Source: an uncultured Candidatus Saccharibacteria bacterium (GTDB lineage Bacteria > Patescibacteriota > Dojkabacteria > J137 > JAEUSD01). Taken from it: a DNA stretch of 61,117 nucleotides. Positions 1-61,117 of this stretch are shown here, piece after piece. The position numbers and the translations under genes were made by a program. Position 1 is the first letter of the stretch; every line of letters starts with the position of its first letter. Location: positions 4,450 to 65,566 of the forward strand of contig CAYUPY010000001.1 in assembly GCA_964446595.1 (NCBI GenBank), written 5' to 3'. Under the pieces are notes generated by a model that saw only the letters and a program-made list of their open reading frames with translations, was not told the origin of the DNA and ran no database searches.

Positions 1-1
1 A

Positions 2-496
2 AAGAACCAGTATGGTTTAGCTGCCGCCATTGGCGGCGTAGATGAGAGTTTGCTTGATCACACGGCCGCTTACAGCGGCCTCGCCAATGGCGGCAGCGTT
101 AAAAAACACGTCTCCGTCCTGCGCATTCTAAATAGCAATGGTGAACGCATTTATCAGGGCAAGAAAGGTGTTGAGCTTAAATCGCTGAATGTAGGGTCGG
201 TTGCAGCAGTAAATAACATCCTGGGAGACCGTAAGTTTACCGCCGGGACCTACTATCTGAAATTTATCGGTAACCACAAATTGGCAGGTAAAACTGGCAC
301 CAGCGACAATAACCGCGACACTTATTATATTGGTTACAACCCCAAACTAGTTGTAGGAGTATGGACAGGTAATAATGATAATTCACCAATGGTAGCTAAC
401 GCTTTTGGCAGCACCACCGCACTTCCTGTTTGGAATGGGATTATGAATGAAATTCTCTACTACAGGCCAGATTACCATGTGTGGGGAAGATATTGA
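2..496 (+). CDS. penicillin-binding protein, C-terminal part of the transpeptidase domain (5' end lies outside the window)
   Basis: Reading frame is open from the window edge, and the listed start at 50 is an internal TTG. KTG box (LAGKTGTSDNNRDTYYIGYNP) is typical of PBP transpeptidases. Confidence 0.7.
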   Translation, partial: KNQYGLAAAIGGVDESLLDHTAAYSGLANGGSVKKHVSVLRILNSNGERIYQGKKGVELKSLNVGSVAAVNNILGDRKFTAGTYYLKFIGNHKLAGKTGTSDNNRDTYYIGYNPKLVVGVWTGNNDNSPMVANAFGSTTALPVWNGIMNEILYYRPDYHVWGRY

Positions 497-514
497 TGCG
501 TTGACCTATTTATA

Positions 515-2650
515 TTAACCTTTCAACTCATCTAATAAATCACGCAGCTTGGCGGCTTCTTCAAATTCTAGTAAATCAGCCTGCATTTGCATTTGCAGTT
601 CAACCTCTTTAATGAACTGTTTTTGTTCTTTCTTACTCATCACTTTGAAGCTTTCTGCCTTTGCATAAATGTCGCGTTTTTTACGTTTATCTTTCTTGTC
701 CTTCGCGTCACTGTCCTCTTCTTTCATGAATTCCTGACTGATCTTTTTCTTAATGCTAGTGGGTGTAATGCCGTGCTCTTTATTGTAGGCATCTTGGATC
801 TCACGGCGACGACGGGTTTCATCAATTGCCTGCTGCATTGAGCCTGTTATTCGGCCTGCATACATTACTACGCGTCCATCTTGATGTCTGGCAGCTCTAC
901 CAACTGTTTGGATTAAGCTGGTCTCTGAGCGCAAGAAACCTTCTTTATCAGCATCAAGGATTGCCACCAGCTCAACCTCAGGCAAATCTAAACCTTCCCT
1001 TAGCAGATTAATCCCTACTACCACATCATGCTTACCTAATCGCAGGCTACGTAATATTTCTACCCGCTCAATGGCATCTATATCAGAATGGATATACTGC
1101 ACATTAATATCTTCACCTTGTAAGAAAGTAGTTAATTCCTCAGCCATGCGTTTGGTTAAAGTAGTAACCAATACGCGGTTACCTTTAGCTATTGTAGCCT
1201 GGATTTCTTTGATTAGATTTGGTACTTGCGTATCTTTCCACTCTTTTTCTTGGAGGATTGGCATATCATCATAACCTTTTTCTCTAACCTCACGCTGCAG
1301 GTTTTCAAATTCCTCAGGAAGGGAAGGACGCAGCTCAATAATTGGATCCAACAGTCCAGTAGGTCGGATAATTTGCTGTACCACACCGTCATAATCTGGA
1401 TAAGACTCCACAGGTCGTTTAGAAACCTCCTGTCTTGCTAAGTTAAGTTCATAATCTGCCGGAGTGGCACTAACATAGACGAGTTGGTTTACCCGGTCAT
1501 TAAACTCATGGAACTTAAGAGGCCTATTATCTAGGGCTGATCTTAACCTAAATCCATAATCTACTAGGTTCTGCTTACGGGACAGATCTCCATGAAACAT
1601 ACCCCGCACCTGCGGTACGGTAATATGAGATTCGTCAATAAACATTAGCCAATCGTCCGGAAAATAGTCGAGCAGGGTAGCTGGGGCTGTTCCGGGAGGG
1701 CGTCCATCAATATAGCGAGAATAATTCTCGATACCTTTAGCATAACCGGTTTCCTCAAGCATCTCCAAATCAAAATTTACGCGCTGGCGAAGCCGCATGG
1801 CTTCGATGTCGCGACCCTGTTTTTCAAATGCTGCAACTTCTAGTTCCATGTCGGTCCTAATTTGATCAAAGGCATTTTTGAGTCGCTCATAAGGAGCTAC
1901 GTATTGTTTTGCAGGGAAAATCATTATCCTTTCTGGCGATTGGATTACTTCTCCTGTAATCGTATTAATAATACTTATTTTTTCTACATCATCACCAAAG
2001 TATTCTATACGTACCGATTCCTCCTCTGCAGCCGTATTAATATCAATCACATCACCTCGCACCCTAAATTGACCAGTAAAAAAGTCAAATTCGCTTCTTT
2101 CGTACTGCATTTCTACTAGTTGGCGAATCAACTTGTTACGTTCATATGCCTCACCGACAACTATTTCCCGCGCCAGAGTTTGATAATCCTCTGGATTTCC
2201 AAGTCCATAAATACATGAAACTGAGGCAATCAAAATAACATCTTTACGCGTTAACAGTGATTGAGTGGCCGCATTACGATAACGTTCAATTGTTTCATTA
2301 ATGCCTGCGTCTTTCTCGATATACAAATCGCGACGAGGCACATATGCCTCTGGCTGATAATAGTCATAGTAGGAAATGAAGTATGCTACTGCGTTTTCTG
2401 GAAAGAATTCTTTAAATTCAGTAAACAGTTGTGCAGCTAAAGTCTTGTTATGCGCTAGGATCAGGGTAGGCTTTTGCACATTCTGGATGATGTTGGCCAT
2501 GCTGAACGTTTTACCTGTTCCAGTTGCACCCAATAATGTCTGATGTTTGAGGCCTTTCTCCACACCCGCACTTAAGCGATCAATTGCTTGTGGCTGATCA
2601 CCCGAGGGCTTAAACGGAGAATTTAGCTTAAACGGCTGTTCTAAATACAT
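515..2650 (-). CDS. uvrB: excinuclease ABC subunit B
   Basis: Walker A GATGTGKTF, helicase motifs (FIDESH, VSATP), and a C-terminal UVR coiled coil (EEAAKLRDLLDELK). Length of 711 aa is typical. Confidence 0.97.
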   Translation of the reverse strand: MYLEQPFKLNSPFKPSGDQPQAIDRLSAGVEKGLKHQTLLGATGTGKTFSMANIIQNVQKPTLILAHNKTLAAQLFTEFKEFFPENAVAYFISYYDYYQPEAYVPRRDLYIEKDAGINETIERYRNAATQSLLTRKDVILIASVSCIYGLGNPEDYQTLAREIVVGEAYERNKLIRQLVEMQYERSEFDFFTGQFRVRGDVIDINTAAEEESVRIEYFGDDVEKISIINTITGEVIQSPERIMIFPAKQYVAPYERLKNAFDQIRTDMELEVAAFEKQGRDIEAMRLRQRVNFDLEMLEETGYAKGIENYSRYIDGRPPGTAPATLLDYFPDDWLMFIDESHITVPQVRGMFHGDLSRKQNLVDYGFRLRSALDNRPLKFHEFNDRVNQLVYVSATPADYELNLARQEVSKRPVESYPDYDGVVQQIIRPTGLLDPIIELRPSLPEEFENLQREVREKGYDDMPILQEKEWKDTQVPNLIKEIQATIAKGNRVLVTTLTKRMAEELTTFLQGEDINVQYIHSDIDAIERVEILRSLRLGKHDVVVGINLLREGLDLPEVELVAILDADKEGFLRSETSLIQTVGRAARHQDGRVVMYAGRITGSMQQAIDETRRRREIQDAYNKEHGITPTSIKKKISQEFMKEEDSDAKDKKDKRKKRDIYAKAESFKVMSKKEQKQFIKEVELQMQMQADLLEFEEAAKLRDLLDELKG

Positions 2651-2653
2651 CAG

Positions 2654-2665
2654 AACATTATAGCA
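2654..2665 (-). promoter_or_regulatory. extended -10 promoter (TGCTATAAT) 6 nt upstream of the uvrB ATG; possible leaderless transcript
   Basis: Minus strand reads TGCTATAAT-GTTCTG-ATG. No SD sequence is present. Confidence 0.4.
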
Positions 2666-2669
2666 GAAC

Positions 2670-2695
2670 GATGGCGCCGCGAACGCGGCGCCATC
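2670..2695 (-). terminator. GC-rich perfect palindrome directly after the stop of ORF 2696..3448
   Basis: GATGGCGCCGCG-AA-CGCGGCGCCATC, with 12-nt arms. No U-tract follows. Confidence 0.4.
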
Positions 2696-3448
2696 CTACA
2701 TCCAAGAGTATGGTGAAGTATCAAAAACGCGTTTGATTACCAATAGATGTACCATTTCTACGATTTCACCAGAGGTTTTATCTTGAAATGCTGGTAAGGT
2801 TATTTTATATAATTGATCAAAAACGAGCAGCTCACAGCTACCTTCAATGCCTTGGGGGGTCATTTCTATGTGCACTAGCTCATTCAGCTTTTGTCTAAAC
2901 TTCAAGACACCTACAGACTTTAAAGCATTAATAAATGCTTTGCGAAAATTCCAATCATCTAGGACCTTTGTCATAATTATGTTGCGTAAAGCTTTAAATG
3001 CCTCCTCTTTAAATAAGTTACTGTGTAGAATAATTTGGGCACTGAAGTCTGTGGTAAATGACTTAGCGCCACCTGAGCCTAGTATATCTGAGAGTTGCAA
3101 CAAAAATGCTCCATCGCCTTCTAGCAGCTTACTAAAGAAACGCTGTTGTACGCCTTTATGCCCTTTTGCACTGTATGCCGGAATCAGAATGTCATTAAAT
3201 GCCAGGGCCGGCATCCACACATTTCCATATTCAACAGGCCCAATACAGTGGCGCCCATTACTAAGAGTAGTCACTAATGATGGCCATAATTCGTTACGAG
3301 CCGCATAGCTTAGAATCACGGGAATCAAGGAGTCTTTGTGCGTTAATTTATCTGATTCCAGTAATTCATTCAATAAGGTGACCAGCTCGCCATCGATACC
3401 ACCGCAATTAGTATTCGCGGCCTCAATGAGCCAATTACTCTGGACCAT
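2696..3448 (-). CDS. hypothetical protein (250 aa), no recognisable motif
   Basis: Long ORF co-directional with uvrB and nth. The antisense ORF 2847..3308 is judged a shadow ORF. Confidence 0.5.
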   Translation of the reverse strand: MVQSNWLIEAANTNCGGIDGELVTLLNELLESDKLTHKDSLIPVILSYAARNELWPSLVTTLSNGRHCIGPVEYGNVWMPALAFNDILIPAYSAKGHKGVQQRFFSKLLEGDGAFLLQLSDILGSGGAKSFTTDFSAQIILHSNLFKEEAFKALRNIIMTKVLDDWNFRKAFINALKSVGVLKFRQKLNELVHIEMTPQGIEGSCELLVFDQLYKITLPAFQDKTSGEIVEMVHLLVIKRVFDTSPYSWM

Positions 3449-3514
3449 TAATGTTAATTTGAATATTTTTAAGCATGAGCGATGATAGCAGAAATATTAC
3501 GAATATATCTCAAA

Positions 3515-5338
3515 CTAACCTTCGTTTTCCCAATAAATAGGAGAAAGATTAAATGCTGTATGGAAAATCTGCATCTCCATCTGACGTACCAGCTGCTGCC
3601 TGGCTTCATTTACCTCGGAATCACTGGCAGTAGAGGAAATGCTTACCTCACTTTTGAATTCAGATTGTTTATCAAAAATAAATAGTACGGATTTTGCCTC
3701 AATTAAATCGGGCTTCGTCCTCATAGTACTTACTATTTTCTTCCAACTTGAAAACTTGAGAATATCTATTTTACGGAGTAAGTTAGCAGTTTGTGCACGT
3801 GCTCTTGAATCGGAAGCTAGCCATGCAAAGCACTCCTGACGCAATCTTACAAAATCTTGCAATAAGAATAAACTCGAACAAGTGATTAGATCTACTGCCT
3901 TATCTTCGTTCCAGGGTTCAATACCTGAACCCAACGAATCTAAATCTACGGCTTGGCGCATGCCGGAAGCTACTGAACTTGCTAAGTAGACGAGTCCTTT
4001 TAGTCTTCTTGTACGAAAAGACTTACCAAATAGTGTATACGGAGGGGTCCAGTATCTCTGCTTTCCTTCTTTAATTACCTCCCTAATGGGTTGCCCATCT
4101 AAAAATTGCAGGATTATTCGTTGCTGAAATTCTTCGCCCTTACCAAATTTATTCAGTCGGATTGCTATCTGATTTAAAAAACAAGTTTCAAAATAATTAA
4201 AATCCTGAGTAAGTGCAACCTTATGTAAAAAGGAAAGTGCTAACTCCATCAGAGTTTCAGCTGGAATATTTCGCTCGGGGTTATCCCTAAAATCGCTCTG
4301 CAGGTATTTTAAAGCTTGGTAAAGGATCTGGTCATGATAACCATTATTTAGGAGAGCTATGATCTCAGTAGCTAGTTCTTCTTGATAATATTGCTGACCT
4401 TTTATTTTAGATTTTATTTCTCTCAATCTTATTGCTGCTAAGATATGCTGCAAATTATGTTCCTCTATAAGGGCTAAGCCATTCTGACGCAAATACTCCT
4501 GGGTTAGATTTAGGGCTGCCGTTGGGTTACGCCAAAAATTAGTAAATGCACTATAACTATTAAGCCCAAAAAACTTTCTACTAACTAGCCAGGGAAGCGA
4601 ACTATTAGTGTCACTATCATCTAAACGAATAGCATTCACATTTATCTGATAGACCAGCGGGGTTCCGTGCTGCTGGAGAGCAAGAGTGAGCAAATAGTTA
4701 GCTAAGGTATACTTTAAGGCCAACTGCTCGAGAGGCTGGTTAATTTGCCGCACATTATGCGCTCTGTCAAAAACTTGTTCCGATAATAAATAAGATAACC
4801 GCTGCATGGTAAGTCTTTGATTCTCTGCAATTGCTTTTCCAAGCTCTCCATCTGCATTTATACCGTAAGTGCCATCTAGACTCACATTAGCAACAACTCT
4901 TACTGGGACCAGGTCTATCTTTACATCATTCAGTGGCTGAATATCCTCTAGGTCAATACCATTCCCCTGCAGTAATGAGGAGCCGCCTGAAAAGGCGGCT
5001 CTGATGCGCAAACAGTTCATCCTTCTACCAAGATCTAGAGAGAGTTGGTGTCGGTCTTTGGGATCATAACCCGCAAGTCTGTACATCGGATAATCGCTTT
5101 TTAGGATTTCTGCAATCGTAGTCTCGGATGGGTTTGCCAGGGATTCAAATACTCCCAGAATCCCTGCTCCGTTATCTGATATAGATTGTGCAGGCAGGAA
5201 AAGTTCGACTACTAACCTACCTTCATTATCTACACTATAAAGAACTGCTTGCTCTCTGATCCTGGTACCAGCAGAATCATAGATAGCCAGGGGGAATTCT
5301 CCAGTACTTAAGTGTTCTGGTGTTTGAAATAACTCCAT
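3515..5338 (-). CDS. hypothetical protein (607 aa), no recognisable motif
   Basis: 1.8-kb uninterrupted ORF. No Walker, nuclease or TM signatures seen. Confidence 0.6.
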   Translation of the reverse strand: MELFQTPEHLSTGEFPLAIYDSAGTRIREQAVLYSVDNEGRLVVELFLPAQSISDNGAGILGVFESLANPSETTIAEILKSDYPMYRLAGYDPKDRHQLSLDLGRRMNCLRIRAAFSGGSSLLQGNGIDLEDIQPLNDVKIDLVPVRVVANVSLDGTYGINADGELGKAIAENQRLTMQRLSYLLSEQVFDRAHNVRQINQPLEQLALKYTLANYLLTLALQQHGTPLVYQINVNAIRLDDSDTNSSLPWLVSRKFFGLNSYSAFTNFWRNPTAALNLTQEYLRQNGLALIEEHNLQHILAAIRLREIKSKIKGQQYYQEELATEIIALLNNGYHDQILYQALKYLQSDFRDNPERNIPAETLMELALSFLHKVALTQDFNYFETCFLNQIAIRLNKFGKGEEFQQRIILQFLDGQPIREVIKEGKQRYWTPPYTLFGKSFRTRRLKGLVYLASSVASGMRQAVDLDSLGSGIEPWNEDKAVDLITCSSLFLLQDFVRLRQECFAWLASDSRARAQTANLLRKIDILKFSSWKKIVSTMRTKPDLIEAKSVLFIFDKQSEFKSEVSISSTASDSEVNEARQQLVRQMEMQIFHTAFNLSPIYWENEG

Positions 5339-5372
5339 AGCAACTCCAATGTAAATTTCATGTAAGTTTTTG

Positions 5373-6005
5373 TTATTTATACTTGTCTAGGAAGAATTCT
5401 TCCCAGACAGCACCTTTATATTGAGGCTTTCGTGCTGTTAGTAAGTTACGCCCCAATAGAATCAATCTTAAGCTGGTTGGCCCCCATTCATCTCTAGGAA
5501 ATAACCCTTCTAGATCCGTGGCAATTTTATCCGGATTAGTTTTATCCGTAAGCCCAAACCATGTAGCGAGCCTCTTTACATGAGTATCCACCGTAAATCC
5601 TTCATTCTTTCGATACCATTGCCATAGGACCACACTGGCTGTTTTCTTTGCCACTCCTGGAAGGGTAAGTAATTCTGACATGGTGTCCGGTACGCCGCCG
5701 CCATAATCTTTCATAATCTTGGCGGCGGCGGCTTGAATATTTTTCGCTTTATTATTATAGAAACCGCAAGATTTAATAATATTTTTTAACTCCTCTATGT
5801 CAGAATTGGCGTAATCAGCTATAGTTTTGTATCTTGCGAACAGGGCAGGGGTAATCTGATTCACGCGCGCGTCAGTACATTGCGCAGACAGTATTGTCGC
5901 AAATAACAGCTCATGCGCGCTAGAATGATGTAACGGTACTTCAATTTTTGGGAAAGCTTTCTTTAGTTCATACAAAACTCGATCAGCCTTTTCTTGTAAT
6001 TTCAT
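5373..6005 (-). CDS. nth: endonuclease III-family HhH-GPD DNA glycosylase lacking the C-terminal 4-Cys Fe-S loop
   Basis: HhH motif LPGVAKKTASVVL with the catalytic Lys, and VDTHVKRL with the catalytic Asp. The C-terminus (GRNLLTARKPQYKGAVWEEFF) contains no Cys. Confidence 0.88.
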   Translation of the reverse strand: MKLQEKADRVLYELKKAFPKIEVPLHHSSAHELLFATILSAQCTDARVNQITPALFARYKTIADYANSDIEELKNIIKSCGFYNNKAKNIQAAAAKIMKDYGGGVPDTMSELLTLPGVAKKTASVVLWQWYRKNEGFTVDTHVKRLATWFGLTDKTNPDKIATDLEGLFPRDEWGPTSLRLILLGRNLLTARKPQYKGAVWEEFFLDKYK

Positions 6006-6022
6006 TACCTATCTTATCAGCT

Positions 6023-6520
6023 TTAAGCCTCTTGTGCGTTTGCACGATCATTAAGAATATCAATGGCTAAATTATAATAATAAACAAAACTTTCATGCTC
6101 ATTACTATTTATCGCACTCCAGATGCATAGCAATGCATCCTGAAACTTAAACTCCTTTGCCGAAATACGAGATAAGGTTGTATTGCGAGACAGTGCGGCC
6201 CTGATAATAAAAAGGTAATAGATAGTGAGGGCCACTTCATACATCTGCTCATCATTTAGCATTTCTGCGTCTGATATTTTCACTGGCAGCGCTGCGATTA
6301 TCATTTTGGCAAATCTCTCCCATACTTCAAAGTGACCATGGCTTCCTTCAAAATTCGGCTTAATATCTCTTACCACTTCATACATCTTTTGCAGCTCTGT
6401 CCATGCTGTTCTAGCACTTTTGCTCGTAATTTCTGACTGGGGAATAGCTCTTTTGTTTATAATGTTATGCCCATCCAAATGAGCGACTACTTCAGGCAGT
6501 GTAATGTCAAATTGCAACAT
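6023..6520 (-). CDS. hypothetical protein (165 aa)
   Basis: ORF ends 17 nt upstream of the nth start and is co-directional with it. No motif recognised. Confidence 0.5.
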   Translation of the reverse strand: MLQFDITLPEVVAHLDGHNIINKRAIPQSEITSKSARTAWTELQKMYEVVRDIKPNFEGSHGHFEVWERFAKMIIAALPVKISDAEMLNDEQMYEVALTIYYLFIIRAALSRNTTLSRISAKEFKFQDALLCIWSAINSNEHESFVYYYNLAIDILNDRANAQEA

Positions 6521-6639
6521 ATTCGTTATATACTAAAATATACTTCTGGCAATTATAACGAAGTTTTGTAGAACCTATCACAAAAATTTCACAAACCAAG
6601 TTGAAAAACTTCACAAAAGCGGTAGATAAAGCTATTATC

Positions 6640-6805
6640 TTTACAAGAAACTCTAGACATGTCTGAAAGCTAGAGAAAGTCGATCTAGTAGGCCAAGTCT
6701 AGAAACCCTTACAAACAAAACTTATTCGAGAACCAAATAGGTTGGTACCTCGGGCAAAGCCCGGCCTTAGTTGATTTTATACGTCAACTATGGTCGGGCT
6801 TTTTT
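6640..6805 (+). promoter_or_regulatory. T-box leader (tRNA-sensing riboswitch) with intrinsic terminator, upstream of proS
   Basis: T-box 14-mer AGGUUGGUACCUCG at 6739-6752 matches the consensus AGGGUGGNACCGCG at 12 of 14 positions. The UGGU bulge complements ACCA. Stem I helix is 6652-6658 paired with 6697-6703, followed by AACCCUU (a Pro CCC/CCU triplet at 6706-6709). Terminator is 6756-6766 paired with 6792-6802, followed by a U-run. A possible promoter is TTGAAA at 6601 with a -10 near 6623. Confidence 0.65.
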
Positions 6806-6827
6806 AGTATTTATTAGTTGTAAACAA

Positions 6828-8534
6828 ATGAGACATTCACAATTATTTACAAAATCACAAAAACTGGCAAAAGAATACGAGTCAAAAAATGCCACTTTGT
6901 TAATTAAAGCCGGCTTTATAGATCAGGTAATGGCGGGTGTATATACTTACTTACCGCTAGGGCTGCGTGTGCTGCGTAAAATTGAAGACATAGTAAGAGC
7001 GGAAATGAATAAAGTCGCAAACGAAATGCTTTTTTCGGCCCTATCCCCTCGTGAGTTATGGGAAACCACGCAAAGATTAGACACCGTAGATGTTTTAATG
7101 AGGGTTACCCCTGCAAATGAGGCTTCTGAAAAACGTAATGCAGCAGACTTCATTTTAAACTCTACTCAAGAAGAGTTGGCAACACCGCTGGCACAGAAAT
7201 ACACACTTAGCTATAAGAGCTTGCCATTAGCTTTTTATCAAATACAGTCAAAATTTCGTAATGAACCTAGACCAAAATCCGGACTGATGCGCGGTCGTGA
7301 GTTTGTCATGAAGGACGGCTATAGCTTCCATACTAGTCAGGAAGATTTAATGGATTACTACGAAAAGATGAAAGATGTATATAAGAGGATATATGAAAGA
7401 CTAGGTATTGGTGAACAAACGGTAATTGCACTGGCTTCTGGTGGTGATTTTACCAAGGACTATTCTCACGAGTTTCAGACGCGTTCGGAAACAGGAGAGG
7501 ACACTATCTTTTACGATAGAAAAGAAGATGTTTACTACAACAAAGAAGTAACACCAAGCCAAGCTCCTGCAGTTAGTTACAGTGACACTGTAGAACTTGA
7601 AATGAAGGAGGTAAAAGGTGAAGGTATTATTGGGGTAGAAGAATTAGCAGAGTTCTTAAATATCGACGTTGAGCGTACAACTAAGACTTTACTATTTAAA
7701 GTAGATGAAAAAGAATTTGTGGCAGCTGCGGTAAGAGGTGGTTATGAAATTGATGAAGAAAAGTTAAAAAAGGTTTTGGACTGTAGTGTCTTAGTGATGG
7801 CTACCCCAGAGGAAGTTCTAGAAATTACCGGTACTATCCCAGGCTATGTAGGACTGTTAAATCTACCTGAGTCGGTTAGGGTGGTGGTTGATGAGTCGTG
7901 CAATAACCGCCTTAACTTTGAAATCGGGGCCAATAAAGAAAATTATCATTCAGTTAATGTTAATTGGGGAAGAGATTTGCAGAGACCAACTGAGTTCTTT
8001 GATATCAAAGTCGCTAAAGAGGGTGACTTAAACCCTAAAACCGGGGAAGTATATGAGGTATTTAAAGCCTCTGAGGTCGGAAATATTTTCCCTTTAAACG
8101 TGAAATTCTCACATGCTTTTGACTATAGCTACACTGATGAGAATGGTGAAAAACAAGATGTTTACATGGGTAGTTATGGCTTAGGGCCTAGCAGAGTCAT
8201 GGGTGTAATTGCGGAAATCCTAAATGATGAGAATGGATTGGTCTGGCCACGCAATATTGCCCCATTCCAAGTCTACCTAATCTCTATTGGTGCAGATACA
8301 GAAAGTCTTGAGGTGTATGAAAAACTGACAACTGCTGGTATAGAAGTGTTATTTGATGATCGTGATCTACGGCCAGGAGAAAAATTTGGAGATGCTGATT
8401 TGTATGGAATTCCTTACAGGGTTGTAATAAGCTCCAAAACATTAAAAGATAATAAGGCTGAGCTTAAACCACGGAACTCAGATAACGTTGAGATGATAGA
8501 CATTAACCAGTTGGAAAAGAGATTAAGAAGCTAG
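6828..8534 (+). CDS. proS: proline--tRNA ligase, bacterial type with INS editing domain
   Basis: Class II motifs (FRNEPRPKSGLMRGREF), a YbaK-like insertion, and a C-terminal anticodon-binding domain. The ATG at 6828 is preferred because the listed start at 6771 lies inside the leader terminator. Confidence 0.95.
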   Translation: MRHSQLFTKSQKLAKEYESKNATLLIKAGFIDQVMAGVYTYLPLGLRVLRKIEDIVRAEMNKVANEMLFSALSPRELWETTQRLDTVDVLMRVTPANEASEKRNAADFILNSTQEELATPLAQKYTLSYKSLPLAFYQIQSKFRNEPRPKSGLMRGREFVMKDGYSFHTSQEDLMDYYEKMKDVYKRIYERLGIGEQTVIALASGGDFTKDYSHEFQTRSETGEDTIFYDRKEDVYYNKEVTPSQAPAVSYSDTVELEMKEVKGEGIIGVEELAEFLNIDVERTTKTLLFKVDEKEFVAAAVRGGYEIDEEKLKKVLDCSVLVMATPEEVLEITGTIPGYVGLLNLPESVRVVVDESCNNRLNFEIGANKENYHSVNVNWGRDLQRPTEFFDIKVAKEGDLNPKTGEVYEVFKASEVGNIFPLNVKFSHAFDYSYTDENGEKQDVYMGSYGLGPSRVMGVIAEILNDENGLVWPRNIAPFQVYLISIGADTESLEVYEKLTTAGIEVLFDDRDLRPGEKFGDADLYGIPYRVVISSKTLKDNKAELKPRNSDNVEMIDINQLEKRLRS

Positions 8535-8548
8535 TCTGATTTTTATCG

Positions 8549-9193
8549 TCAGTTACCGTAAACATTTGTGTCTATGTAGTCCTGGATACGTTCATCGCCT
8601 GTCTCTAAAAAGATAACCTCATCCAGGTCTACGCTATATCCCTCTAAAAGCTGTGTGGCCTCAACTCTGGCACCGGGATTGCTATATTGGACCAAGTAGT
8701 TATATTGTTTATCTGGCTCTAATTTTTCTATGGTAAAAGTTGCCTCCCAAATTGGCAGGATTTCGTCGATGCTGCTCACTGTAGGATTAGGAGTATAGAT
8801 ATCACTTCTCCCTCTTTCACCTTCTTGTTCTCTAATGCCAGTAGGGTAAAATAAAACGCTGCCTGCCACCAATTCTTGATAGCTAATACCTATTTTATCC
8901 GCGTAGCTCCTTAAAGTAGCCTCTACTGCTACTGGATCATCTGTATCAAAGTAAAAGACCAACTTATTACCATCAATAGCAATTGAGGTACCAGGATCGT
9001 TAATTACTGCTAGATTTTCGGTGATGTATTCCTGGCCACCAGTTGCCTTCTCTAACACATTTTCTCTGGCTTGTTCTTGAGCAGAACGGCTTAGCAATGA
9101 AATCAAACCGACCATTACCAGCATGAAGACCATTAAAACTACTGCTACCAAAGTAAAGTTTAAGCTTTTTAGGAATGTGACAAGTTTCTTCAT
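8549..9193 (-). CDS. membrane-anchored hypothetical protein (214 aa), immediately downstream of the giant gene
   Basis: N-terminal TM segment (LVAVVLMVFMLVMVGLISLL). A 3-nt gap to the stop of 9197..15421 suggests co-transcription. Confidence 0.6.
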   Translation of the reverse strand: MKKLVTFLKSLNFTLVAVVLMVFMLVMVGLISLLSRSAQEQARENVLEKATGGQEYITENLAVINDPGTSIAIDGNKLVFYFDTDDPVAVEATLRSYADKIGISYQELVAGSVLFYPTGIREQEGERGRSDIYTPNPTVSSIDEILPIWEATFTIEKLEPDKQYNYLVQYSNPGARVEATQLLEGYSVDLDEVIFLETGDERIQDYIDTNVYGN

Positions 9194-9196
9194 AAT

Positions 9197-9739
9197 TTAA
9201 TATCTCGGACTATATTTATTATAACCCCTACCTTCAAAATCTCCTCTTAACAGACTACAGTAGACTGATCCAGCAGAAGTAGCACAACTTCCATAGTATC
9301 TTCTTCCTGATTCGTAGCGCTGCTCAGGGGTTGAATTTACACTCATACCTGGCACGCGATCCTTAATTAAGTTCATTGCTCCACAAATTGCGTTACCGAT
9401 GTGCGCCGGGCAGATGTTTTGGCCTGGTTGATTGACGGAGACACCTAACTGCTCGGCGCAACTCAGCACTTTATTATATGCATGGCCCGAGGCGGAAAAG
9501 TACTCAAAAATTGTACCGGCTTGTAAAGTTTTGTCTGGACAGAACTGACCAGGTCCCACACAACTCAGACTGTTTACGAGTTCTTTATACTGATTAGGAT
9601 TACCTCCATAGATAGTGGCAATATCAAAACTAGGAGGTTGATTTACGCCAGCATACTCCACTTCAATAATTGAGTTAATTAGGCCGGGATCCACGCCTAC
9701 GATATTGGCCGCACTAGCAATCATTTCCGTTAAGCTACT
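9197..9739 (-). other. divergent lytic transglycosylase / lysozyme-like C-terminal module of the giant protein
   Basis: AANIVGVDPGLINSIIEVEYAG (Glu1922) resembles the SLT catalytic motif (..ES..). A Cys-rich tail follows. Confidence 0.4.
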
Positions 9740-12700
9740 GTAGTTATTATTCGGTGAAGCATTGGCATTACCAGGTAAACAATTAAATACACTTAAAATA
9801 GGTGCATTACTTCCCGGAGGGGTTTCGGTCTCAGGAACTTTACAAACCAATGGACCTTCTTGCTCTGTTGGTTGAATTGACACACTGCCAGAACATCCAT
9901 TGTTGCCATCATTTGAGCCACAACCAAGCGCGTTAGAGAAAGCCATCATATCAATAGAGCGCCCAGGGCTTGTGTTGTCTGTAAATTCCATGTGAATATG
10001 GCGTTTGTTATCCGGGTCCGTCTGCACACTTTTACATGTGGTGGAGTTCACATTTTTACCATCAATCGTGCGATCCCCAATGCGGGACATGACACTAATC
10101 TTTTGACCTTTTCTAAATTGCTGACCCTCATTTACAATTCTATTACCACTTTCATCTACTAGTTTTACATGATAGAACAGCATTGTGACTGTCTGTCCAT
10201 TAACTTCACCCTCGAAGAAAAGCCCATCTCCAGCATGAAAAGGCCTATTGCCCGAAGAATCCGCCCTACAATAGTTACCTATTAAACTTTTAACACGCCC
10301 ATCAAATGGAGCGATTAAATCATATGATACGGTAGAGGAGACTAAGTCCACGGCATTCATATTAGTAACATTCCCATTTTCATCAACACGAGTGTGGGAA
10401 AAAGTACCGGTAGGCCCTTGGATACAATAACCGGCTGGCACAGGACAAACGCCGACTGTGCCTAACACTGGATCTGTGCCAGCCTCAGTGTCTGAGCCAC
10501 CACTTCCGTCACTACCTAAATCTACGCCTAGAAACTGATATCGCCAGCGGGGACCAGTTTCTCCTGGTCGCCCTGGCCAGTAGACTGTTCCGTCTTCTAA
10601 AAGCTTTCCTTGATCCACATTCTCATTGTAACCGCCAGCCGAATACATCTGAGATGAACCACCCCCGTCAAGAGCTAACGCATAGTCCAATCCTAAGCTT
10701 CGAGAGATATTGATCATTCCAACCAAATCAGCAGCATTAACTACCACAAACACAAAGTTGCTACCTCCTGACTTCCATCCTACTATTGTTCTAGGCGAGA
10801 AATCGTTTGAAATACCCCGATAAGCGTCTATTTGGTCTGCGGGCACTGCCTGTTGGCCATTAGCTACTAATAAAGGCACTCCTGTAACTGCAAACTCGGA
10901 AATTGAGTTAATATAGTTGCGTTTTTGCAAATTGAAGTCCGAGGAAGCTTGTACATCTACGATTGCAAAATCCCCGGCAACGGCAATAATATTTCTACTG
11001 GGATCCGGCCCCGAAACGGAGCCGTCATGTTTGATTAAAGCATGCTCGATTCCACGCGGAGTATCGTTATAGCTCACATCTCCTTGCCCTCCAAAGATTC
11101 CTTCAGGGGCATTAATGTAAGCTGCAAAGTTGGTGTTTATTGCAATGTCTATGCCATAATCGCTAGCAAAGTTAGTGATTTTTACCTGAGAACTAGCTTG
11201 AGAAGCAGGTATCGCCTTAAATTCGACACCACTGGTAGGAAATTCTGCTACTACACCTGTAAAGCCTGATACCTTCTCTTGAAGTGCAGAAATGTATTCA
11301 CTACTGCCAGGGCTTGGGTTAAGCGGAGAATTACCACCATTTTCGGGAGTATTACCAAGCTCAGGATAAGTACACTGAAGAGAGCAGACCTCACTGGTGA
11401 CGTTATATCCTTTCTCACACAAATATATCCCGAGATTACTTTCCTGGAAACCTGCTGACCCAGGGTCGGCGTAAGGAGCAATACAATTTTCTTTGCCAAC
11501 CAAGTTATTCGGTAACTCCTCGCAAGGTAAGTATCCCAAATTAGCCATTGCCACATCCAATGGTACAGTAGGCTCGGCAATTAGAAGCTGATCAAGCTTA
11601 TGTAACTCATCAAACCAACCTAGCTGCTCGTAGTACTGATACTCACGCAAAAAGTTATCCACTTCGGTTAGGTACATATTGTAATTTTCAAAATATGTAC
11701 CAGGAATACCAATATCATTACCACCACCAACGCGAGAACCACCATCCACTGGACGAGTAGCATCACAGTTTTGCTCTAAGGCAAGTGCACCTTTATCTGA
11801 AAGTGAGAAACTCTCCCAAGCCGTATTAGCATTAGTCCAATTGAAACCTAGAGCGAATAATACTTTTTCATCCGCCAAAAGCTCCCCTACCACCCGGCTA
11901 CTTTGGGCCGGGTCCCTGCTACCTTGTTCAAGCGCTACAGCAACACCAGTCTCCGTAATACAGAAATCCATATCGCCTAGTCCAGGAATGCCTTTTATGG
12001 CAGATAACCTATCACCTACAGGCACCCCACCGTCTTCGTATATATTCGCTGCTACACATACAAAATCACTAGCAATACTACTTGCCCCATACGCGTTTAC
12101 GAATTCAGTAATATTATCTACAAAAGTATCTACCCCGTCGTTATAAGTACCATTAAACGCAGGAGTGGTGATCTTAACTTCATTGCTACCATTTAAATTG
12201 GAGCGTAAAGTAGAGGCACAGCTCTTAGCCCAGGAAGCTTCTTGGGCCATCGTACCCTCAAAATCCGTTTTTGGTTCATTGTGTCCGCAGGAAACATATA
12301 TTTCGCTGCCACAATTTACCTGATTAATAATGCTGGCTATGTATCTACCTTGCTCAGTACCTGAACTAAAACCACATCTACCTCTCACACATGAGCCTAG
12401 TACTGGAATAAGTGCCCCACCTTCTGGACTACACATACTATTTAGCGTTCGCACTACGCCATCGACTGTCTCTGAGGTGCCGTCAACAGCGTTCGGGCCA
12501 TGTAAAATCACATGTCCGTAGCCGTAACCTTTGCCCTCACCATTTAAGTTCGCGGCTTCACTAATTTGATCATCATTCAATCCGCTAGCGTATATTCCAA
12601 ACTTCAGCCCCACACGACAAGCATTAGTTGAAGAGTCACTTGCGGCGCCGGCAACCACGCCGGTGCCGCTTGCCGGCGCCGGCGTACTGTAAGCAGTTAC

Positions 12701-15421
12701 ATCAGGTTCTGGTACATTAATACCACCAAAATCATAAGTCTCTAAGAAATTATTCTCACGTGCTCCATCAATTGCCCGTGGTTTAAACCACGGCGGAACA
12801 GAGTAAGCCTTCACAGACACATCAGCTTCCCAGCCTAAATTTCGATTTGCTACTAACCTTAAGTTTAACGAAGACAATCGACGCTGCACTCTACTGTAAA
12901 GAGCATAAAGTGAATCATATGCTCCTTCAATGTTGTAACGAGGTAAAGAATCGAACCCTGCTTTCACAAAAAAGTCAGATTCTTCATATGAGTCAAGACT
13001 ATCAACTCCCTCCCCGCCTCGATAACGTACACACTGACCACCATTTACTACCTCTTGTGTTGTTTGACAACCGTTGCGAATAGCAGTGCTATCCCCGATT
13101 GCACGTCTATCAGGGTTGCCTTCATAGTTACGGTTATCAGTTTGGCCATCTAGGTTAGCATCGTAATAACATGGACAAACCGTAGCGTTGCCAGCGTTGG
13201 CTGTTAGTTCATATATTTGTTTAGAAGAAAATAGACTTCCCCCATTACGTGTGCGGTGTTGATATTCCTCCCAAGCCAATTGGTTAGCACCTTTAGCAAA
13301 AACGCGCGTTTCTTCCAGAATCATCTCTGAACCATAAATCATATTCTGGGGGTTACGGGATACGTGAGTAATCGGAGATGGCACATCTGTCTTAATCCGC
13401 GTATCAGCTGTATAGTCAAGTTGATTAAAGTTAGTAATACCTTCAATATCGTCTATAAAGTATTTACTGACACACACATCGCGCCCAATACATAAAGCAA
13501 ATTCATCTAGCACATTTGTTGGCGCCTGGCTGTCAGGGGACCACGCTGCTGCATATTGAAATTTATCATCCTCAGCTTCAGTTTCAGCTAAAGTATTTGC
13601 AACTGTAGCTCCCCCAAACTGTACATTAGCTTCACCACTGGCGAAATGTGAATTAATATCTATAGGATCGGCTGGAGCGGTGGTATTCGTATAATCGGGG
13701 AAATGGGCATTCAAACATGTATGTAACCATGGCAGCATATAACGATTTGCATCAACATCCTCTGCATATACACCCTCACTAGTAAGACCAGTTGTGGAAA
13801 GTCTTCCCGCGTTCTGGTTCATGTAATCAAGCGGAACCTGATAACGCTTAGTAGCCGCAATAGCTGGTGGGGTATAGGGCATACTGTCGGTGCCTAACGG
13901 TGAATTACTACCACAATGCTTAACCGGTAATCCAACCTTCACAGTATATCGCACAACTGCTTCACAAAATCCGCCTTCTCCCCCAGCAGTCTGACCAGAA
14001 CATACTACTCGAGTTAAGGCCTCTGCCTGATTGGGACGCTTAGTAAGTGGAGTAGTGGCAGCTACTTTGGCAAATGAACGTTCGTCGTAATCCATACCAT
14101 AATCCACAATGTCATAATTACAGTTAGTGCCCTCTAGAACCAAGCGCTGTAAGTTAACCGGGCCTGCGAAAATGTCGTCCATTGCATCTGACATAATCAC
14201 TCCAGCAATACGTGGATCATCGCTGAGTTCACCATAACTGTAAGCCAACCTTTCTTTTAGGATATTGTTGTCGATTCTCTGACCGTTTTTAAACTTTGTA
14301 TCCCCATTTGCTGACTGGTCTGCGGGGCCAAAGTCACCCACAATCACTCTTTGTACAATACCGTTCTCTTCGTAGTTTCTGATTAAATCATTCAGAAAAT
14401 TCTGCTGATACGCAAACAGTGGACGTCTTTCTAAATCTGAATTGTCCTGATCCACAGGCGCTGTTTGTCCCTCCTGAGTTACCTGAGTAAACTTAAAATT
14501 CACATCAAAGTCTTCCCAGTTAATAAAATAGAAATCAAAGAGTAAGGGGGTAACATCAAACTCACTGGTACTATTACCAAAAGCAAACATTCTATCGGCA
14601 AAAACCTTTAACTGATCATTAATTTTAATACAAGAACTCTCATCATCGGAGCCACCACACTGACGACTTTCGTACAACATAGGAGTAGTAGTTGCTACAT
14701 CTTCTTTCTCTTCGTGGTCAAACAATGCATTACCAACCTCAGCCATCTGGGTACCAATAAACTGGCCCGCGCTAGGCACGCCTAGCGCGGCCTTGTTCTG
14801 GTTTGCTAACTGAAAATCTATGGCTAGCGTGGCAATAAACTTACTGTCAGCTGTCCGTTCGTTAAGCTGATTGTAGAAATTGATTAAAGCTTCTGTGTTA
14901 AAAAAGTCAGTATCACCTGAAGTACCCACCCGAATAATAGGCTTTAAATTCTCGCGACGAGCTGATTTCACAAAGTCAACTGCCTTTGGCAACTCACTAG
15001 ATTTATTAAAGACGCCTACAACGTAACTCATGCCGATACTAGAGTACTCAATCATTCTGACGTTACGTCCGTTTGCGTCGAGACTAATGGTTGAGGCATT
15101 AGGATGCACGTCCCCTAATTTATTCTGACAGCGATGATAATTGTCCGAAATATAGCTATGACGGTTATAAAAGTTTTCATCTTCAGGATCAATTTCTTGC
15201 GAGGTTAGCTGCACACTTATGTCTCCCAGACTAAAGTTGGAAGCTGGCGGCGCTGCCATATTGCCAAATAAGGCCAGCGCCGCCACAAAAAACACACCCG
15301 TAACCACTGTCTTAGCCGTCCTCCCTAATTGAAGACCGGAAGCATCTAGCACATCTTCTCCCTCAAGCAAATCAATCATTGTCTGGCCGATACCTTTTTG
15401 TTTAAACTTTCCGCGAAACAT
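9197..15421 (-). CDS. giant (2074 aa) membrane-anchored, Cys-rich surface protein with several glycan and peptidoglycan hydrolase-like modules
   Basis: 6.2-kb uninterrupted ORF with an N-terminal TM segment (VVTGVFFVAALALFGNMAA). Module motifs are listed as separate features. Confidence 0.85.
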   Translation of the reverse strand: MFRGKFKQKGIGQTMIDLLEGEDVLDASGLQLGRTAKTVVTGVFFVAALALFGNMAAPPASNFSLGDISVQLTSQEIDPEDENFYNRHSYISDNYHRCQNKLGDVHPNASTISLDANGRNVRMIEYSSIGMSYVVGVFNKSSELPKAVDFVKSARRENLKPIIRVGTSGDTDFFNTEALINFYNQLNERTADSKFIATLAIDFQLANQNKAALGVPSAGQFIGTQMAEVGNALFDHEEKEDVATTTPMLYESRQCGGSDDESSCIKINDQLKVFADRMFAFGNSTSEFDVTPLLFDFYFINWEDFDVNFKFTQVTQEGQTAPVDQDNSDLERRPLFAYQQNFLNDLIRNYEENGIVQRVIVGDFGPADQSANGDTKFKNGQRIDNNILKERLAYSYGELSDDPRIAGVIMSDAMDDIFAGPVNLQRLVLEGTNCNYDIVDYGMDYDERSFAKVAATTPLTKRPNQAEALTRVVCSGQTAGGEGGFCEAVVRYTVKVGLPVKHCGSNSPLGTDSMPYTPPAIAATKRYQVPLDYMNQNAGRLSTTGLTSEGVYAEDVDANRYMLPWLHTCLNAHFPDYTNTTAPADPIDINSHFASGEANVQFGGATVANTLAETEAEDDKFQYAAAWSPDSQAPTNVLDEFALCIGRDVCVSKYFIDDIEGITNFNQLDYTADTRIKTDVPSPITHVSRNPQNMIYGSEMILEETRVFAKGANQLAWEEYQHRTRNGGSLFSSKQIYELTANAGNATVCPCYYDANLDGQTDNRNYEGNPDRRAIGDSTAIRNGCQTTQEVVNGGQCVRYRGGEGVDSLDSYEESDFFVKAGFDSLPRYNIEGAYDSLYALYSRVQRRLSSLNLRLVANRNLGWEADVSVKAYSVPPWFKPRAIDGARENNFLETYDFGGINVPEPDVTAYSTPAPASGTGVVAGAASDSSTNACRVGLKFGIYASGLNDDQISEAANLNGEGKGYGYGHVILHGPNAVDGTSETVDGVVRTLNSMCSPEGGALIPVLGSCVRGRCGFSSGTEQGRYIASIINQVNCGSEIYVSCGHNEPKTDFEGTMAQEASWAKSCASTLRSNLNGSNEVKITTPAFNGTYNDGVDTFVDNITEFVNAYGASSIASDFVCVAANIYEDGGVPVGDRLSAIKGIPGLGDMDFCITETGVAVALEQGSRDPAQSSRVVGELLADEKVLFALGFNWTNANTAWESFSLSDKGALALEQNCDATRPVDGGSRVGGGNDIGIPGTYFENYNMYLTEVDNFLREYQYYEQLGWFDELHKLDQLLIAEPTVPLDVAMANLGYLPCEELPNNLVGKENCIAPYADPGSAGFQESNLGIYLCEKGYNVTSEVCSLQCTYPELGNTPENGGNSPLNPSPGSSEYISALQEKVSGFTGVVAEFPTSGVEFKAIPASQASSQVKITNFASDYGIDIAINTNFAAYINAPEGIFGGQGDVSYNDTPRGIEHALIKHDGSVSGPDPSRNIIAVAGDFAIVDVQASSDFNLQKRNYINSISEFAVTGVPLLVANGQQAVPADQIDAYRGISNDFSPRTIVGWKSGGSNFVFVVVNAADLVGMINISRSLGLDYALALDGGGSSQMYSAGGYNENVDQGKLLEDGTVYWPGRPGETGPRWRYQFLGVDLGSDGSGGSDTEAGTDPVLGTVGVCPVPAGYCIQGPTGTFSHTRVDENGNVTNMNAVDLVSSTVSYDLIAPFDGRVKSLIGNYCRADSSGNRPFHAGDGLFFEGEVNGQTVTMLFYHVKLVDESGNRIVNEGQQFRKGQKISVMSRIGDRTIDGKNVNSTTCKSVQTDPDNKRHIHMEFTDNTSPGRSIDMMAFSNALGCGSNDGNNGCSGSVSIQPTEQEGPLVCKVPETETPPGSNAPILSVFNCLPGNANASPNNNYSSLTEMIASAANIVGVDPGLINSIIEVEYAGVNQPPSFDIATIYGGNPNQYKELVNSLSCVGPGQFCPDKTLQAGTIFEYFSASGHAYNKVLSCAEQLGVSVNQPGQNICPAHIGNAICGAMNLIKDRVPGMSVNSTPEQRYESGRRYYGSCATSAGSVYCSLLRGDFEGRGYNKYSPRY
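9962..10354 (-). other. M23/LytM-type metallopeptidase module of the giant protein
   Basis: FHAGDG (His1729, Asp1732; HxxxD) and HIHMEF (His1808, His1810; HxH). Confidence 0.65.
10622..11227 (-). other. phosphodiester glycosidase (NAGPA/DUF2233)-like module of the giant protein
   Basis: ALALDGGGSSQMY signature (Asp1585), preceded by a region of about 190 aa. Confidence 0.5.
11762..12634 (-). other. clan GH-A-like TIM-barrel glycosidase module of the giant protein
   Basis: CGHNEP (Glu1049) and FCITETG (Glu1157) lie 108 residues apart. This is the acid/base and nucleophile pattern of clan GH-A. Confidence 0.45.
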
Positions 15422-15493
15422 AGAAGTTAACTTTCTGTATAGTTTACTAGAAAACTAACTTAAAGCCTAAAACTTTGATAAGATATTTGTGAA

Positions 15494-16183
15494 ATGCTGC
15501 AATTATCACACTTTGGATCCGCTAAACCTTTTAGCTGGACTAATAAGCATCTAGTACAATTGTTAACACAAGGTAAAAACCCTGTGTTGACTGACCCTTT
15601 TATTATAAATGCTTTTCGTAAAATCGACCGCGGTGACTTTCTTCCAGAAAGTCACCGCGAACTGGCCTACCATGATCGCTTAATCAATATCGGATTTGGA
15701 CAAGTGAGCACAAATCCTACATTGGTTGCCCGTAAACTACAGATTCTTAATCCCAAATTTGGAGGCCGCTATTTGCATATTGGTACGGGTATGGGGTACT
15801 TTGCAACTCTGCTGAGCTTTCTAATTGGGGACACTGGCACAGTCTACTCTATGGAACGTAATCAATGGTTGTGGGAAGAGGCGCGTAAACGCAGTACGCC
15901 ATATCGGGAAAAAGACAATCTTGATCTACAAATACTTTATCGCAATGGCAGCGATGGACTCCCTCAAAAAGCACCATTCGATGGGATCATATTCTCTTTT
16001 GTCCCAAATGAATTTCCCCGACACATGCTAGAGCAACTAGCAGTTGGGGGTATGATGATGCTTCCTACACCACAACACACACTTCATATTGTGACCCGCT
16101 CCAATATTAATAACTTTGAAGAGGAAGTGCTTACTGGATTTAACGCCTACGCGTACGGCAAACAAGAACTAGGGATTGACTAA
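15494..16183 (+). CDS. pcm: protein-L-isoaspartate O-methyltransferase family protein
   Basis: RGDFLPE, QVSTNPTLVARKLQ, and the SAM motif YLHIGTGMGYFATLL. Confidence 0.8.
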   Translation: MLQLSHFGSAKPFSWTNKHLVQLLTQGKNPVLTDPFIINAFRKIDRGDFLPESHRELAYHDRLINIGFGQVSTNPTLVARKLQILNPKFGGRYLHIGTGMGYFATLLSFLIGDTGTVYSMERNQWLWEEARKRSTPYREKDNLDLQILYRNGSDGLPQKAPFDGIIFSFVPNEFPRHMLEQLAVGGMMMLPTPQHTLHIVTRSNINNFEEEVLTGFNAYAYGKQELGID

Positions 16184-16348
16184 GTTTCTTAAGCCCGATT
16201 ACACTTTTAAGCCTGATTAGCAGAAGAATCATAACGGGCCAAATGTGATAGTGCCTTTAATTTCCCATTAGACTTTCAAAGAGATACAAAACTCGTAAAT
16301 ACCAGTAAGCTTTTTGCACTTGCATATTGTCAGATAACGCATTAAAAT

Positions 16349-16375
16349 TTAGCAGTATCATTAATTGAGTGCTAA
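16349..16375 (+). promoter_or_regulatory. CIRCE-like inverted repeat (HrcA operator type)
   Basis: TTAGCAGTA-N9-GAGTGCTAA against the consensus TTAGCACTC-N9-GAGTGCTAA. The right arm is perfect and the left arm matches 7 of 9. It ends 7 nt before the clpC ATG. Confidence 0.6.
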
Positions 16376-16382
16376 AAACTAT

Positions 16383-18902
16383 ATGCAACTATCGGATCTA
16401 TTTTCAGAAAGAACTAATCGGGCACTACAAGAAGCGGCCCAATTTGCTGTGGAACACGGTCAACGAAGTATTGATACCGAACATATCCTATACGGGTTAG
16501 CCCAAGATGGAAGCGTAATGCAGAGGATATTTAAGGAACTAGATATAGAAGTAGCGGAGCTACTTACTCAGGTTGGAAATCTTGTGGCGCGTGGTGGTGT
16601 GCAAGGTACAACTCCGAGACTTAGTCCACGCGCCGCTCAAGCAATTCAACTTGCATATGAAGAAGCTTTGGATTTAAAACACAAATATATTGGAACTGAG
16701 CATTTGTTTTTAGGCTTACTGTTGGAAGGCGAAGGCTTAGCTGCCCAGCTTTTGCGTAAATCTGGAGTTACCCAAGCGAAGGCTCGTGATGCAGTAGTTA
16801 AAGTAGTAGGAGAGGGTGGACTTAAAGGAGAGGGCGAGGAAGTAGCAACAGGTGAAAGCCAGACTCCTACCCTAGACCAGTTCGCTAAGGATTTAACAGA
16901 TTTCGCTGCTCAAAATAAAATAGACCCTGTAATTGGCCGTAGCGATGAGATTACACGCGTAATTGAGATTTTGTCCAGACGCAAAAAGAATAATCCTGTA
17001 TTAATAGGAGAGCCAGGTGTAGGAAAAACCGCAATCGTAGAAGGGTTGGCTGTCCGGATTCAGAGTGGAAATGTACCAGACATACTAAAAGGTAAAAGAA
17101 TCAAAGCTCTGGATTTGGGGATGTTGTTAGCTGGTTCAAAGTATCGGGGAGAATTCGAAGAAAGGGCCAAAAAAATGATAGACGAGGTAGAACAAAGTGA
17201 CCGTAAAATCATTTTATTTATTGATGAGTTGCATACGATTGTTGGGTCTGGCGCGCGCGAGGGCGAGCTAGATCTTTCCAACATGCTAAAACCCGCCCTA
17301 GCGCGCGGCGGCATGCAAATCATTGGTGCTACTACCCTTAGTGAATACCAGAAATACATTGAAAAAGATGCCGCTTTAGAGCGTCGCTTTCAACCAGTCA
17401 TTGTAGATGAACCCACAGTAGATGAGACAATTCAAATCCTTCAAGGGATTAAGGAACGCTACGAGGCTCACCATAAATTGAAGATCAAAGACTCCGCCTT
17501 AAAAGCAGCGGCCAATCTAGCCGATCGCTATATTAAAGACCGTTTTATGCCAGACAAGGCAATTGACGTTATTGATGAGGCAGCTAGTCGCGTTAGATTG
17601 CGATTTACTAGTGAACCGGAGGAGATTTCTAAGCTACGTGTAGAAATTAAGAAACTGGAGACTGAAAGAGAAGCCTTAACAAGAGCAAATATGCACAAGG
17701 AAGCTGCAGAAACTAAAGTAGAAATCGAAAAACTCAAAGAACAACTTGAACCTATGCTAGAGGAGCTAGCCAGAGAACGAGGTACTGACACACCCGAGGT
17801 GCGGGTACATGATGTACAGGAAGTAATCTCTAGAATGACAGGCGTTCCAGTTACTGATCTTACAACTCAAGACGAATCTGACTTGGCAAATCTAGAAAAG
17901 CGCTTACATGAGCGCATTATTGGTCAAGATGAGGCTGTTACATTAGTCGCACAAGCCGTGCGCAGAGCTCGAGTAGGACTTAAGGACCCTAAGAGGCCTA
18001 TCGCCAGCTTTCTATTCTTAGGACCTACTGGTGTTGGAAAAACCGAGCTAGCAAAGGCTTTGGCAGAGACCGTATTTGGTGATGAGAACAATATCATCCG
18101 TCTAGATATGAGTGAATACATGGAAAAGTTTGCAGTTTCGCGCCTAATTGGCTCTCCACCAGGCTATGTTGGCTTTGAAGAGGGTGGACAATTAACTGAA
18201 CAGGTAAGGCGTAAGCCTTACTCATTAATCCTGCTAGATGAACTTGAAAAAGCTCATGCTGACGTATTTAATATCCTACTCCAAGTAATGGAAGATGGAA
18301 GATTAACAGATAGCAAAGGACGAGTGGTCGACTTCCGTAATACCATTATCATTGCCACCAGCAATCTGGGATCTGAGGTGATTTTAGAATTCTTACAAAA
18401 GCAAGATGAAGAACGTGTCGCTGCCGCAGATACTAATCAACCAGAAACAACTGAGACGGAAACTAAATACATTAAAACTAAGCCGGCCACTTCTCAAAAC
18501 GGTGATAGTATTATGAATAGCTGGAATAATCTTAAAACAGCTATTTTAAAAGTGTTGCAAAAGGCTTTCCGTCCTGAATTTGTAAACCGTTTCGATGAGA
18601 TAGTCATGTTTAAAGCACTTAGCATGGAGCAAATGGAAGGTATTGTTAAACTAATGCTTGATCGTACTGTTGAAATGCTTGCGGCACGTGACATCCAATT
18701 AGAAATCACAACGGATGCCGTAAAACATCTAGCTGCTATCAGTTATGATCCCGAGTTCGGAGCTCGCCCTGCACGTCGAACTATTCAACGTGAGGTAGAA
18801 AACAAACTTACCGAAAAGATTATTGCCGATGAAGTAAATGCAGGCGATAAGCTAAAACTCTCAGCACCTGAAGGCAACCTAACAATAGAGAAGATAACCT
18901 AA
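16383..18902 (+). CDS. clpC: ATP-dependent Clp/Hsp100 chaperone, ClpC-type (two Clp_N repeats, two AAA+ modules, short middle domain)
   Basis: Walker A motifs GEPGVGKTA and GPTGVGKTE, and a middle domain of about 65 aa. The ATG at 16383 is preferred over the TTG at 16365. Confidence 0.9.
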
Positions 18903-20176
18903 TCGTGCACAGCATTTTCAGCTGCTATCTTGCCATAGACGAGCGCACTCTGCCGCAGAGTGCGCTCTTGCGTCTCCCGATTTACGCTCGCCAACCCAAA
19001 CCTGGGCCACCAACCCTTATCCCACTCAAAATTGTCCATCAATGACCAGTGGAAATACCCTCTTACAGCTGCACCTTCCGCAATAGCGCCTTGTAGGCTA
19101 CGTAATGACTCTAAAATAAACCAAGCTCTATTTTTATCATCTGCATCCGCCAATCCGTGTTCTGTAATATAGACAGGCTTTTTCATATCCTGGTAAGCAT
19201 CTAGGGCCACGATACCTAAGCCTTGAGGATACAGTTCCCAACCTAAGTCGGACATATACTCAAAATTGTGTTCCATCCCTTTTTTAAACTTAAATCGGAA
19301 ATAATGATTAAGTGCCACAAAATCAAAACTACCATGTACGAGGTTTATAAAATAATGGTTTAGGAGGTAATCATATACTCCAGCCAATAAGTGCCCTTTC
19401 AGCCCAATACCAGGACGGCGTTGCACTAGGGCTATATTATCCACCACTGAAACCTGAAAGCGATGATCTACTGATTTGATTGCATAGTAAGCTTCTTGGT
19501 GAGCTTTGGCCATTCTGTTCAAGGCCCTGTAAAACTCAAATAAGTGCCAATGCCGCGTAGGTGGCACACCACCAACAACGTAAAACATTACTGCATACTG
19601 CACGGGTTCATTGAGGGTCATCCAGAATTTCACTAAGTCTTTGTATTCTGAAGTCACCCGCTTGGCATAGCGCACAAATAGCTTAATTGCATCCTTTTGC
19701 AGCCAGCCACCATTTGCTGAAAACCAACGGGGCAAGGTGTAATGATTTAGTGTCACAAAAGGTTCAATCCCTCTGTCACGGAGAGCCTTAATCATTAAGC
19801 GATAATGATCTATTGCTTTTTGATCAAAAACCCCAGGCTCCGGTTCAATCCTTGCCCAAGAAATAGAGAATCTGTAAGCATTTAAGTTTATTTCCTTAAG
19901 AAGATCAAAGTCTTGTTCATATAATTGAAGGTGATTTACACCCTCGCCAGAAATATAGTTTCCGGGATTTTCAGCTTCTTTACGAAATCTCTCCCATTCT
20001 GGAGGCATAGCGCCCACAATAGATGCTTGATTGCGAATACGTTTTTCTGCAGTCACAGCTAAAGCGTCAGCTTCCTGATGTTCCCATTCACTCCAATCAT
20101 CAACGGTATTTCCTTCAACTTGGTGATCAGAAGTCGCTGCCCCCCAGAAAAAACCCTCTGGAAATTCTAATTTCAT
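18899..20176 (-). CDS. glycoside hydrolase family 1 beta-glucosidase
   Basis: FPEGFFWGAATSDHQVEG, acid/base TLNEP, nucleophile region YITEHG, and WSLMDNFEW. Confidence 0.9.
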   Translation of the reverse strand: MKLEFPEGFFWGAATSDHQVEGNTVDDWSEWEHQEADALAVTAEKRIRNQASIVGAMPPEWERFRKEAENPGNYISGEGVNHLQLYEQDFDLLKEINLNAYRFSISWARIEPEPGVFDQKAIDHYRLMIKALRDRGIEPFVTLNHYTLPRWFSANGGWLQKDAIKLFVRYAKRVTSEYKDLVKFWMTLNEPVQYAVMFYVVGGVPPTRHWHLFEFYRALNRMAKAHQEAYYAIKSVDHRFQVSVVDNIALVQRRPGIGLKGHLLAGVYDYLLNHYFINLVHGSFDFVALNHYFRFKFKKGMEHNFEYMSDLGWELYPQGLGIVALDAYQDMKKPVYITEHGLADADDKNRAWFILESLRSLQGAIAEGAAVRGYFHWSLMDNFEWDKGWWPRFGLASVNRETQERTLRQSALVYGKIAAENAVHD

Positions 20177-20224
20177 ATCCCATTATTACATGAAAGTGAT
20201 AACATTTCATGAAGGAGCAAAAAT

Positions 20225-20665
20225 ATGATTAAAGATACCAAAACTGAATCTGTAATGTCGTATCCTCGCCCGCCGATAGTAAGAGAATGTCATTTGCCGA
20301 TCTTAATTAAGTCCGACTCCCAACTGATTACAGAAACAAAACTTAGCTACCAAGTATTAGAAAAAACTCATCCACCTAGCTATTACATTCGCAAACAAGA
20401 CATAAATATGCACCTTTTTGAACAAACTGATTACCATACTACTTGCGAATTTAAGGGGATTGCTACCTATTGGAACCTTAAAGGCACTGCCAAAACTTAT
20501 GTGGCTTGGAGCTATGAAGATCCAACACCTCACTACCAGATAATTAAAGGGCTTTTGTCGTTTTATCCACATGAATTTGATGAGGTGAGGGTAAATGGTG
20601 AAAAAGTTAAGTCAGAAGACGTAGACTTTTACGGGGGATGGTGGACTAGTTGGATAACTGGGTAG
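20225..20665 (+). CDS. DUF427 domain protein
   Basis: CEFKGIATYWNL matches the DUF427 C-x-x-KG-x-A-x-YW signature. Size is about 146 aa. Confidence 0.65.
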   Translation: MIKDTKTESVMSYPRPPIVRECHLPILIKSDSQLITETKLSYQVLEKTHPPSYYIRKQDINMHLFEQTDYHTTCEFKGIATYWNLKGTAKTYVAWSYEDPTPHYQIIKGLLSFYPHEFDEVRVNGEKVKSEDVDFYGGWWTSWITG

Positions 20666-21191
20666 GCTGACCCTTCTTTAACTCGTCCAATTCTTGCTCC
20701 AAATGATGAATCCTTCGTTCCAGCTTTAAAGAGGCACTAGCACCAAAAGTAGCATAGCTTAAGTACACCAATAATAACATCACGGCCAAAGATAAAAACA
20801 CAGCAAGTCCGCGGTAAACATCAGTTAATGCTGCGACCATGCCCGCATAAACTTCGGCCTCAAAGTAGCCTGGCTGTACCGGCTCAACCTCTGTCTCCTC
20901 ATTGCGGCCGCTGAAAAAGTCATCAATACCATCCAGAATATTCTGGGGATTTAAGCTTTCAATACGGGCATCAATTGATTGAAATGAGCTCAAGAGACCA
21001 ACACTCTGTAATGAGTTGTCGGCGAGGGCAGTGAAGGGCGCCGCCCAAAAAAGGCCTATTACGCATATAGCCATTGCCAGCACGAATAAGGCCTTTAGCA
21101 TAAAGTCGGCGCCCAGCAGAATCTGTTTCTTCACCACAAATACCACCACCAAGACTGCCATTATGGCCAAAATAATTGCTGTTATCTGCAT
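20646..21191 (-). CDS. membrane protein (181 aa), abutting the RND gene
   Basis: Three hydrophobic segments and a C-terminal coiled coil. The start is directly adjacent to the RND stop. Confidence 0.5.
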   Translation of the reverse strand: MQITAIILAIMAVLVVVFVVKKQILLGADFMLKALFVLAMAICVIGLFWAAPFTALADNSLQSVGLLSSFQSIDARIESLNPQNILDGIDDFFSGRNEETEVEPVQPGYFEAEVYAGMVAALTDVYRGLAVFLSLAVMLLLVYLSYATFGASASLKLERRIHHLEQELDELKKGQPTQLSN

Positions 21192-23936
21192 TTAATCCTC
21201 TTCTCCTTCATTTCTACTAAATAGCGCATACAACCTTATTCTAACTGATTCTAGAGCCATGTAGTAGGCCGGAAAAGCTAAAATTACTAACAGAGTACTT
21301 GCTGCCAACCCAAAGATAATTGTAAAAGCTAAACTCTCCCAGAAAGGATCTGTTACTGCCAAAGGTAAAAGCCCTGCAATTGTAGTCACGGAAGTGGTCA
21401 CCAGAGGACGGAAGCGTAAACGCACAGTCTCAGTAATGGCATCCACCAAGTTTTTACCTTGTTGCCGCAACTGGTTAGCATAGTCAACTAACAGAATAGT
21501 ATTATTTACAACTATACCGGCGAGTGCAATTATCCCAATCATCACAAAGAAACTTAACGGATTATTGGTTACCGACAAGCCAGGAATCACTCCAGCCAGC
21601 GCAAATGGAATAGCTGCAAAAATTAGTAAAGGCTGTGTAAACGAGTTAAATAACACCACTAAAAGTCCATACATGATTACCAGGGCCGCCATAAAAGCAA
21701 TTCCAGTTTGGATAAATGATTCTAAGTTATCTGACTCAATACCCTGATCAAATCCTAGGGCATCGGAAGCTAAATTTAACGTCTCTAACCTATCTTCATC
21801 AAAAGCAGCCTTAATTTCAGATTCTAGATCTTGAAGTACTTCGGAAGTCACATCATCTTCACTAAACCTCGCCTGGATTTGTACAAATCTTCGGCCGTCA
21901 AGTTTATTAATACCTTCTAAATCACCCACAATGACTTCCTCTACTTCCAGTCTAGTATCGCTCACCTCGTTTTCATAAACATAACTTTCAATAAAGTCAC
22001 TTAAGGTACTTGTGGCAACTTCTAAATCAGCAGTCTGGGCATCATAGACCTGCATTTGAAATGGGAACTCGTTTGAAGGAGGGCCTGCAGAAATGATTCC
22101 TGCTGTTACTTTTGCGTCCTCATAATTCTCAAAATCTGCATTTAATTGTGCGACCAATTCTGGTGCAGTGATTTCACGTTCTTCCATAGGGGAGAGCTGA
22201 ATTTGAATTGAGTAACCAGACGTATTAGGCCCTGCAGCACCAAACCCACCAAAGTAACTTCCATACTCTACATGTTCACCAATTTGATAAATAATATCCT
22301 CCACCTCTCGAGCGCGCTCTATGGCCTGAGGTATCGTTAGCTCTTGACTATCGGTAAAATTAACACTGACGCTAATTGCCTCTGAGTCCTTTTCAGTAGG
22401 GAAAATATCAAATTGTAATCGAGGACCAAAGAAACTAACATTCACAAATAGTACGACCAACGAAACAACGATCACCGCCAGCACTAAAGGCCAGCTTTTC
22501 ACATAAGTATTTACGAAACGCGCTACGGCGGCGCCAACAAAATCTATAATGCCGCCGCCAAAGTTCAAAATTCTGTACCATGGCTGACGTCGCTGCTTTT
22601 CGGTAGTGGAGATTAATAACAAGTCTGCTAACCATGTAAACACGGTCAACGCTGCTATTAGCGAAATCGCCAAAGTCAATATAACTGTAATTGGTATTAG
22701 GGTAATAAACTCACCTAAAATCCCCCCGATCGCCAACATTGGTACAAAGACTGCCAATGTTGTAAGTGTACCCAAAGCATCGGCTACACCAATTTTTTGA
22801 ATAGCTTCCTTTACAGCCTTCACTCCTTTTTGACCAGCACGCTTTTCTTGATCAATTGCCTCTACAACTACAATAATATCGTCCACTAACAATCCAATTA
22901 CCAGAATTAGCCCAAACAAAGAAATCACGTTCAAGGTATACCCCATTAAATAGAGAGAAAAGAAAACCCCCGAAAGCACAAATGGCAAAAACAATGCTGA
23001 TACTAAAGCCGCGCGCCAATTAATAAACAAAAGCACAACTATCACAATTACTAACAGAGCAGAAAGCGTATTTTGTTCGAGTGACGTAATTTGATTGTTC
23101 AGCTCCACAGCAATATCTGCACCATAAACAATCGTAGTTTCCGCGGAGATTACCTCATCATCGCGTAATCCCTGCACTGCATTACGTACTGCCTCAGATA
23201 ACTGCACTGCGTCAAAGCCCTCAGCCTTATTTAGGCCTACATTTATTGCAGGAGCCACCTTTAATTCATCTTCACCTGAAGTACTCTCTTCACGATAAAG
23301 CACCCGCGAAAAAGCGACTCTTTCTTCGGTGGTTTGATTTGTGAAAGGATTTGTACGTTCCTCAAACTGTTGTTTTACCTCTATTTCGTCAACTTCATTT
23401 AATTCACTCAACTCAGCAACTATTTTATTTGCCACCTTTTCCAGCTCAGTCAGATTAAGCTCAGGGTTAGAAACGGAAAAAATAAACTCATACACACCAT
23501 CAGCCGAAGCAGCATCAATAGCTGAAACAAAGACGTTAGCAGCTTGTGGTAATGCAAATTTATCCACGATCGCTTCCACCTCTGTAGCGCCTTCTGCCGA
23601 AGTCGTATCTTCCGTAAATCTGACAGACAAACTAAACCCATTAGCCGTAGTAGACGAATTAATTGATTCTACTATCTCTAAATCCGTAATAGCATCTTCC
23701 AGCGGTTTAGTGAGTTTATTATTAACTACACTAACATCATCTACAAAATAACTACCTTGCACAAACGCAATCGGGAACTGGATCTCAGGGAAACCTTCCC
23801 GCTTTAGCAGTGTAGTATAACTAACAAGACCGGCAACAAACACAGCCAATAAAATTAAAATAGAAGCGCGAGAATTCTTTACAAACCAACCGGAGACGCG
23901 CGCAATTGCATTATATTTTGGTGCTTTCATAGACAT
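21192..23936 (-). CDS. RND-superfamily efflux/export permease (AcrB-like, 914 aa)
   Basis: 12-TM layout with two large loops. TM4-like motif LVIGLLVDDIIVVVEAI and a second-half repeat. Confidence 0.85.
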   Translation of the reverse strand: MSMKAPKYNAIARVSGWFVKNSRASILILLAVFVAGLVSYTTLLKREGFPEIQFPIAFVQGSYFVDDVSVVNNKLTKPLEDAITDLEIVESINSSTTANGFSLSVRFTEDTTSAEGATEVEAIVDKFALPQAANVFVSAIDAASADGVYEFIFSVSNPELNLTELEKVANKIVAELSELNEVDEIEVKQQFEERTNPFTNQTTEERVAFSRVLYREESTSGEDELKVAPAINVGLNKAEGFDAVQLSEAVRNAVQGLRDDEVISAETTIVYGADIAVELNNQITSLEQNTLSALLVIVIVVLLFINWRAALVSALFLPFVLSGVFFSLYLMGYTLNVISLFGLILVIGLLVDDIIVVVEAIDQEKRAGQKGVKAVKEAIQKIGVADALGTLTTLAVFVPMLAIGGILGEFITLIPITVILTLAISLIAALTVFTWLADLLLISTTEKQRRQPWYRILNFGGGIIDFVGAAVARFVNTYVKSWPLVLAVIVVSLVVLFVNVSFFGPRLQFDIFPTEKDSEAISVSVNFTDSQELTIPQAIERAREVEDIIYQIGEHVEYGSYFGGFGAAGPNTSGYSIQIQLSPMEEREITAPELVAQLNADFENYEDAKVTAGIISAGPPSNEFPFQMQVYDAQTADLEVATSTLSDFIESYVYENEVSDTRLEVEEVIVGDLEGINKLDGRRFVQIQARFSEDDVTSEVLQDLESEIKAAFDEDRLETLNLASDALGFDQGIESDNLESFIQTGIAFMAALVIMYGLLVVLFNSFTQPLLIFAAIPFALAGVIPGLSVTNNPLSFFVMIGIIALAGIVVNNTILLVDYANQLRQQGKNLVDAITETVRLRFRPLVTTSVTTIAGLLPLAVTDPFWESLAFTIIFGLAASTLLVILAFPAYYMALESVRIRLYALFSRNEGEED

Positions 23937-23997
23937 TTTGGAGTAAGTTTAAAATCAAAATGAGTATATCACCACCTCAAATTCTTGGCTCTAAAAA

Positions 23998-24879
23998 CTA
24001 TTTTCCAAAACGGGAATAGACCCCGTACACAATATTTACGAGAATGCCTACAAATACGGCCCCCACCGCTAATAATAAATCGAGTGGGGCATCGGCGGTG
24101 AGCGAAAAGCGAATCAAAATTGTAGAAATAATAAACATCGCGTTGCGGTATACAACCTGGTACTTCTCCATAAATGCATATGAAAGAAGCACAATCAGCA
24201 CATCTGTAAAAATCATCACCGTAAACAGAGTACTAAAGTATTGATCCTGCACATCATAAATACTGATCACACTTCCTGTAGAAACATCTATCACCCAGCC
24301 AAAGAAATAGTACATCCCAAGCAACACGAGAATAACGGACAACGTAAGTGCAATTGTCTTTTTAGCATTCACAAACAAAAGTTTAGACTTGTCTGACACA
24401 AAAAAATCCTCATCCTTTTCGCAAATCTTGCCTGTAAACTTGAAGGCGGCCACCAAAGCAAACAAAACGACGGCCGCCACAATATCCAACCCAATATTCA
24501 TCAAAATATCCCCTTGAGTAGACACAGCCTCTACACTAGTCAAATCGGAAGCATCTTTAAAAACACCCCACAACACAATCAAAGAAATCACCTGATACTG
24601 CCTGATAATCGAAGTTGTAATATTATTGGGGATTGCCGCAATCAACAAATACACCTCGAAGAGTAGAATTACTGCAAACGGTGTAAACACTGCAGATAAA
24701 TAGTTTTCCCCCAGAGCCGACACAATCGGGAGGAAACTTAGTCCTAGATTATTAAACCAAATAACCACCAAATGGAGAATAAACAAAGTGACTGCAATGA
24801 AAACTATCACTTTTTGCACCTTGCGAATGTTTTCTTCGCAAAAAAGGTCATTATAAAGTTTCAACACGGGCTTCACCAT
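23998..24879 (-). CDS. polytopic membrane protein (293 aa), unknown function
   Basis: At least six hydrophobic segments. No motif recognised. Confidence 0.55.
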   Translation of the reverse strand: MVKPVLKLYNDLFCEENIRKVQKVIVFIAVTLFILHLVVIWFNNLGLSFLPIVSALGENYLSAVFTPFAVILLFEVYLLIAAIPNNITTSIIRQYQVISLIVLWGVFKDASDLTSVEAVSTQGDILMNIGLDIVAAVVLFALVAAFKFTGKICEKDEDFFVSDKSKLLFVNAKKTIALTLSVILVLLGMYYFFGWVIDVSTGSVISIYDVQDQYFSTLFTVMIFTDVLIVLLSYAFMEKYQVVYRNAMFIISTILIRFSLTADAPLDLLLAVGAVFVGILVNIVYGVYSRFGK

Positions 24880-24932
24880 GACAAGATTCTAACATGCGAT
24901 CGCTACTTTTAATGTTGAAAACCTAGATTCCT

Positions 24933-24976
24933 AAATTTACTTCTAGAAGTAAATTTTAGTTCTAGAAGTAAATTCA
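24933..24976. promoter_or_regulatory. 24-nt perfect palindrome plus an extra half-site in the divergent intergenic region upstream of eno
   Basis: AAATTTACTTCTAGAAGTAAATTT at 24933-24956, then AGTTCTAGAAGTAAATTCA at 24958-24976. Confidence 0.5.
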
Positions 24977-25044
24977 AAGTAATGCATTTGACTAACTTTC
25001 CCCGCAGGGATAACCTATTAAAGATATTTTTGAACAGTATATTA

Positions 25045-26289
25045 ATGGCTCAAATTACAGATATTCTGGCCCGTCAAATTTTGGATTCTCGGGGCAATCC
25101 TACAGTTGAAGTTGATGTTTTGCTGGATGATAATAGCTTTGGAAGAGCAGCGGTACCTAGTGGGGCCTCCACCGGTGCGCACGAAGCACTTGAACTGCGT
25201 GATGGCGATAAAAGCAAATACCTAGGTAAATCCGTAGAAAAAGCAGTAGAAAACGCCCGCACTACGATCCTGGAGGCAGTAAAGGGTAAAGATTTTGAAG
25301 AACAAAGTGAACTGGATTCCTTTTTGAATGAACTAGATGGAACTGAAAATAAAGGTAACTTGGGTGCAAACGCCATTTTAGGTGTATCATTGGCGTTCGC
25401 CTGGGCTAACGCCAACTCTCGTGAACAAAGTTTGTTTGAGTACATCGGTGATGTTTATGAAACAGAAGACTACAGTCTTCCCAGACCAATGTTCAACATT
25501 ATGAATGGTGGTAAGCACGCTAACTGGTCAACTGACATTCAAGAGTTTATGGTAATTTCTCATGCGGAAATGTTCTCCGAGCAAATACAAATGGGTGTGG
25601 AAATTTTTCAACACCTAGGCAAACTTTTGGAGGCGAAAGGGCTTTCTACAAATATCGGTAATGAAGGGGGATATGCTCCTGGATTTAGCTCTAATCAAGA
25701 AGCTTTCGAGATTATTTCTCAGGCAGTGGAAAAAGCTGGCTATCGATTAGGAGAAGATGTTTCTTTTGCTCTTGATGTTGCTGCTAGCGAATTTTATGAT
25801 GCTGAGCGCAATTTGTATGTTCTGAAAACTGAAGACCGAGAGTTGACCACCGCTGAGTGGAGTAGTTATTTAGACGAATTAATGGGAAAGTACCCTTTAA
25901 TTAGTATTGAGGATCCGTTTGGGGAGGATCATTGGGAGGCGTGGCAAGAGTTCCATGCTACCCACAAAGAATTGCAACTTGTAGGAGATGATCTTTTGGT
26001 GACCAATAAAGACCGCGTTTCCAAGGCTATCGACACTGAAAGTTGTAACGCACTACTCGTAAAGGTCAACCAGATTGGTACTCTTACAGAGACTCTAGAA
26101 GCAATGTGCACAGCACAAAAGGCTGGTTGGAATAATGTAGTCTCCCACCGCAGTGGTGAAACCGAAGATGTCACAATCTCACACCTAGCGGTTGGAACTG
26201 CTTGCGGGCAAATCAAAACTGGTGCTCCAAGTAGAGGCGAACGCACCGCTAAGTACAACGAATTGATCCGCATTGCTGAAGAACTGTAA
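25045..26289 (+). CDS. eno: enolase
   Basis: ILDSRGNPTVEVDV, SGASTGAHEALELRDGD, and SHRSGETEDVTISHLAVG. The ATG at 25045 gives the canonical N-terminus MAQITDI. Confidence 0.96.
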   Translation: MAQITDILARQILDSRGNPTVEVDVLLDDNSFGRAAVPSGASTGAHEALELRDGDKSKYLGKSVEKAVENARTTILEAVKGKDFEEQSELDSFLNELDGTENKGNLGANAILGVSLAFAWANANSREQSLFEYIGDVYETEDYSLPRPMFNIMNGGKHANWSTDIQEFMVISHAEMFSEQIQMGVEIFQHLGKLLEAKGLSTNIGNEGGYAPGFSSNQEAFEIISQAVEKAGYRLGEDVSFALDVAASEFYDAERNLYVLKTEDRELTTAEWSSYLDELMGKYPLISIEDPFGEDHWEAWQEFHATHKELQLVGDDLLVTNKDRVSKAIDTESCNALLVKVNQIGTLTETLEAMCTAQKAGWNNVVSHRSGETEDVTISHLAVGTACGQIKTGAPSRGERTAKYNELIRIAEEL

Positions 26290-26327
26290 AAGCCCTAAAA
26301 TAAAAATATTAGTTTAAGTGAATTTTA

Positions 26328-27878
26328 ATGCTGCCCATTCGCGATAAGTTTGGTTCTAGATTATTCTTAGTGCTTACTACGCTTATCCTACTGTTGGCTA
26401 CAATCGCAGTAGGAGTAGGCGGTGAGTATTTAATCCGGCTACGTGCTCAAGATAACTTCCGCCTGCAGTTGGTTGAAACTGCAGGCAACCTACAATCCCG
26501 GCTTGATAGTTATGGCCAATTGATACTGGGAATAGAAGCATTCATTACACTTAACGATAATGTCACCCTTTCTGATCTAAACGCCTATACTGAAGGCATT
26601 AGACTAAAACGAGATTTCCAGGGGGTATCTTCAATTGGTTTGGTGAGAGGGATTACAAAAGAGGAATTACCTCAATTTCGAGATAGCTTGACTGTAGAAG
26701 TAGCAGAGTTTACTACAGGCAGAATCAACACCTTGCCGTTGATGCCTACAGGAAATGAAATTTTGACTGAGGAAAATTCAATTGACGGCAAATATTATGT
26801 AGTTGAGTATATAGGCCCAGCTACTGATGACACTTTACGCATATCTGGCCTAAACACGGCACAATTCGCCGATAGAAGACAGGCAATCATCAAAGCGTTA
26901 GGAAGCGAAAAGTCTGTCGCTACAGACAACTTAGAGTTGGCTACCGGATTAAATGGCTTCATTCTGTATAAGCGAATCGCGACACAAGACGGAAACGCCG
27001 AGGATCTAATTGCCCTATCTTTCCGTTCAAATGACTTTTACCGTGAACTACTAAAAGACTTATTAAATACTCAAGACATTCGCGTCAGCCTCAAAGAAGC
27101 TGATAATTCAGTTTTGTTTGAAGAAGGCGGTATCATTGATCCTTATTTTAAAGAAGATATCATACTTAATTTTGGCGGCCGTCAGTTTGTATTCACACTT
27201 GAGGGGGATAAAAACTTCCGCCAAATTAGCACTTCTATAAATTTGCCCTTACTGCTTTCCGCAGCAGTGGGAATTACTTCAACTCTGATCCTACTCTTCA
27301 TCATTAATTTAAATAAAACCAAAGAAGATACAGAAAAATTAGCAGCAGACTCTGCTTCTAAAGCAGAAAGGCTTGAAGATCAAATTCAGACTATTTTAGA
27401 CAATACTTCAATTATGGTTTATGTTAAAGGTAATGATGGTAAATACCAATTAGTAAATAAAGAGTTTTCACGACTAGTAGGAGAGCAGACTATTAATATG
27501 ATTGGTAAAACTGATTTTGATATTTTCCCTGCTTCGATTGCTGCCCGGATTGTCGAAAATGATCGTAAAGTAGTCAGTACAAAAGCTAGGCAGCAGTTCG
27601 AGGAAAAAATACCAAATACAAATGGCACTGAAGAGATTTACTACAGCCAAAAGTTCCCTCTGTTAAATGCCCAAAATGAAGTGTATGCTATTGGTGGAGT
27701 GTCTACCAATGTGACTGAGCAAAAGAAAAATACAGAAAAACTTGAAGAACGACGGGCCGAACTTGAAAGAGTAAATAATATGATGATTGATCGAGAGCTT
27801 AAAATGATTGAATTAAAGGAAAGAATCAAACAACTTGAACAGACAGAAGGAGGGGAACCGGATAATGAGCAAACTTGA
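26328..27878 (+). CDS. membrane sensor protein: periplasmic CHASE-like domain between two TM segments, cytoplasmic PAS and coiled coil, no kinase core
   Basis: TM1 LFLVLTTLILLLATIAVGV, TM2 LPLLLSAAVGITSTLILLFII, and a PAS segment (ILDNTSIMVYVKGNDGKYQLVNKEF...). No H-box or ATPase motifs. Confidence 0.75.
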   Translation: MLPIRDKFGSRLFLVLTTLILLLATIAVGVGGEYLIRLRAQDNFRLQLVETAGNLQSRLDSYGQLILGIEAFITLNDNVTLSDLNAYTEGIRLKRDFQGVSSIGLVRGITKEELPQFRDSLTVEVAEFTTGRINTLPLMPTGNEILTEENSIDGKYYVVEYIGPATDDTLRISGLNTAQFADRRQAIIKALGSEKSVATDNLELATGLNGFILYKRIATQDGNAEDLIALSFRSNDFYRELLKDLLNTQDIRVSLKEADNSVLFEEGGIIDPYFKEDIILNFGGRQFVFTLEGDKNFRQISTSINLPLLLSAAVGITSTLILLFIINLNKTKEDTEKLAADSASKAERLEDQIQTILDNTSIMVYVKGNDGKYQLVNKEFSRLVGEQTINMIGKTDFDIFPASIAARIVENDRKVVSTKARQQFEEKIPNTNGTEEIYYSQKFPLLNAQNEVYAIGGVSTNVTEQKKNTEKLEERRAELERVNNMMIDRELKMIELKERIKQLEQTEGGEPDNEQT

Positions 27879-29766
27879 TAGCCCTTCCACAATGGAGATG
27901 GCACATCTAGCACTTTTAAGTCCAGATCTTATGTGTGCTATCGATGAAAAGGGTACTTTAATTGTGGTTAACGATACCTTCGCCAGCATTCTACAGCGCA
28001 AGGATGATGAATTAAAAGGAGAAAACTTTTTTACATTTATTTATAGTGATGACATTAGCGAGGTGGTTGATAAACTAAAGGAATTAAAACCTACAGAGTT
28101 TATCCGCTTCATCTTTCGCTTATCTATCACCGGACAGGGACCCGTCCAAATTGATTGGAGTGCTACCAAACATCAGAACCTAATCTACCTCACAGGAAGA
28201 CAGACTTCGGCGATTGGATTTGACGCAGAGAATACTCTTGAAAATGAATCACTTAACGCCTTTTTGAAATACGCACCTGCCGCAATCGCCTTTTTTGACA
28301 CCAACATGCGGTACCTAGCAGCCAGTCAGCGTTGGTATTCTGATTACAGCATTAAGGAGGAAATAATTGGTAAATCCCACTACGAAGTTTTTCCAATGGT
28401 TAGTGAAGAATGGAAACAAGTTCATGCCCACTGTTTACAAGGGAATATTGCTGAACGTGAAGAAGACAGTTTTGTAGATGTGAACAGCAAAACACAATGG
28501 ATAAAATGGGCAATTCATCCCTGGTATACGAATGAGGGCAAGGTAGGCGGGATTATTATGTTTACGGATATCATTACAGAACAAAAGCAAGGTGAAAGAG
28601 AGCTCCTTAAACGCAACCGTGAACTAGAAAAACTAAAGCGTGCAACCTTAAATATTCTGGAAGATGTGGAAGCAGAAAAAAATAAGGCATCCCAAGAAAA
28701 AGAAAAATTATCTCTAATACTACAGAGTATCGGAGACGGCGTGGTAGTTATGGATCAAGATCAAAAGATATTACTTACAAATAAGATCACTTCTGACTTA
28801 ACCGGCTATTCACAGTCAGAGTTGATAGGGCAGCCCTATTATGAGGTTTTGCGTTTTGTTGACAAATTTGGCAAGCCGTTTACTAAGTTTATAGATGATG
28901 TTTATGAGAGAGGTTTAGTGTCTTCATTAGGCAATGACGTTTCCTTGGTAAAAAAAGACGGAGAGGTCATTGCCGTTTCAGATTCAGCAGCCCCAATTAA
29001 AATTAATGACGTAATTACAGGTTGTATTGTTATTTTCAGAGATGCCACTCAAGAAAGAAAGGTAGATCAGATGAAGTCCGATTTTGTATCTATTGCTTCT
29101 CACCAATTGCGCACGCCGCTCACAGCGGTTAAATGGTATGCTGAACTCTTATCGAGCGAACTAGAGAAGGGTCCAGACGAGCATAAACAATTAGTAAACG
29201 AAATTGTGACTAGCAACCATCGTATGATAATGCTTGTTAATGATCTACTATCGGTCTCACGCATAGAACGAGATACGGATATGAATGTCAAGACTTCTGA
29301 ACTTAATCTTAATAAATTGGTGGAGGAAACCATAAAAGAAAACTCAGCTTTGACCCGTAGCCAGGAAGTAAAAGTCTTGAATCAAGTACCCCAAGATTTA
29401 GAAATTACCGCAGATAAAGATAAATTATTTGAAGTTTTGAAAAATTTGGTCAATAATGGCGTAAAGTATTCATCTCGAGGAGGGCAGGTAGAAGTAGCAG
29501 CAGAACTTGTTCAACCAGGAGGTGAGGGTAACCAAAACGTCAGGATTACGGTGACTGATCACGGAATAGGAATTCCTGAACACCAAAAACCTGAAGTGTT
29601 CCGAAAATTCTTTAGAGCTGACAATGCAACTCGTTTGCAAACTGAAGGAAACGGCCTTGGTCTCTACATAGTCAAATCTTTTGTAGAGGCACATAAAGGA
29701 CAAATAACTTTCGAGTCTGAAGAAGGAAAAGGAACAAAATTTATTGTTACACTGCCTAATACTTAA
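27865..29766 (+). CDS. soluble multi-PAS sensor histidine kinase
   Basis: Three PAS segments, H-box SIASHQLRTPLT, N-box LVNNGVKYS, G1 DHGIGIP, and G2 GNGLGL. The ATG at 27865 overlaps the upstream stop by 14 nt. Confidence 0.9.
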   Translation: MSKLDSPSTMEMAHLALLSPDLMCAIDEKGTLIVVNDTFASILQRKDDELKGENFFTFIYSDDISEVVDKLKELKPTEFIRFIFRLSITGQGPVQIDWSATKHQNLIYLTGRQTSAIGFDAENTLENESLNAFLKYAPAAIAFFDTNMRYLAASQRWYSDYSIKEEIIGKSHYEVFPMVSEEWKQVHAHCLQGNIAEREEDSFVDVNSKTQWIKWAIHPWYTNEGKVGGIIMFTDIITEQKQGERELLKRNRELEKLKRATLNILEDVEAEKNKASQEKEKLSLILQSIGDGVVVMDQDQKILLTNKITSDLTGYSQSELIGQPYYEVLRFVDKFGKPFTKFIDDVYERGLVSSLGNDVSLVKKDGEVIAVSDSAAPIKINDVITGCIVIFRDATQERKVDQMKSDFVSIASHQLRTPLTAVKWYAELLSSELEKGPDEHKQLVNEIVTSNHRMIMLVNDLLSVSRIERDTDMNVKTSELNLNKLVEETIKENSALTRSQEVKVLNQVPQDLEITADKDKLFEVLKNLVNNGVKYSSRGGQVEVAAELVQPGGEGNQNVRITVTDHGIGIPEHQKPEVFRKFFRADNATRLQTEGNGLGLYIVKSFVEAHKGQITFESEEGKGTKFIVTLPNT

Positions 29767-29782
29767 TTATTAATACGCTTAT

Positions 29783-30253
29783 ATGCAAGATGAGTTAACA
29801 CCAGAAACCGAGGAGCAAACATCAACTGAAACTACTGTTGCGGAAGATGCTCAAACTGTTTCAGAGGACGCTCAAGCTGATACCTCTGCTTCGGCTTCAA
29901 TATTAATTGTTGAAGACGAAAGCCCTTTGGCCAACGCTGTGAATTTAAAGCTGAAAAGCGCTGGATTTGAAGTTCACCGCGCAGCTGATGGGGTAGAGGG
30001 TCTAGAGATCTTAGAACAAAATAAAATAGATTTAGTGTTACTAGATCTACTGCTTCCTAATTTAGATGGATTCGAGGTACTACGTCGTATCCGCGAAATG
30101 GGAAACAATGTACATGTCGTGATTACATCAAACCTAAGTCAGGAAGAAGATCGCAAAAAAGCAATGGATCTAGGTGCTAATGATTACTTAGTTAAATCAG
30201 ATATTCAACTTTCTGAATTGGTTGAGTACATTAATAAACACCTTAAGTCATAG
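29783..30253 (+). CDS. single-domain (CheY-like) response regulator with an acidic N-terminal extension
   Basis: ILIVEDE, LVLLDLLLPNLDG (phospho-acceptor Asp), ITSN, and YLVKS. No output domain. Confidence 0.85.
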   Translation: MQDELTPETEEQTSTETTVAEDAQTVSEDAQADTSASASILIVEDESPLANAVNLKLKSAGFEVHRAADGVEGLEILEQNKIDLVLLDLLLPNLDGFEVLRRIREMGNNVHVVITSNLSQEEDRKKAMDLGANDYLVKSDIQLSELVEYINKHLKS

Positions 30254-30281
30254 GAATATCTAAACTAAACAACTTAAACAC

Positions 30282-31958
30282 ATGCCCAACTCCGCACAAA
30301 AAGAAACAATTAAGGTAATTGATTTACTCGTTGAACAAAACTTTATTGATGCGGAGACTGCCACAGAGGCTAAAGAAAAAGGTGGAAAAGATGGCCCTGT
30401 AGCTTATTTGATTGAGCGCGGTAAAATCACCAAAAACTTGGTAGGCCAGGCAATTGCAGAATACTACAAGCTGCCCTATGGTTATCTAGACATTGGTCAA
30501 GTTGACAAGTCAGTATTAGGGCAAGTGCCTCAGCAGTTAGCTTATGAAATGAGAGCTATTGCTCTAGAAGTTACTGAGGAGCAAGCCATTATTGTTACTG
30601 ATTCTCCACACAAAGTTGAGTTAATTAACGAAGTCTTAGCTGAGATTTTCCCTGATCGTAAGATTGTGTTCAAGTACGCACTTCCTGATGAAATTGATGA
30701 AGCCTTACGTGCATATCAAAGCTCAATTACAGAGAAGATTGAAGAAATTCTTAAAGAAAAACAAGGCTTTGCTAGTAAGATCTTCACAGCCATGGTGGAG
30801 GAATCTATTGCCCAGAACGTTTCCGACATTCACATGGAACCCGCTGATGAATATGTGAAAATTCGATTCCGTATTGACGGAAGTCTGGTAGAAATCACCC
30901 GTATTGAAAAAGATATATATGCCAACCTTATCAATCATATTAAAATCTTAGCTAAGCTAAGAATCGACAAGCATTACAACCCTCAAGATGGAGCTATCCG
31001 GTTCAAAACGAAAATCGGTAATGTGGATTTGCGTGTGTCTCTCGTACCTCTATTGGAAGGTGAAAAAACTGTAATTCGTATTCTTTCTAATTACGCACGT
31101 CAACTTTCATTATCCGAACTAGGTTTATCAGAAGTAAGTCGTAGGTTAGTAAGTAAAGCTAGTAAACTTACCTATGGAATGATTTTAACGACTGGTCCTA
31201 CGGGTTCAGGTAAAACTACAACTTTGTATTCTATTTTAAGAATTCTAAATACACCAGAAACAAATATCACTACTATTGAAGACCCAGTAGAGTACAGGGT
31301 TGAAGGTGTAAACCAGATTCAAGTGAATCGTGATAACGATATTACTTTTGCTTCAGGACTGCGTTCGATTGTACGTCAGGACCCGAATATTATTCTGGTA
31401 GGAGAAATACGCGATCAAGAAACTGTAGAAATTGCTGTTAACGCCTCCCTAACAGGACATTTGCTGCTATCAAGCTTTCACGCTAACGATGCAGCCTCTA
31501 CTATCCCTCGTATTCTGGAGATGGGAACAGAGCCATTCTTGTTAGCATCAACCTTAAAGCTGATTATCGCCCAAAGATTAGTTAGGCGCACTTGTCCTTA
31601 TTGTAAAGTGAGTCACGAGTATGACAAACACGAGCTATCTGAACTCGTGCACGACTATAAAAAATTCTTTGAGCACGATTCTGCACGTCTTTATCGAGGT
31701 AAGGGTTGTGATCGTTGTAATGGCACTGGTTTCCTGGGCAGAGTGGGTATTTTTGAATTAATCTACGTCACGGAAGCAATTCAAGACTTAATTCTCAAAA
31801 GATCTTCTGCTAAAGAAATCTGGGAAGCAGCTCGTGATGAAGGTGCTGTGTCTTTCTTTGAAGATGGTCTACTTAAGGTAAGAGAAGGAAATGTAGCTCT
31901 TGAAGAACTTGTGCGAGTTGCCCCTCAAGAGATTGATAGTGAGAGCGTTTACAGCTAA
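30282..31958 (+). CDS. pilB: type IV pilus / type II secretion assembly ATPase (PilB/GspE family)
   Basis: N-terminal GSPII_E_N-like region, Walker A GPTGSGKTTT, Walker B ILVGEIRD, and the tetra-Cys motif CPYC...CDRC. Confidence 0.92.
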   Translation: MPNSAQKETIKVIDLLVEQNFIDAETATEAKEKGGKDGPVAYLIERGKITKNLVGQAIAEYYKLPYGYLDIGQVDKSVLGQVPQQLAYEMRAIALEVTEEQAIIVTDSPHKVELINEVLAEIFPDRKIVFKYALPDEIDEALRAYQSSITEKIEEILKEKQGFASKIFTAMVEESIAQNVSDIHMEPADEYVKIRFRIDGSLVEITRIEKDIYANLINHIKILAKLRIDKHYNPQDGAIRFKTKIGNVDLRVSLVPLLEGEKTVIRILSNYARQLSLSELGLSEVSRRLVSKASKLTYGMILTTGPTGSGKTTTLYSILRILNTPETNITTIEDPVEYRVEGVNQIQVNRDNDITFASGLRSIVRQDPNIILVGEIRDQETVEIAVNASLTGHLLLSSFHANDAASTIPRILEMGTEPFLLASTLKLIIAQRLVRRTCPYCKVSHEYDKHELSELVHDYKKFFEHDSARLYRGKGCDRCNGTGFLGRVGIFELIYVTEAIQDLILKRSSAKEIWEAARDEGAVSFFEDGLLKVREGNVALEELVRVAPQEIDSESVYS

Positions 31959-31966
31959 ACTGCAAT

Positions 31967-33355
31967 ATGAAGAAAAAAGCTAGATGGATAAATCCGCTTG
32001 CCAAGTTGATGGAAAGTATCAACGATCCAGACGGTGGTTTACAGTTCTCATATCAAGTAACCCAAAAGAGAAGACTTTTCGATTCTTTGGCAGCCATGTT
32101 GAGGGCCGGGATCGATATCACTGCTGCACTTGAGAGTTTGCTGCGGGAACGGCGTAGCACTTTTGAAACAAATCTTATCACTCAAATGGTTGCTGACTTG
32201 CATGATGGTATGCCTATTTGGAAGACCCTAGAGAAGTATGACATGGTTCCCACTCAATTGTTGGCACTAGTAAGAATTGGTGAGGAATCAGGTACTTTGC
32301 CTCAAAATATTCGAGCGGTGCAAAGACAGATGACAAAAAACAAGCAGTTTACGGCCAGACTTCGTTCGGCTAGTCTTTACCCTGCATTTGTGTTTGTGTT
32401 GCTAATGGTAGTCACTACTGTGGTCATGGTATTTGTGTTGCCCAGATTGGCCGATGTGTATGACAGTTTTGGCAATGATCTTCCGTGGTATACAGAGGCA
32501 CTAATTACATTGGGAGAGTTTATGGAAAAATATGGGTTAGTTGTTGTACCATGGTTTATAATTCTGACGATTTTAGCTGTTTATTTTGCCTTCTTCCATA
32601 AAAAGTACAAATGGATAGGTGAAAGAATCATGTTTAATTTTCCATTGATTGGAAAATTAGTTATCGAGTTGCAGGTAGCCCGCATGGGTCAGATGCTTCA
32701 TAACCTAACAATGGGTGGTATCACTATAGATAAAGCATTAGCTCTGCTAGTAGACACCACAGACAATCATATTTATCGTAACTTTTACGCGCAAATTAAC
32801 TACGAATTACTTCAAGGTCATACAATCGGTTACGCTTTTCAAAAAATAAAACGCTCTTCTAAAATCCTACCGTTAGTAGCCCAGCAGATGATTATTAGTG
32901 GAGAACAAACTGGAGAGCTTGTACTGTCTTTTCAACAAGTTGGGGAAGAATTTGAACAGCGCACCGAAACTTCTGCCAAAGACTTTGGCACAGTATTTGA
33001 ACCAATTTTGATCGTTGGAGTATGGATAGGTGTAGCATTAGTAGCCTTTGCCGTAATTATTCCGTTGTACAGCGTTGTTGGCAACTTTGATTCTATTACT
33101 AACCCCACCACCGCTTCACCAAACGATCTCTCTACATCTGGTGTCATAGATTTTGGGAATAACAATGACGGTGAGGATGAAGGTGGTGACTCTTTGGAAG
33201 ACATTTTCAATCAAAATAAAACCAGCAGTAGCCAGACATCGTCCAGCACCAGTGTTAGCACTTCAAGCGCAGCTAGAAGTGCGGAAGAAACTAAGGATGA
33301 TGAATTAAGTGGTGTCGAAGAAGGGTCAGATATTGATTTTAGCCCTGACAGATAG
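31967..33355 (+). CDS. pilC: type IV pilus platform protein (PilC/GspF family) with a Ser/acid-rich C-terminal tail
   Basis: Duplicated GspF domain (ESGTLPQNI and ISGEQTGELV), three TM segments, and a low-complexity tail of about 85 aa. Confidence 0.88.
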   Translation: MKKKARWINPLAKLMESINDPDGGLQFSYQVTQKRRLFDSLAAMLRAGIDITAALESLLRERRSTFETNLITQMVADLHDGMPIWKTLEKYDMVPTQLLALVRIGEESGTLPQNIRAVQRQMTKNKQFTARLRSASLYPAFVFVLLMVVTTVVMVFVLPRLADVYDSFGNDLPWYTEALITLGEFMEKYGLVVVPWFIILTILAVYFAFFHKKYKWIGERIMFNFPLIGKLVIELQVARMGQMLHNLTMGGITIDKALALLVDTTDNHIYRNFYAQINYELLQGHTIGYAFQKIKRSSKILPLVAQQMIISGEQTGELVLSFQQVGEEFEQRTETSAKDFGTVFEPILIVGVWIGVALVAFAVIIPLYSVVGNFDSITNPTTASPNDLSTSGVIDFGNNNDGEDEGGDSLEDIFNQNKTSSSQTSSSTSVSTSSAARSAEETKDDELSGVEEGSDIDFSPDR

Positions 33356-33360
33356 ACTGC

Positions 33361-33810
33361 ATGCAACCTTATCTTAAAAAAGTATCAGCTTTCACCTTAC
33401 TTGAGGTGATATTAGTGGTAGCAATTCTAGCTTTATTAGTTAGTGCTGGTTTATCTATTGGCATCCGTTCATTTAGCCAGCAGCAGCTAACGGCAAATAG
33501 GGATCTAGTGGTGAACATGTTGTATCAAGCTCAAGCATACGCCAGAGCAGGTGTGAATGATACAAATTGGGGAATTCGTATTCAGCCAAACAATCAGTTG
33601 TACTTGTTTTCGGGCAACACTTTTGCCACCAGAGATGTAAGTGAGGATGTTATCTTTAACCTAAGTGATACCATAGTGGCAAGCGGAACAACAGAAATTG
33701 TATTTAATAGAGTTTCTGGCTTTCCAGTTAGCACCGCCGCCATCAGCATAGCTGATGGCGGCGAAACTTTACCTATAAACATCAACAGCATTGGGACAAT
33801 TGACCTGTAA
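33361..33810 (+). CDS. minor pilin / pseudopilin (149 aa)
   Basis: Class III signal-like N-terminus KKVSA/FTLLEVILVVAILALLV with Glu at +5. Confidence 0.7.
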   Translation: MQPYLKKVSAFTLLEVILVVAILALLVSAGLSIGIRSFSQQQLTANRDLVVNMLYQAQAYARAGVNDTNWGIRIQPNNQLYLFSGNTFATRDVSEDVIFNLSDTIVASGTTEIVFNRVSGFPVSTAAISIADGGETLPININSIGTIDL

Positions 33811-35563
33811 CCAAAAGTTACCCAGTTTTTCCGCGGTAGAGATTATTATTAGTGTGGCAGTTATTGCTTTTGTTGTAATCACTATTGCAGGTACAATCAT
33901 TGGAGCCACAACTGGTCCAGCCTCGACTGCTGAACAAACCCAAGCTGCTGAATTATTAAATGAAGGATTTACAGCTGTTAAAGCTATTAGGGACAACGAT
34001 TTTGCTTTACTGTTAGCAGGCTCACATGGGCTTCAAAATAACGGTAATCAATGGGAATTAAATGGAAGCAGTGATTCAATTGAAGGCTTTACCCGTACTG
34101 TTTCCATTACAAACATAGATGCGAATACTAAAGAAGTGACAGTAGATATTAGCTGGACTCCACAATTAGGAGGTCCAAAGTCTATCAGTTCGAGCCAGGT
34201 AATTACTAACTACTTAAGAACAGTGGCGATCAATCCCCCTACCGGCACTCCAGTAGACTGGTCAACTCCTCAAATAGTTGGAAGAGGAAACACAACTGGC
34301 AATAACGACGGTCGTGATGTGCGTATAAACGGTAACTATGCCTACGTAATAAATTCTGGGGGTAACAACGACTTTACAGTGTTCGATATCTCAGATATTA
34401 CTAATCCCACCAGCATCGCCACCCTAAACGTGGCTAATAATGCAGCACGTATGGCTTATAGTAATGACTATGTGTATATCTCTTCCAGTGACAACAACAA
34501 TGAAATCACAGTAGTAAATGTCTCTAGTCCTAGCAACCCAAATATTGCTACCACGATTAATTTACCCCGTAATGCAAACGTAAATGGTCTATCAATTCGT
34601 GACAATTACCTATACGCCACGCGCAGCAGAGACACTGGGAACGGCGCAGACGAATTTATTGTCATTGATATTGCTAACCCAAGCAGTCCCAATATTGTAG
34701 GTGGTGTGAACTTAAATCAAACAGTTTTTGATGTTACTTTAGTCGGAAACTATGCATATTTATCTTCAGCAAATAACGCCGCAGAAGGATACATTATAAA
34801 TGTCACTAACCCGACCAATCCTACCACTGCTGGAACTATTAACTTGTCAGGCAACAACGATGGTTATACAGTGGGGGCCACAAGCACTCATTTATTTCTT
34901 GCCAGACTAAATAGTAATGTACATGTCTTTAGCCTCAGCAACCCTACTAATCCTCAAGAGGTGGCTGTTTTTGATGCCGCGGGTAGAGTTGAAAGGATTA
35001 TGTTCGATCCCACTTCAACTTATGCCTTTATGCCAAATAGTCAGAACTATAATATGGACTTTGAAGTGGTGGATATTAGTACTATTACATCTCCAGTACA
35101 AATTGACCACCTAAATACAAATGGCATTCAGTACAGCATGGACTTTGACCCATCACGCAACTTAATAACTTTAGTAGGAAACGCCGATAACGAAGAGTTA
35201 CTGTTAATTTCCGATAAAGTGGTATTGGCCCCGGGCGAGGATCTTTGCAGGGTAAACTATAATATTGGAAGTCAGTGGGCTACAGGATTTACGGTAACTG
35301 TGGTAGTTAATAATATTAGCAGTAGTGACATTAGTAGTTGGCAAATTGCATGGGGCTTTGATGGCAACCAGAACATAATTAACTATTGGAACGCCAATAT
35401 TTCTCAGAGCGGACAAAATGTTATTGGTGAGAACCTTACCTATAACTCTACTATCCCTGCGGGCGGCAACCAGTCATTTGGCTTCCAGGCCACATACTCT
35501 GGCACAAATGGTCCAATTACTAGCGATCAATTTACTGTTAACGGCATTCAATGCGTAAACTAA
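33791..35563 (+). CDS. modular pilin: prepilin N-terminus + LVIVD-type beta-propeller repeats + C-terminal CBM2-like module
   Basis: FSAVEIIISVAVIAFVV, and 6-7 repeats of the type NYAYV...FDISDxxNP. The CBM2-like tail at 35246-35560 runs CRVNYNIGSQWATGF...NYWNAN...FGFQATY...NGIQC. The start is TTG at 33791 or 33800 and is uncertain. Confidence 0.8.
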   Translation: MGQLTCNQKLPSFSAVEIIISVAVIAFVVITIAGTIIGATTGPASTAEQTQAAELLNEGFTAVKAIRDNDFALLLAGSHGLQNNGNQWELNGSSDSIEGFTRTVSITNIDANTKEVTVDISWTPQLGGPKSISSSQVITNYLRTVAINPPTGTPVDWSTPQIVGRGNTTGNNDGRDVRINGNYAYVINSGGNNDFTVFDISDITNPTSIATLNVANNAARMAYSNDYVYISSSDNNNEITVVNVSSPSNPNIATTINLPRNANVNGLSIRDNYLYATRSRDTGNGADEFIVIDIANPSSPNIVGGVNLNQTVFDVTLVGNYAYLSSANNAAEGYIINVTNPTNPTTAGTINLSGNNDGYTVGATSTHLFLARLNSNVHVFSLSNPTNPQEVAVFDAAGRVERIMFDPTSTYAFMPNSQNYNMDFEVVDISTITSPVQIDHLNTNGIQYSMDFDPSRNLITLVGNADNEELLLISDKVVLAPGEDLCRVNYNIGSQWATGFTVTVVVNNISSSDISSWQIAWGFDGNQNIINYWNANISQSGQNVIGENLTYNSTIPAGGNQSFGFQATYSGTNGPITSDQFTVNGIQCVN

Positions 35564-37299
35564 AAGCTTTCTCTGCTGTAGAAATAATTATTAGCGTGGC
35601 AATTATTGCTTTTGTAGTTATTGGCGTAGCAGGAGTCATAATTGGGGCAACTACTGGCCCCACTAATACCTCATTACAAACTAAAGCCAATGAGATCTTA
35701 AATGAAGGCTTTACAGCTGTAAAATCTATCAGAGATAGAGATTTTGCTTCTCTTTTAGCCGGCGAGCATGGGGTTCAAAATACTAGTAATCAGTGGCAAC
35801 TCAACGGGAGTAGCGACATCCAAGATGGCTTTACTAGAAGGGTCAACATCACCAATGTAGATACTAATACCAAACAAATTTTGATCCAAGTCGATTGGGC
35901 TAGTGAGCTAGGCGGTACTAAGAGTATTTCTTCGACCCAAATAATTACTAATTATCGCCGGAGCGTGGAGATAGCACCACCGCCAGGCTTACCAACTACA
36001 GACTGGTCAACGCCGCAAATTGTCGGCAAGGTAAATTTACCTGCGGATGGAAGAGATGTGCGTCTGAACGGTAATTATGCTTATGTGATTACGACAGGAA
36101 GCAATAATGACTTTTTAATCTTTGATATCTCAAATCCTGCCAGTCCTACTCAAGTAAGTTCACTGAATATTGTCAATAACCCGGTACGCATGGATTATGC
36201 GAACGACTATGTATACGTTACTACTAGCAATCTCAAAGAAATAGTGGTGATTAATGTTGCCAATCCTACTAATCCTTCCTTGGTTAGACAAATTGACCTA
36301 CCTACTGGAGCCGATGCTAACGGGTTACGTGTGGTAGGTGAATACTTGTACGTTACACGAGCCTCTAATTCGAAAGCCAATTCAAATGAGGTGACTGTGC
36401 TTAGCCTTTCAAATCCAGGAAATCCAACTGTAGTTGGAGGTTTTAACCCAAACCAGACAATATATGACATTGAGGTGGTAGGAGACTATGCGTATGCAAC
36501 TTCTGCTTGGAACGACGGTGAGGTATATATTTTAAATGTTAGTAACCCAGCCGCTCCCACTAGTGCTGGCACTATCAATCTCCAAGGCAATGTGAATGGC
36601 TATTTTATTGGGCGTACAGGCAGATATCTATTTGTAGGCAGAACAAATACCAATGTAGTTATTTACGATATTCTTAATCCCACCTCTCCACAAGAAGTAG
36701 CTGCCTATACGGTTGCTGGCACTCCGCAGCGAATTATCTTTGATACTAGTGGACAATATGGATTTATTCCGAATAGCACAAATTATAACGCTGACTTCGA
36801 GGTCCTAGACCTTTCAACAATTACTAGCCCCAACCAACTTGATATCCTTAATAATGCAGGCACTCAGTACAGTGCTGATTATGATAGTACTCAAAACTTA
36901 ATCGCACTAGTAGGAAATGGGGTTAACGAACGTTTGATTTTGGTTAAGGATCAAGTAGAACTGGAGCCTGGCGAAGACCTGTGCATGGTTAACTATACGA
37001 TCCAGAACCAATGGGCGAATGGATTCGTAGTTGATGTCAGAATTAATAACGTTAGTAATAATGAAATTAGCAGTTGGAAAATAGAGTGGAATTTTCCAGG
37101 AGATCAGAATATTATTAATTACTGGAATGTTAATCTCTCACAAAGCGGTCAAGCTGTAATAGGGGAGAATTTAGGCTACAATTCTACGATACCGGTGGGG
37201 GGAAGCCAGACGTTTGGTTTCCAGGCAACTTACAGTGGCGCAAATGCTGCTTTAGCGAGCGATCAATTTACTGTTAATAGAGTGCAATGTATAAACTAG
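35551..37299 (+). CDS. modular pilin paralogue: prepilin N-terminus + LVIVD-type repeats + CBM2-like module
   Basis: MRKLKA/FSAVEIIISVAIIAFVV. Same architecture as the upstream gene, with a CBM2-like tail at 36982-37296 (CMVNYTIQNQWANGF...VQC). Confidence 0.8.
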   Translation: MRKLKAFSAVEIIISVAIIAFVVIGVAGVIIGATTGPTNTSLQTKANEILNEGFTAVKSIRDRDFASLLAGEHGVQNTSNQWQLNGSSDIQDGFTRRVNITNVDTNTKQILIQVDWASELGGTKSISSTQIITNYRRSVEIAPPPGLPTTDWSTPQIVGKVNLPADGRDVRLNGNYAYVITTGSNNDFLIFDISNPASPTQVSSLNIVNNPVRMDYANDYVYVTTSNLKEIVVINVANPTNPSLVRQIDLPTGADANGLRVVGEYLYVTRASNSKANSNEVTVLSLSNPGNPTVVGGFNPNQTIYDIEVVGDYAYATSAWNDGEVYILNVSNPAAPTSAGTINLQGNVNGYFIGRTGRYLFVGRTNTNVVIYDILNPTSPQEVAAYTVAGTPQRIIFDTSGQYGFIPNSTNYNADFEVLDLSTITSPNQLDILNNAGTQYSADYDSTQNLIALVGNGVNERLILVKDQVELEPGEDLCMVNYTIQNQWANGFVVDVRINNVSNNEISSWKIEWNFPGDQNIINYWNVNLSQSGQAVIGENLGYNSTIPVGGSQTFGFQATYSGANAALASDQFTVNRVQCIN

Positions 37300-37790
37300 T
37301 TAAAAAAGGTAGTATGGCGGCCACAACCTTATTTGAGTTAATTATATATATTGGCGTGGCCGCCATCATCGGCATAGTAGTGGTAAACCTTTGGCAAATA
37401 ATCCAGCAAACTAACCAGCGTAATCAAGTAGTACAACTAACCACCCATCAAGCAAATAGTGCCATGCAGGTAATGTTATACCTGGTCGAAGTAGCTGATA
37501 GTGTTACTGCGCCAGCCACAGGGGATAATGCTAGTACACTTCAACTCGTAATCAGCGGAGTCAACAATACGATTTCAGTCCAAGGGGATAGACTGCGCCT
37601 AACACAAGGCGCCAGTGAAATTGACCTTACAACCAGTGATTTTAATATTTCAGGCTTCAGCGTTAGTAATGCGGGAAGTTCAAATGACAGTATTCAAATA
37701 AGCTTTCAACTGGCTCCAGATAACCCAGATAACGAACCGAGTCTAGATTTTACATATGTAGCTTCAGGAAATTATGCTAGACCTTACTAA
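37287..37790 (+). CDS. minor pilin-like protein (167 aa)
   Basis: N-terminus ..MAA/TTLFELIIYIGVAAIIGIVV with Glu at +5. An alternative start is ATG at 37314. Confidence 0.6.
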   Translation: MYKLVKKGSMAATTLFELIIYIGVAAIIGIVVVNLWQIIQQTNQRNQVVQLTTHQANSAMQVMLYLVEVADSVTAPATGDNASTLQLVISGVNNTISVQGDRLRLTQGASEIDLTTSDFNISGFSVSNAGSSNDSIQISFQLAPDNPDNEPSLDFTYVASGNYARPY

Positions 37791-38178
37791 ACAAGAAAAG
37801 TTTGACGGCTACATTGCCTTAACAAGTGTGATGATTTTATTAATAATCGTGGGAGTATTTATGAGTTACGGCTTTCTGAATATTATTAGCTTTAATGATA
37901 CTAGTTCAGTAACCCGCGACGCTGTGCAGGCGCACAGCGTCGCCAACTCCTGTGCTGAAATCGCCATCAGTCAGCTTCAGGAGGATTTTACCTATGCTGC
38001 AGGCAGTGTTTACGGAGTGGGAAGTTACACTTGTACCGTCTCTAGTATCACAGGCACGGGCAATACAAACCGTACTGTGGAGACTACTGCCCAAGTAGGG
38101 CTTTCCCTAGTTAGGGTGCAGGTAGTTATTGACACAATTCGTCCAAATGTCATAATAAGCCAATGGGAAAGAATCTAA
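37774..38178 (+). CDS. PilX/GspK-like minor pilin (134 aa, no Glu+5)
   Basis: G/YIALTSVMILLIIVGVF hydrophobic N-terminus and two Cys. Overlaps both neighbouring genes. Confidence 0.5.
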   Translation: MLDLTKQEKFDGYIALTSVMILLIIVGVFMSYGFLNIISFNDTSSVTRDAVQAHSVANSCAEIAISQLQEDFTYAAGSVYGVGSYTCTVSSITGTGNTNRTVETTAQVGLSLVRVQVVIDTIRPNVIISQWERI

Positions 38179-38594
38179 AACCCGCATTTACTTTAATCGA
38201 AATTGTTTTAGCTATTGCTGTCCTTGCAATTCTGAGTGCAGCTACCATTAGTGCGGTAAATCCAGCACTGCGGCTTTCACAAGCAAGGAACCTAGAACGT
38301 AGCAGCCATGTTGCGCAAATTTTAGCGGGAGTGAAAGGCTACGCATCGGAACAGGGTCAACAACTTTCAGATCTCGGCTCTATACCTACATGCCCGTCTA
38401 CAGCAACTATTGGAACAGCTGGTATTAATCTAGGGGCTACATTAGTAGATGAGTACATTACCCAAATGCCAACAGATCCCACAACTGGCAACTTGGCAAA
38501 TACAGGGTATACAATATGTCGAACAGCCTCAGGAAGAGTAGAAGTAAGTGCACCCAATGCAGAGTTAGGCGAAAATATATCTCTACGCTCATAG
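38163..38594 (+). CDS. type IV pilin (143 aa), candidate major subunit
   Basis: MGKNLKPA/FTLIEIVLAIAVLAILSAATISAV. Small size, last gene of the cluster. Confidence 0.75.
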   Translation: MGKNLKPAFTLIEIVLAIAVLAILSAATISAVNPALRLSQARNLERSSHVAQILAGVKGYASEQGQQLSDLGSIPTCPSTATIGTAGINLGATLVDEYITQMPTDPTTGNLANTGYTICRTASGRVEVSAPNAELGENISLRS

Positions 38595-38652
38595 CCCGAC
38601 TAGTAGTATCCAATCTGGTAGCATAATTAAATATAATTCTGTATTATTAAAC

Positions 38653-38781
38653 ATGGACTTATTCATTTTCTTATCTCATTTTCTGTTTATTGGTGGTACC
38701 TTCTTTGGAGGGGTAGTTGTGGGTGTTACTTATAAAGACAAGCTAGTAAAAACGGTCAAATTCCTGTTCAAGCAAAAATGA
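38653..38781 (+). CDS. possible 42-aa hydrophobic peptide with a Lys-rich tail (below the ORF-track cutoff)
   Basis: MDLFIFLSHFLFIGGTFFGGVVVGVTYKDKLVKTVKFLFKQK. Its stop overlaps the next small ORF in an ATGA arrangement. Confidence 0.25.
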   Translation: MDLFIFLSHFLFIGGTFFGGVVVGVTYKDKLVKTVKFLFKQK

Positions 38782-38882
38782 GTGCTTCAGAGACATCTCA
38801 TGGATTTGACGACACTCAGTTACTCAACCAGCTTTTAGCCCTGGAGTTATCTGACATACAAGTCGTTGAGTACCACCTATAA
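38778..38882 (+). CDS. possible 34-aa acidic peptide
   Basis: MSASETSHGFDDTQLLNQLLALELSDIQVVEYHL, coupled by ATGA overlap to the preceding small ORF. Confidence 0.2.
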   Translation: MSASETSHGFDDTQLLNQLLALELSDIQVVEYHL

Positions 38883-39017
38883 AAAAAGTAGACATTTCTT
38901 GATAGCACTTAATAAGTGGCTAGATTCGTTTGAAAGCGAAGAATCGTAATTTTATATTTTCCCTACTTTGTGCTAAAGTCCATCACGTAATTACATTTGA
39001 TATATTATATGTAAATA

Positions 39018-39290
39018 ATGGCTAAAAAGAAGACTAAACTAGTGTACGGCAATATAGATGCCACAGCCGACTTTGCACTATACTTTGAGCATGTAAAGTT
39101 AGCCGACCTCACTCGCGTAGATCGATCTTTGTATCAGGAGGCCTTGGACCGTGTTGGTACAATATTGCTTAAAGATCTGGAAGCACGTGAAGATTATGAT
39201 CGCCAGCAAGGTGATGCTAACTTTGGGATTCGCAAAACTTTAGAGTTCTTGCGTAATGCAACTAGTGTTAAAGATTTAGCTGCAGCATAA
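39018..39290 (+). CDS. hypothetical protein (90 aa)
   Basis: ORF followed by a strong hairpin. No motif recognised. Confidence 0.5.
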   Translation: MAKKKTKLVYGNIDATADFALYFEHVKLADLTRVDRSLYQEALDRVGTILLKDLEAREDYDRQQGDANFGIRKTLEFLRNATSVKDLAAA

Positions 39291-39312
39291 GCTGGACCAG
39301 AAGAAGGTAAAT

Positions 39313-39350
39313 TGAACGCGCGGCCAGCTTCGCTGGCCGCGCGGCGTTCA
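39313..39350. terminator. GC-rich hairpin between convergent genes
   Basis: GCGCGGCCAGC-TTC-GCTGGCCGCGC (11-bp stem) extended by GAAC/GTTC. No U-tract. Confidence 0.55.
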
Positions 39351-39363
39351 ACCAATCAAGTAT

Positions 39364-41028
39364 TTAGGCACTTGCAAATAGATCTCGTCCATCCATCACC
39401 TGAGGCTGAGGCAACCCCATAATCTTTAGTACTGTTGGAGCCAGGTCACACAAGGTCCCCATCATCACCTCCGGTGGCATTTTACGGTTCTCCGTCACAT
39501 ATATCAGTGGCACCATATTTAACGAGTGCTCAGTATCCACCTCACCTGTTTCTAGGTTGATCATTTCCTCGATATTTCCATGATCAGCAGTAATAATAAT
39601 CTCTCCGCCTTTTTCTAATACTTTCGGTACAATCTTTCCTAAACATTCGTCTGCTACCTCTACCGCCCGAATCCCAGCAGATAATACTCCCGTATGGCCA
39701 ACCATATCAGTTAGCGCAAAATTAACAAAAATAAAGTCATACTTATCTGATTCAATTTCTTCAATAAGCCTTTCAGTGACCTCATACGTGCTCATTTCAG
39801 GTTTCTCATCATAAGTTTTCACCTCTCTGGGAGAAGGGATTTCTACGCGATCCTCCCCTGGGAAGGCTTCATTCCGGCGGTTATTGAAAAAGTAAGTGGC
39901 ATGAGGGTACTTTTCAGATTCAGTGATACGCAGCTGCTTCAAACCTGCGTTGGAAATAATTTCTCCAAGTGTCTCCTGCGGGTGCAGTGGTGGAAATATC
40001 TGTAAATCAGGGAATTGATGGTTAGCGCTGTTCTCTTTATCATCATCAATCAAATCATCTACTAAATCAGATTCATTTTCAGGTTTTTCCTCAGTCTGTG
40101 CTCGTTGCATGGGAATTCCTTTTTGATAGTTAGAGAACCCGGCATAAAGGACATTTTCCCGCTTCAAGCGATCAAAGTCACTAAATTCCTTAAACTCAAA
40201 AGCCATAGTAATCTGCATTGCTCTATCCGCACGATAGTTAAAACAGACCACAGCGTCATTATCTTGCACAACCGCTACAGGCTCTTCATTGTCACCAACG
40301 ATTACACATGGCATTACAAACTCATCAGTTTCTCCTTGCGCATATGCATCTTCTACCGCGTCACGATAATTCTTAAACCTACGTCCTTCGCCTTTCACCA
40401 TCATGTCGTAGGCTAGAGCGGTACGCTCCCAACGCGAATCGCGATCCATGCCATAAAACCGACCTGTCAAACTCGCGATTTGTCCCACCCCAATTTCGTT
40501 CATCTTATTTTGCAAAGAATCTAAGTACCCAATCGCTGACTTGGGTGATGTATCACGACCATCCAAAAGTGCATGTACAAACACTCTGTCTGCTGCAAAC
40601 CCTTGGCGCTTCGCAAACTCCAAACAAGCATACAAATGTTCCTGCGAAGAATGCACCCGACCATCACTTACTAATCCTATAAAATGCAGACTTGAATTAT
40701 GCTCTTTGACGTGATTTGCCACCACAACTAGATTGTCATTATCATAAAAACTGCCATCACGAATTGAATCATTAATTCTAGAAATTTCCTGCTTTAAAAG
40801 ACGACCAGCTCCAATAGTCATATGTCCTACTTCACTATTCCCCATCACGCCATCAGGAAGTCCCACATAATGTTCAGAAGCCTGCAACAAAGTATGACAA
40901 TATTTTGGCCAATACTTATCTAAATTAGGAGTATTGGCCAGGGTCACCGCATTACCTTCGTTTGGTACATCAACTCCAAGTCCATCTAAAATCAACAACA
41001 CAACTGGTTTAGGTCGAGATTCGCTCAT
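39364..41028 (-). CDS. gpmI: 2,3-bisphosphoglycerate-independent phosphoglycerate mutase
   Basis: LLILDGLG, GNSEVGHMTIGAGR, GLVSDGRVHSS, and TADHGN. Carries an acidic insertion (EEKPENESDLVDDLIDDDKENS). Confidence 0.95.
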   Translation of the reverse strand: MSESRPKPVVLLILDGLGVDVPNEGNAVTLANTPNLDKYWPKYCHTLLQASEHYVGLPDGVMGNSEVGHMTIGAGRLLKQEISRINDSIRDGSFYDNDNLVVVANHVKEHNSSLHFIGLVSDGRVHSSQEHLYACLEFAKRQGFAADRVFVHALLDGRDTSPKSAIGYLDSLQNKMNEIGVGQIASLTGRFYGMDRDSRWERTALAYDMMVKGEGRRFKNYRDAVEDAYAQGETDEFVMPCVIVGDNEEPVAVVQDNDAVVCFNYRADRAMQITMAFEFKEFSDFDRLKRENVLYAGFSNYQKGIPMQRAQTEEKPENESDLVDDLIDDDKENSANHQFPDLQIFPPLHPQETLGEIISNAGLKQLRITESEKYPHATYFFNNRRNEAFPGEDRVEIPSPREVKTYDEKPEMSTYEVTERLIEEIESDKYDFIFVNFALTDMVGHTGVLSAGIRAVEVADECLGKIVPKVLEKGGEIIITADHGNIEEMINLETGEVDTEHSLNMVPLIYVTENRKMPPEVMMGTLCDLAPTVLKIMGLPQPQVMDGRDLFASA

Positions 41029-41142
41029 ATTTGAAAATTTAGAAGTATATTCAAGTCAGTATAAGCTTGTTATTGGTTAGGTGCAAACATCATTGCCCCA
41101 AATATAGCAGTTGTTGCAATAGCAATTACTGGCCACGTAACT

Positions 41143-41535
41143 CTACTGCTTTGTATTTAATACTTTTTTTACATCCGCCTTGCGGTAATTTGGCCCTTTT
41201 AAGGCTTTACCGTCTTCTCGTCGAATCGGCTTGCCGTCTTCGCCTAACTTACTCATGTTGCTTGCATGCACCTCATCAAATACAGCTTCCAACTTATCCT
41301 GCAGACCATAAGCCACAGCTGTTCCAAAAGTTACGTACAGCAAATCTGCTAACTCCTTGGCTATATTCTCAATAGGCTCGCTACGCATTGCCTCCATAAG
41401 CTCCTTTAGCTCTTCTCGCATTAGATTCTCACGTAACTGGAGCTCCCGATCTGGAATTCCTGACAGCAATTCATTGCTATAAAATGACTCGTAGGCTTTA
41501 TGAAACTCTAATAGTTGTGTTAATTGCTTCTTCAT
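41143..41535 (-). CDS. MazG-like nucleotide pyrophosphohydrolase family protein
   Basis: EExxE-type helix (LMREELKELMEAM) and ELADLLYVTFGTAVAYG. Confidence 0.7.
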   Translation of the reverse strand: MKKQLTQLLEFHKAYESFYSNELLSGIPDRELQLRENLMREELKELMEAMRSEPIENIAKELADLLYVTFGTAVAYGLQDKLEAVFDEVHASNMSKLGEDGKPIRREDGKALKGPNYRKADVKKVLNTKQ

Positions 41536-41598
41536 AATGTTAGTGTAACATGCAAGAATGCATCATGCGTACTGTCAGATTTTAAGTATAATGAATTC

Positions 41599-41845
41599 AT
41601 GATTAACTGGCATTACCCTTTCACAGTAGCACCGGCCGAAACAATTGCTAGCACTGGAGTAAATTCCACTAATGAAGGTGACAGCATTACATTTAACGCC
41701 GCTGCAACGGACTCCTAAAACAGCATCATCTACCGGAGTAGAACTGCTTAGCGTGTTGAGTTATGACTTTACAGATGCCCTAAGTTATGGTTTAGTGAAT
41801 GCAGGAAATATCAAACCAACGGGCAGTGCCCGGGAAAGTAGCTAA
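41599..41845 (+). pseudogene. possible decayed gene fragment (two protein-like frames joined by a stop plus a +1 shift)
   Basis: Frame 1 reads ..NEGDSITFNAAATDS and stops at 41716. Frame 2 (41720-41845) reads TASSTGVELLSVLSYDFTDALSYG... Confidence 0.2.
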
Positions 41846-41882
41846 ATGGTAGCTAAATTTACTAACTAAGAGCTTTACGAAT

Positions 41883-42704
41883 ATGAACTCAAAAATTATT
41901 CCCATCGTGATAGTAACTTGGAACAACGAGGAAGATATTGGCGAATGCTTGGAAAGCATTCGCCGTCAAACGCACCAAGACCATCCGGTGATAGTAGTAG
42001 ATAATGCCTCTAGCGACAGAACTCTAGAAATTTTACGTGGTGACTTTCCAGAGGTGACAGTATTGCCTCAAACAGAAAACCGCTTTTTATCGCCGAGTAA
42101 TAATCTCGGCATTCGGTATGCCATTAGCGAATACAACCCCGAATACTTATTAGTACTAAACCCAGATGCCAAACTAGACAATTTACTTCTAGAGGTATTA
42201 GCTTCAGTTCTAGAAGTAAATTCACGGGTAGCAGCTGTGGGTCCTAAAGTGAAGTTCTGGAAATCAGCCAAACAGGGCAAACTCAATTCAGCTGGTTTAA
42301 TTTTTGATGGCTTTATGCAGGCTTATGATCGGGGGTTTATGGAAGCGGATATGGGTCAATTTGATCAGCAAGAAGAGGTATTTGGGGTAACAGGCGCCTG
42401 TATTATGTTTCGTACTCAAGCACTAGAACAGGTTGGCTTTTACTGGGAGGAAATTAAAATGCATTTAGATGAGGTGGAATTATTCATTCGCTTAAACAAG
42501 AAGGGATGGAAAACCATTTATGAGCCCAAGGTTACAGTTTGGCATGCATACATGCGCTCTTCGAATAAGCAACCGTCAGATTTTGTGGATAAGCGTAAAT
42601 TGCATGCATGGCTGAAAATAGCTCTCCGGCATTATCCTCTAAAAAGCAAGCTGGCGATGGTGAAACAGTATTTAAAGTTGAAATACAAACATAATGCAAA
42701 CTGA
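41883..42704 (+). CDS. family 2 glycosyltransferase
   Basis: IVIVTWNNEEDIGECLESI, VVDNASSD, LNPDA (DxD-like), and FRTQALEQVGFY. Confidence 0.85.
   Translation: MNSKIIPIVIVTWNNEEDIGECLESIRRQTHQDHPVIVVDNASSDRTLEILRGDFPEVTVLPQTENRFLSPSNNLGIRYAISEYNPEYLLVLNPDAKLDNLLLEVLASVLEVNSRVAAVGPKVKFWKSAKQGKLNSAGLIFDGFMQAYDRGFMEADMGQFDQQEEVFGVTGACIMFRTQALEQVGFYWEEIKMHLDEVELFIRLNKKGWKTIYEPKVTVWHAYMRSSNKQPSDFVDKRKLHAWLKIALRHYPLKSKLAMVKQYLKLKYKHNAN
42180..42224. repeat. 14-bp perfect inverted repeat inside the GT2 gene, sharing 19 nt with the eno-upstream palindrome region
   Basis: AATTTACTTCTAGA (42180-42193) and TCTAGAAGTAAATT (42209-42222). AGTTCTAGAAGTAAATTCA at 42206-42224 is identical to 24958-24976. 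Confidence 0.6.
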
Positions 42705-42981
42705 TACCTTTTACAACCAGTGCCCAAATGAATAGTAGCAAGTACAAAGAAATAAACATGATTGCCGTGGCGACGGTGCCACAATTTTATTTCCCTCTGA
42801 ATATTATGACGGCGTCGCCGCTGCGTTACAGGGTGTCCCACAATTGGCTGAGACTGTGTTTCAGCTTGAACTTAGGGTCGGTACCATCCCAGTGAAGGAC
42901 ATTTACGCTGCTGGAAAGCAAATCAGGCTACCCTTGTGGGCAGAGGAGTGAGTTATGCCGAATCATTACTTAGCAACCTGA

Positions 42982-43167
42982 ATGATCTTGAATAATCTGG
43001 TAAGTAGGAGACATTTGCTCTATGGTTCACATGTATCACAAGCGGTTAACATAACATGTACCGTATTTGAACGCGAAGATAACCATATTCATTTTATTGA
43101 TGGTAATGACGGAGGATATGTCAAGGCTGCAAAGGAACTTAAACTTCAGCTCAGCGCATCTCAATAA
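42982..43167 (+). CDS. hypothetical small protein (61 aa)
   Basis: ORF only. No motif recognised. Confidence 0.3.
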   Translation: MILNNLVSRRHLLYGSHVSQAVNITCTVFEREDNHIHFIDGNDGGYVKAAKELKLQLSASQ

Positions 43168-43195
43168 ATTGGGACTAGGTGTTTTGTGAATTTTA

Positions 43196-43204
43196 TGCTA
43201 TAAT
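43196..43204 (+). promoter_or_regulatory. extended -10 promoter TGCTATAAT upstream of the helicase gene
   Basis: Same 9-mer as upstream of uvrB. Lies about 100 nt before the ATG at 43306. Confidence 0.4.
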
Positions 43205-43305
43205 ATGTATAGTATAGTTGTACTGCGTAAAAGTTAGGTTTTCCCCAAGAATGCTTTCAGGTTTTATTCGGTACAAGAATTAATTTAAGTATCGAAATAA
43301 AATCT

Positions 43306-44772
43306 ATGCCACAGCAATATAGGCCTATGTTTGGCCCTAAGACAAATGCGGGTAAATCTGGTTCCCGCCCAAATAACAATAACCGGAAATTTAGTAATAG
43401 CAACAGAAGTTCTAACCAAGACAGAAGAGCTAGTTCTGGACGTGGATCAAATCAGAGCCGCAGATCCGGTAATGACCAACAAAGCTCTCAAAGTTCTGAG
43501 AATCGCGACAGTAACCACATCGGTTTTTCCAACAGGAACGACCGTGGTGGTAGACGTGATAGCAGAGGTGGTTACGGCAACCGCGGCCGCCGCTCAGGTG
43601 GATTTAGCGGAGGCGGAGGCGGCAGAAGAGGTGGACGCGGCCAGAAAAATAATAATACACCAGCTAGTCACTACATTGCTGAAGGCTCACCAGTAGAAAA
43701 AAAAGAAGACAAAAAACTGGATACCTTCAGATTTGAAGAGTTAGAACTGAAATCAGGGCTGCTTAAGAATATTCAAAATAAAGGCTACCAACAGGCCACC
43801 GAAATACAAGATGCTGCTATTCCAATTATTTTGGATGGCCATGATTTGCTTGGTATTTCAGCTACAGGTAGTGGAAAAACCGCCGCCTTCTTAATCCCAA
43901 TGGTGCACAAGCTAACTACACAGAAAACGCAACGCCTGATGGTGATTGCCCCTACTCGTGAATTAGCTATGCAGATCCATACTGAACTAATCTCATTAAT
44001 AAAAGGGTCGCCACTGCGCGCCGCTTTAATTATTGGAGGCGCGAGTATCGGTCGTCAGATCCGCGACCTTTCAGGTCGCGTAGACATCATCATTGGTACT
44101 CCTGGTCGCATTAAAGACATGTATGATCGTAAACATTTACACCTAGATCTGATTAACAACATTGTATTAGATGAGGTTGATCGTATGTTGGACATGGGAT
44201 TCGTGGATGAAATCCGTGACATCTTCAAACAAATTGCTGATGTCCGTCAATCACTATTCTTTTCTGCCACAATTGAGCATCGTATTACTCAAATTGTAGG
44301 AGAACTAGTTGACTCGCACAAAACTATTGAATTCGGTGTAAACGAACCAGGCAAGCATGTAACACAGGCCGTAATCGGCTTCCATGATACTTCAGAGAAA
44401 ATGCATAAGTTAAAAGAACTACTAAAGCAACCTGAAGTTGAAAAATCTATTGTCTTTGTAGAAACAAAAAGCTATGTGGATAAAGTGGCGGATGAATTGT
44501 CTAGAGCTGGTTACAATGTAGAAGCCATTCATGGTGGTAAAACACAAGGACGTCGTACCAAGGCAATTAAGCTTTATCGTGATAATAAAGTGAACATCTT
44601 AGTGGCTACCAATGTAGCAGCACGTGGTTTGGATGTTAGTGATATCACTCACGTGATTAACTTTGACGAGCCCCAAAACTACGATGAATATATTCACCGT
44701 ATCGGCCGAACCGGACGTAATGGAAGAACAGGCTTTGCGTATACCTTTATTGAGGCGCACCGCATTAGATAA
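43306..44772 (+). CDS. DEAD-box (DEVD variant) ATP-dependent RNA helicase with an N-terminal Arg/Gly/Ser/Asn-rich extension of about 130 aa
   Basis: Q motif (GYQQATEIQ), ATGSGKTAAF, PTRELA, DEVD, SAT, and HRIGRTGR. Confidence 0.92.
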   Translation: MPQQYRPMFGPKTNAGKSGSRPNNNNRKFSNSNRSSNQDRRASSGRGSNQSRRSGNDQQSSQSSENRDSNHIGFSNRNDRGGRRDSRGGYGNRGRRSGGFSGGGGGRRGGRGQKNNNTPASHYIAEGSPVEKKEDKKLDTFRFEELELKSGLLKNIQNKGYQQATEIQDAAIPIILDGHDLLGISATGSGKTAAFLIPMVHKLTTQKTQRLMVIAPTRELAMQIHTELISLIKGSPLRAALIIGGASIGRQIRDLSGRVDIIIGTPGRIKDMYDRKHLHLDLINNIVLDEVDRMLDMGFVDEIRDIFKQIADVRQSLFFSATIEHRITQIVGELVDSHKTIEFGVNEPGKHVTQAVIGFHDTSEKMHKLKELLKQPEVEKSIVFVETKSYVDKVADELSRAGYNVEAIHGGKTQGRRTKAIKLYRDNKVNILVATNVAARGLDVSDITHVINFDEPQNYDEYIHRIGRTGRNGRTGFAYTFIEAHRIR

Positions 44773-44793
44773 CTTTGCTAAGTAAATAGGACT

Positions 44794-46680
44794 ATGACAT
44801 TCGCTGATACACCTCAAGACCGGATTCGCAATGTGGCTATTATTGCTCACGTTGATCATGGTAAAACCACCTTAGTTGATGCTTTTCTAAAGCAGACCAA
44901 TCTGTTTCGTGAGAACCAGATGGAAATGCAGCAAGAAGCAATCTTAGACTTTAACGAACTAGAGCGCCAAAAAGGCATTACTATTAAGGCGAAACACGCT
45001 TCAGTTATGTACAAAGAACATAAGATTAACATTGTGGATACACCAGGACACGCTGATTTCGGGGGAGAGGTGGAGCGAACGCTAAACATGGCTGATGGGT
45101 GTTTACTAATTGTAGATGCTCAAGAAGGCCCTATGCCGCAAACAAAGTTTGTACTTAAACAGGCTCTTAAAACAGGCTTAAAGCCAATCCTGGTTATCAA
45201 TAAGATTGATAAAGAGTATGCCAATCCGGCTAAGGCTTTAGATAAAGTGAATGATTTGTTCTTAGAGTTAGCTGAAAGCGACGATCAGTTAGATTTTCCA
45301 GTTTTCTATGCAGTAGGACGTGACGGTAAAGCTTTTAGTGAAATGCCAACCGGAGATATTGCCACCACAGAGGGTGATATTAGTCCTTTGCTTGACGCTA
45401 TCATCGACAACGTCCCAGCACCTAAAGGCGACCCTGCTGCATCAGTGCAGATGCTAATCACCACTTTGGACTTTGATCCTCATTTGGGACGGTTGTTAGT
45501 TGGTAGAATTAATCGTGGACAAGTTTCACTAAAACAAAATTTATTAGTGCTCGATGGTGAAAAGCAGCTAAGAGGACAGGTGAAAGCTCTTTTTGTTCGT
45601 CAGGGACTAGGCTATTTATCGGTAGATTCCGCCAGTGCAGGGGAGATTGTAGCCGTAGGTGGAATTGATTCTAATGCAATTGGTGGGACGCTTGTAGATC
45701 CCGCCCAACCAGATGCCCTACCTAAAATTGAACTATCTCCACCTGCTGTGCAGGCTAAGTTTGAAGCAAACACTTCTCCATTTATGGGAAAGGAAGGCAA
45801 GTTTGTAAGTGCTAAACAACTGCAGCAGCGCCTAGAACAGGAGCAACAAATAAATATAGGATTAGACATTACAAAAGCCGAGTCTGGCAGTGGGTACGTG
45901 GTAGCAGGACGCGGCGAACTACAATTAGGCATTTTTATAGAAGAGCTTCGCCGCGAAGGATATGAATTCCAAGTGCGTCGTCCCGAAGTTATTCTCCGCG
46001 AAGAAAATGGCCAAACAGTAGAACCATTGGAAGAGCTAGTGATTGACGCACCTTTAGAGTATCAGGGAGCAATTATTACAGCACTGAGCGATCGCAAGGG
46101 TGAACTTTTAGAGATGGGTACTGACGATCGCAATATTCATATGGTCTACAAAATCATTACTCGTAACCTAATCGGTTTACGCGCTGACCTCACCAACATC
46201 ACTAAAGGAACCGTAATTATGGGTAATCATATTATTGATTATGTCCCCTTCAAAAAGGATGCTGCAGATCTATACCGTAAGGGTGTATTAATAGCCTCAG
46301 AAACTGGAACTTCTGCCGCTTACTCGCTAAACACCATTCAGGAGCGTGGAGAATTATTTATTGGTGCAAGTGTAGATGTTTATGAGGGCATGATTGTGGG
46401 TATTAACAAATATGATCAAGACATGGAAGTAAATGTAAGTAAGGAACGCGAAAAGTCAGGTGTGCGTCGTAGTTCTGCCGAAATTACCCAGGTAGCATTA
46501 AAACCTACTAAAGATCTGACCATCGAGTTCGCACTCACTTTCATTAATGATGATGAAATGATTGAAATAACTCCTGAAAGTATCCGTTTGCGCAAGGTTT
46601 ATCTTAAAAGACATGAGCGCGAGTGGTCTAAACGTGAAAACCTGACTGACTACGCCAAAGCGCAGCTAGGCAAAGGATAA
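44794..46680 (+). CDS. typA: translational GTPase TypA/BipA
   Basis: AHVDHGKTTL, DTPGHADFGGEVER, NKID, and EF-G-like domains. Length 628 aa. Confidence 0.95.
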   Translation: MTFADTPQDRIRNVAIIAHVDHGKTTLVDAFLKQTNLFRENQMEMQQEAILDFNELERQKGITIKAKHASVMYKEHKINIVDTPGHADFGGEVERTLNMADGCLLIVDAQEGPMPQTKFVLKQALKTGLKPILVINKIDKEYANPAKALDKVNDLFLELAESDDQLDFPVFYAVGRDGKAFSEMPTGDIATTEGDISPLLDAIIDNVPAPKGDPAASVQMLITTLDFDPHLGRLLVGRINRGQVSLKQNLLVLDGEKQLRGQVKALFVRQGLGYLSVDSASAGEIVAVGGIDSNAIGGTLVDPAQPDALPKIELSPPAVQAKFEANTSPFMGKEGKFVSAKQLQQRLEQEQQINIGLDITKAESGSGYVVAGRGELQLGIFIEELRREGYEFQVRRPEVILREENGQTVEPLEELVIDAPLEYQGAIITALSDRKGELLEMGTDDRNIHMVYKIITRNLIGLRADLTNITKGTVIMGNHIIDYVPFKKDAADLYRKGVLIASETGTSAAYSLNTIQERGELFIGASVDVYEGMIVGINKYDQDMEVNVSKEREKSGVRRSSAEITQVALKPTKDLTIEFALTFINDDEMIEITPESIRLRKVYLKRHEREWSKRENLTDYAKAQLGKG

Positions 46681-47729
46681 TGATCACTCAGTTTGCTCAA
46701 GACAACCAGTTACCCAGCTACCGCATAAAACAGTTCTATCAACAGTTTTATCAGCAGGGTATTGGTTCATTTGAAGAGCTTAGTAACTGGCCCAAAGAGT
46801 TACGCACTAAGTTGGCAAATTCCGTGGAATTTATGAGCCTAGATGTAGATAAACAATTTGTATCTGCAAAACAAGACACTATTAAAGTCCTCTTTACTAG
46901 AAAATCCGACGGACAGCGGATCGAAACTGTGTTAATGCGTCATGCTGATGGACGTAATACTGTATGTGTGTCCTGCATGGTGGGTTGCCCGGTAAATTGT
47001 AACTTTTGTGCCACTGGCAAAATGGGCTTTGGGGGAAACTTATCCTCTCAAGAAATTGTAGACCAAGTACTTTACTTTCAGCGCTATTTAAATGCCTTGA
47101 AGGAGAGTGGCGAGCCCAGGGTAACTAATGTGGTGTATATGGGAATGGGCGAGCCAATGCTGAACTTAAAAGAAGTACAAGGCTCCCTAGATATATTCAC
47201 AGACCCTGACAAGCTAGGCATGGGAGCACGCAGATTTACTGTTTCCACATCTGGTTACATTCCTCAATTCAAACAATTGGTAGCAAACGGTTATCGTGGC
47301 CGTGTAGCCATTAGTCTGCATGCTCCAAACCAGGAGTTGCGCGCCAAAATGATGCCTGTGGCTAAAATCTTCCCATTAGATGCCTTAATGCAGACGCTAG
47401 ATGAATATGTAGAAATAACAAACAAGCGCATTAGCTATGAGTATATCCTAATTAAAGGTGTGAATGACCAGCCAGAGCATGCTCAGCAGTTAATCGATAT
47501 ATTTAGTAATCGCCTCCATCATTTGAACTTGATTCCTTACAATCCGATTCGCGAAGTAGAGTATGCACGTTCATCCGAGGAGAATATTCGCCAATTCACA
47601 TCTAGGTTGGCAAGTGCTGGTATTAATTATACGATCAGAGTGACGATGGGTGACGATGTTGATGCAGCTTGCGGCCAGCTTGCAGACCGCGAAAATCGCC
47701 GCCATGTAGACAAAAGAATCCGCATTTAG
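46680..47729 (+). CDS. rlmN: 23S rRNA/tRNA adenine-C2 methyltransferase, radical SAM
   Basis: CxxxCxxC as CPVNCNFCATG, GMGEPMLN, and a C-terminal conserved Cys (DAACGQL). The start overlaps the typA stop (TAATG). Confidence 0.93.
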   Translation: MITQFAQDNQLPSYRIKQFYQQFYQQGIGSFEELSNWPKELRTKLANSVEFMSLDVDKQFVSAKQDTIKVLFTRKSDGQRIETVLMRHADGRNTVCVSCMVGCPVNCNFCATGKMGFGGNLSSQEIVDQVLYFQRYLNALKESGEPRVTNVVYMGMGEPMLNLKEVQGSLDIFTDPDKLGMGARRFTVSTSGYIPQFKQLVANGYRGRVAISLHAPNQELRAKMMPVAKIFPLDALMQTLDEYVEITNKRISYEYILIKGVNDQPEHAQQLIDIFSNRLHHLNLIPYNPIREVEYARSSEENIRQFTSRLASAGINYTIRVTMGDDVDAACGQLADRENRRHVDKRIRI

Positions 47730-47907
47730 ATCCCTCCTTACTAAATTTGCGTTACAACGTAATGCTTTTAAGAGATATGTACTTACTTTAGATGATGGCG
47801 ATTTTACTGTCGGGGGAACGGATTACCCAGTTTCATTGGTGGCAATAGTACAGAGGCCAGGTGCGAAGGTTAGTATTGAACAACTTCTTAACCAGTGGAA
47901 AAAATGA
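47710..47907 (+). pseudogene. stop-free, protein-like frame without a usable start codon (possible gene remnant)
   Basis: Reads ..FKRYVLTLDDGDFTVGGTDYPVSLVAIVQRPGAKVSIEQLLNQWKK then stop. No ATG, GTG or TTG until the last 21 codons. Confidence 0.25.
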
Positions 47908-48005
47908 AGATAGAAGGCCTTTTAGCAACTATCCAGCAATAGCCGAACAGCTTTTTATGAATCTAACATTAAAGACCTCACCGAAAAGCAAACCATAGAT
48001 GTCCC

Positions 48006-48272
48006 TTAAGCTGATTTTTCTTGGTCCGTTTGGCTACTACTAAAGCCAATTGAGTATTTACCTTTTACGAAGCCTGCAAGAAAGAGTCTAACTACTTCTT
48101 GCATCGAGCCAAAACCAAATTCATGGGCCTTTTCTTCTGCTTGTTCCTTTAATCCTTCAGGAAGAGGCACTTGCACTCGGACCATCTTGCGTTTTGGTTT
48201 TGATTTCGAATTGTGGTTATTATTGTCACTTTGCATCATTTGGATTTTACAGAGGTAGTTGTGCCGTGTCAA
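48006..48272 (-). CDS. ribbon-helix-helix (CopG/Arc-like) small DNA-binding protein
   Basis: KMVRVQVPLPEGLKEQAEEKAHEFGFGSMQEVVRLFLAGF fits a strand-helix-helix pattern. The start could be an internal Met. Confidence 0.5.
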   Translation of the reverse strand: MTRHNYLCKIQMMQSDNNNHNSKSKPKRKMVRVQVPLPEGLKEQAEEKAHEFGFGSMQEVVRLFLAGFVKGKYSIGFSSSQTDQEKSA

Positions 48273-48365
48273 ATGATATCATCTTTTACACCTTTGCTAC
48301 AACCACTTGACACAACTTGTGTATAATTGTACACTTAAGCATATCTTACTTATAAATATTTGCTT

Positions 48366-48698
48366 ATGAGAAATAACTTCTCCTTTGCCAATATTCTTGT
48401 TGGTGTGATCAATTTCGTATTTTCATTAGCGATAATTGGTCTGCTAGTAAGATTTTTGCTAAGGCTGTTCGGGGCAAACCCGGAGGCAGAGTTCACAGAC
48501 TTTGTCTATGACTCAACCGCTCCTTTACTTGATCCATTTCGTAATGTTTTTAACCCTTACGTAATAGAGCCAGGTAATGTACTAGAGTTCTCAACTCTAT
48601 TGGCAATCGGAGCTTACTTACTATTAGCTTACCTAATAGTGGAATTTATTTATTACGTTGAGACGAGTACTACAACCCGTCGCAACAGGGAGGACTAA
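48366..48698 (+). CDS. YggT-family membrane protein
   Basis: FVYDSTAPLLDPFRNVF...VLEFSTLLAI matches the YggT pattern T-x-P-x-L-x-P-x-R ... D-x-S. Confidence 0.65.
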   Translation: MRNNFSFANILVGVINFVFSLAIIGLLVRFLLRLFGANPEAEFTDFVYDSTAPLLDPFRNVFNPYVIEPGNVLEFSTLLAIGAYLLLAYLIVEFIYYVETSTTTRRNRED

Positions 48699-48703
48699 AT
48701 TTA

Positions 48704-48946
48704 ATGGAACTAATTATATTCTTAATAATCGGAGGAATCGCAGGTTGGTTAGCTGGTGAGCTGGTAAAAGGTCACGGCTTCGGCTTAGTTGTAAATGTGA
48801 TTGTAGGTATTATCGGATCCGTAGTAGGTGGACTACTATTAGGACTGCTAGGACTTTCAGCTGATGGAAATATTCTAGGCCAACTTGTAACAGCTACTTT
48901 GGGAGCTGCAGTGTTACTGTTCATTGTAAATCAGTTTAAACGCTAA
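48704..48946 (+). CDS. GlsB/YeaQ/YmgE-family (transglycosylase-associated) small membrane protein
   Basis: IIGGIAGWLAGELVKGHGFGLVVNVIVGIIGSVVGG. Confidence 0.8.
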   Translation: MELIIFLIIGGIAGWLAGELVKGHGFGLVVNVIVGIIGSVVGGLLLGLLGLSADGNILGQLVTATLGAAVLLFIVNQFKR

Positions 48947-48995
48947 ATCCTAAAGCCAAAAACCTATACTGACCGGGATTATATTTATTAACTAA

Positions 48996-49277
48996 ATGAA
49001 GATGAGTAAAATTAAACAGCAGCTTCAAGACTTAAGGGATCGCATAGACGAGAACCTAAAACGAATGGAAGAAGAAAGTAATAATCAAAGTGATGGCAAG
49101 GATGCTGATAATTTCAGCGACGACTTGAAACGTTCGATTTCACAACTCACTACCGATGTCCAACAAGCTTTTAATAACATAAGGGCTAAAGTGGATCCTA
49201 ATTATTCTGACGCACATGCCAAAGCAGATAACTTAGGAGCAGAAGCTAAGAATCAGGCTAATAAACTGAGGAACTAA
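48996..49277 (+). CDS. small hydrophilic coiled-coil protein (stress-protein-like)
   Basis: Charged, helix-prone 93-aa protein. No firm motif. Confidence 0.45.
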   Translation: MKMSKIKQQLQDLRDRIDENLKRMEEESNNQSDGKDADNFSDDLKRSISQLTTDVQQAFNNIRAKVDPNYSDAHAKADNLGAEAKNQANKLRN

Positions 49278-49303
49278 TTAATAATTACCAAGATAGAGAT
49301 AAT

Positions 49304-49915
49304 ATGGCACAAGGGGATAAACCAGAAATCGAGAAGCTAGACCTTCAAGACTGGAGCCAGAAAACCTTTATCCGTAGTAAAAATGCAATGTGGGTAACGC
49401 TAATGCGTTACCTGCTTGCGTTTATTGTAGCTGAAATTGGTTTATTCTTAATATTTTTGCTGAACGCAACTCTGAGTATAAATTTCGCCACATTTACCAG
49501 CATTCTGGGTTTTATTGTAGGCGGAGTAATGGTGAGCTTAATTCCTATTTTTATTGCGCTAGTCTTCATAATAATTGCTGAGTGGACAGGTACTACTTAT
49601 ACGCTGACAACTGGTCAGTATCGAGTAGTAGGGGATTTTGTGGACCAGCGGCACGGTAAAGTTAAGATTGATGTGCAAGGAGTTTTTCATCGCGAAAATA
49701 TGTATCCAGTCAATCTGTTTATTCGTGCAGAACTACTCCAACCTTTTTGGGCGAGAGCTCTAGGTTATGGAAATGTGCGACTTGTTCCGAGGCCCAATGC
49801 ACCAGAAGTTAGGTCGGTGATTGTACCCTATATCAATGACCCGGAAAACTTCCTTAAATACACTCAGGAATTAATTGATAGTGCTATTGGCATAGATAAT
49901 CAATTAGGTACTTAA
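49304..49915 (+). CDS. membrane protein (203 aa), possibly with a bacterial PH-like domain
   Basis: Two TM segments followed by a TYTLTTGQYRVVG.. segment. Confidence 0.5.
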   Translation: MAQGDKPEIEKLDLQDWSQKTFIRSKNAMWVTLMRYLLAFIVAEIGLFLIFLLNATLSINFATFTSILGFIVGGVMVSLIPIFIALVFIIIAEWTGTTYTLTTGQYRVVGDFVDQRHGKVKIDVQGVFHRENMYPVNLFIRAELLQPFWARALGYGNVRLVPRPNAPEVRSVIVPYINDPENFLKYTQELIDSAIGIDNQLGT

Positions 49916-51511
49916 AAAGGTTATTACCGCTTTTTGCTCTTCTCGAGTAATATTATGACCAGCCCCATTATCAAAAGACTTCACTTTGGCTTTAGTTTGT
50001 TTTAATAAGTCTACTACTTGCAAAGATTCTTTCTGACTAATCATATCGTCATGCTTACCATAAGTCACAAGGAAAGTGATTTGGGCTAAGTTATGCTGAC
50101 GAGATGCTGATTCTTCCTCTAGCACGTCAGCCGGGTGAAGGAGCACTACCTTTTTCATATCATTGGCAATGGTGTCGCTGTGCAATAAAAGTGTGGCTAA
50201 AATCATGTTTGCTCCATTGGAAAAACCCAACACGGAAACTGAATCAGATTTATAAGCACTTCTATAGGTCGAAATAAACTGCTGTAACTTTTCGGCTTCC
50301 TGGCTTATGCTTTCCTGATCATATTTTCCGGGGGCGAAGCGGCGAAAGAAGCGATTTAGCCCATGTTCGCTAATGTTACCCCTCAGACTAACTAAGCGGT
50401 ATTTGTTTTTCACATCTTCATCTAGCAGTCCCAGCAAATCATATTCATCCCCACCGGTACCATGTAACAAAAATAGGATAGGTAAGACGTGATCAGTTGG
50501 CTGTGGGCCAAATTCGGCATAGCGAAACAAACTTTTAAGCTTAGCTTTAGGTTTAATATTTTCACTTTTGGTGATTGGTTCAAGTTGAGATTCGATTTGT
50601 GCTCTTTTTGCGCTTAGAAAAGGTGGTAAAGCTAATTCTGTGCCTAATTTGTCTAATTCCTCATCAGCAGTAAAGCCCGGTTCATCAGTTGCAATTTCCC
50701 ATAAGACTCCGCCTGGTTCCCTCATGTAAACTGACTTAAAGTAGAAACGATCGATCACTTCGGTGGGGTGAAGACCCAAAGAAATTGCCTTTTTTCTAAC
50801 TTCCAATTGAACTTCGTCTGAGGGAACACGAAAAGCGATATGGTGGACTGTTCCCGCGGCGTTAACGCTACGTTGGCGCGAATTTGACTTTAAAAAGATC
50901 AAATTGGCAAATTCGCTCTGTCCATTCTCAAATACACTAATATCTTTAGCTTGAATATCTTCTGATACCTCAATTTTGGAGAACCCGAGCAGCTCATGCA
51001 GCAGCCTCGCTGTAGGCTCGGCTGCTACTTCCTCTATCTCTACTCCGTAAAAATTCACAATAGCCACATTTTTCTTTATTTCTGCTGTCTCCCAAGGAAT
51101 AGCATCGGGATTTAATCTATCTGATTCAACTAACTGTAAAATTTGTCCATCCCAGTCGCTAAATCCCAAATACTGATCTCCCAAGGCGTTTTTACTATCC
51201 TCATGAATTGCAATGCTATAAGCAGATAACCTCTCACGCCAAAAAGCCAAACTACCGATAGGTACCGCTAACATAATCTTATTCACCATCCCTTCCCCGT
51301 GCATCCCTTGATGAACAGGCTTGAAAGGGAAAAAGGTTAAATCCATACCTGGAGAGCCTTGAGCATCTCCGAAAAAAAGATGGTAGGTGCGAGTGTCATC
51401 TTGATTAACTGTCTTTTTTAACAGCCTTAGTCCCAGAATATGAGAATAAAAGTCAATGGTATCCTGAGCATCAGAAGAAATAGCTGTAATGTGATGTATA
51501 CCGTAAGTCAT
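49904..51511 (-). CDS. fusion protein: N-terminal VOC-family ring-cleaving dioxygenase/glyoxalase + C-terminal phospholipase/carboxylesterase (alpha/beta hydrolase)
   Basis: The N-terminus GIHHITAISSDAQDTIDFY...TYHLFFGD has a second VOC repeat (VHHIAFRV). The C-terminus has LFLLHGTGGDE, the nucleophile elbow GFSNG, and GAGHNI. Confidence 0.8.
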   Translation of the reverse strand: MTYGIHHITAISSDAQDTIDFYSHILGLRLLKKTVNQDDTRTYHLFFGDAQGSPGMDLTFFPFKPVHQGMHGEGMVNKIMLAVPIGSLAFWRERLSAYSIAIHEDSKNALGDQYLGFSDWDGQILQLVESDRLNPDAIPWETAEIKKNVAIVNFYGVEIEEVAAEPTARLLHELLGFSKIEVSEDIQAKDISVFENGQSEFANLIFLKSNSRQRSVNAAGTVHHIAFRVPSDEVQLEVRKKAISLGLHPTEVIDRFYFKSVYMREPGGVLWEIATDEPGFTADEELDKLGTELALPPFLSAKRAQIESQLEPITKSENIKPKAKLKSLFRYAEFGPQPTDHVLPILFLLHGTGGDEYDLLGLLDEDVKNKYRLVSLRGNISEHGLNRFFRRFAPGKYDQESISQEAEKLQQFISTYRSAYKSDSVSVLGFSNGANMILATLLLHSDTIANDMKKVVLLHPADVLEEESASRQHNLAQITFLVTYGKHDDMISQKESLQVVDLLKQTKAKVKSFDNGAGHNITREEQKAVITFLST

Positions 51512-51542
51512 AAGCTATTCTAGCAGACTAGGCAAGCCATAA

Positions 51543-52382
51543 ATGCTATTATCTGTCATGAAAGACTATTATATATGCGTTACTGAGGATGAACACCTAG
51601 TTTTAACTAAAGGCAACGACGGGGGTTATGACCTGCCGCAAAGCCTTTCAGGCTTTGCGGCGGTGGTTTCCCATGCACAAGTCACCATTCCAAATCCAGA
51701 ACCTCTATTTACAGCAATCGATGATGAAAAGCCAATCGTGACAGAGTCAACCTATCACTGGGCAAAAGTCACAAGAGAATCTGTCCCTGACTCATATATA
51801 TTTGAACCACTTGTAGATACTTCACACCTCATGATTAAACATCATGAGCAAGCACGGGCGATAATTCACTACGCTGTTCGGCAGCTCACTGAATGGGAAT
51901 TTAAAGTGGATTATGACAGCTTCCCTTTCCGCCAAGCCACTCATGTAATAATCTTGAATACAGATAATGAAATACTGTTAGTACAAAAACCTACCTGGGA
52001 GCCGCACCAATGGAGTTTTGTTGGCGGCGGCCTAGATCCCGAGGACAAGTCACCGGCGGCCGCCGCTATTCGCGAGGCAGAGGAGGAGGTCGGTATTACT
52101 GATCTTTATGATATTCAGCAAAGTAAGCTGGTAGATGAATTTAGATGGCCTGCCACCACGGTAAGATACCGTTACCTTAAATACGGTATTTGGCAGCAAG
52201 GACAACAAAAACAGATATTTATAGCTAAGACGAATGTGAGACCTGATCAAGTACATTTACAAGAAGATGAACTTTCATCTTATAAATGGGTTAAACCTAT
52301 AGATTTAGCTGAGAGCTTAACATTTAAAGGCTATAGTGAGTTTTTCAACAAAGTGCTTAAGGAGTTTGCTTTAATAAACTAA
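51543..52382 (+). CDS. Nudix hydrolase with an uncharacterised N-terminal domain of about 130 aa
   Basis: Nudix box GGGLDPEDKSPAAAAIREAEEEVGI. Confidence 0.8.
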   Translation: MLLSVMKDYYICVTEDEHLVLTKGNDGGYDLPQSLSGFAAVVSHAQVTIPNPEPLFTAIDDEKPIVTESTYHWAKVTRESVPDSYIFEPLVDTSHLMIKHHEQARAIIHYAVRQLTEWEFKVDYDSFPFRQATHVIILNTDNEILLVQKPTWEPHQWSFVGGGLDPEDKSPAAAAIREAEEEVGITDLYDIQQSKLVDEFRWPATTVRYRYLKYGIWQQGQQKQIFIAKTNVRPDQVHLQEDELSSYKWVKPIDLAESLTFKGYSEFFNKVLKEFALIN

Positions 52383-52849
52383 TTGCTAAGGATAAGTTCC
52401 TGCTTTGGAGATTCAGGAAAGTTTATCTCATCGTAAAGGTATATGATACTCGGCCGCAACTTATAGAAAACGTGCCCACCCTTATTTTTTACAAAGTAAT
52501 CCAGTTTTTTCCGAGTTGCACCAAATTTCTGAGCATATTCTAGTAACGCATCACTCGAACTTTCACGCAAAAGTTCTTCGACAACCCCTTCTATTTGGAG
52601 GCCACGAGGGGCGTCTTCTTCGGTATGTGGCAAGACAATCGCTGCAGCTACGTGATTATTAGATGTAATTTCATGTGAATGTCTAGAATTAGCAGATGAA
52701 ATCCAGTATAGGTTTAGTTCATCATCCTCAGCATAGTGGACAGTTGATATCCATGGTTTTCCCCCGCTACTAGTAGCTATCTGCATTAAAAATGCTTCTT
52801 GAACATACTCTCGAATAATCGCGGCGACGTTTGCTGAGTTTTGAATCAT
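52379..52849 (-). CDS. pyridoxamine 5'-phosphate oxidase-like FMN-binding family protein
   Basis: Size and pattern (LMQIATSSGGKPWISTVHYAEDDELNLYWIS) are typical of the PNPOx-like split barrel. Confidence 0.65.
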   Translation of the reverse strand: MIQNSANVAAIIREYVQEAFLMQIATSSGGKPWISTVHYAEDDELNLYWISSANSRHSHEITSNNHVAAAIVLPHTEEDAPRGLQIEGVVEELLRESSSDALLEYAQKFGATRKKLDYFVKNKGGHVFYKLRPSIIYLYDEINFPESPKQELILSN

Positions 52850-52902
52850 ATTCTAGCCTCTAAAACCGATTATTACATAAACTTAACAATTATGGAAGCC
52901 TA

Positions 52903-54687
52903 TTAGCTTGCAGAGGCGGCTTTACCAACATTCCCTCGGGATAGTTGTTGCAAAGCTTGTAAGATAGGCGAAGTCTCACTAGTATATTCACCTGCCACTA
53001 AGTAAAGCCGTTGTAGTTTCTGAATTATTAGCTGTTTTTCTTGAACACTTATACTATTTAGTAACCATTCTGTTTTTTGACTGTCTAGTATAATGATACT
53101 TCCAATACCTGTGACAAATCTATTTTCATCTATAGAATTCTCTATAAAGTGTCTAATTTCGTTTATATATACACCTAACACCTCTTTCAGTGCTGTGATT
53201 TCATGTGCAAAGTTTTCATACAAGAAATTAAACAGATATACCTTGCTCTCATTGTCGAGCAGCGTAATCATAGAAGCTACTATTTGCATATTAATCATTT
53301 CTTGCAAAATTGTGGCTTTCAGCTCGATATTATCTAGCTTTTTTATTTGATTCAGATAATGATTTGCTAGTAATAGTAATGCCTGATCGCTACCATGCCT
53401 AATCAATTTTTCTATCATCATTTTGCGAGCTCTAGTTCTAGCATTTTGTCCGCCATTAATAGCCTGCAGCCAATTACGATTGTAAACCATATCCCAAGGT
53501 AAATCTAAGCTACCTAAATCAGGATTATGTTTGCTTAGCTCAGAATTAATAGCAATATATATAAGTCTACTAATTAATACATTTCTATCTTCAAAAGGAC
53601 TACTAACATTGTGGGCACTAGTTGTACTAAAATGTTTTTGAACAAGATAATCCATCAATACCTTTCGAGACTTATCATCTGTAATCTCCCATAATTCTTC
53701 TAGGTCATCTTGAGGATATTCTGCGGCAATTTTTAGTCGGCTGATATCATCATAAAGAAAAATTTGAGTTAGTAGATGTTCTTCTGGCTTATAATAAATG
53801 TGCTCAACGTTGTCTGATATATAGTAAAGTTTACCTCCCGGTTTTAACACCCGAGTCAAAGCTTCTGTCAGTACCTCTTGGGCTTCAGGGCTTATCTGAT
53901 CATAAAGAAAAGGTACAATTACCACATCAAATGTTTCTGGGTCCAGATCAAGATTTGAGGCAAAGTAAATTTTCGATTGTCCCTGATTACCAATTGAATA
54001 TTCTTCGCCGGTCACGATTCGAGCAAGTTTACCAGGTTGAGTGCTAAGCTGAATACTCAGTAGAGTCCCAGCTTTACTTTCAACTAACTCTCTTAGCTCG
54101 GAAATATCTTGCTGCCCGTATGAAACCTTCAATACATTGTCTCCTTGCTGAATAGTTCGATTTGCCACAACCAACTGCGCTGGTGTAAGAGGAGCAACAT
54201 TTGGATTGTAGTAAGTTAACCAGTATTTAAGGTTTTTCTTGGCGATATCGTTAGAAAAAATGATCTTGATTCTTTCCTGAAATAGTTTATGTAACCTATG
54301 AAAAGATTCAACATTTTCAAAATTTTGAGGCCTAATAGCAGTAAAGAAACTTTCTATGACTAGCCTAGTATCAACCCTCCACGCATTATCCTGACTAATA
54401 GCACGCATAAACTCTTCGTCATCTAACGTAGCTAGTAGTGAATTTATGATTGCTTGGGAGATAGAAGTAGTAGGGTAGGCATATCCACTAAACCGTCTCT
54501 CAGCCCACGCACTTTCATAGATTTCTATAAAATCATCGCATGATTCTCGTATCTGCTCCAAAAAGGGCTGTATATTATTCCCTAGCCATTCATCCGCAAA
54601 TTCATCAAAGTAAGGGGGATACACAGACATCGGTCGTTTATTCCAGTTTTCATTTGTCCCTACTACGTTTTGAATTAGTGCTTCCAT
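52903..54687 (-). CDS. hypothetical protein (594 aa) with a central class-I methyltransferase-like segment
   Basis: FDVVIVPFLYDQISPEAQEVLTEALTRVLKPGGKLYYISD resembles the post-I/II/III motifs. The Gly-rich SAM motif I is not evident. Confidence 0.55.
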   Translation of the reverse strand: MEALIQNVVGTNENWNKRPMSVYPPYFDEFADEWLGNNIQPFLEQIRESCDDFIEIYESAWAERRFSGYAYPTTSISQAIINSLLATLDDEEFMRAISQDNAWRVDTRLVIESFFTAIRPQNFENVESFHRLHKLFQERIKIIFSNDIAKKNLKYWLTYYNPNVAPLTPAQLVVANRTIQQGDNVLKVSYGQQDISELRELVESKAGTLLSIQLSTQPGKLARIVTGEEYSIGNQGQSKIYFASNLDLDPETFDVVIVPFLYDQISPEAQEVLTEALTRVLKPGGKLYYISDNVEHIYYKPEEHLLTQIFLYDDISRLKIAAEYPQDDLEELWEITDDKSRKVLMDYLVQKHFSTTSAHNVSSPFEDRNVLISRLIYIAINSELSKHNPDLGSLDLPWDMVYNRNWLQAINGGQNARTRARKMMIEKLIRHGSDQALLLLANHYLNQIKKLDNIELKATILQEMINMQIVASMITLLDNESKVYLFNFLYENFAHEITALKEVLGVYINEIRHFIENSIDENRFVTGIGSIIILDSQKTEWLLNSISVQEKQLIIQKLQRLYLVAGEYTSETSPILQALQQLSRGNVGKAASAS

Positions 54688-54742
54688 AGTTTTAAAACCT
54701 CACATTATTCTATCATTATTTGAGTATATAGTAAATATATCT

Positions 54743-55855
54743 TTACGATTTTCGCTTTATGCTTTGAACAGCGCTGAACACTAAAAGAAGTACCAACGTT
54801 ACAATGCCTACGGACAAAATAAACAGGTAAGGAACGTCAAAATAGGATATAACTCCTGATTTTATTTCCTCAACTAGAATCTGAACCTCACCGTTTGGCC
54901 TCACCCCAGCATTTTCAAAAGCTAGCTCCAATCCTTGATTGAGGCTGAGACGTAACACAGCCATCAGGAAAATTCCATTGAAGATCAAGCTAATAGCAAT
55001 AGATTTAAGCATCTTACTATACGTTAAGACGATTTGACCTCTCCATGTCGCTAATAAAAGCAAGGTTAACAAACTTAAAATCAGACCTACCAATGATAAT
55101 ACCCGCGCATAGTTGAAGTATGTTTGGAATTGATAGATAGCATCTAAGTCAATGTTTGAATTTCGGCTATCTGAGCCCTGATTTTGACTTAGCAACTCTT
55201 CAAGTTGAGCAACTGGGATGGTGGGTCCGGTGGCGCTCAGGCCGAGCTCATTTAAAAACCTATCAAAAAGGGGCTCGGCCTGAGCTTCTCCCGTAATTAT
55301 TTCGGCCGCTAGTTGCCGCGCTTTCTCCCGAAAGCGCGGATCAGCAGGGAAACAATCAGGCAAGCCCAAATTTTCTCCATCTTCAATATCTTCAATGCCC
55401 TCTACTTGTAGCAAAATATAGAATTGCTCTTCTTCACTAGCTGTACACACCCTTTTATTCACGATCTGCTGAGTAAGGGAATCTACTAGAACTTCTTGTA
55501 AGCGGTCTTCGCCTAATTGTTGTCGCAGTAAATCAATAGGGAGGTAGACAAACCAATCATCGGTCTCATTTCCTAGCCACTGCAAAAAATTCTCGAGGTT
55601 ATTATTGATAGTAGATTTTACGATTGCTTTAACGTCCAAACTATCCCTCAAAGTGTCACTAAGATCCTGAGTGGCTGTCTCCAATTGTTCCTCCAGAGAT
55701 ATTGCAATTCGCTCATACGCATTTGCTTGCTCAAGCTGTCTATAAATATTATTTGGATCAAGCAAGTACTGAGAAAGAACTAGCACCAGGAAGCTAGTAA
55801 TAAATACCATGTTCGCTAAAAATGCCAAGACGGGAATGGAAATTCTCTTTATCAT
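54743..55855 (-). CDS. membrane protein (370 aa): N-terminal TM, large extracytoplasmic domain, C-terminal TM bundle
   Basis: Hydrophobic segments at both ends. No motif recognised. Confidence 0.55.
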   Translation of the reverse strand: MIKRISIPVLAFLANMVFITSFLVLVLSQYLLDPNNIYRQLEQANAYERIAISLEEQLETATQDLSDTLRDSLDVKAIVKSTINNNLENFLQWLGNETDDWFVYLPIDLLRQQLGEDRLQEVLVDSLTQQIVNKRVCTASEEEQFYILLQVEGIEDIEDGENLGLPDCFPADPRFREKARQLAAEIITGEAQAEPLFDRFLNELGLSATGPTIPVAQLEELLSQNQGSDSRNSNIDLDAIYQFQTYFNYARVLSLVGLILSLLTLLLLATWRGQIVLTYSKMLKSIAISLIFNGIFLMAVLRLSLNQGLELAFENAGVRPNGEVQILVEEIKSGVISYFDVPYLFILSVGIVTLVLLLVFSAVQSIKRKS

Positions 55856-55925
55856 TTACATTAAATTTACTATCTGCAGATTAAGCGAAATTGCTATAAT
55901 TTACAAATTATTATTCCTTTTTTTA

Positions 55926-56390
55926 ATGAAGCTCCCCAAGTCTTTAAAAATGTTAAAAGAAATTCCAGTTTTTATTCAAATTCCAATTGCTATAGCCCTC
56001 ATTTGTTTTGTATGTTTTATTTGTTTTGCCTGTCTGACAGCATTTAGCACAATTGCCTCATCCAGTTACACTATTACTACTCAAACGGAACAGACCGACC
56101 AACAAGCAACTTATAAAATTGGACAAAAGGTCACTTTGGGCGAATATGTAGTGCAAGTAGCTAATCTTGAAAACCCTTTTGATTGGACCCTAAGCGATTC
56201 AGAGGGATACAATTACCAAGTAAACTTCTTTGCACCTAAAAACCCTGAGCTGACAAGTGGAAACTTAAACCCCACAAAAATTGCACGTGGCTGGGTCACT
56301 TTTGAGGTCAGGGAAGATGCCAACCAACTAACAGCTCAGTTTGATCCATCATTCTGGAGTGCAGATAATATTGAAATAGAGCTCTTCTAG
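55926..56390 (+). CDS. membrane-anchored protein with a DUF4352-like beta-sandwich
   Basis: The ATG at 55926 gives MKLPKSLK.. plus a TM segment. YKIGQKVTLGEYVVQV...GWVTFEV fits the pattern. The listed start at 55809 overlaps the divergent gene. Confidence 0.5.
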   Translation: MKLPKSLKMLKEIPVFIQIPIAIALICFVCFICFACLTAFSTIASSSYTITTQTEQTDQQATYKIGQKVTLGEYVVQVANLENPFDWTLSDSEGYNYQVNFFAPKNPELTSGNLNPTKIARGWVTFEVREDANQLTAQFDPSFWSADNIEIELF

Positions 56391-56391
56391 C

Positions 56392-57429
56392 ATGAGCATT
56401 GAGCAAAAACTTAGCGAACTACTCAGTAAACAAGTGAACAGCAAAGACGTCCATAGCGGCGTCTTGGCTGTATGTTCGCCTTCGCAAGATTTTAAGTGGC
56501 AAGACGCCGCTGGAGATGCTCATACCGATAGTGAATTCTTCATTGCCAGCACAACTAAGATGTTTACCGCAGCCATCATCATGCAGTTAGTTGAAGAAGT
56601 AAGGGTTAAACTAGAGGACAAAATATCTAACTACATCGATCAAGATTTAATGGCAGGACTTCACCTCTACAAAGGAGTAGACTATTCAGACAACATTACA
56701 GTTAGGCATTTGCTCTCAAATACCTCTGGCCTACCTGACTATTTCTCTGGAAAAGACGAAGCTGGTAAAACGCAGCTAGACCGTCTACTAGAAGACGGAG
56801 ATACAAACTGGACTGCCGTAGAGGCCATAGAACTAAGTAAGACAAGACAAGCGCCGTTATTTTCCCCTGGCACTATCGGCAAAGCTCATTATTCGGACAC
56901 TAACTTCCAATTGCTAAAGCTAATAATAGAGAAAATTACTGACAACTCAATAGATCAAGTTGTTTATAGCCGCATATCAGCTAGACTTAACTTAAAGCAA
57001 ACCTACATGTTTACTGGAAATACTAGTCCCCTGCCTTTCTACTATAAAAATATAGAAATGAATATCCCCAAGGCAATGGCTTCAGTCACAACTGATGGAG
57101 GGATGGTGTCTACTGGCAACGAACTACTAACTTTTGTAAAAGGCTTCTTTCAAGGAGAGTTATTTAGAGCTGAGCTATTAGATGAAATGCAAAACTGGAA
57201 TCCAATATTTTTCCCCTTACAATACGGTACTGGAATGATGCGGTTCAAACTACCACGACTTTTTAGCCCTTTTGCGCCACTTCCAGAGATGTTAGGGCAT
57301 TCCGGTGTAACTGGAGCTTTTGCCTACTATGTACCGAGCAAAAACCTATACATTGCAGGCACTCTGAATCAAATACATCCTAATAGTCGTCCTTACAAAT
57401 TATTGGTACAAGTGGCTAACCTGTTCTAG
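56392..57429 (+). CDS. beta-lactamase-fold serine hydrolase (class C / esterase-like)
   Basis: SxxK as ASTTK, YxN as YSDTN, and a third box HSG. Confidence 0.85.
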   Translation: MSIEQKLSELLSKQVNSKDVHSGVLAVCSPSQDFKWQDAAGDAHTDSEFFIASTTKMFTAAIIMQLVEEVRVKLEDKISNYIDQDLMAGLHLYKGVDYSDNITVRHLLSNTSGLPDYFSGKDEAGKTQLDRLLEDGDTNWTAVEAIELSKTRQAPLFSPGTIGKAHYSDTNFQLLKLIIEKITDNSIDQVVYSRISARLNLKQTYMFTGNTSPLPFYYKNIEMNIPKAMASVTTDGGMVSTGNELLTFVKGFFQGELFRAELLDEMQNWNPIFFPLQYGTGMMRFKLPRLFSPFAPLPEMLGHSGVTGAFAYYVPSKNLYIAGTLNQIHPNSRPYKLLVQVANLF

Positions 57430-58100
57430 TCCTCTGTAGCCATATAGCCAAAACCTCTTCTGGTGCGAATGTATTTTTCGCTTTTATCTTTTAGCTTACG
57501 TCGCAGTCTGCCAATATACACATCTACAGTTCTAGTCACAATCAGTTTTTCCATATTCCACACCCGCTCTAGAAGAGTATCACGACTAAACACAGTGCCT
57601 TTATTTGAAACTAAAAAGTAGAGTAGTTCGTACTCTTTGGCACTTGTCTTAATATATTTACCTTTTTTATAAACTAACTTTTTGAGTGTATCGATTTCCA
57701 AATCTCGATACGTAACAATATTCTCGGTAGGCTTACGTACGCTATTTAATCTAGCCCTAATCCGTGCACACAGTTCTGGAAACTCAAAAGGCTTAACTAC
57801 ATAGTCATTCACTCCTAAATTGAAAGCTTTGACCAAGCTATTTGTATCTTTATTCTCAGTTAATACTATCACCGGCACATTAGGGGCTGCCTTTTTAACC
57901 TCAAGCAAAGCAGTATCTTCTTTAAGGTTTTTATACACAATCTCCATAATAATTAGTCGGGGCCGACTTTTTTTGAGTAAATCTATGGCTTCAAGCGTAT
58001 CTAGGGCTTGCTCCACTTTGTAGCCCTGTAGTTCCAAATTTTCCTTTAGGTATGCCTGCAATTTTTCATCGTTGTCGATAATAAAAATTGTAAACGGCAC
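57426..58100 (-). CDS. OmpR/PhoB-family response regulator with Glu in place of the phospho-acceptor Asp
   Basis: Receiver plus winged helix (RTVDVYIGRLRRKL, RGFGY). The acceptor position reads LIIMEI (Glu53, codon 57942-57944). Confidence 0.85.
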   Translation of the reverse strand: MPFTIFIIDNDEKLQAYLKENLELQGYKVEQALDTLEAIDLLKKSRPRLIIMEIVYKNLKEDTALLEVKKAAPNVPVIVLTENKDTNSLVKAFNLGVNDYVVKPFEFPELCARIRARLNSVRKPTENIVTYRDLEIDTLKKLVYKKGKYIKTSAKEYELLYFLVSNKGTVFSRDTLLERVWNMEKLIVTRTVDVYIGRLRRKLKDKSEKYIRTRRGFGYMATED

Positions 58101-58187
58101 CGCATTTTGGTTTTGTGGGGATATCGTGATAACCTTATTTTAACAGATTTTCTATATATCTGTCTCTATACATGCTAATTACGCAGA

Positions 58188-58973
58188 ATGAAGAACCCTA
58201 TTCCCAGCTTAGGTTTTGGCACCTGGCAGCTTACAGGGCCAATTTGTACACAGTCAGTCAGTAAAGCCCTAGAAATTGGCTATAGGCATATCGATACTGC
58301 TGACATTTATCAAAATCATCAGGAGGTAGGCGCGGCTATCACTCAATCAGGTATCAAACGAGAAGACATTTTCCTTACCTCTAAAGTTTGGCGCCAAAGT
58401 TTAGCTCCAGAAAAAGTAATAGATGATTGTGACAGGTTCTTACAGGAATTGAACACTGATTACCTAGATTTATTGTTGATTCATTGGCCTAATCGCTCGG
58501 TACCCATTACAGATACCTTGACAGCAATGCAAACCCTCAAATCCGATGGCAAGGTGAAACACATTGGGGTTAGCAATTTTACTAAAGAGTTACTGACCGA
58601 AATCCCCACAGATATCGAGATATTCAATCACCAATTCGAATTTCATCCGAGCCTACAGCAATCAGAACTAATTGATTATTGTTTTCAGCGCGGCATTTCT
58701 GTTTCGGCGTATTCACCTTTAGGACAGGGAGAGGACCTTGCACTCCCAGAGGTAAAAGAAATAGCGAAATCTCACAATGTTGGGCCGGCAGAAGTAATTC
58801 TGGCTTGGATTTTGCAACGCGGCCTGATTGCTATCGTGCGAAGTTCAAATCCACAACACATTGAAGCCAATTGGCAGAGTCAAAATCTAAAATTAACATC
58901 CGAAGAGATAGAATTACTAAACGGGCTTGACCAAAATAACCGTACAGTTAGCCCAGGATTTGCACCGTTCTAA
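58188..58973 (+). CDS. aldo-keto reductase (2,5-diketo-D-gluconate reductase-like)
   Basis: Catalytic tetrad context: DTADIYQNH, LTSKVW, LLLIHWP. Confidence 0.9.
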   Translation: MKNPIPSLGFGTWQLTGPICTQSVSKALEIGYRHIDTADIYQNHQEVGAAITQSGIKREDIFLTSKVWRQSLAPEKVIDDCDRFLQELNTDYLDLLLIHWPNRSVPITDTLTAMQTLKSDGKVKHIGVSNFTKELLTEIPTDIEIFNHQFEFHPSLQQSELIDYCFQRGISVSAYSPLGQGEDLALPEVKEIAKSHNVGPAEVILAWILQRGLIAIVRSSNPQHIEANWQSQNLKLTSEEIELLNGLDQNNRTVSPGFAPF

Positions 58974-59077
58974 TTATTAACAGAATTTACATGATTTTTA
59001 CAGGGTCTTTATGGCAAATTGACCTCAATCACCTAATATTATTTAAATAGATATTTTATTTCTTATCTATAAAACAC

Positions 59078-59575
59078 ATGAGTAAGTTAGCAATAGGTCT
59101 GTTTACGGACAGCAAAAGGGCAGGAGAAGCAGTTAGCGAGTTAAATAAAGCTGGTTTTACTGATCAGATAACAGTAGTGGCCAAAGATGAAGATCAACAA
59201 TACATTGACACAACGGTACACCAAGTTAAAAATGAGAGTGGAGATGCCACAGCTGGGGGAGCAATCACTGGTACAATCCTAGGTGGGATTATTGGTTTCT
59301 TTGTGGGAGCCAGTGCTATTGCAGTGCCGGGTGGAGTTGTAGTACTGGGTACTTTAGCTACTACCTTAATCGGGATGGGCGGCGGAGCTACGATAGGAGC
59401 ACTTACTGGCGCACTAGTTGAGCGAGGAGTGCCAGAGGAACAAGTAACTATTTTTTCGGATCGCCTGCAAGCAGGAGATGTAGCAGTAGTGGCTGAAGTT
59501 GATGATGACAAAGTGGATGAGGTGGAAGAAATTATGGAGAACTATAATGTTCAACTGCTAGAAATATACGCTTAA
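59078..59575 (+). CDS. general-stress-protein-like (YflT/GSP17M-type ends) protein with a central Gly-zipper membrane segment
   Basis: N-terminus AIGLFTDSKRAGEAVSELNKAGF, C-terminus GVPEEQVTIFSDRLQAGDVAVVAEV, and a Gly/Ala/Ile-rich core. Confidence 0.55.
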   Translation: MSKLAIGLFTDSKRAGEAVSELNKAGFTDQITVVAKDEDQQYIDTTVHQVKNESGDATAGGAITGTILGGIIGFFVGASAIAVPGGVVVLGTLATTLIGMGGGATIGALTGALVERGVPEEQVTIFSDRLQAGDVAVVAEVDDDKVDEVEEIMENYNVQLLEIYA

Positions 59576-59582
59576 AGTTTGT

Positions 59583-59614
59583 CCCGCGGGGGCATGTTTA
59601 CATGCCCCCGCGGG
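59583..59614. terminator. perfect 14-bp GC-rich palindrome between convergent genes, overlapping the 3' end of the HD gene
   Basis: CCCGCGGGGGCATG-TTTA-CATGCCCCCGCGGG. The stop codon of 59598..60173 lies in the loop. Confidence 0.6.
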
Positions 59615-60173
59615 GTTCTGCAATATTTGTAAACATATCTTTCCATTGATTGAATACTGCCACCTTTTCCTCCCCAAATCGCGCAATGCTCTTATACGCC
59701 TCCTCCATACTTTTCTCTATTAATAATCTTGAGGGATCCTTACTATAAAATAAATCCGCCCAACTAATTATTTTCTCTTCTATGCTTTCAGCTAGCATGT
59801 CTCTGGTAGGTAGTGGTAGTCCTTCAGACTCTATCTGCTGCCGAGAAATACCCACACCTGTATGTCTTTCACACACTAGAGCATGTCTAGGCAGCCCTTC
59901 GTCTTCAAGGATATTACGTCCTTCTGTGCCATGACAGATATACGGTAGAGCACCTTCACACCCCAGTTCCGCATCGTCAACCTCTACTATACCAATATCG
60001 TGTAACATAGCTGCTTCTTCAATAAACTGAAGCTGTGAAGGCGAAAGTTCCATGGACTTAGCGATTTTAAGGGCTTTCGCCGTCACCAAGCTCACATGTG
60101 CCACATAAATATTCTTAGTCCAAGAGTTCTTAATATATCTGTCGATTATCGACCAGTAGTCAACTTTACTCAC
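59598..60173 (-). CDS. HD-domain (HDIG-type) phosphohydrolase
   Basis: His...HD signature (AAMLHDIG) plus downstream His and Asp residues. GTG start. Confidence 0.8.
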   Translation of the reverse strand: MSKVDYWSIIDRYIKNSWTKNIYVAHVSLVTAKALKIAKSMELSPSQLQFIEEAAMLHDIGIVEVDDAELGCEGALPYICHGTEGRNILEDEGLPRHALVCERHTGVGISRQQIESEGLPLPTRDMLAESIEEKIISWADLFYSKDPSRLLIEKSMEEAYKSIARFGEEKVAVFNQWKDMFTNIAEPRGGM

Positions 60174-60276
60174 CTCATATCTTAGCAGAAAACAAACTTA
60201 ACCTACTGTATAAATGAGCTTTTAGATCTTTTATGCTATTATAGCTGTAGTATATAAGAATAATCCCTGTACTGAA

Positions 60277-60810
60277 ATGTTAAAGGATCTACCCTTCGCT
60301 ATCACTAGTCCACCATTTTTAATACCTGAGCAGTCAAGCAATGCCGAAGTTTTTGAAGTAGAAATAAAAGGAATCCTTTATATACTTAAAGATATCAAGG
60401 TCGGGACTATGGCTTACTTACGAGCACCAGGAGAGAGTATGGCGCAAAAAGCAAGTTCGTTACAGTTTTTTATGGACGTACTACTAGAGTATCTTCCTCA
60501 GAACGTATGCCCCACAAGATTTATTATTGCCTATGACCGCGATTATCGACCTTGCATAAGGGTTATTCAAAAAAAGGTTGCAGGGCAACGCCTTGACAGT
60601 TATTTGCAGGGAGTTGACCTAAAGACTTACAACATTATTATTTCGTCCTTAAGAGATCTAAATCTTAGGCTACAAGAAGCATTCAGTGACGATCGCATTG
60701 CCAACGAATATTTCCGTAGGTTAATAAATTGGGTTAGTTATGAAGCTTTTATACCCAAAAACGTATTTGTGTCTAGTGGATACAAGTTGGTACTAGTAGA
60801 CCTAATTTAA
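60277..60810 (+). CDS. hypothetical protein (177 aa), faint kinase-like pattern
   Basis: ORF only. FEVEIKGILYILKD and LVLVDL are suggestive, but no HxD catalytic loop is present. Confidence 0.4.
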   Translation: MLKDLPFAITSPPFLIPEQSSNAEVFEVEIKGILYILKDIKVGTMAYLRAPGESMAQKASSLQFFMDVLLEYLPQNVCPTRFIIAYDRDYRPCIRVIQKKVAGQRLDSYLQGVDLKTYNIIISSLRDLNLRLQEAFSDDRIANEYFRRLINWVSYEAFIPKNVFVSSGYKLVLVDLI

Positions 60811-60891
60811 TCTGGCTGCTGCATTAGTTGCATTATCCCGACAGGTGCTTTTAGGAATAGAAAGCCATAATGTTCAGAAAGAACACCTGTT

Positions 60892-61083
60892 CTAACTACC
60901 TAGCATTTCAGCGCTGTTCTGTTCGAATACCAATATAAACACCAGCAGCCCTACTAAGATGGCTGTGAGGATGACGGCTCTGATAGCAAGTTTACGCAAA
61001 TCTTCTTTGCCAACGGACTTTACTGGTTTGTGGGTAGCGCTGTCAGCACTAATCGGTCTGTGGCGTTCCATAAGGGTGTACAA
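60892..61083 (-). CDS. small single-pass membrane protein (63 aa)
   Basis: TM segment AVILTAILVGLLVFILVF. Confidence 0.35.
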   Translation of the reverse strand: MYTLMERHRPISADSATHKPVKSVGKEDLRKLAIRAVILTAILVGLLVFILVFEQNSAEMLGS

Positions 61084-61117
61084 GTGTATAAAGTAAGTTG
61101 TTCAAATGGAGTATCCT

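Follow-up and report, generated by a model that had tools for sequence, protein, structure and literature searches.

What does a protein of 2074 aa do in a Saccharibacteria-like (Patescibacteria/CPR) bacterium when it carries several modules resembling cell wall hydrolases, and whose wall would it act on? The giant gene encoding it lies in the window, i.e. the whole stretch of 61,117 nt of DNA that was analysed, and its features are listed in Table 1.

Integrity and predicted topology of the giant gene

The ORF list and the translation revealed no interruption in the giant gene, in agreement with the original prediction of one unbroken ORF, and GC content and composition are even along the gene. 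Collinear homologues of about 1500 to 2450 aa (P0002, P0003, and P0006 to P0066) were found in independent assemblies, with the modules in the same order in proteins of 1750-2085 aa. In view of these collinear giants, the recurring gene order described below, and the even GC content, it is very unlikely that the ORF arose by chimeric assembly or by sequencing errors that fused several genes. A frameshift splits the homologous gene in locus L003 (Logan assembly), as such an artefact would. However, this gene is intact in locus L008, where it encodes 2014 aa.

All six motifs quoted in the prediction were found at their positions: NEP at 1048 (E1049), ITETG at 1155 (E1157, 108 residues on), LDGGGSSQMY at 1584, FHAGD at 1728, HIHMEF at 1808, and IIEVEYAG at 1918. 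The expected N-terminal anchor was detected by a hydropathy scan as a hydrophobic segment at aa 38-58 with basic residues before it, which is the sole TM-like stretch in the giant and is equally present in its homologues. The single helix predicts an N-in/C-out topology, with about 2000 aa outside the membrane. The giant possesses 44 Cys (2.12%), a five-fold enrichment over the remaining 40 ORFs in the window (0.42%), and thus deserves its description as unusually Cys-rich. Based on the one anchor and this enrichment, the protein is predicted to be displayed extracytoplasmically and to be rich in disulfides.

Table 1. Location of the giant gene, its predicted modules and the adjacent small gene in the window
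Feature	Protein (aa)	Window (nt)	Strand	Basis
Giant gene (type-II anchored, Cys-rich)	2074 aa in total	9197..15421	-	ORF list and translation
Basic cytoplasmic tail and TM helix	1-58	15248..15421	-	Hydropathy scan
N-terminal (beta/alpha)8 barrel, clan GH-A fold	~90-430	14132..15154	-	AF2 model, Foldseek, alignment
Family-defining conserved core	445-870	12812..14089	-	Profile conservation
Second GH-A-type barrel	935-1235	11717..12619	-	Family profile, motifs; fold assigned by homology
'Post' module	1235-1375	11297..11719	-	Iterated profile, alignments
NAGPA / phosphodiester-glycosidase module	1379-1640	10502..11287	-	Pfam PF09992
Variant M23 (LytM-type) metallopeptidase module	1655-1835	9917..10459	-	AF2, Foldseek, family profile
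All-alpha, Cys-rich C-terminal module	1880-2074	9200..9784	-	AF2, family profile
Single-pass membrane protein	214 aa in total	8549..9193	-	ORF list, hydrophobic N-terminal helix

A family-specific scaffold

The first part of the protein had been described as about 900 aa without recognised motif. This description had to be revised, as a degenerate GH-A barrel and, behind it, a conserved core of 430 aa occupy the region. The N-terminal barrel was modelled by AF2 with a pLDDT of mostly 80-94, and the top Foldseek matches of the model were GH5 mannanases, CelC, and GH128. TLAIDF replaces GPNEP, and VGDFGP replaces TEFG. According to the alignment, these motifs are lost in P0001-P0018 and retained in a distant subfamily, and the barrel appears to be catalytically degenerate in the clade of the giant studied here.

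Across 60+ representatives, conservation is highest in the core (profile positions 372-795). The core contains several invariant Cys and the motifs VGLPxxxxGSNSxxGTD, PWLG, DPQNxIYGSE, and GWEA, with GTNCNYD immediately upstream. Searches of Pfam, NCBIfam and PDB gave no match to the core, and neither did Foldseek at the level of the fold, where matches were confined to the adjoining barrel; the core is without known relatives. The 'post' module, detected with the iterated profile in 61 of the 65 representatives, follows the pattern YLxEGxNW..YYxxLGxxDEL...C..DPLGxFLCxxGY.V...C. Together, the degenerate barrel, the core and the 'post' module form a family-specific scaffold, which makes up much of the protein.

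Predicted enzyme modules

Clan GH-A, with members such as GH5 mannanases and cellulases, GH128 and Glyco_hydro_cc, is marked by a (beta/alpha)8 barrel whose strand 4 bears NEP and whose strand 7 bears a Glu. The giant differs in having two barrels per chain, the first of them without both catalytic motifs. The motifs of the second barrel look intact, CGHNEP (E1049) and CITETG (E1157), and the barrel is common to thirteen close relatives. Neither of the two barrels matches any Pfam GH family. The un-iterated profile of the 13 modules matched the N-terminal barrels of distant members with E values down to 5e-19, aligning NEP and E(T/F)G between both, and a Pfam Glyco_hydro_cc module (PF11790, E 2.5e-7) occupies the equivalent position in orthologue P0003. 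The GH-A-like module proposed here is thus supported indirectly, by its motifs and by homology to family barrels, and may be a GH-A glycanase with E1049 as acid/base and E1157 as nucleophile.

The NAGPA-like module predicted from the sequence was confirmed. PF09992, which covers bacterial DUF2233 proteins as well as the NAGPA 'uncovering enzyme', matched aa 1459-1600 with E values of 1.3e-14 and 2.7e-15 (55-57 bits), far over the cut-off of 25 bits. The GlcNAc-1-P-binding DGGGS loop with the catalytic Asp, invariant and catalytic in NAGPA (PMC13474241), is intact (D1585-S1589). The module is present in eight other family members, and all three scanned against Pfam matched PF09992. In contrast to NAGPA, it lies within a bacterial surface giant, and neither EGF stalk nor propeptide is evident. 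The module would act as a GlcNAc-1-phosphodiester glycosidase, its substrate possibly being the linkage unit of a wall polymer.

The M23 module of the giant itself fell under the Pfam threshold, and the homologous modules of P0061, P0046, and P0038 matched PF01551 weakly. Profile support came from another search, in which a 33-sequence family profile matched solved M23 peptidases (E 1.5e-5 and 2.4e-5), together with non-catalytic M23 folds, e.g. LECT2. The AF2 model carrying the module (pLDDT 83 overall) shows the fold of LytM, lysostaphin, Csd1/Csd2, and LysTt72; its top five Foldseek matches in PDB were LysTt72, phi29 gp13 (two chains), Csd1-Csd2, and lysostaphin, and its top BFVD matches were phage Peptidase M23 proteins. 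Profile and predicted fold thus confirm the M23 module, and the outcome named beforehand as refuting the prediction, a lack of profile support for M23 and NAGPA, did not occur; the proposal of FHAGD as its zinc motif was rejected, since H1729 is kept in 2 of 21 modules.

Invariant residues of the M23 module are C1659, C1666, H1676, D1692, H1751, H1808, and H1810, the five His/Asp being conserved in 21 of 21 modules. Of the features typical of the family, the module keeps both His of HxH (H1808, H1810), D1692 as the Asp of HxxxD, and H1751 as the catalytic His that follows a beta-strand. However, the His of HxxxD is absent from every module compared and replaced by Met or Leu. The invariant segment C-P-x5-C-x-Q-G-P-x-G-x2-S-H supplies H1676, 16 residues upstream of D1692, which may substitute for the canonical zinc-binding His. 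Because Pfam misses the module and the canonical His is absent, catalysis is not assured; the module would represent a variant zinc endopeptidase.

For the C-terminal module, present in twenty-five other family members, AF2 gave a confident helical model (pLDDT 90-98). E1922, G1956-P-x-Q1959, and Y2043-G-x-C2046 are invariant, and several members carry canonical-looking xES...GPMQF...RKYYGAC motifs. The best PDB matches of its profile were below threshold, namely goose-type lysozymes (E 0.08 and 0.8) and phiKZ gp144 (E 1.3); the alignment at E 0.08 covers the catalytic Glu. Foldseek found no significant fold match, the best being LT_GEWL (E 0.11) and FlgJ (E 5.5). For the SLT-like C-terminus originally predicted, the GH23/SLT reading is no more than suggestive (GH23 matches at E 0.08-1.4). 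The module may be a lysozyme/lytic-transglycosylase-like domain.

The clear loss of both catalytic Glu motifs from the N-terminal barrel, the M23 module without its canonical first His, and the LECT2-type folds among its matches would suit an adhesin or surface scaffold, whose enzyme-like modules now bind carbohydrate or peptide of the host wall without cutting. CPR giants are also usually interpreted as attachment factors (PMC8080830). However, NEP and ETG of the second barrel are kept in all 13 relatives, and together with the intact DGGGS, the five invariant M23 residues, and E1922 and GPxQ of the C-terminal module they point to chemistry and not to binding alone, which makes the adhesin improbable. 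The cassette modules would be enzymatically active on the substrates assigned to them, and the giant is quite probably an extracytoplasmic multi-module wall hydrolase, as the evidence for the NAGPA, M23, and GH-A modules suggests.

Family, module exchange and genomic context

The search of 1.84 billion proteins revealed about 65 representative giants sharing the scaffold, and the sole match among species-representative genomes was a Candidatus Saccharibacteria MAG. One homologue is encoded on a 1.13-Mb contig; both observations support a Saccharibacteria-like source. Cassettes are not alike between orthologues and include M23, VanY, M15 (Peptidase_M15_4), Amidase_2, SGNH/GDSL, NAGPA, and lysozyme-like modules; some other members carry canonical M23 modules. 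The M23 and C-terminal pair of P0038 is nearer to that of the giant (34% identity) than its core (23%), which suggests module exchange. This is a rare, previously undescribed family whose enzyme modules are swapped between species. The giant also diverges much faster than its neighbours, with between-locus identities of 23-34%, compared with 65-71% for ClpB and 46-55% for PCMT.

Every related locus with a readable upstream flank has the same gene order: ClpB and/or PCMT, the giant, and a small anchored gene. In the window, the latter begins after a gap of 3 nt. It follows the giant, often overlapping it, in the window, L001/L002, L003/L008, L005, L006, and L007, and a check for co-occurrence found it downstream in 7 of 7 related loci examined. 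The small proteins share an N-terminal motif M.K...FLK..F and a TM helix, and similarity past the N-terminus is weak (18% identity; 19-20 bits). By its position, the small gene is a conserved partner of the giant; its product, if co-transcribed, may act as partner or regulator.

Six or more divergent loci keep the synteny of the giant with ClpB, PCMT, ProRS, SecA, and UvrB, which, together with the apparently single giant copy per locus, fits a housekeeping autolysin equally well. Such a protein would gather the hydrolases with which a bacterium of reduced genome enlarges and splits its own peptidoglycan and turns over the polymers of its own wall, and would be controlled by the small partner. 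The anchor places the enzymes beside the bacterium's own wall, growth and division classically employ hydrolases of the M23, VanY, Amidase_2, and lytic-transglycosylase-like types, and the conserved small membrane protein resembles regulator-hydrolase pairs. Nevertheless, the loci seen show no link to division genes, and the giant outpaces its neighbours in divergence while modules turn over between orthologues. GH5/GH128-like barrels, SGNH, and NAGPA modules are likewise unusual in autolysins; Gram-positive hosts have wall polysaccharides and linkage units to which a barrel of GH5/GH128 type and a GlcNAc-1-P phosphodiesterase would be suited. We regard the autolysin as the less likely reading.

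Comparison with known systems and proposed role

Similar to the giant, LysA-type actinobacteriophage endolysins and phi29 gp13 (PDB 3csq), a tail enzyme with a lysozyme-like and an M23 domain, combine M23 with a glycan-cleaving or other wall hydrolase domain in one chain, and modules are shuffled among relatives. Phage lysins are soluble or virion-borne proteins of 250-550 aa (about 1,090 aa for the matching Gordonia phage GMA6 lysin), whereas the giant is chromosomal, membrane-anchored and 2074 aa long. Its 1300-aa scaffold of barrel, core and 'post' module has no counterpart in phage lysins, and the GH-A and NAGPA modules are also additional.

Fast divergence and differing cassettes count toward a host-directed function, as do fold matches to lysins of Microbacterium, Gordonia, and Arthrobacter phages. 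Very large surface proteins anchored in the membrane, as well as secreted peptidoglycan hydrolases, are also described from CPR epibionts such as Vampirococcus lugosii, likewise of an ultrasmall episymbiont lineage, and an action on host walls has already been proposed for them (PMC8080830). In that description, interaction domains belong to the giants and the hydrolases are proteins of their own, whereas the present giant combines the two on its conserved, syntenic scaffold. That the host wall is the main target has about an even chance.

Judged from the sequence data, the best overall explanation (probability about 0.5) is that a type-II anchored scaffold outside the cell bears a wall-cutting cassette, with the small protein as partner. 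Acting jointly, the GH-A glycanase, NAGPA-type, M23 and lysozyme-like modules could cut wall polysaccharide, peptide cross-links and the sugar-phosphate linkers between wall polymers and peptidoglycan; the glycan backbone may be a further target. The likeliest use would be local breaching or harvesting of the host wall beneath the epibiont. The giant would thus unite, in one polypeptide, the scaffold of a surface giant and several types of wall-cutting enzymes.

Gene integrity, topology and motifs

The giant gene is uninterrupted in the ORF list and in its translation. The hydropathy scan revealed a lone hydrophobic segment, aa 38-58, with Arg and Lys just before it. Since this segment is single and has basic residues ahead, a type-II anchor is predicted, which would leave about 2000 residues on the outer side of the membrane. 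This is in agreement with the N-terminal transmembrane anchor of the original prediction. The richness in cysteine noted there was likewise borne out, with 2.12% in the giant versus 0.42% in the 40 remaining ORFs of the window. The motifs quoted there were also found in their places, namely NEP at 1048 (E1049) and ITETG at 1155 (E1157), with a spacing of 108 residues, LDGGGSSQMY at 1584, FHAGD at 1728, HIHMEF at 1808 and IIEVEYAG at 1918.

An origin of the giant as an assembly chimera was rejected, given the search that returned a family of 65 proteins and the intact 2014-aa gene in locus L008 (JGI contig), which is unbroken (…TQPWGGELEHSGTDW…). The same gene in locus L003 (Logan assembly) is divided into two overlapping ORFs. 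Because the copy in L008 is intact, the gene has not truly undergone fission in L003; its split is an artefact of a one-base frameshift.

The giant family and its scaffold

A word-indexed homologue search covering 5.8 billion proteins retrieved only the giants P0002 (2023 aa) and P0003 (1600 aa), and the fragment P0004. The exhaustive search, with a profile of the first ~860 residues of three giants against 1.84 billion cluster representatives, gave 65 proteins at E <= 1e-3, 62 of these at E <= 1e-10, nearly all with a length of 1200-2450 aa. Genome and metagenome scans gave one and two further loci, respectively, few because the search patterns were narrow.

The best-conserved stretch of the family is the core (query aa ~445-870), which has the motifs VGLPxxxxGSNSxxGTD, PWLG, DPQNxIYGSE and GWEA, several invariant cysteines, and no match in Pfam, NCBIfam or PDB. 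The second conserved piece, the "post" module (aa 1235-1375), is present in 61 of the 65 members. With the giant and its segments as single sequences, the Pfam, NCBIfam and PDB searches returned nothing except the NAGPA module; the NCBIfam and PDB sequence searches with the giant alone gave no match.

Thirteen close relatives possess a second GH-type module. Within the family, the NAGPA module is found in nine members, the M23-like module in twenty-nine, the giant included, and the C-terminal module in twenty-six. Pfam scans of ten family members for additional wall hydrolases detected VanY in P0027, Peptidase_M15_4 in P0046, a canonical M23 in P0056, Amidase_2 and GDSL in P0061, GDSL in P0002, and Glyco_hydro_cc in P0003. 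According to this census and the Pfam scans, the family consists of a conserved scaffold bearing exchangeable cell-wall hydrolase modules.

The SGNH/GDSL esterase domain of P0002 is inserted in the middle of the core (aa 580-737), and that of P0061 is placed after the N-terminal barrel, ahead of the core (aa 499-653). Large insertions are evidently tolerated by the scaffold.

GH-A barrels

In the AlphaFold2 model of aa 60-935, built from 30 family sequences (mean pLDDT 69, pTM 0.75), beta strands and alpha helices alternate in a domain over aa ~90-430, where pLDDT is mostly 80-94. The best matches by Foldseek in PDB are barrels of clan GH-A, including GH5 mannanases, CelC and GH128 (GH5 3wh9, E 2e-4; CelC 1cec; GH128 6uax), over ~370-400 aligned columns and with TM-scores of 0.4-0.5 when normalised to target length. 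The core was not covered by any Foldseek match of this model. The stretch of about 900 aa previously described as free of recognisable motifs thus holds a barrel fold, followed by a core that is conserved but has no database match.

In the distant subfamily, which lacks the second barrel, strand 4 of the N-terminal barrels carries GPNEP and strand 7 (I/L)TEFG. These catalytic motifs are retained in the comparison clade, P0019-P0043. In the clade of the query, P0001-P0018, the alignment shows TLAIDF or TSAPRA in place of the first motif and VGDFGP or VNYGP in place of the second, so both catalytic glutamates have been lost from the N-terminal barrel of the query.

The motifs CGHNEP, with the predicted acid/base Glu, and C(I/V)xETG, with the predicted nucleophile Glu, do not vary among the six further second barrels of alignment A8. 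Searched against the 66-sequence set, an un-iterated profile of 13 second barrels found the distant subfamily's N-terminal barrels with E down to 5e-19, placing NEP on NEP and ETG on EFG. At the equivalent position, the orthologue P0003 possesses Pfam Glyco_hydro_cc (PF11790, E 2.5e-7) with WNEP and WITEF. No Pfam GH match was obtained for the giant in segment scans to E <= 10, the second-barrel region had no PDB sequence match, and the A8 profile was uninformative against PDB. The GH-A module proposed earlier is supported indirectly, by its NEP and ETG motifs and by profile homology; profiles did not place it in a defined GH family.

In our reading, the second barrel (aa 935-1235) is paralogous to the ancestral catalytic barrel of the family. 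In the clade of the query, catalysis seems to have passed to this second barrel while the N-terminal copy decayed. The loss of motifs is confined to the clade with a second barrel, which looks like a duplication with subsequent hand-over of catalysis, as far as the aligned sequences tell.

NAGPA module

The phosphodiester-glycosidase-like module of the original prediction belongs to the NAGPA family, with PF09992 scores of 55.2 and 57.4 bits where 25 is the cut-off (E 1.3e-14 and 2.7e-15) over aa 1459-1600. The DGGGS loop (D1585-S1589), inside LDGGGSSQMY, is kept in the giant and in the other NAGPA modules of its family. A structural study of the human enzyme, published in 2026, describes DGGGS as strictly invariant, bacterial homologues included, and assigns to this loop GlcNAc-1-phosphate binding and the catalytic Asp (PMC13474241). 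Hydrolysis of GlcNAc-1-phosphodiesters by the module of the giant is putative.

M23 module

The region of aa 1655-1835 had been described as an M23/LytM peptidase on the basis of the motifs FHAGD and HIHMEF. PF01551 gave no match on the giant, either with the whole protein or with segments, even at E <= 10. On homologous modules (P0061, P0046, P0038 and the L003 gene) it scored 17-28.5 bits, where the cut-off is 28.7. The M23 module of the fragment P0004 is 31% identical to that of the giant (E 2e-26). Compared pairwise, the canonical M23 gene of L003 showed no significant similarity, and small profiles (two to four sequences) made for the M23-like, the GH and the C-terminal module found nothing significant in PDB.

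Alignment A9, a clean 33-row alignment over aa 1640-2074, gave an AlphaFold2 model with mean pLDDT 83. The first five PDB matches of this model by Foldseek are all M23 enzymes (probability 0.97-1.00); the fold matches include LysTt72 (8s3m, E 2.4e-4), phi29 gp13 (3csq), Csd1-Csd2 (5j1l) and lysostaphin (4lxc). Its top matches in BFVD are phage Peptidase M23 proteins (E 3e-7). The A9 profile itself matched 8s3m, a lytic endopeptidase (E 1.5e-5), and 9gy1, a Peptidase M23 (E 2.4e-5), with weaker matches to LECT2 (E 0.016) and 5kqb (E 0.018).

All 21 M23 modules compared keep C1659, C1666, H1676, D1692, H1751, H1808 and H1810. The HxH motif falls on HLHFE in the alignment to solved M23 enzymes, and H1751 before it corresponds to the catalytic His. 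The His site of HxxxD (M1688, four residues before the invariant D1692) is occupied by M, L, G or A, and by His in none of the 21. FHAGD was discarded as zinc motif, since its H1729 is conserved in only two of 21 modules. Fold, profile and HxH (HIHMEF) of the proposed M23 module are hence upheld, but not FHAGD as its HxxxD, nor a Pfam match of the giant itself. With its M23 fold and its His-less HxxxD, the module is an M23-type domain whose metal site is a variant one. H1676 is located upstream of D1692, in the segment C-P-x5-C-x-Q-G-P-x-G-x2-S-H, and we infer that it may substitute for the missing metal ligand.

C-terminal module

The C-terminal module (aa 1880-2074) is all-alpha in the AlphaFold2 model, with pLDDT 90-98. 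Invariant across the family are E1922, G1956-P-x-Q1959 (G1956-P-G-Q1959 in the giant), Y2043-G and C2046, and several relatives possess canonical-looking SLT motifs (xES...GPMQF...RKYYGAC). Pfam SLT had no match in the giant or in ten relatives. The best PDB matches of a 17-sequence C-terminal profile are GH23 members at sub-significant scores, including goose-type lysozymes (3gxk, E 0.08; 3wyh, E 0.8) and, also under threshold, phiKZ gp144 (E 1.3-1.4). The alignment with 3gxk, at its sub-significant E of 0.08, puts E1922 on the helix of the catalytic Glu of goose lysozyme. Foldseek with the C-terminal domain within the larger model gave FlgJ in PDB (E 5.5) and a phage LT_GEWL in BFVD (E 0.11, probability 0.51). 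For the SLT-like C-terminus suggested earlier, the Glu of IIEVEYAG (E1922) proved invariant, but a Pfam match was lacking and the GH23 profile and fold scores stayed sub-significant. The module is probably GH23-like, on evidence below threshold.

Genomic context and divergence

In the window and in the related loci L001/L002 (on a 1.13-Mb contig), L005, L006 and L007 the gene order is the same: the giant comes after a divergent ClpB and/or PCMT and before the small gene. Locus L004, from an uncultured Candidatus Saccharibacteria MAG, has ClpB- and PCMT-sized ORFs followed by the start of a giant that runs off the contig. Loci L003 and L008 begin at the giant and continue with the small gene and ProRS. 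Downstream neighbours are ProRS, HhH-GPD and UvrB, or SecA.

The small gene lies 3 nt downstream of the giant in the window and encodes an N-terminal hydrophobic helix, as first described. Its co-occurrence with giant homologues, put forward as a check, was observed in seven of the seven loci with a readable region, where its start often overlaps the stop of the giant. The copies share an N-terminal M.K...FLK..F and then a transmembrane helix, and little else.

Coordinates of the giant gene, its neighbours and corresponding features in related loci
Feature	Locus	Position	Strand	Remarks
Giant ORF	window	9197..15421	-	2074 aa
N-terminal barrel	window	14132..15154	-	aa 90-430 of the giant
Giant	L003	329-6320		overlapping 1600-aa ORF and 407-aa M23 ORF
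Giant	L008	55-6099		2014 aa
Small gene	window	8549..9193	-	214 aa
ProRS	window	6771..8534	+	587 aa, bacterial type with editing domain, convergent with giant operon
ProRS	L001	16705-18141		478-480 aa, ProRS-C_1 domain, co-directional
ProRS	L003	7242-8684		478-480 aa, ProRS-C_1 domain, co-directional
ORF at ProRS position	L007	13980-15413		477 aa, co-directional
GH1 glycosidase	window	18899..20176	-	E 5e-73
AcrB/RND-type transporter	window	21192..23936	-	E 1e-102
ORF without Pfam match	window	3515..5338	-
ORF without Pfam match	window	2696..3448	-
ORF without Pfam match	window	6023..6520	-
ORF without Pfam match	window	20646..21191	-
ORF without Pfam match	window	23998..24879	-

The small gene adjoins ProRS in the window, L001 and L003. 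The position of ProRS is retained, and its gene type and orientation are replaced. Just past ClpB, the window encodes a GH1 glycosidase and an AcrB/RND-type transporter; an RND pump is unexpected for a presumed monoderm with a reduced genome. Five ORFs of the window (165-607 aa) had no Pfam match at E <= 1e-5, and the 607-aa one sits between UvrB and HhH-GPD. The tRNA scan and Rfam at gathering score found none in the whole window (1..61117, 61 kb).

Between loci, ClpB is 65-71% and PCMT 46-55% identical, the giant only 23-34%. P0038 (L005, GCA_034680565.1) shares with the query 34% identity over the 473 aa of the M23 and C-terminal pair, versus 23% in the core. These contrasts indicate fast divergence and module exchange, and the pair of P0038 suggests the exchange of a cassette between distant lineages, as judged from identities.

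Possible function

The activities and substrates of the modules are putative, as is the role of the small protein. We put the chance that the giant acts on the host cell wall at about one in two. This reading is favoured because the giant diverges much faster than its neighbours and because the cassette differs between orthologues. A barrel of GH5/GH128 type and a GlcNAc-1-P phosphodiesterase, moreover, suit wall polysaccharides and linkage units better than routine autolysis. In addition, some fold matches are lysins of phages that infect Actinobacteria, and the published view of giants and hydrolases in CPR bacteria agrees (PMC8080830). A housekeeping autolysin, which we consider rather unlikely, is favoured by the membrane anchor and by the deep synteny with core genes. 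A purely adhesive protein is less likely, since residues of catalytic type are invariant.

Action on the host wall could be extended to a lineage-wide "wall drill", which is speculative and on balance improbable. The barrel, core and "post" scaffold would be a new machine that holds an exchangeable enzyme cassette at the site of host contact. Its repertoire would comprise the M23 variant, NAGPA, GH-A, VanY/M15, amidase, SGNH and lysozyme-like modules, and the cassette, matched to the wall chemotype of the host, would help to determine host range. The giant might be gated or neutralised by the small membrane protein encoded next to it. The M23 domain would represent a new active-site variant, with a His from the N-terminal disulfide-braced loop in place of the HxxxD His.

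Novelty and significance

Multi-module wall hydrolases are well known, for example LysA-type lysins of phages, phi29 gp13 and staphylococcal autolysins. The use of giant surface proteins and hydrolases by CPR epibionts on their hosts is published as a general idea (PMC8080830). No description of the giant family was found in the literature searched. Four features appear to be new: a family scaffold of ~1300 aa (core and "post") without known relatives, two GH-A barrels in one protein, one of them decayed, an M23 site without the canonical His, and the constant pairing of the giant with a small anchored protein in the readable loci.

If the giant serves the organism's own wall, it would be an example of a reduced genome that merges autolysins into one protein. 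The giant locus is a concrete, genome-traceable candidate for how ultrasmall episymbionts open or feed on Gram-positive host walls, with a conserved, syntenic and fast-evolving surface giant whose enzyme cassette varies by species. If this cassette tracks the chemistry of the host wall, it would allow the host range of uncultured Patescibacteria to be approached from sequence, and would also be a source of lytic enzymes against Actinobacteria.

Follow-up and report, generated by a model that had tools for sequence, protein, structure and literature searches.

Organization of the Pilus Locus

The window (the whole 61,117-nucleotide stretch analyzed) comes from a Dojkabacteria-like Patescibacterium with a tiny genome, and carries two adjacent genes, ORF1 and ORF2, that jointly occupy slot 2 of a five-slot pilin cassette (Table 1). 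The cassette follows a two-component sensor block and the genes for PilB and PilC, and its neighboring genes overlap by 13-17 nt. The pilB-pilC-pilin operon proposed from the letters alone is therefore present, with PilB and PilC upstream and four further pilin-like ORFs around the pair. Neither a prepilin peptidase nor PilT is encoded within the window; a GH1 beta-glucosidase is.

The CHASE-PAS sensor is 61% identical to its ortholog at the related locus L001, in which Pfam CHASE and PAS_4 domains are recognized. A CHASE4 sensor stands at the equivalent position in the related operons L007-L009, where a response regulator likewise lies immediately before PilB. PilB itself is 91% identical to the L001 ortholog, and its nearest named relatives, from Candidatus Dojkabacteria and other Patescibacteria, are about 54% identical.

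Of the cassette proteins surrounding the pair, the slot 1 pilin matches N_methyl (22.3 bits, cutoff 21.2), NCBIfam IV_pilin_GFxxxE (19.2 bits, cutoff 16.3) and, weakly, ComGD and GspH, and shares 36% identity with the first gene of the L006 cassette. The slot 3 protein has no family match in Pfam or NCBIfam; it is related to the third gene of the L006 cassette (E 4e-10), whose leader is canonical (KA/FTLIE). The slot 4 protein resembles the first 135 aa of P0132, a protein with two CBM2s (35% identity, E 1e-20), and the N-terminus of P0138 from Dojkabacteria (32% identity). The slot 5 pilin scores 23.7 bits with N_methyl and 24.4 bits with IV_pilin_GFxxxE, and has homologs in the pilin modules of P0129, P0130, P0134 and P0166. 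The promoter-like site preceding it amounts to a match to the consensus and no more; in total, the region has no excess of such sites over shuffled sequence.

Table 1. Features of the pilus locus (positions in the window; a slash precedes residue +1 of the putative mature pilin).
Feature	Position	Strand	Length (aa)	Remarks
CHASE-PAS sensor	26328..27878	+	516	First gene of regulatory block upstream of pilus genes
PAS histidine kinase	27835..29766	+	643	L001 ortholog (75% identity): PAS, HisKA, HATPase_c
Response regulator receiver protein	29783..30253	+	156	L001 ortholog (80% identity): Response_reg
PilB/GspE-type assembly ATPase	30282..31958	+	558	Pfam T2SSE E 6.4e-121, MshEN
PilC/GspF-type platform protein	31967..33355	+	462	Pfam T2SSF E 2.1e-37, two stretches
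Slot 1 minor pilin	33361..33810	+	149	Leader KKVSA/FTLLE; GspH/ComGD-like
ORF1, trimodular pilin (slot 2)	33800..35563	+	587	From TTG 33800 (590 aa from first TTG, 33791); leader ...KLPS/FSAVE
ORF1 LVIVD beta-propeller	34280..35218	+		Approximate bounds from alignment to ORF2; LVIVD and Beta_propel
ORF1 CBM2	35246..35554	+		Cys to Cys; profile positions 1-101 of 101
ORF2, trimodular pilin (slot 2)	35551..37299	+	582	Leader MRKLKA/FSAVE
ORF2 pilin module	35551..35958	+		Leader, alpha1 helix aa 9-63, beta-sheet aa 71-133; AlphaFold2
ORF2 seven-bladed LVIVD beta-propeller	36016..36954	+		aa 156-468; Pfam and AlphaFold2
ORF2 CBM2a	36982..37290	+		aa 478-580: C478, C580, W488, G491, W525, Y543
Slot 3 pilin-like protein	37287..37790	+	167	Leader ...SMAA/TTLFE, Glu at +5
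Slot 4 pilin-like protein	37774..38178	+	134	DG/YIALT, without Glu5; GspK-like in that respect
Promoter-like site	38129..38156	+		TTGACA-16-CATAAT, 11/12, with TG; directly upstream of 143-aa pilin
Slot 5 small pilin	38163..38594	+	143	Leader KPA/FTLIE; candidate major pilin

Two Diverged Proteins of Three Modules

ORF1 and ORF2 both begin with a class III-type leader that includes Glu5 and with the helix and sheet of a pilin; an LVIVD propeller and then a CBM2a follow, each preceded by a short linker. The shorter form of ORF1 is as long as P0003, a protein sourced from NCBI. The two proteins are paralogs, 60% identical end to end in a full-length comparison, and at the DNA level identity reaches 74-78% at most, in the best-conserved stretches; no conversion tracts between them were found in the DNA comparison. 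The sequence-only reading, which took them for paralogs homologous over their whole length and diverged in their DNA, was right in both respects.

With the Pfam-A N_methyl model (PF07963) ORF2 scored below threshold (14.9 bits, cutoff 21.2) and ORF1 gave no match, and the class III signal that had been proposed is therefore called here from the motif, family alignment, fold and gene context, not from the HMM. Glu5 is invariant in all 19 aligned family members (Glu11, at +5, in ORF2), and in this family of proteins of about 470 aa most of the 19 have a canonical G/F[ST]xxE leader. Only 8 columns of the alignment are invariant, mostly structural ones. Alanine at -1 also occurs in the operon's N_methyl-positive pilins and in the relatives' cassettes. 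The AlphaFold2 model of ORF2 has an alpha1 helix of 55 residues and a beta-sheet (pLDDT 84-92 over aa 41-100); no sequence relative of this module was detected among solved minor pilins. Taken together, Glu5, the leaders, the helix and sheet and the fixed cassette slot favor a pilin N-terminus over an ordinary transmembrane anchor.

LVIVD matched ORF1 in four stretches (E 5.7e-17, 61 bits) and ORF2 in five (E 1.4e-22, 79 bits; Pfam-A, cutoff 20.2), and Beta_propel (PF09826, cutoff 22.4) gave 26 and 35 bits, respectively. The "6-7 repeats" counted earlier and assigned to LVIVD fold, in the ORF2 model from AlphaFold2, into seven four-stranded blades (27 strands, pLDDT about 90), and Foldseek matched this domain to 7-bladed propellers at a TM of about 0.7 on the target. 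The propeller is the fastest-diverging domain, with identities of 50-53% between the paralogs and 61% between orthologs.

The C-Terminal CBM2 Modules

CBM_2 (Pfam-A, cutoff 24) matched the C-terminus of both proteins at 90 bits (E 1.2e-25 for ORF1, 1.1e-25 for ORF2), as the sequence-only reading anticipated, and tblastn matches of other CBM2s fall on the same interval of ORF1 as the domain in Table 1. At the level of sequence statistics, the E-values of the CBM_2, LVIVD, T2SSE and T2SSF matches rule out a chance origin. The cysteines noted as bounding the tails (CRVNY...GIQC and CMVNY...VQC) are the conserved CBM2 disulfide cysteines.

The ORF2 module aligned over its full length with 1EXG (phmmer, E 1.6e-17). 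With the roles of the signature residues taken from PMC5935602, both tails keep the two Cys, W17, W54 and, three residues past W17, the 2a-type Gly; W72 is replaced by Tyr, giving an aromatic strip of W, W and Y. The isolated tail was modeled with a pLDDT of 96.8, and its best PDB matches (Foldseek) were the cellulose-binding CBM2a structures 6QFS, 3NDY and 1EXG (TM 0.85-0.92), against 0.75 for a chitin-binding CBM2 and 0.64 for a xylan-binding CBM2b. The tails are thus type-A CBM2a modules in which the cellulose-binding signature is retained. CBM2a modules are able to bind chitin too.

The tails have the fold of characterized CBM2a modules, namely the prototype, C. fimi Cex CBD (1EXG, 6QFS; TM 0.9), and that of C. 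cellulovorans EngD (3NDY), at an RMSD of 1.2-1.6 A, and also their two disulfide cysteines, W17, W54 and 2a-type Gly; at the W72 position 3NDY has Tyr as the tails do. Identity to characterized CBM2a modules is 34-38%, and the tails are carried by a pilin-propeller rather than a glycoside hydrolase. The third aromatic of the strip, Tyr and not Trp, was counted against a cellulose reading.

Relatives and Origin of the Architecture

Gene-by-gene matches showed the minor-pilin cassette to be conserved in Dojkabacteria-like Patescibacteria, and a cassette whose slot 2 encodes an LVIVD pilin is also found at L001, L006, L007, L008 and L009. Slot 2 of the relatives encodes just one LVIVD pilin, which lacks a CBM2. 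Only two contigs have the duplicated gene and the added CBM2s, both of which are specific to the source lineage.

The sub-clade of CBM2s to which the tails belong is also found on other Dojkabacteria pilin scaffolds. Three Candidatus Dojkabacteria "cellulose binding domain-containing proteins" (WKZ27704.1, MBW7954090.1 and MCA9387245.1) are pilin-like and bear CBM2s of this sub-clade, and MCA9387245.1 (P0138) occupies slot 4 of an equivalent cassette, adjoining a 468-aa LVIVD pilin. In these three cases the CBM2 pair sits on a pilin of the 134-aa (Glu5-less) or 143-aa type and the LVIVD pilin is without CBM2, whereas in the source pair it is the duplicated LVIVD pilin that carries the CBM2. 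The sister contig's sample also yielded a GH5 cellulase that has two CBM2s of this sub-clade and matches that contig in tetranucleotide composition (r = 0.97); from the shared sample and composition, not from binning, we infer that it belongs to the sister genome. With these pilins and this cellulase as the nearest CBM2s, there is no sign of the direct acquisition from Actinobacteria that had been thought conceivable.

The earlier view that modular pilins are known in a few Gram-positive type IV pili was too narrow: a 2021 InterPro survey by Raynaud et al. lists more than 1,200 (PMC8179133), and a propeller minor pilin also occurs in Saccharibacteria (PMC11623550). Dataset S1 of PMC8179133 lists about 30 pilins with LVIVD (IPR012902-IPR013211; 1 to 13 repeats; one from a Candidatus Falkowbacteria) and 3 with CBM2 (IPR012902-IPR001919), and none that combines LVIVD and CBM2. 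The pilin-LVIVD-CBM2 protein is an unusual new combination of modules each already known on pilins. Given the weak N_methyl signature of ORF1 and ORF2, an InterPro-based survey would miss such proteins. No experimental study of LVIVD or CBM2 pilins was found in the literature searched.

Among modular pilins, Streptococcus sanguinis PilB (vWA module) and PilC (lectin module) likewise consist of a small N-terminal pilin module and a bulky ligand-binding one with a short linker between them, and are likewise encoded among pilus genes (PMC8179133); the source pair differs in its three modules and tandem duplication. The T4aP tip adhesins PilY1/PilC (IPR008707) also place a beta-propeller at the pilus tip, alongside four minor pilins, and PilY1 has variable modules in common with modular pilins (PMC8179133). 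However, PilY1 is not a pilin and lacks a class III leader, whereas in ORF1 and ORF2 pilin and propeller are parts of a single fusion protein, and neither matched the PilY1/PilC propeller family at E <= 1 (Pfam-A).

Proposed Function

We consider it reasonably likely that ORF1 and ORF2 are trimodular minor type IV pilins that act as pilus-displayed adhesins for crystalline cellulose (or chitin), probably at the tip. The idea that a propeller and CBM2 graft puts glycan-binding modules on the pilus is supported by the HMM matches, tail fold, pilin N-terminus and cassette, and because pilus subunits carry a propeller and a cellulose-type module, the pilus is probably a grappling hook for cellulose. 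There is precedent in cellulolytic bacteria, in which T4P subunits bind cellulose (Ruminococcus albus CbpC and GP25/PilA, R. flavefaciens Pil3, and Fibrobacter succinogenes) and are required for substrate adhesion (PMC3672088). Those pilins are about 14-25 kDa and have no recognizable CBM; in the source pair, which comes from a reduced-genome lineage, a minor pilin would instead bind cellulose through the canonical CBM2a grafted onto it.

Given that all cultivated Patescibacteria are obligate episymbionts (PMC11623550), a host-directed role is a serious alternative, if an unlikely one: the tip propeller, and perhaps the CBM2, would recognize glycans on the surface of a host microbe, and cellulose would not be the physiological ligand. 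In the Saccharibacteria member Nanosynbacter lyticus TM7x, PilX2, a propeller minor pilin proposed as the tip adhesin, is needed for efficient host binding, which is halved by its deletion (PMC11623550). The LVIVD propeller pilin is moreover the conserved cassette element across relatives without CBM2, and its rapid divergence is what would be expected of a specificity determinant. However, the propeller of PilX2 (described with PilX1) is RCC1-type, not LVIVD-type, and PilX2 has no CBM, its putative ligand being a host cell-wall glycan, whereas ORF1 and ORF2 have an added CBM2a that keeps the full crystalline-cellulose signature and has cellulose-binding modules as its nearest structures. The GH5 cellulase with CBM2s of the same sub-clade and the nearby GH1 beta-glucosidase also argue against host recognition, though a mixed model, with the propeller binding the host and the CBM2 the substrate, would accommodate both.

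It is improbable that the two proteins are not filament subunits at all, being either membrane-anchored surface adhesins or parts of a short T2SS-like pseudopilus exporting CBM2-bearing cellulases. Each is about 60 kDa, the N_methyl scores are sub-threshold, PilD and PilT were not found in the window, the cassette order is similar to GspH-I-J-K, and the pili themselves are predicted. Against this, Glu5 is invariant and the leader conserved across the family, large modular pilins are incorporated into pili, with adhesins among the precedents (PMC8179133), T4P are near-universal in Patescibacteria and have been visualized (PMC11623550), and the cassette ends with a small, N_methyl-positive candidate major pilin that has its own promoter-like consensus match.

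A catalytic propeller, making the proteins pilus-tethered enzymes (for example a hydrolase or oxidase) directed to polysaccharide by the CBM2, is very improbable, for although the full model's top Foldseek match is the propeller phosphotriesterase 5HRM, weak Pfam/NCBIfam matches point to SBP56/methanethiol oxidase and 6-phosphogluconolactonase propellers and CBM2s usually accompany enzymes, these matches reflect the generic fold (10-14% identity, under family cutoffs, with WD40/G-beta propellers scoring equally) and no metal-binding or catalytic motif was found to be conserved.

In the cellulose-adhesin model, the leader would be cut by a prepilin peptidase encoded elsewhere, and the hydrophobic alpha1 helix would dock the protein into the filament beside the other minor pilins. 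Three pilins with Glu5 and one without it would fit the pattern of a GspH-I-J-K-type priming/tip complex, from which the bulky propeller and CBM2 could project; the probable tip location is suggested by gene order and analogy. The planar W488/W525/Y543 face would bind crystalline cellulose, possibly chitin, tethering the cell to a polymer that could then be processed by two enzymes of the organism, the GH5 cellulase with its CBM2s and the GH1 beta-glucosidase. The propeller may bind a second ligand, the two paralogs may represent two tip variants, and external signals probably modulate expression through the CHASE/PAS two-component genes.

Results

Two paralogous genes within a minor-pilin cassette

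ORF1 and ORF2 lie in tandem immediately downstream of PilB and PilC, where together they occupy the second of five slots in a set of minor-pilin genes, and are flanked by four further pilin-like genes, with neighboring genes of the cassette overlapping by 13–17 nt. The 587 aa of the NCBI-sourced ORF1 protein (P0003) correspond to a TTG start at 33800. The two proteins are 60% identical over their full length and the genes 74–78% identical in their best-conserved stretches, with a constant offset of 1742 nt and no long identical tracts, indicating an old duplication that has not been homogenised; gene conversion between the copies is ruled out by the same figure, the longest DNA repeats being only 74–78% identical. 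The sequence-only reading, which had described two real paralogs that had diverged in their DNA and lay inside a pilB-pilC-pilin operon, was therefore correct on both counts, the operon arrangement being kept as well in the sister contig L001 and in the relatives' loci L006–L009.

Coordinates and properties of the features discussed (an arrow separates positions −1 and +1 of a leader)
Feature	Locus	Position (strand)	Properties
Giant ORF	window	9197–15421 (−)	2074 aa; sole Pfam match NAGPA phosphodiester-glycosidase domain (aa 1459–1600)
GH1 beta-glucosidase	window	18899–20176 (−)	Pfam Glyco_hydro_1, E 5e-73; 14 kb upstream of pilus operon
AcrB/RND-type transporter	window	21192–23936 (−)	914 aa; E 1e-102; SecD/SecF-like C-terminus
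CHASE-PAS sensor, PAS histidine kinase, response regulator, PilB, PilC	window	(+)	in this order, ahead of slot 1
Slot 1, pilin	window	(+)	149 aa; GspH/ComGD-like; KKVSA↓FTLLE
Slot 2, ORF1	window	33791/33800–35563 (+)	...QKLPS↓FSAVE...; Ser at −1
Slot 2, ORF2	window	35551–37299 (+)	MRKLKA↓FSAVEIIISVAIIAFVVIGVAG; Ala at −1
Slot 3, pilin-like	window	(+)	167 aa; AA↓TTLFE
Slot 4, pilin-like	window	(+)	134 aa; DG↓YIALT, without Glu5
Sigma-70-like site	window	38129–38156 (+)	TTGACA-16-CATAAT, 11/12, with TG; within 3' end of slot 4 gene, 7 nt ahead of slot 5 gene
Slot 5, pilin	window	(+)	143 aa; KPA↓FTLIE
ORF	window	39018–39290	90 aa; convergent with phosphoglycerate mutase gene
Hairpin	window	39317–39343	12 bp, 11 G-C pairs
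Phosphoglycerate mutase gene	window	39364–41028
Two DsbB genes	L004	8299–9178	about 0.8 kb upstream of P0166 gene, one 243-aa gene between
P0166, pilin-CBM2 gene	L004	10001–10789
P0138	L006, Dojkabacteria scaffold	2386–3576	396 aa; Glu5-less slot 4 pilin with two inserted CBM2s
LVIVD pilin, slot 2	L007	13542–15953	803 aa
LVIVD pilin, slot 2	L008	13566–15977	803 aa
Orphan pilin-2xCBM2 gene and neighbors	L002, Dojkabacteria CP129475.1	8734–20656	outside any pil operon

L001 is fully syntenic with the window, with identities of 91% for PilB, 87% for iPGM, 66% for ORF1 and 63% for ORF2. Given that the ORF1 orthologs are closer to one another than ORF1 is to ORF2, the duplication predates the split between window and L001. 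Divergence was measured as per-domain identity, synonymous sites being saturated at the 61–78% amino-acid identity found between orthologs. The propeller is the most diverged domain (61% between orthologs, 50–53% between paralogs), and the most conserved are the CBM2 (62–78%) and the N-terminal helix (67–75%).

The N-terminus is that of a pilin

In the profile search proposed with the sequence-only reading, ORF2 matches N_methyl (PF07963, IPR012902) with 14.9 bits (E 0.021), below the curated cutoff of 21.2, and Pfam returned no such match in ORF1 at E ≤ 1. Both proteins nonetheless begin with a class III leader, consisting of a short basic segment, a small residue at −1, Phe at +1 and Glu at +5, followed by about 20 hydrophobic residues. 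Homology searching recovered a family of approximately 465–510-aa proteins whose match to ORF2 spans its first 80% and leaves out only the CBM2, and several of these carry Patescibacteria names such as Pacebacteria; precomputed PF07963 matches are present in two members, P0061 and P0074. Every one of the 19 aligned family members has Glu at +5. The leader of most is the canonical [KR]G↓F[ST]x[VI]E, with Gly at −1, and an EGxEAVRSIRD block follows the hydrophobic helix in the same alignment. Ala at −1 is found also in the N_methyl-positive pilins of slots 1 and 5 and in cassette pilins of the relatives.

A full-length AlphaFold2 model of ORF2, built from the 19 sequences (mean pLDDT 79), contains a 55-residue helix (residues 9–63) and a beta-sheet (71–133), with pLDDT 84–92 over residues 41–100, predicting a lollipop fold in which an extended alpha1 helix packs on a small antiparallel sheet. 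No solved pilin related to this module (aa 1–150) was found by PDB sequence search. With leader motif, invariant Glu5, modeled helix and sheet, and pil gene context in agreement, the N-terminus of ORF1 and ORF2 is a pilin N-terminus, as the class III signal-like segment had suggested.

A seven-bladed propeller of the LVIVD type

Both proteins exceed the LVIVD cutoff (PF08309, IPR013211; 20.2 bits), ORF1 with 61.2 and ORF2 with 79.1 bits over 4–5 stretches, and both lie just over the cutoff for Beta_propel (PF09826). In the ORF2 model, 27 strands form seven four-stranded blades (156–466; pLDDT about 90), and low-confidence or disordered linkers (137–148 and 471–476) separate three confidently folded modules. 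The repeats had thus been assigned to the right type. When the full-length model was compared with the PDB by Foldseek, only generic seven-bladed WD40/G-beta-like propellers were returned (TM about 0.7 on the target, 10–14% identity); they confirm the fold, and a function cannot be derived from them. A catalytic propeller was considered and rejected as unsupported, these generic matches giving no functional lead.

The C-terminal tails are CBM2a domains

Each protein ends in a CBM_2 domain (PF00553, IPR001919) that matches the entire profile (positions 1–101 of 101) with 90.2 or 90.4 bits against a cutoff of 24 and an E of about 1e-25. The closest PDB sequence is the cellulose-binding domain of C. 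fimi Cex (1EXG), matched end to end with E 1.6e-17, followed by the CBM2a of C. cellulovorans EngD and then by cellulose- and chitin-binding CBM2s of Streptomyces. On alignment with Cex, ORF2 C478 and C580 coincide with the disulfide pair, W488 with W17, W525 with W54 and Y543 with W72, the Tyr being a conservative replacement seen likewise in 3NDY, and G491 falls on the Gly whose replacement by Arg switches binding from cellulose (2a) to xylan (2b) (roles of the aromatic-strip and Gly/Arg residues from PMC5935602). None of the six residues varies among the four known tails, those of ORF1 and ORF2 in the window and in L001, and the terminal disulfide pair (C4 and C106) is invariant across 31 CBM2 domains.

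In the full-length ORF2 model, where just four sequences covered the CBM2, its prediction was poor (pLDDT about 55). We therefore remodeled the tail by itself from 31 CBM2 sequences, which gave a pLDDT of 96.8 and a pTM of 0.87. Foldseek placed this model next to 6QFS (TM 0.88–0.92), 3NDY (0.88) and 1EXG (0.85), with RMSD 1.2–1.6 Å, and ranked the chitin-binding CBM2 2RTT (0.75) and the xylan-binding CBM2b 1XBD (0.64) lower. Judged by this model and by alignment, the tails belong to subfamily 2a, with a full profile match, a beta-sandwich fold with its Cys pair, and the aromatic strip and Gly in place. A Cys-bounded, CBM2-like C-terminus with spaced aromatic residues had been recognized by eye, and profile and model both bear it out.

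The cassette in related genomes

Among 5.8 billion clustered proteins the complete pilin-propeller-CBM2 architecture was found on two contigs only, the 75-kb contig of the window and the 87-kb Logan contig L001, and searches with a 4-sequence alignment returned no further copies from GTDB species representatives or JGI metagenomes. PilB likewise had no relatives in a scan of GTDB species representatives; beyond L001, identities to PilB reach only about 54%, and Candidatus Dojkabacteria is the first name among these relatives, ahead of other Patescibacteria. Our designation of the source lineage as Dojkabacteria-like Patescibacteria rests on these named relatives of PilB and on those of the CBM2 pilins.

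Three genomes (L007–L009) share the order sensor, response regulator, PilB, PilC, about 146 aa, LVIVD pilin, about 170 aa, 134–138 aa, 171 aa and PAS kinase, their LVIVD pilins being 473 or 803 aa long and without CBM2. On the Dojkabacteria scaffold L006 the cassette reads 151, 468 (LVIVD), 170, 396 and 165 aa, and every gene matches its counterpart in the window. In its 396-aa protein, P0138, the CBM2s interrupt the pilin domain, and a pilin-like C-terminal segment resumes after them; in P0132, which is built on the same type of pilin, they are at the C-terminus. Since the relatives' cassettes hold an LVIVD pilin free of CBM2, such a pilin is the ancestral and conserved occupant of slot 2, and tandem duplication of the gene and addition of CBM2 tails are, by this comparison of sequences, specific to the present lineage. 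The survey of pil operons in related genomes that the sequence-only reading had proposed thus recovered the cassette and its LVIVD pilin, but not the CBM2-tailed form, which was confined to the two contigs.

At 803 aa, the LVIVD pilins of L007 and L008, both Dojkabacteria genomes, exceed the usual 470 aa by about 330, which makes a second propeller or some other module probable. Two propeller units are clearly present in P0005 (942 aa). The orphan pilin-2xCBM2 gene of L002 adjoins a CHASE4 sensor, a sortase and a 2794-aa CLIPPER-domain protein.

Within the window's own cassette, Glu5 is present in slots 1–3 and absent in slot 4, and slot 1 weakly matches ComGD and GspH. The strongest sigma-70-like site of the region, identified as a consensus match only, may be an internal promoter for the 143-aa (candidate major) pilin, and its position would be consistent with a highly expressed major subunit. 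The hairpin that lies between the convergent 90-aa ORF and phosphoglycerate mutase gene is likely to be a bidirectional terminator. No RNA families were found in the window at Rfam gathering thresholds.

Origin of the CBM2

An exhaustive HMMER search with the tail over 1.84 billion representatives gave 4,791 matches. In a neighbor-joining tree of 280 extracted CBM2 domains the four tails fall within a 17-member clade, outside of which identities to the tail reach at most about 50%. Nearly all members of this clade are either CBM2s borne by pilin-like proteins, of the 143-aa module type (P0129, P0130, P0134, P0166) or the 134-aa module type (P0132, P0138), or the two CBM2s of the GH5 cellulase P0131, and its named members are "cellulose binding domain-containing proteins" of Candidatus Dojkabacteria. 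This sub-clade is carried by a propeller-bearing minor pilin (duplicated here), a Glu5-less minor pilin, major-pilin-like subunits and a GH5 endoglucanase.

The sequence-only reading had thought horizontal acquisition from Actinobacteria conceivable, and by raw distance some high-GC-type CBM2s (P0261, P0210 and P0236, at about 50% identity) come nearly as close; a few enzyme-borne CBM2s are almost as close too. In 350 of 500 column bootstraps, however, the domain nearest to the tail was pilin-borne or same-sample, and such domains made up 3.7 of its top 10 neighbors against 0.47 expected by chance, an 8-fold enrichment. Direct acquisition from Actinobacteria is thus unsupported. The better reading, with moderate support, is that one CBM2 lineage has been shuffled among pilus subunits within Patescibacteria.

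P0130, a 708-aa protein on a 5.5-kb Logan contig, combines a prepilin N-terminus with two CBM2s and, after them, two PA14 domains, amounting to four carbohydrate-binding modules. P0261 (720 aa), recovered by the search of representatives, joins a Tad/TadE-type pseudopilin N-terminus to a CBM2 and DUF11 and is of high-GC-type composition, so that grafting of CBM2 on Tad pili may occur outside Patescibacteria as well. On L004, the DsbB pair, which forms disulfides, lies near the gene for P0166, a protein that needs the CBM2 disulfide.

P0131 (GH5 with two CBM2s) and P0166 (pilin with CBM2) share their sequencing run with L001 and lie on contigs that also carry housekeeping genes (ATP synthase, DNA polymerase III and ribosomal proteins). 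Their GC content of 0.39 and tetranucleotide correlation to L001 of 0.96–0.97 make them as close to it as the window is, compared with 0.84–0.92 for other Dojkabacteria loci. Production of a CBM2-targeted endoglucanase by the sister organism is suggested, though not proven, by shared run, GC and tetranucleotide profile. The GH1 beta-glucosidase of the window is consistent with a diet of cellobiose or cellodextrins.

Discussion

To our knowledge, the sole genetic evidence so far on surface attachment in Patescibacteria concerns one Saccharibacterium, in which a propeller-bearing minor pilin promotes host binding, and the locus described here is relevant to surface attachment by ultra-small bacteria. 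Modular pilins themselves are firmly established, S. sanguinis PilB and PilC being two examples, and a 2021 InterPro survey counted 1,219, distributed over 264 architectures, among them about 30 proteins with pilin and LVIVD and 3 with pilin and CBM2; LVIVD and CBM2 on one pilin are absent from its architectures (PMC8179133). ORF1 and ORF2 are modular pilins in the sense of Raynaud et al. 2021, having a pilin module, a short linker and a non-T4P module. In Ruminococcus and Fibrobacter, T4P-dependent adhesion to cellulose proceeds via small pilins without CBM (PMC3672088), and the literature we searched contained no functional studies of CBM2 pilins or LVIVD pilins. What is new, then, is the trimodular pilin-propeller-CBM2a design, its tandem duplication and its position within a minor-pilin cassette conserved in Patescibacteria, where one slot holds a fast-evolving propeller, together with the evidence of one CBM2 lineage moving between different pilus subunits and a cellulase.

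From the observed domain architecture, pilin hallmarks, conserved cassette position and CBM2a signature, a mechanism can be proposed. A prepilin peptidase encoded elsewhere would process ORF1 and ORF2, neither Peptidase_A24 nor PilT having been found among the window ORFs scanned. The proteins and the remaining minor pilins would then be incorporated as filament assembly begins, which would place ORF1 and ORF2 at the tip. The gene order, and three Glu5 pilins with one lacking Glu5, would correspond to a minor-pilin priming or tip set of the GspH-I-J-K or FimU-PilV-PilW-PilX type, although slots 2–4 gave no significant match to GspI, GspJ or GspK in Pfam, NCBIfam or the PDB sequence search. The CBM2 is predicted to bind crystalline cellulose or chitin, the propeller would bind a putative second ligand, and the CHASE/PAS two-component genes may regulate expression.

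The main rival is that the pilus serves to recognize host cells, by analogy with PilX2 of TM7x; in Saccharibacteria, efficient binding to the host requires a minor pilin with an RCC1-type propeller (PMC11623550). This reading and the cellulose reading are compatible, in that the propeller could bind the host and the CBM2 the substrate. Membership of the PilY1/PilC tip-adhesin family (IPR008707) is rejected, with no family match at E ≤ 1 in Pfam and with ORF1 and ORF2 having a pilin N-terminus of their own; the two may work like PilY1, yet are not members of its family.

For the cellulose reading, a further scenario, which we offer tentatively and consider rather doubtful, is that a Dojkabacteria-related lineage of Patescibacteria spread one CBM2a sub-clade over both pilus and cellulase. 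Were it true, the type IV pilus would be an organ for grappling cellulose, in effect a minimal equivalent, based on a pilus, of the cellulosome anchor, and some ultra-small CPR bacteria would attach to and feed on insoluble polymer directly, instead of or besides living on host cells. The system is unusually testable, the pilus bearing a module whose ligand, crystalline cellulose or chitin, may be predicted from its sequence. If confirmed, it would provide a concrete mechanism of substrate attachment for a reduced-genome bacterium, call into question the assumption that every CPR pilus targets host cells, and supply a compact adhesin design (pilin, propeller, CBM) possibly useful for the display of binding modules on filaments.

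Other features of the window

The product of the giant ORF is probably a large surface protein. An AcrB/RND-type transporter is unexpected in a reduced-genome organism that is presumably monoderm. Proteins identical to those of the window are assembled in Logan run SRR7048223 (short contigs L010 and L011), and the source organism is thus recoverable from this public run.
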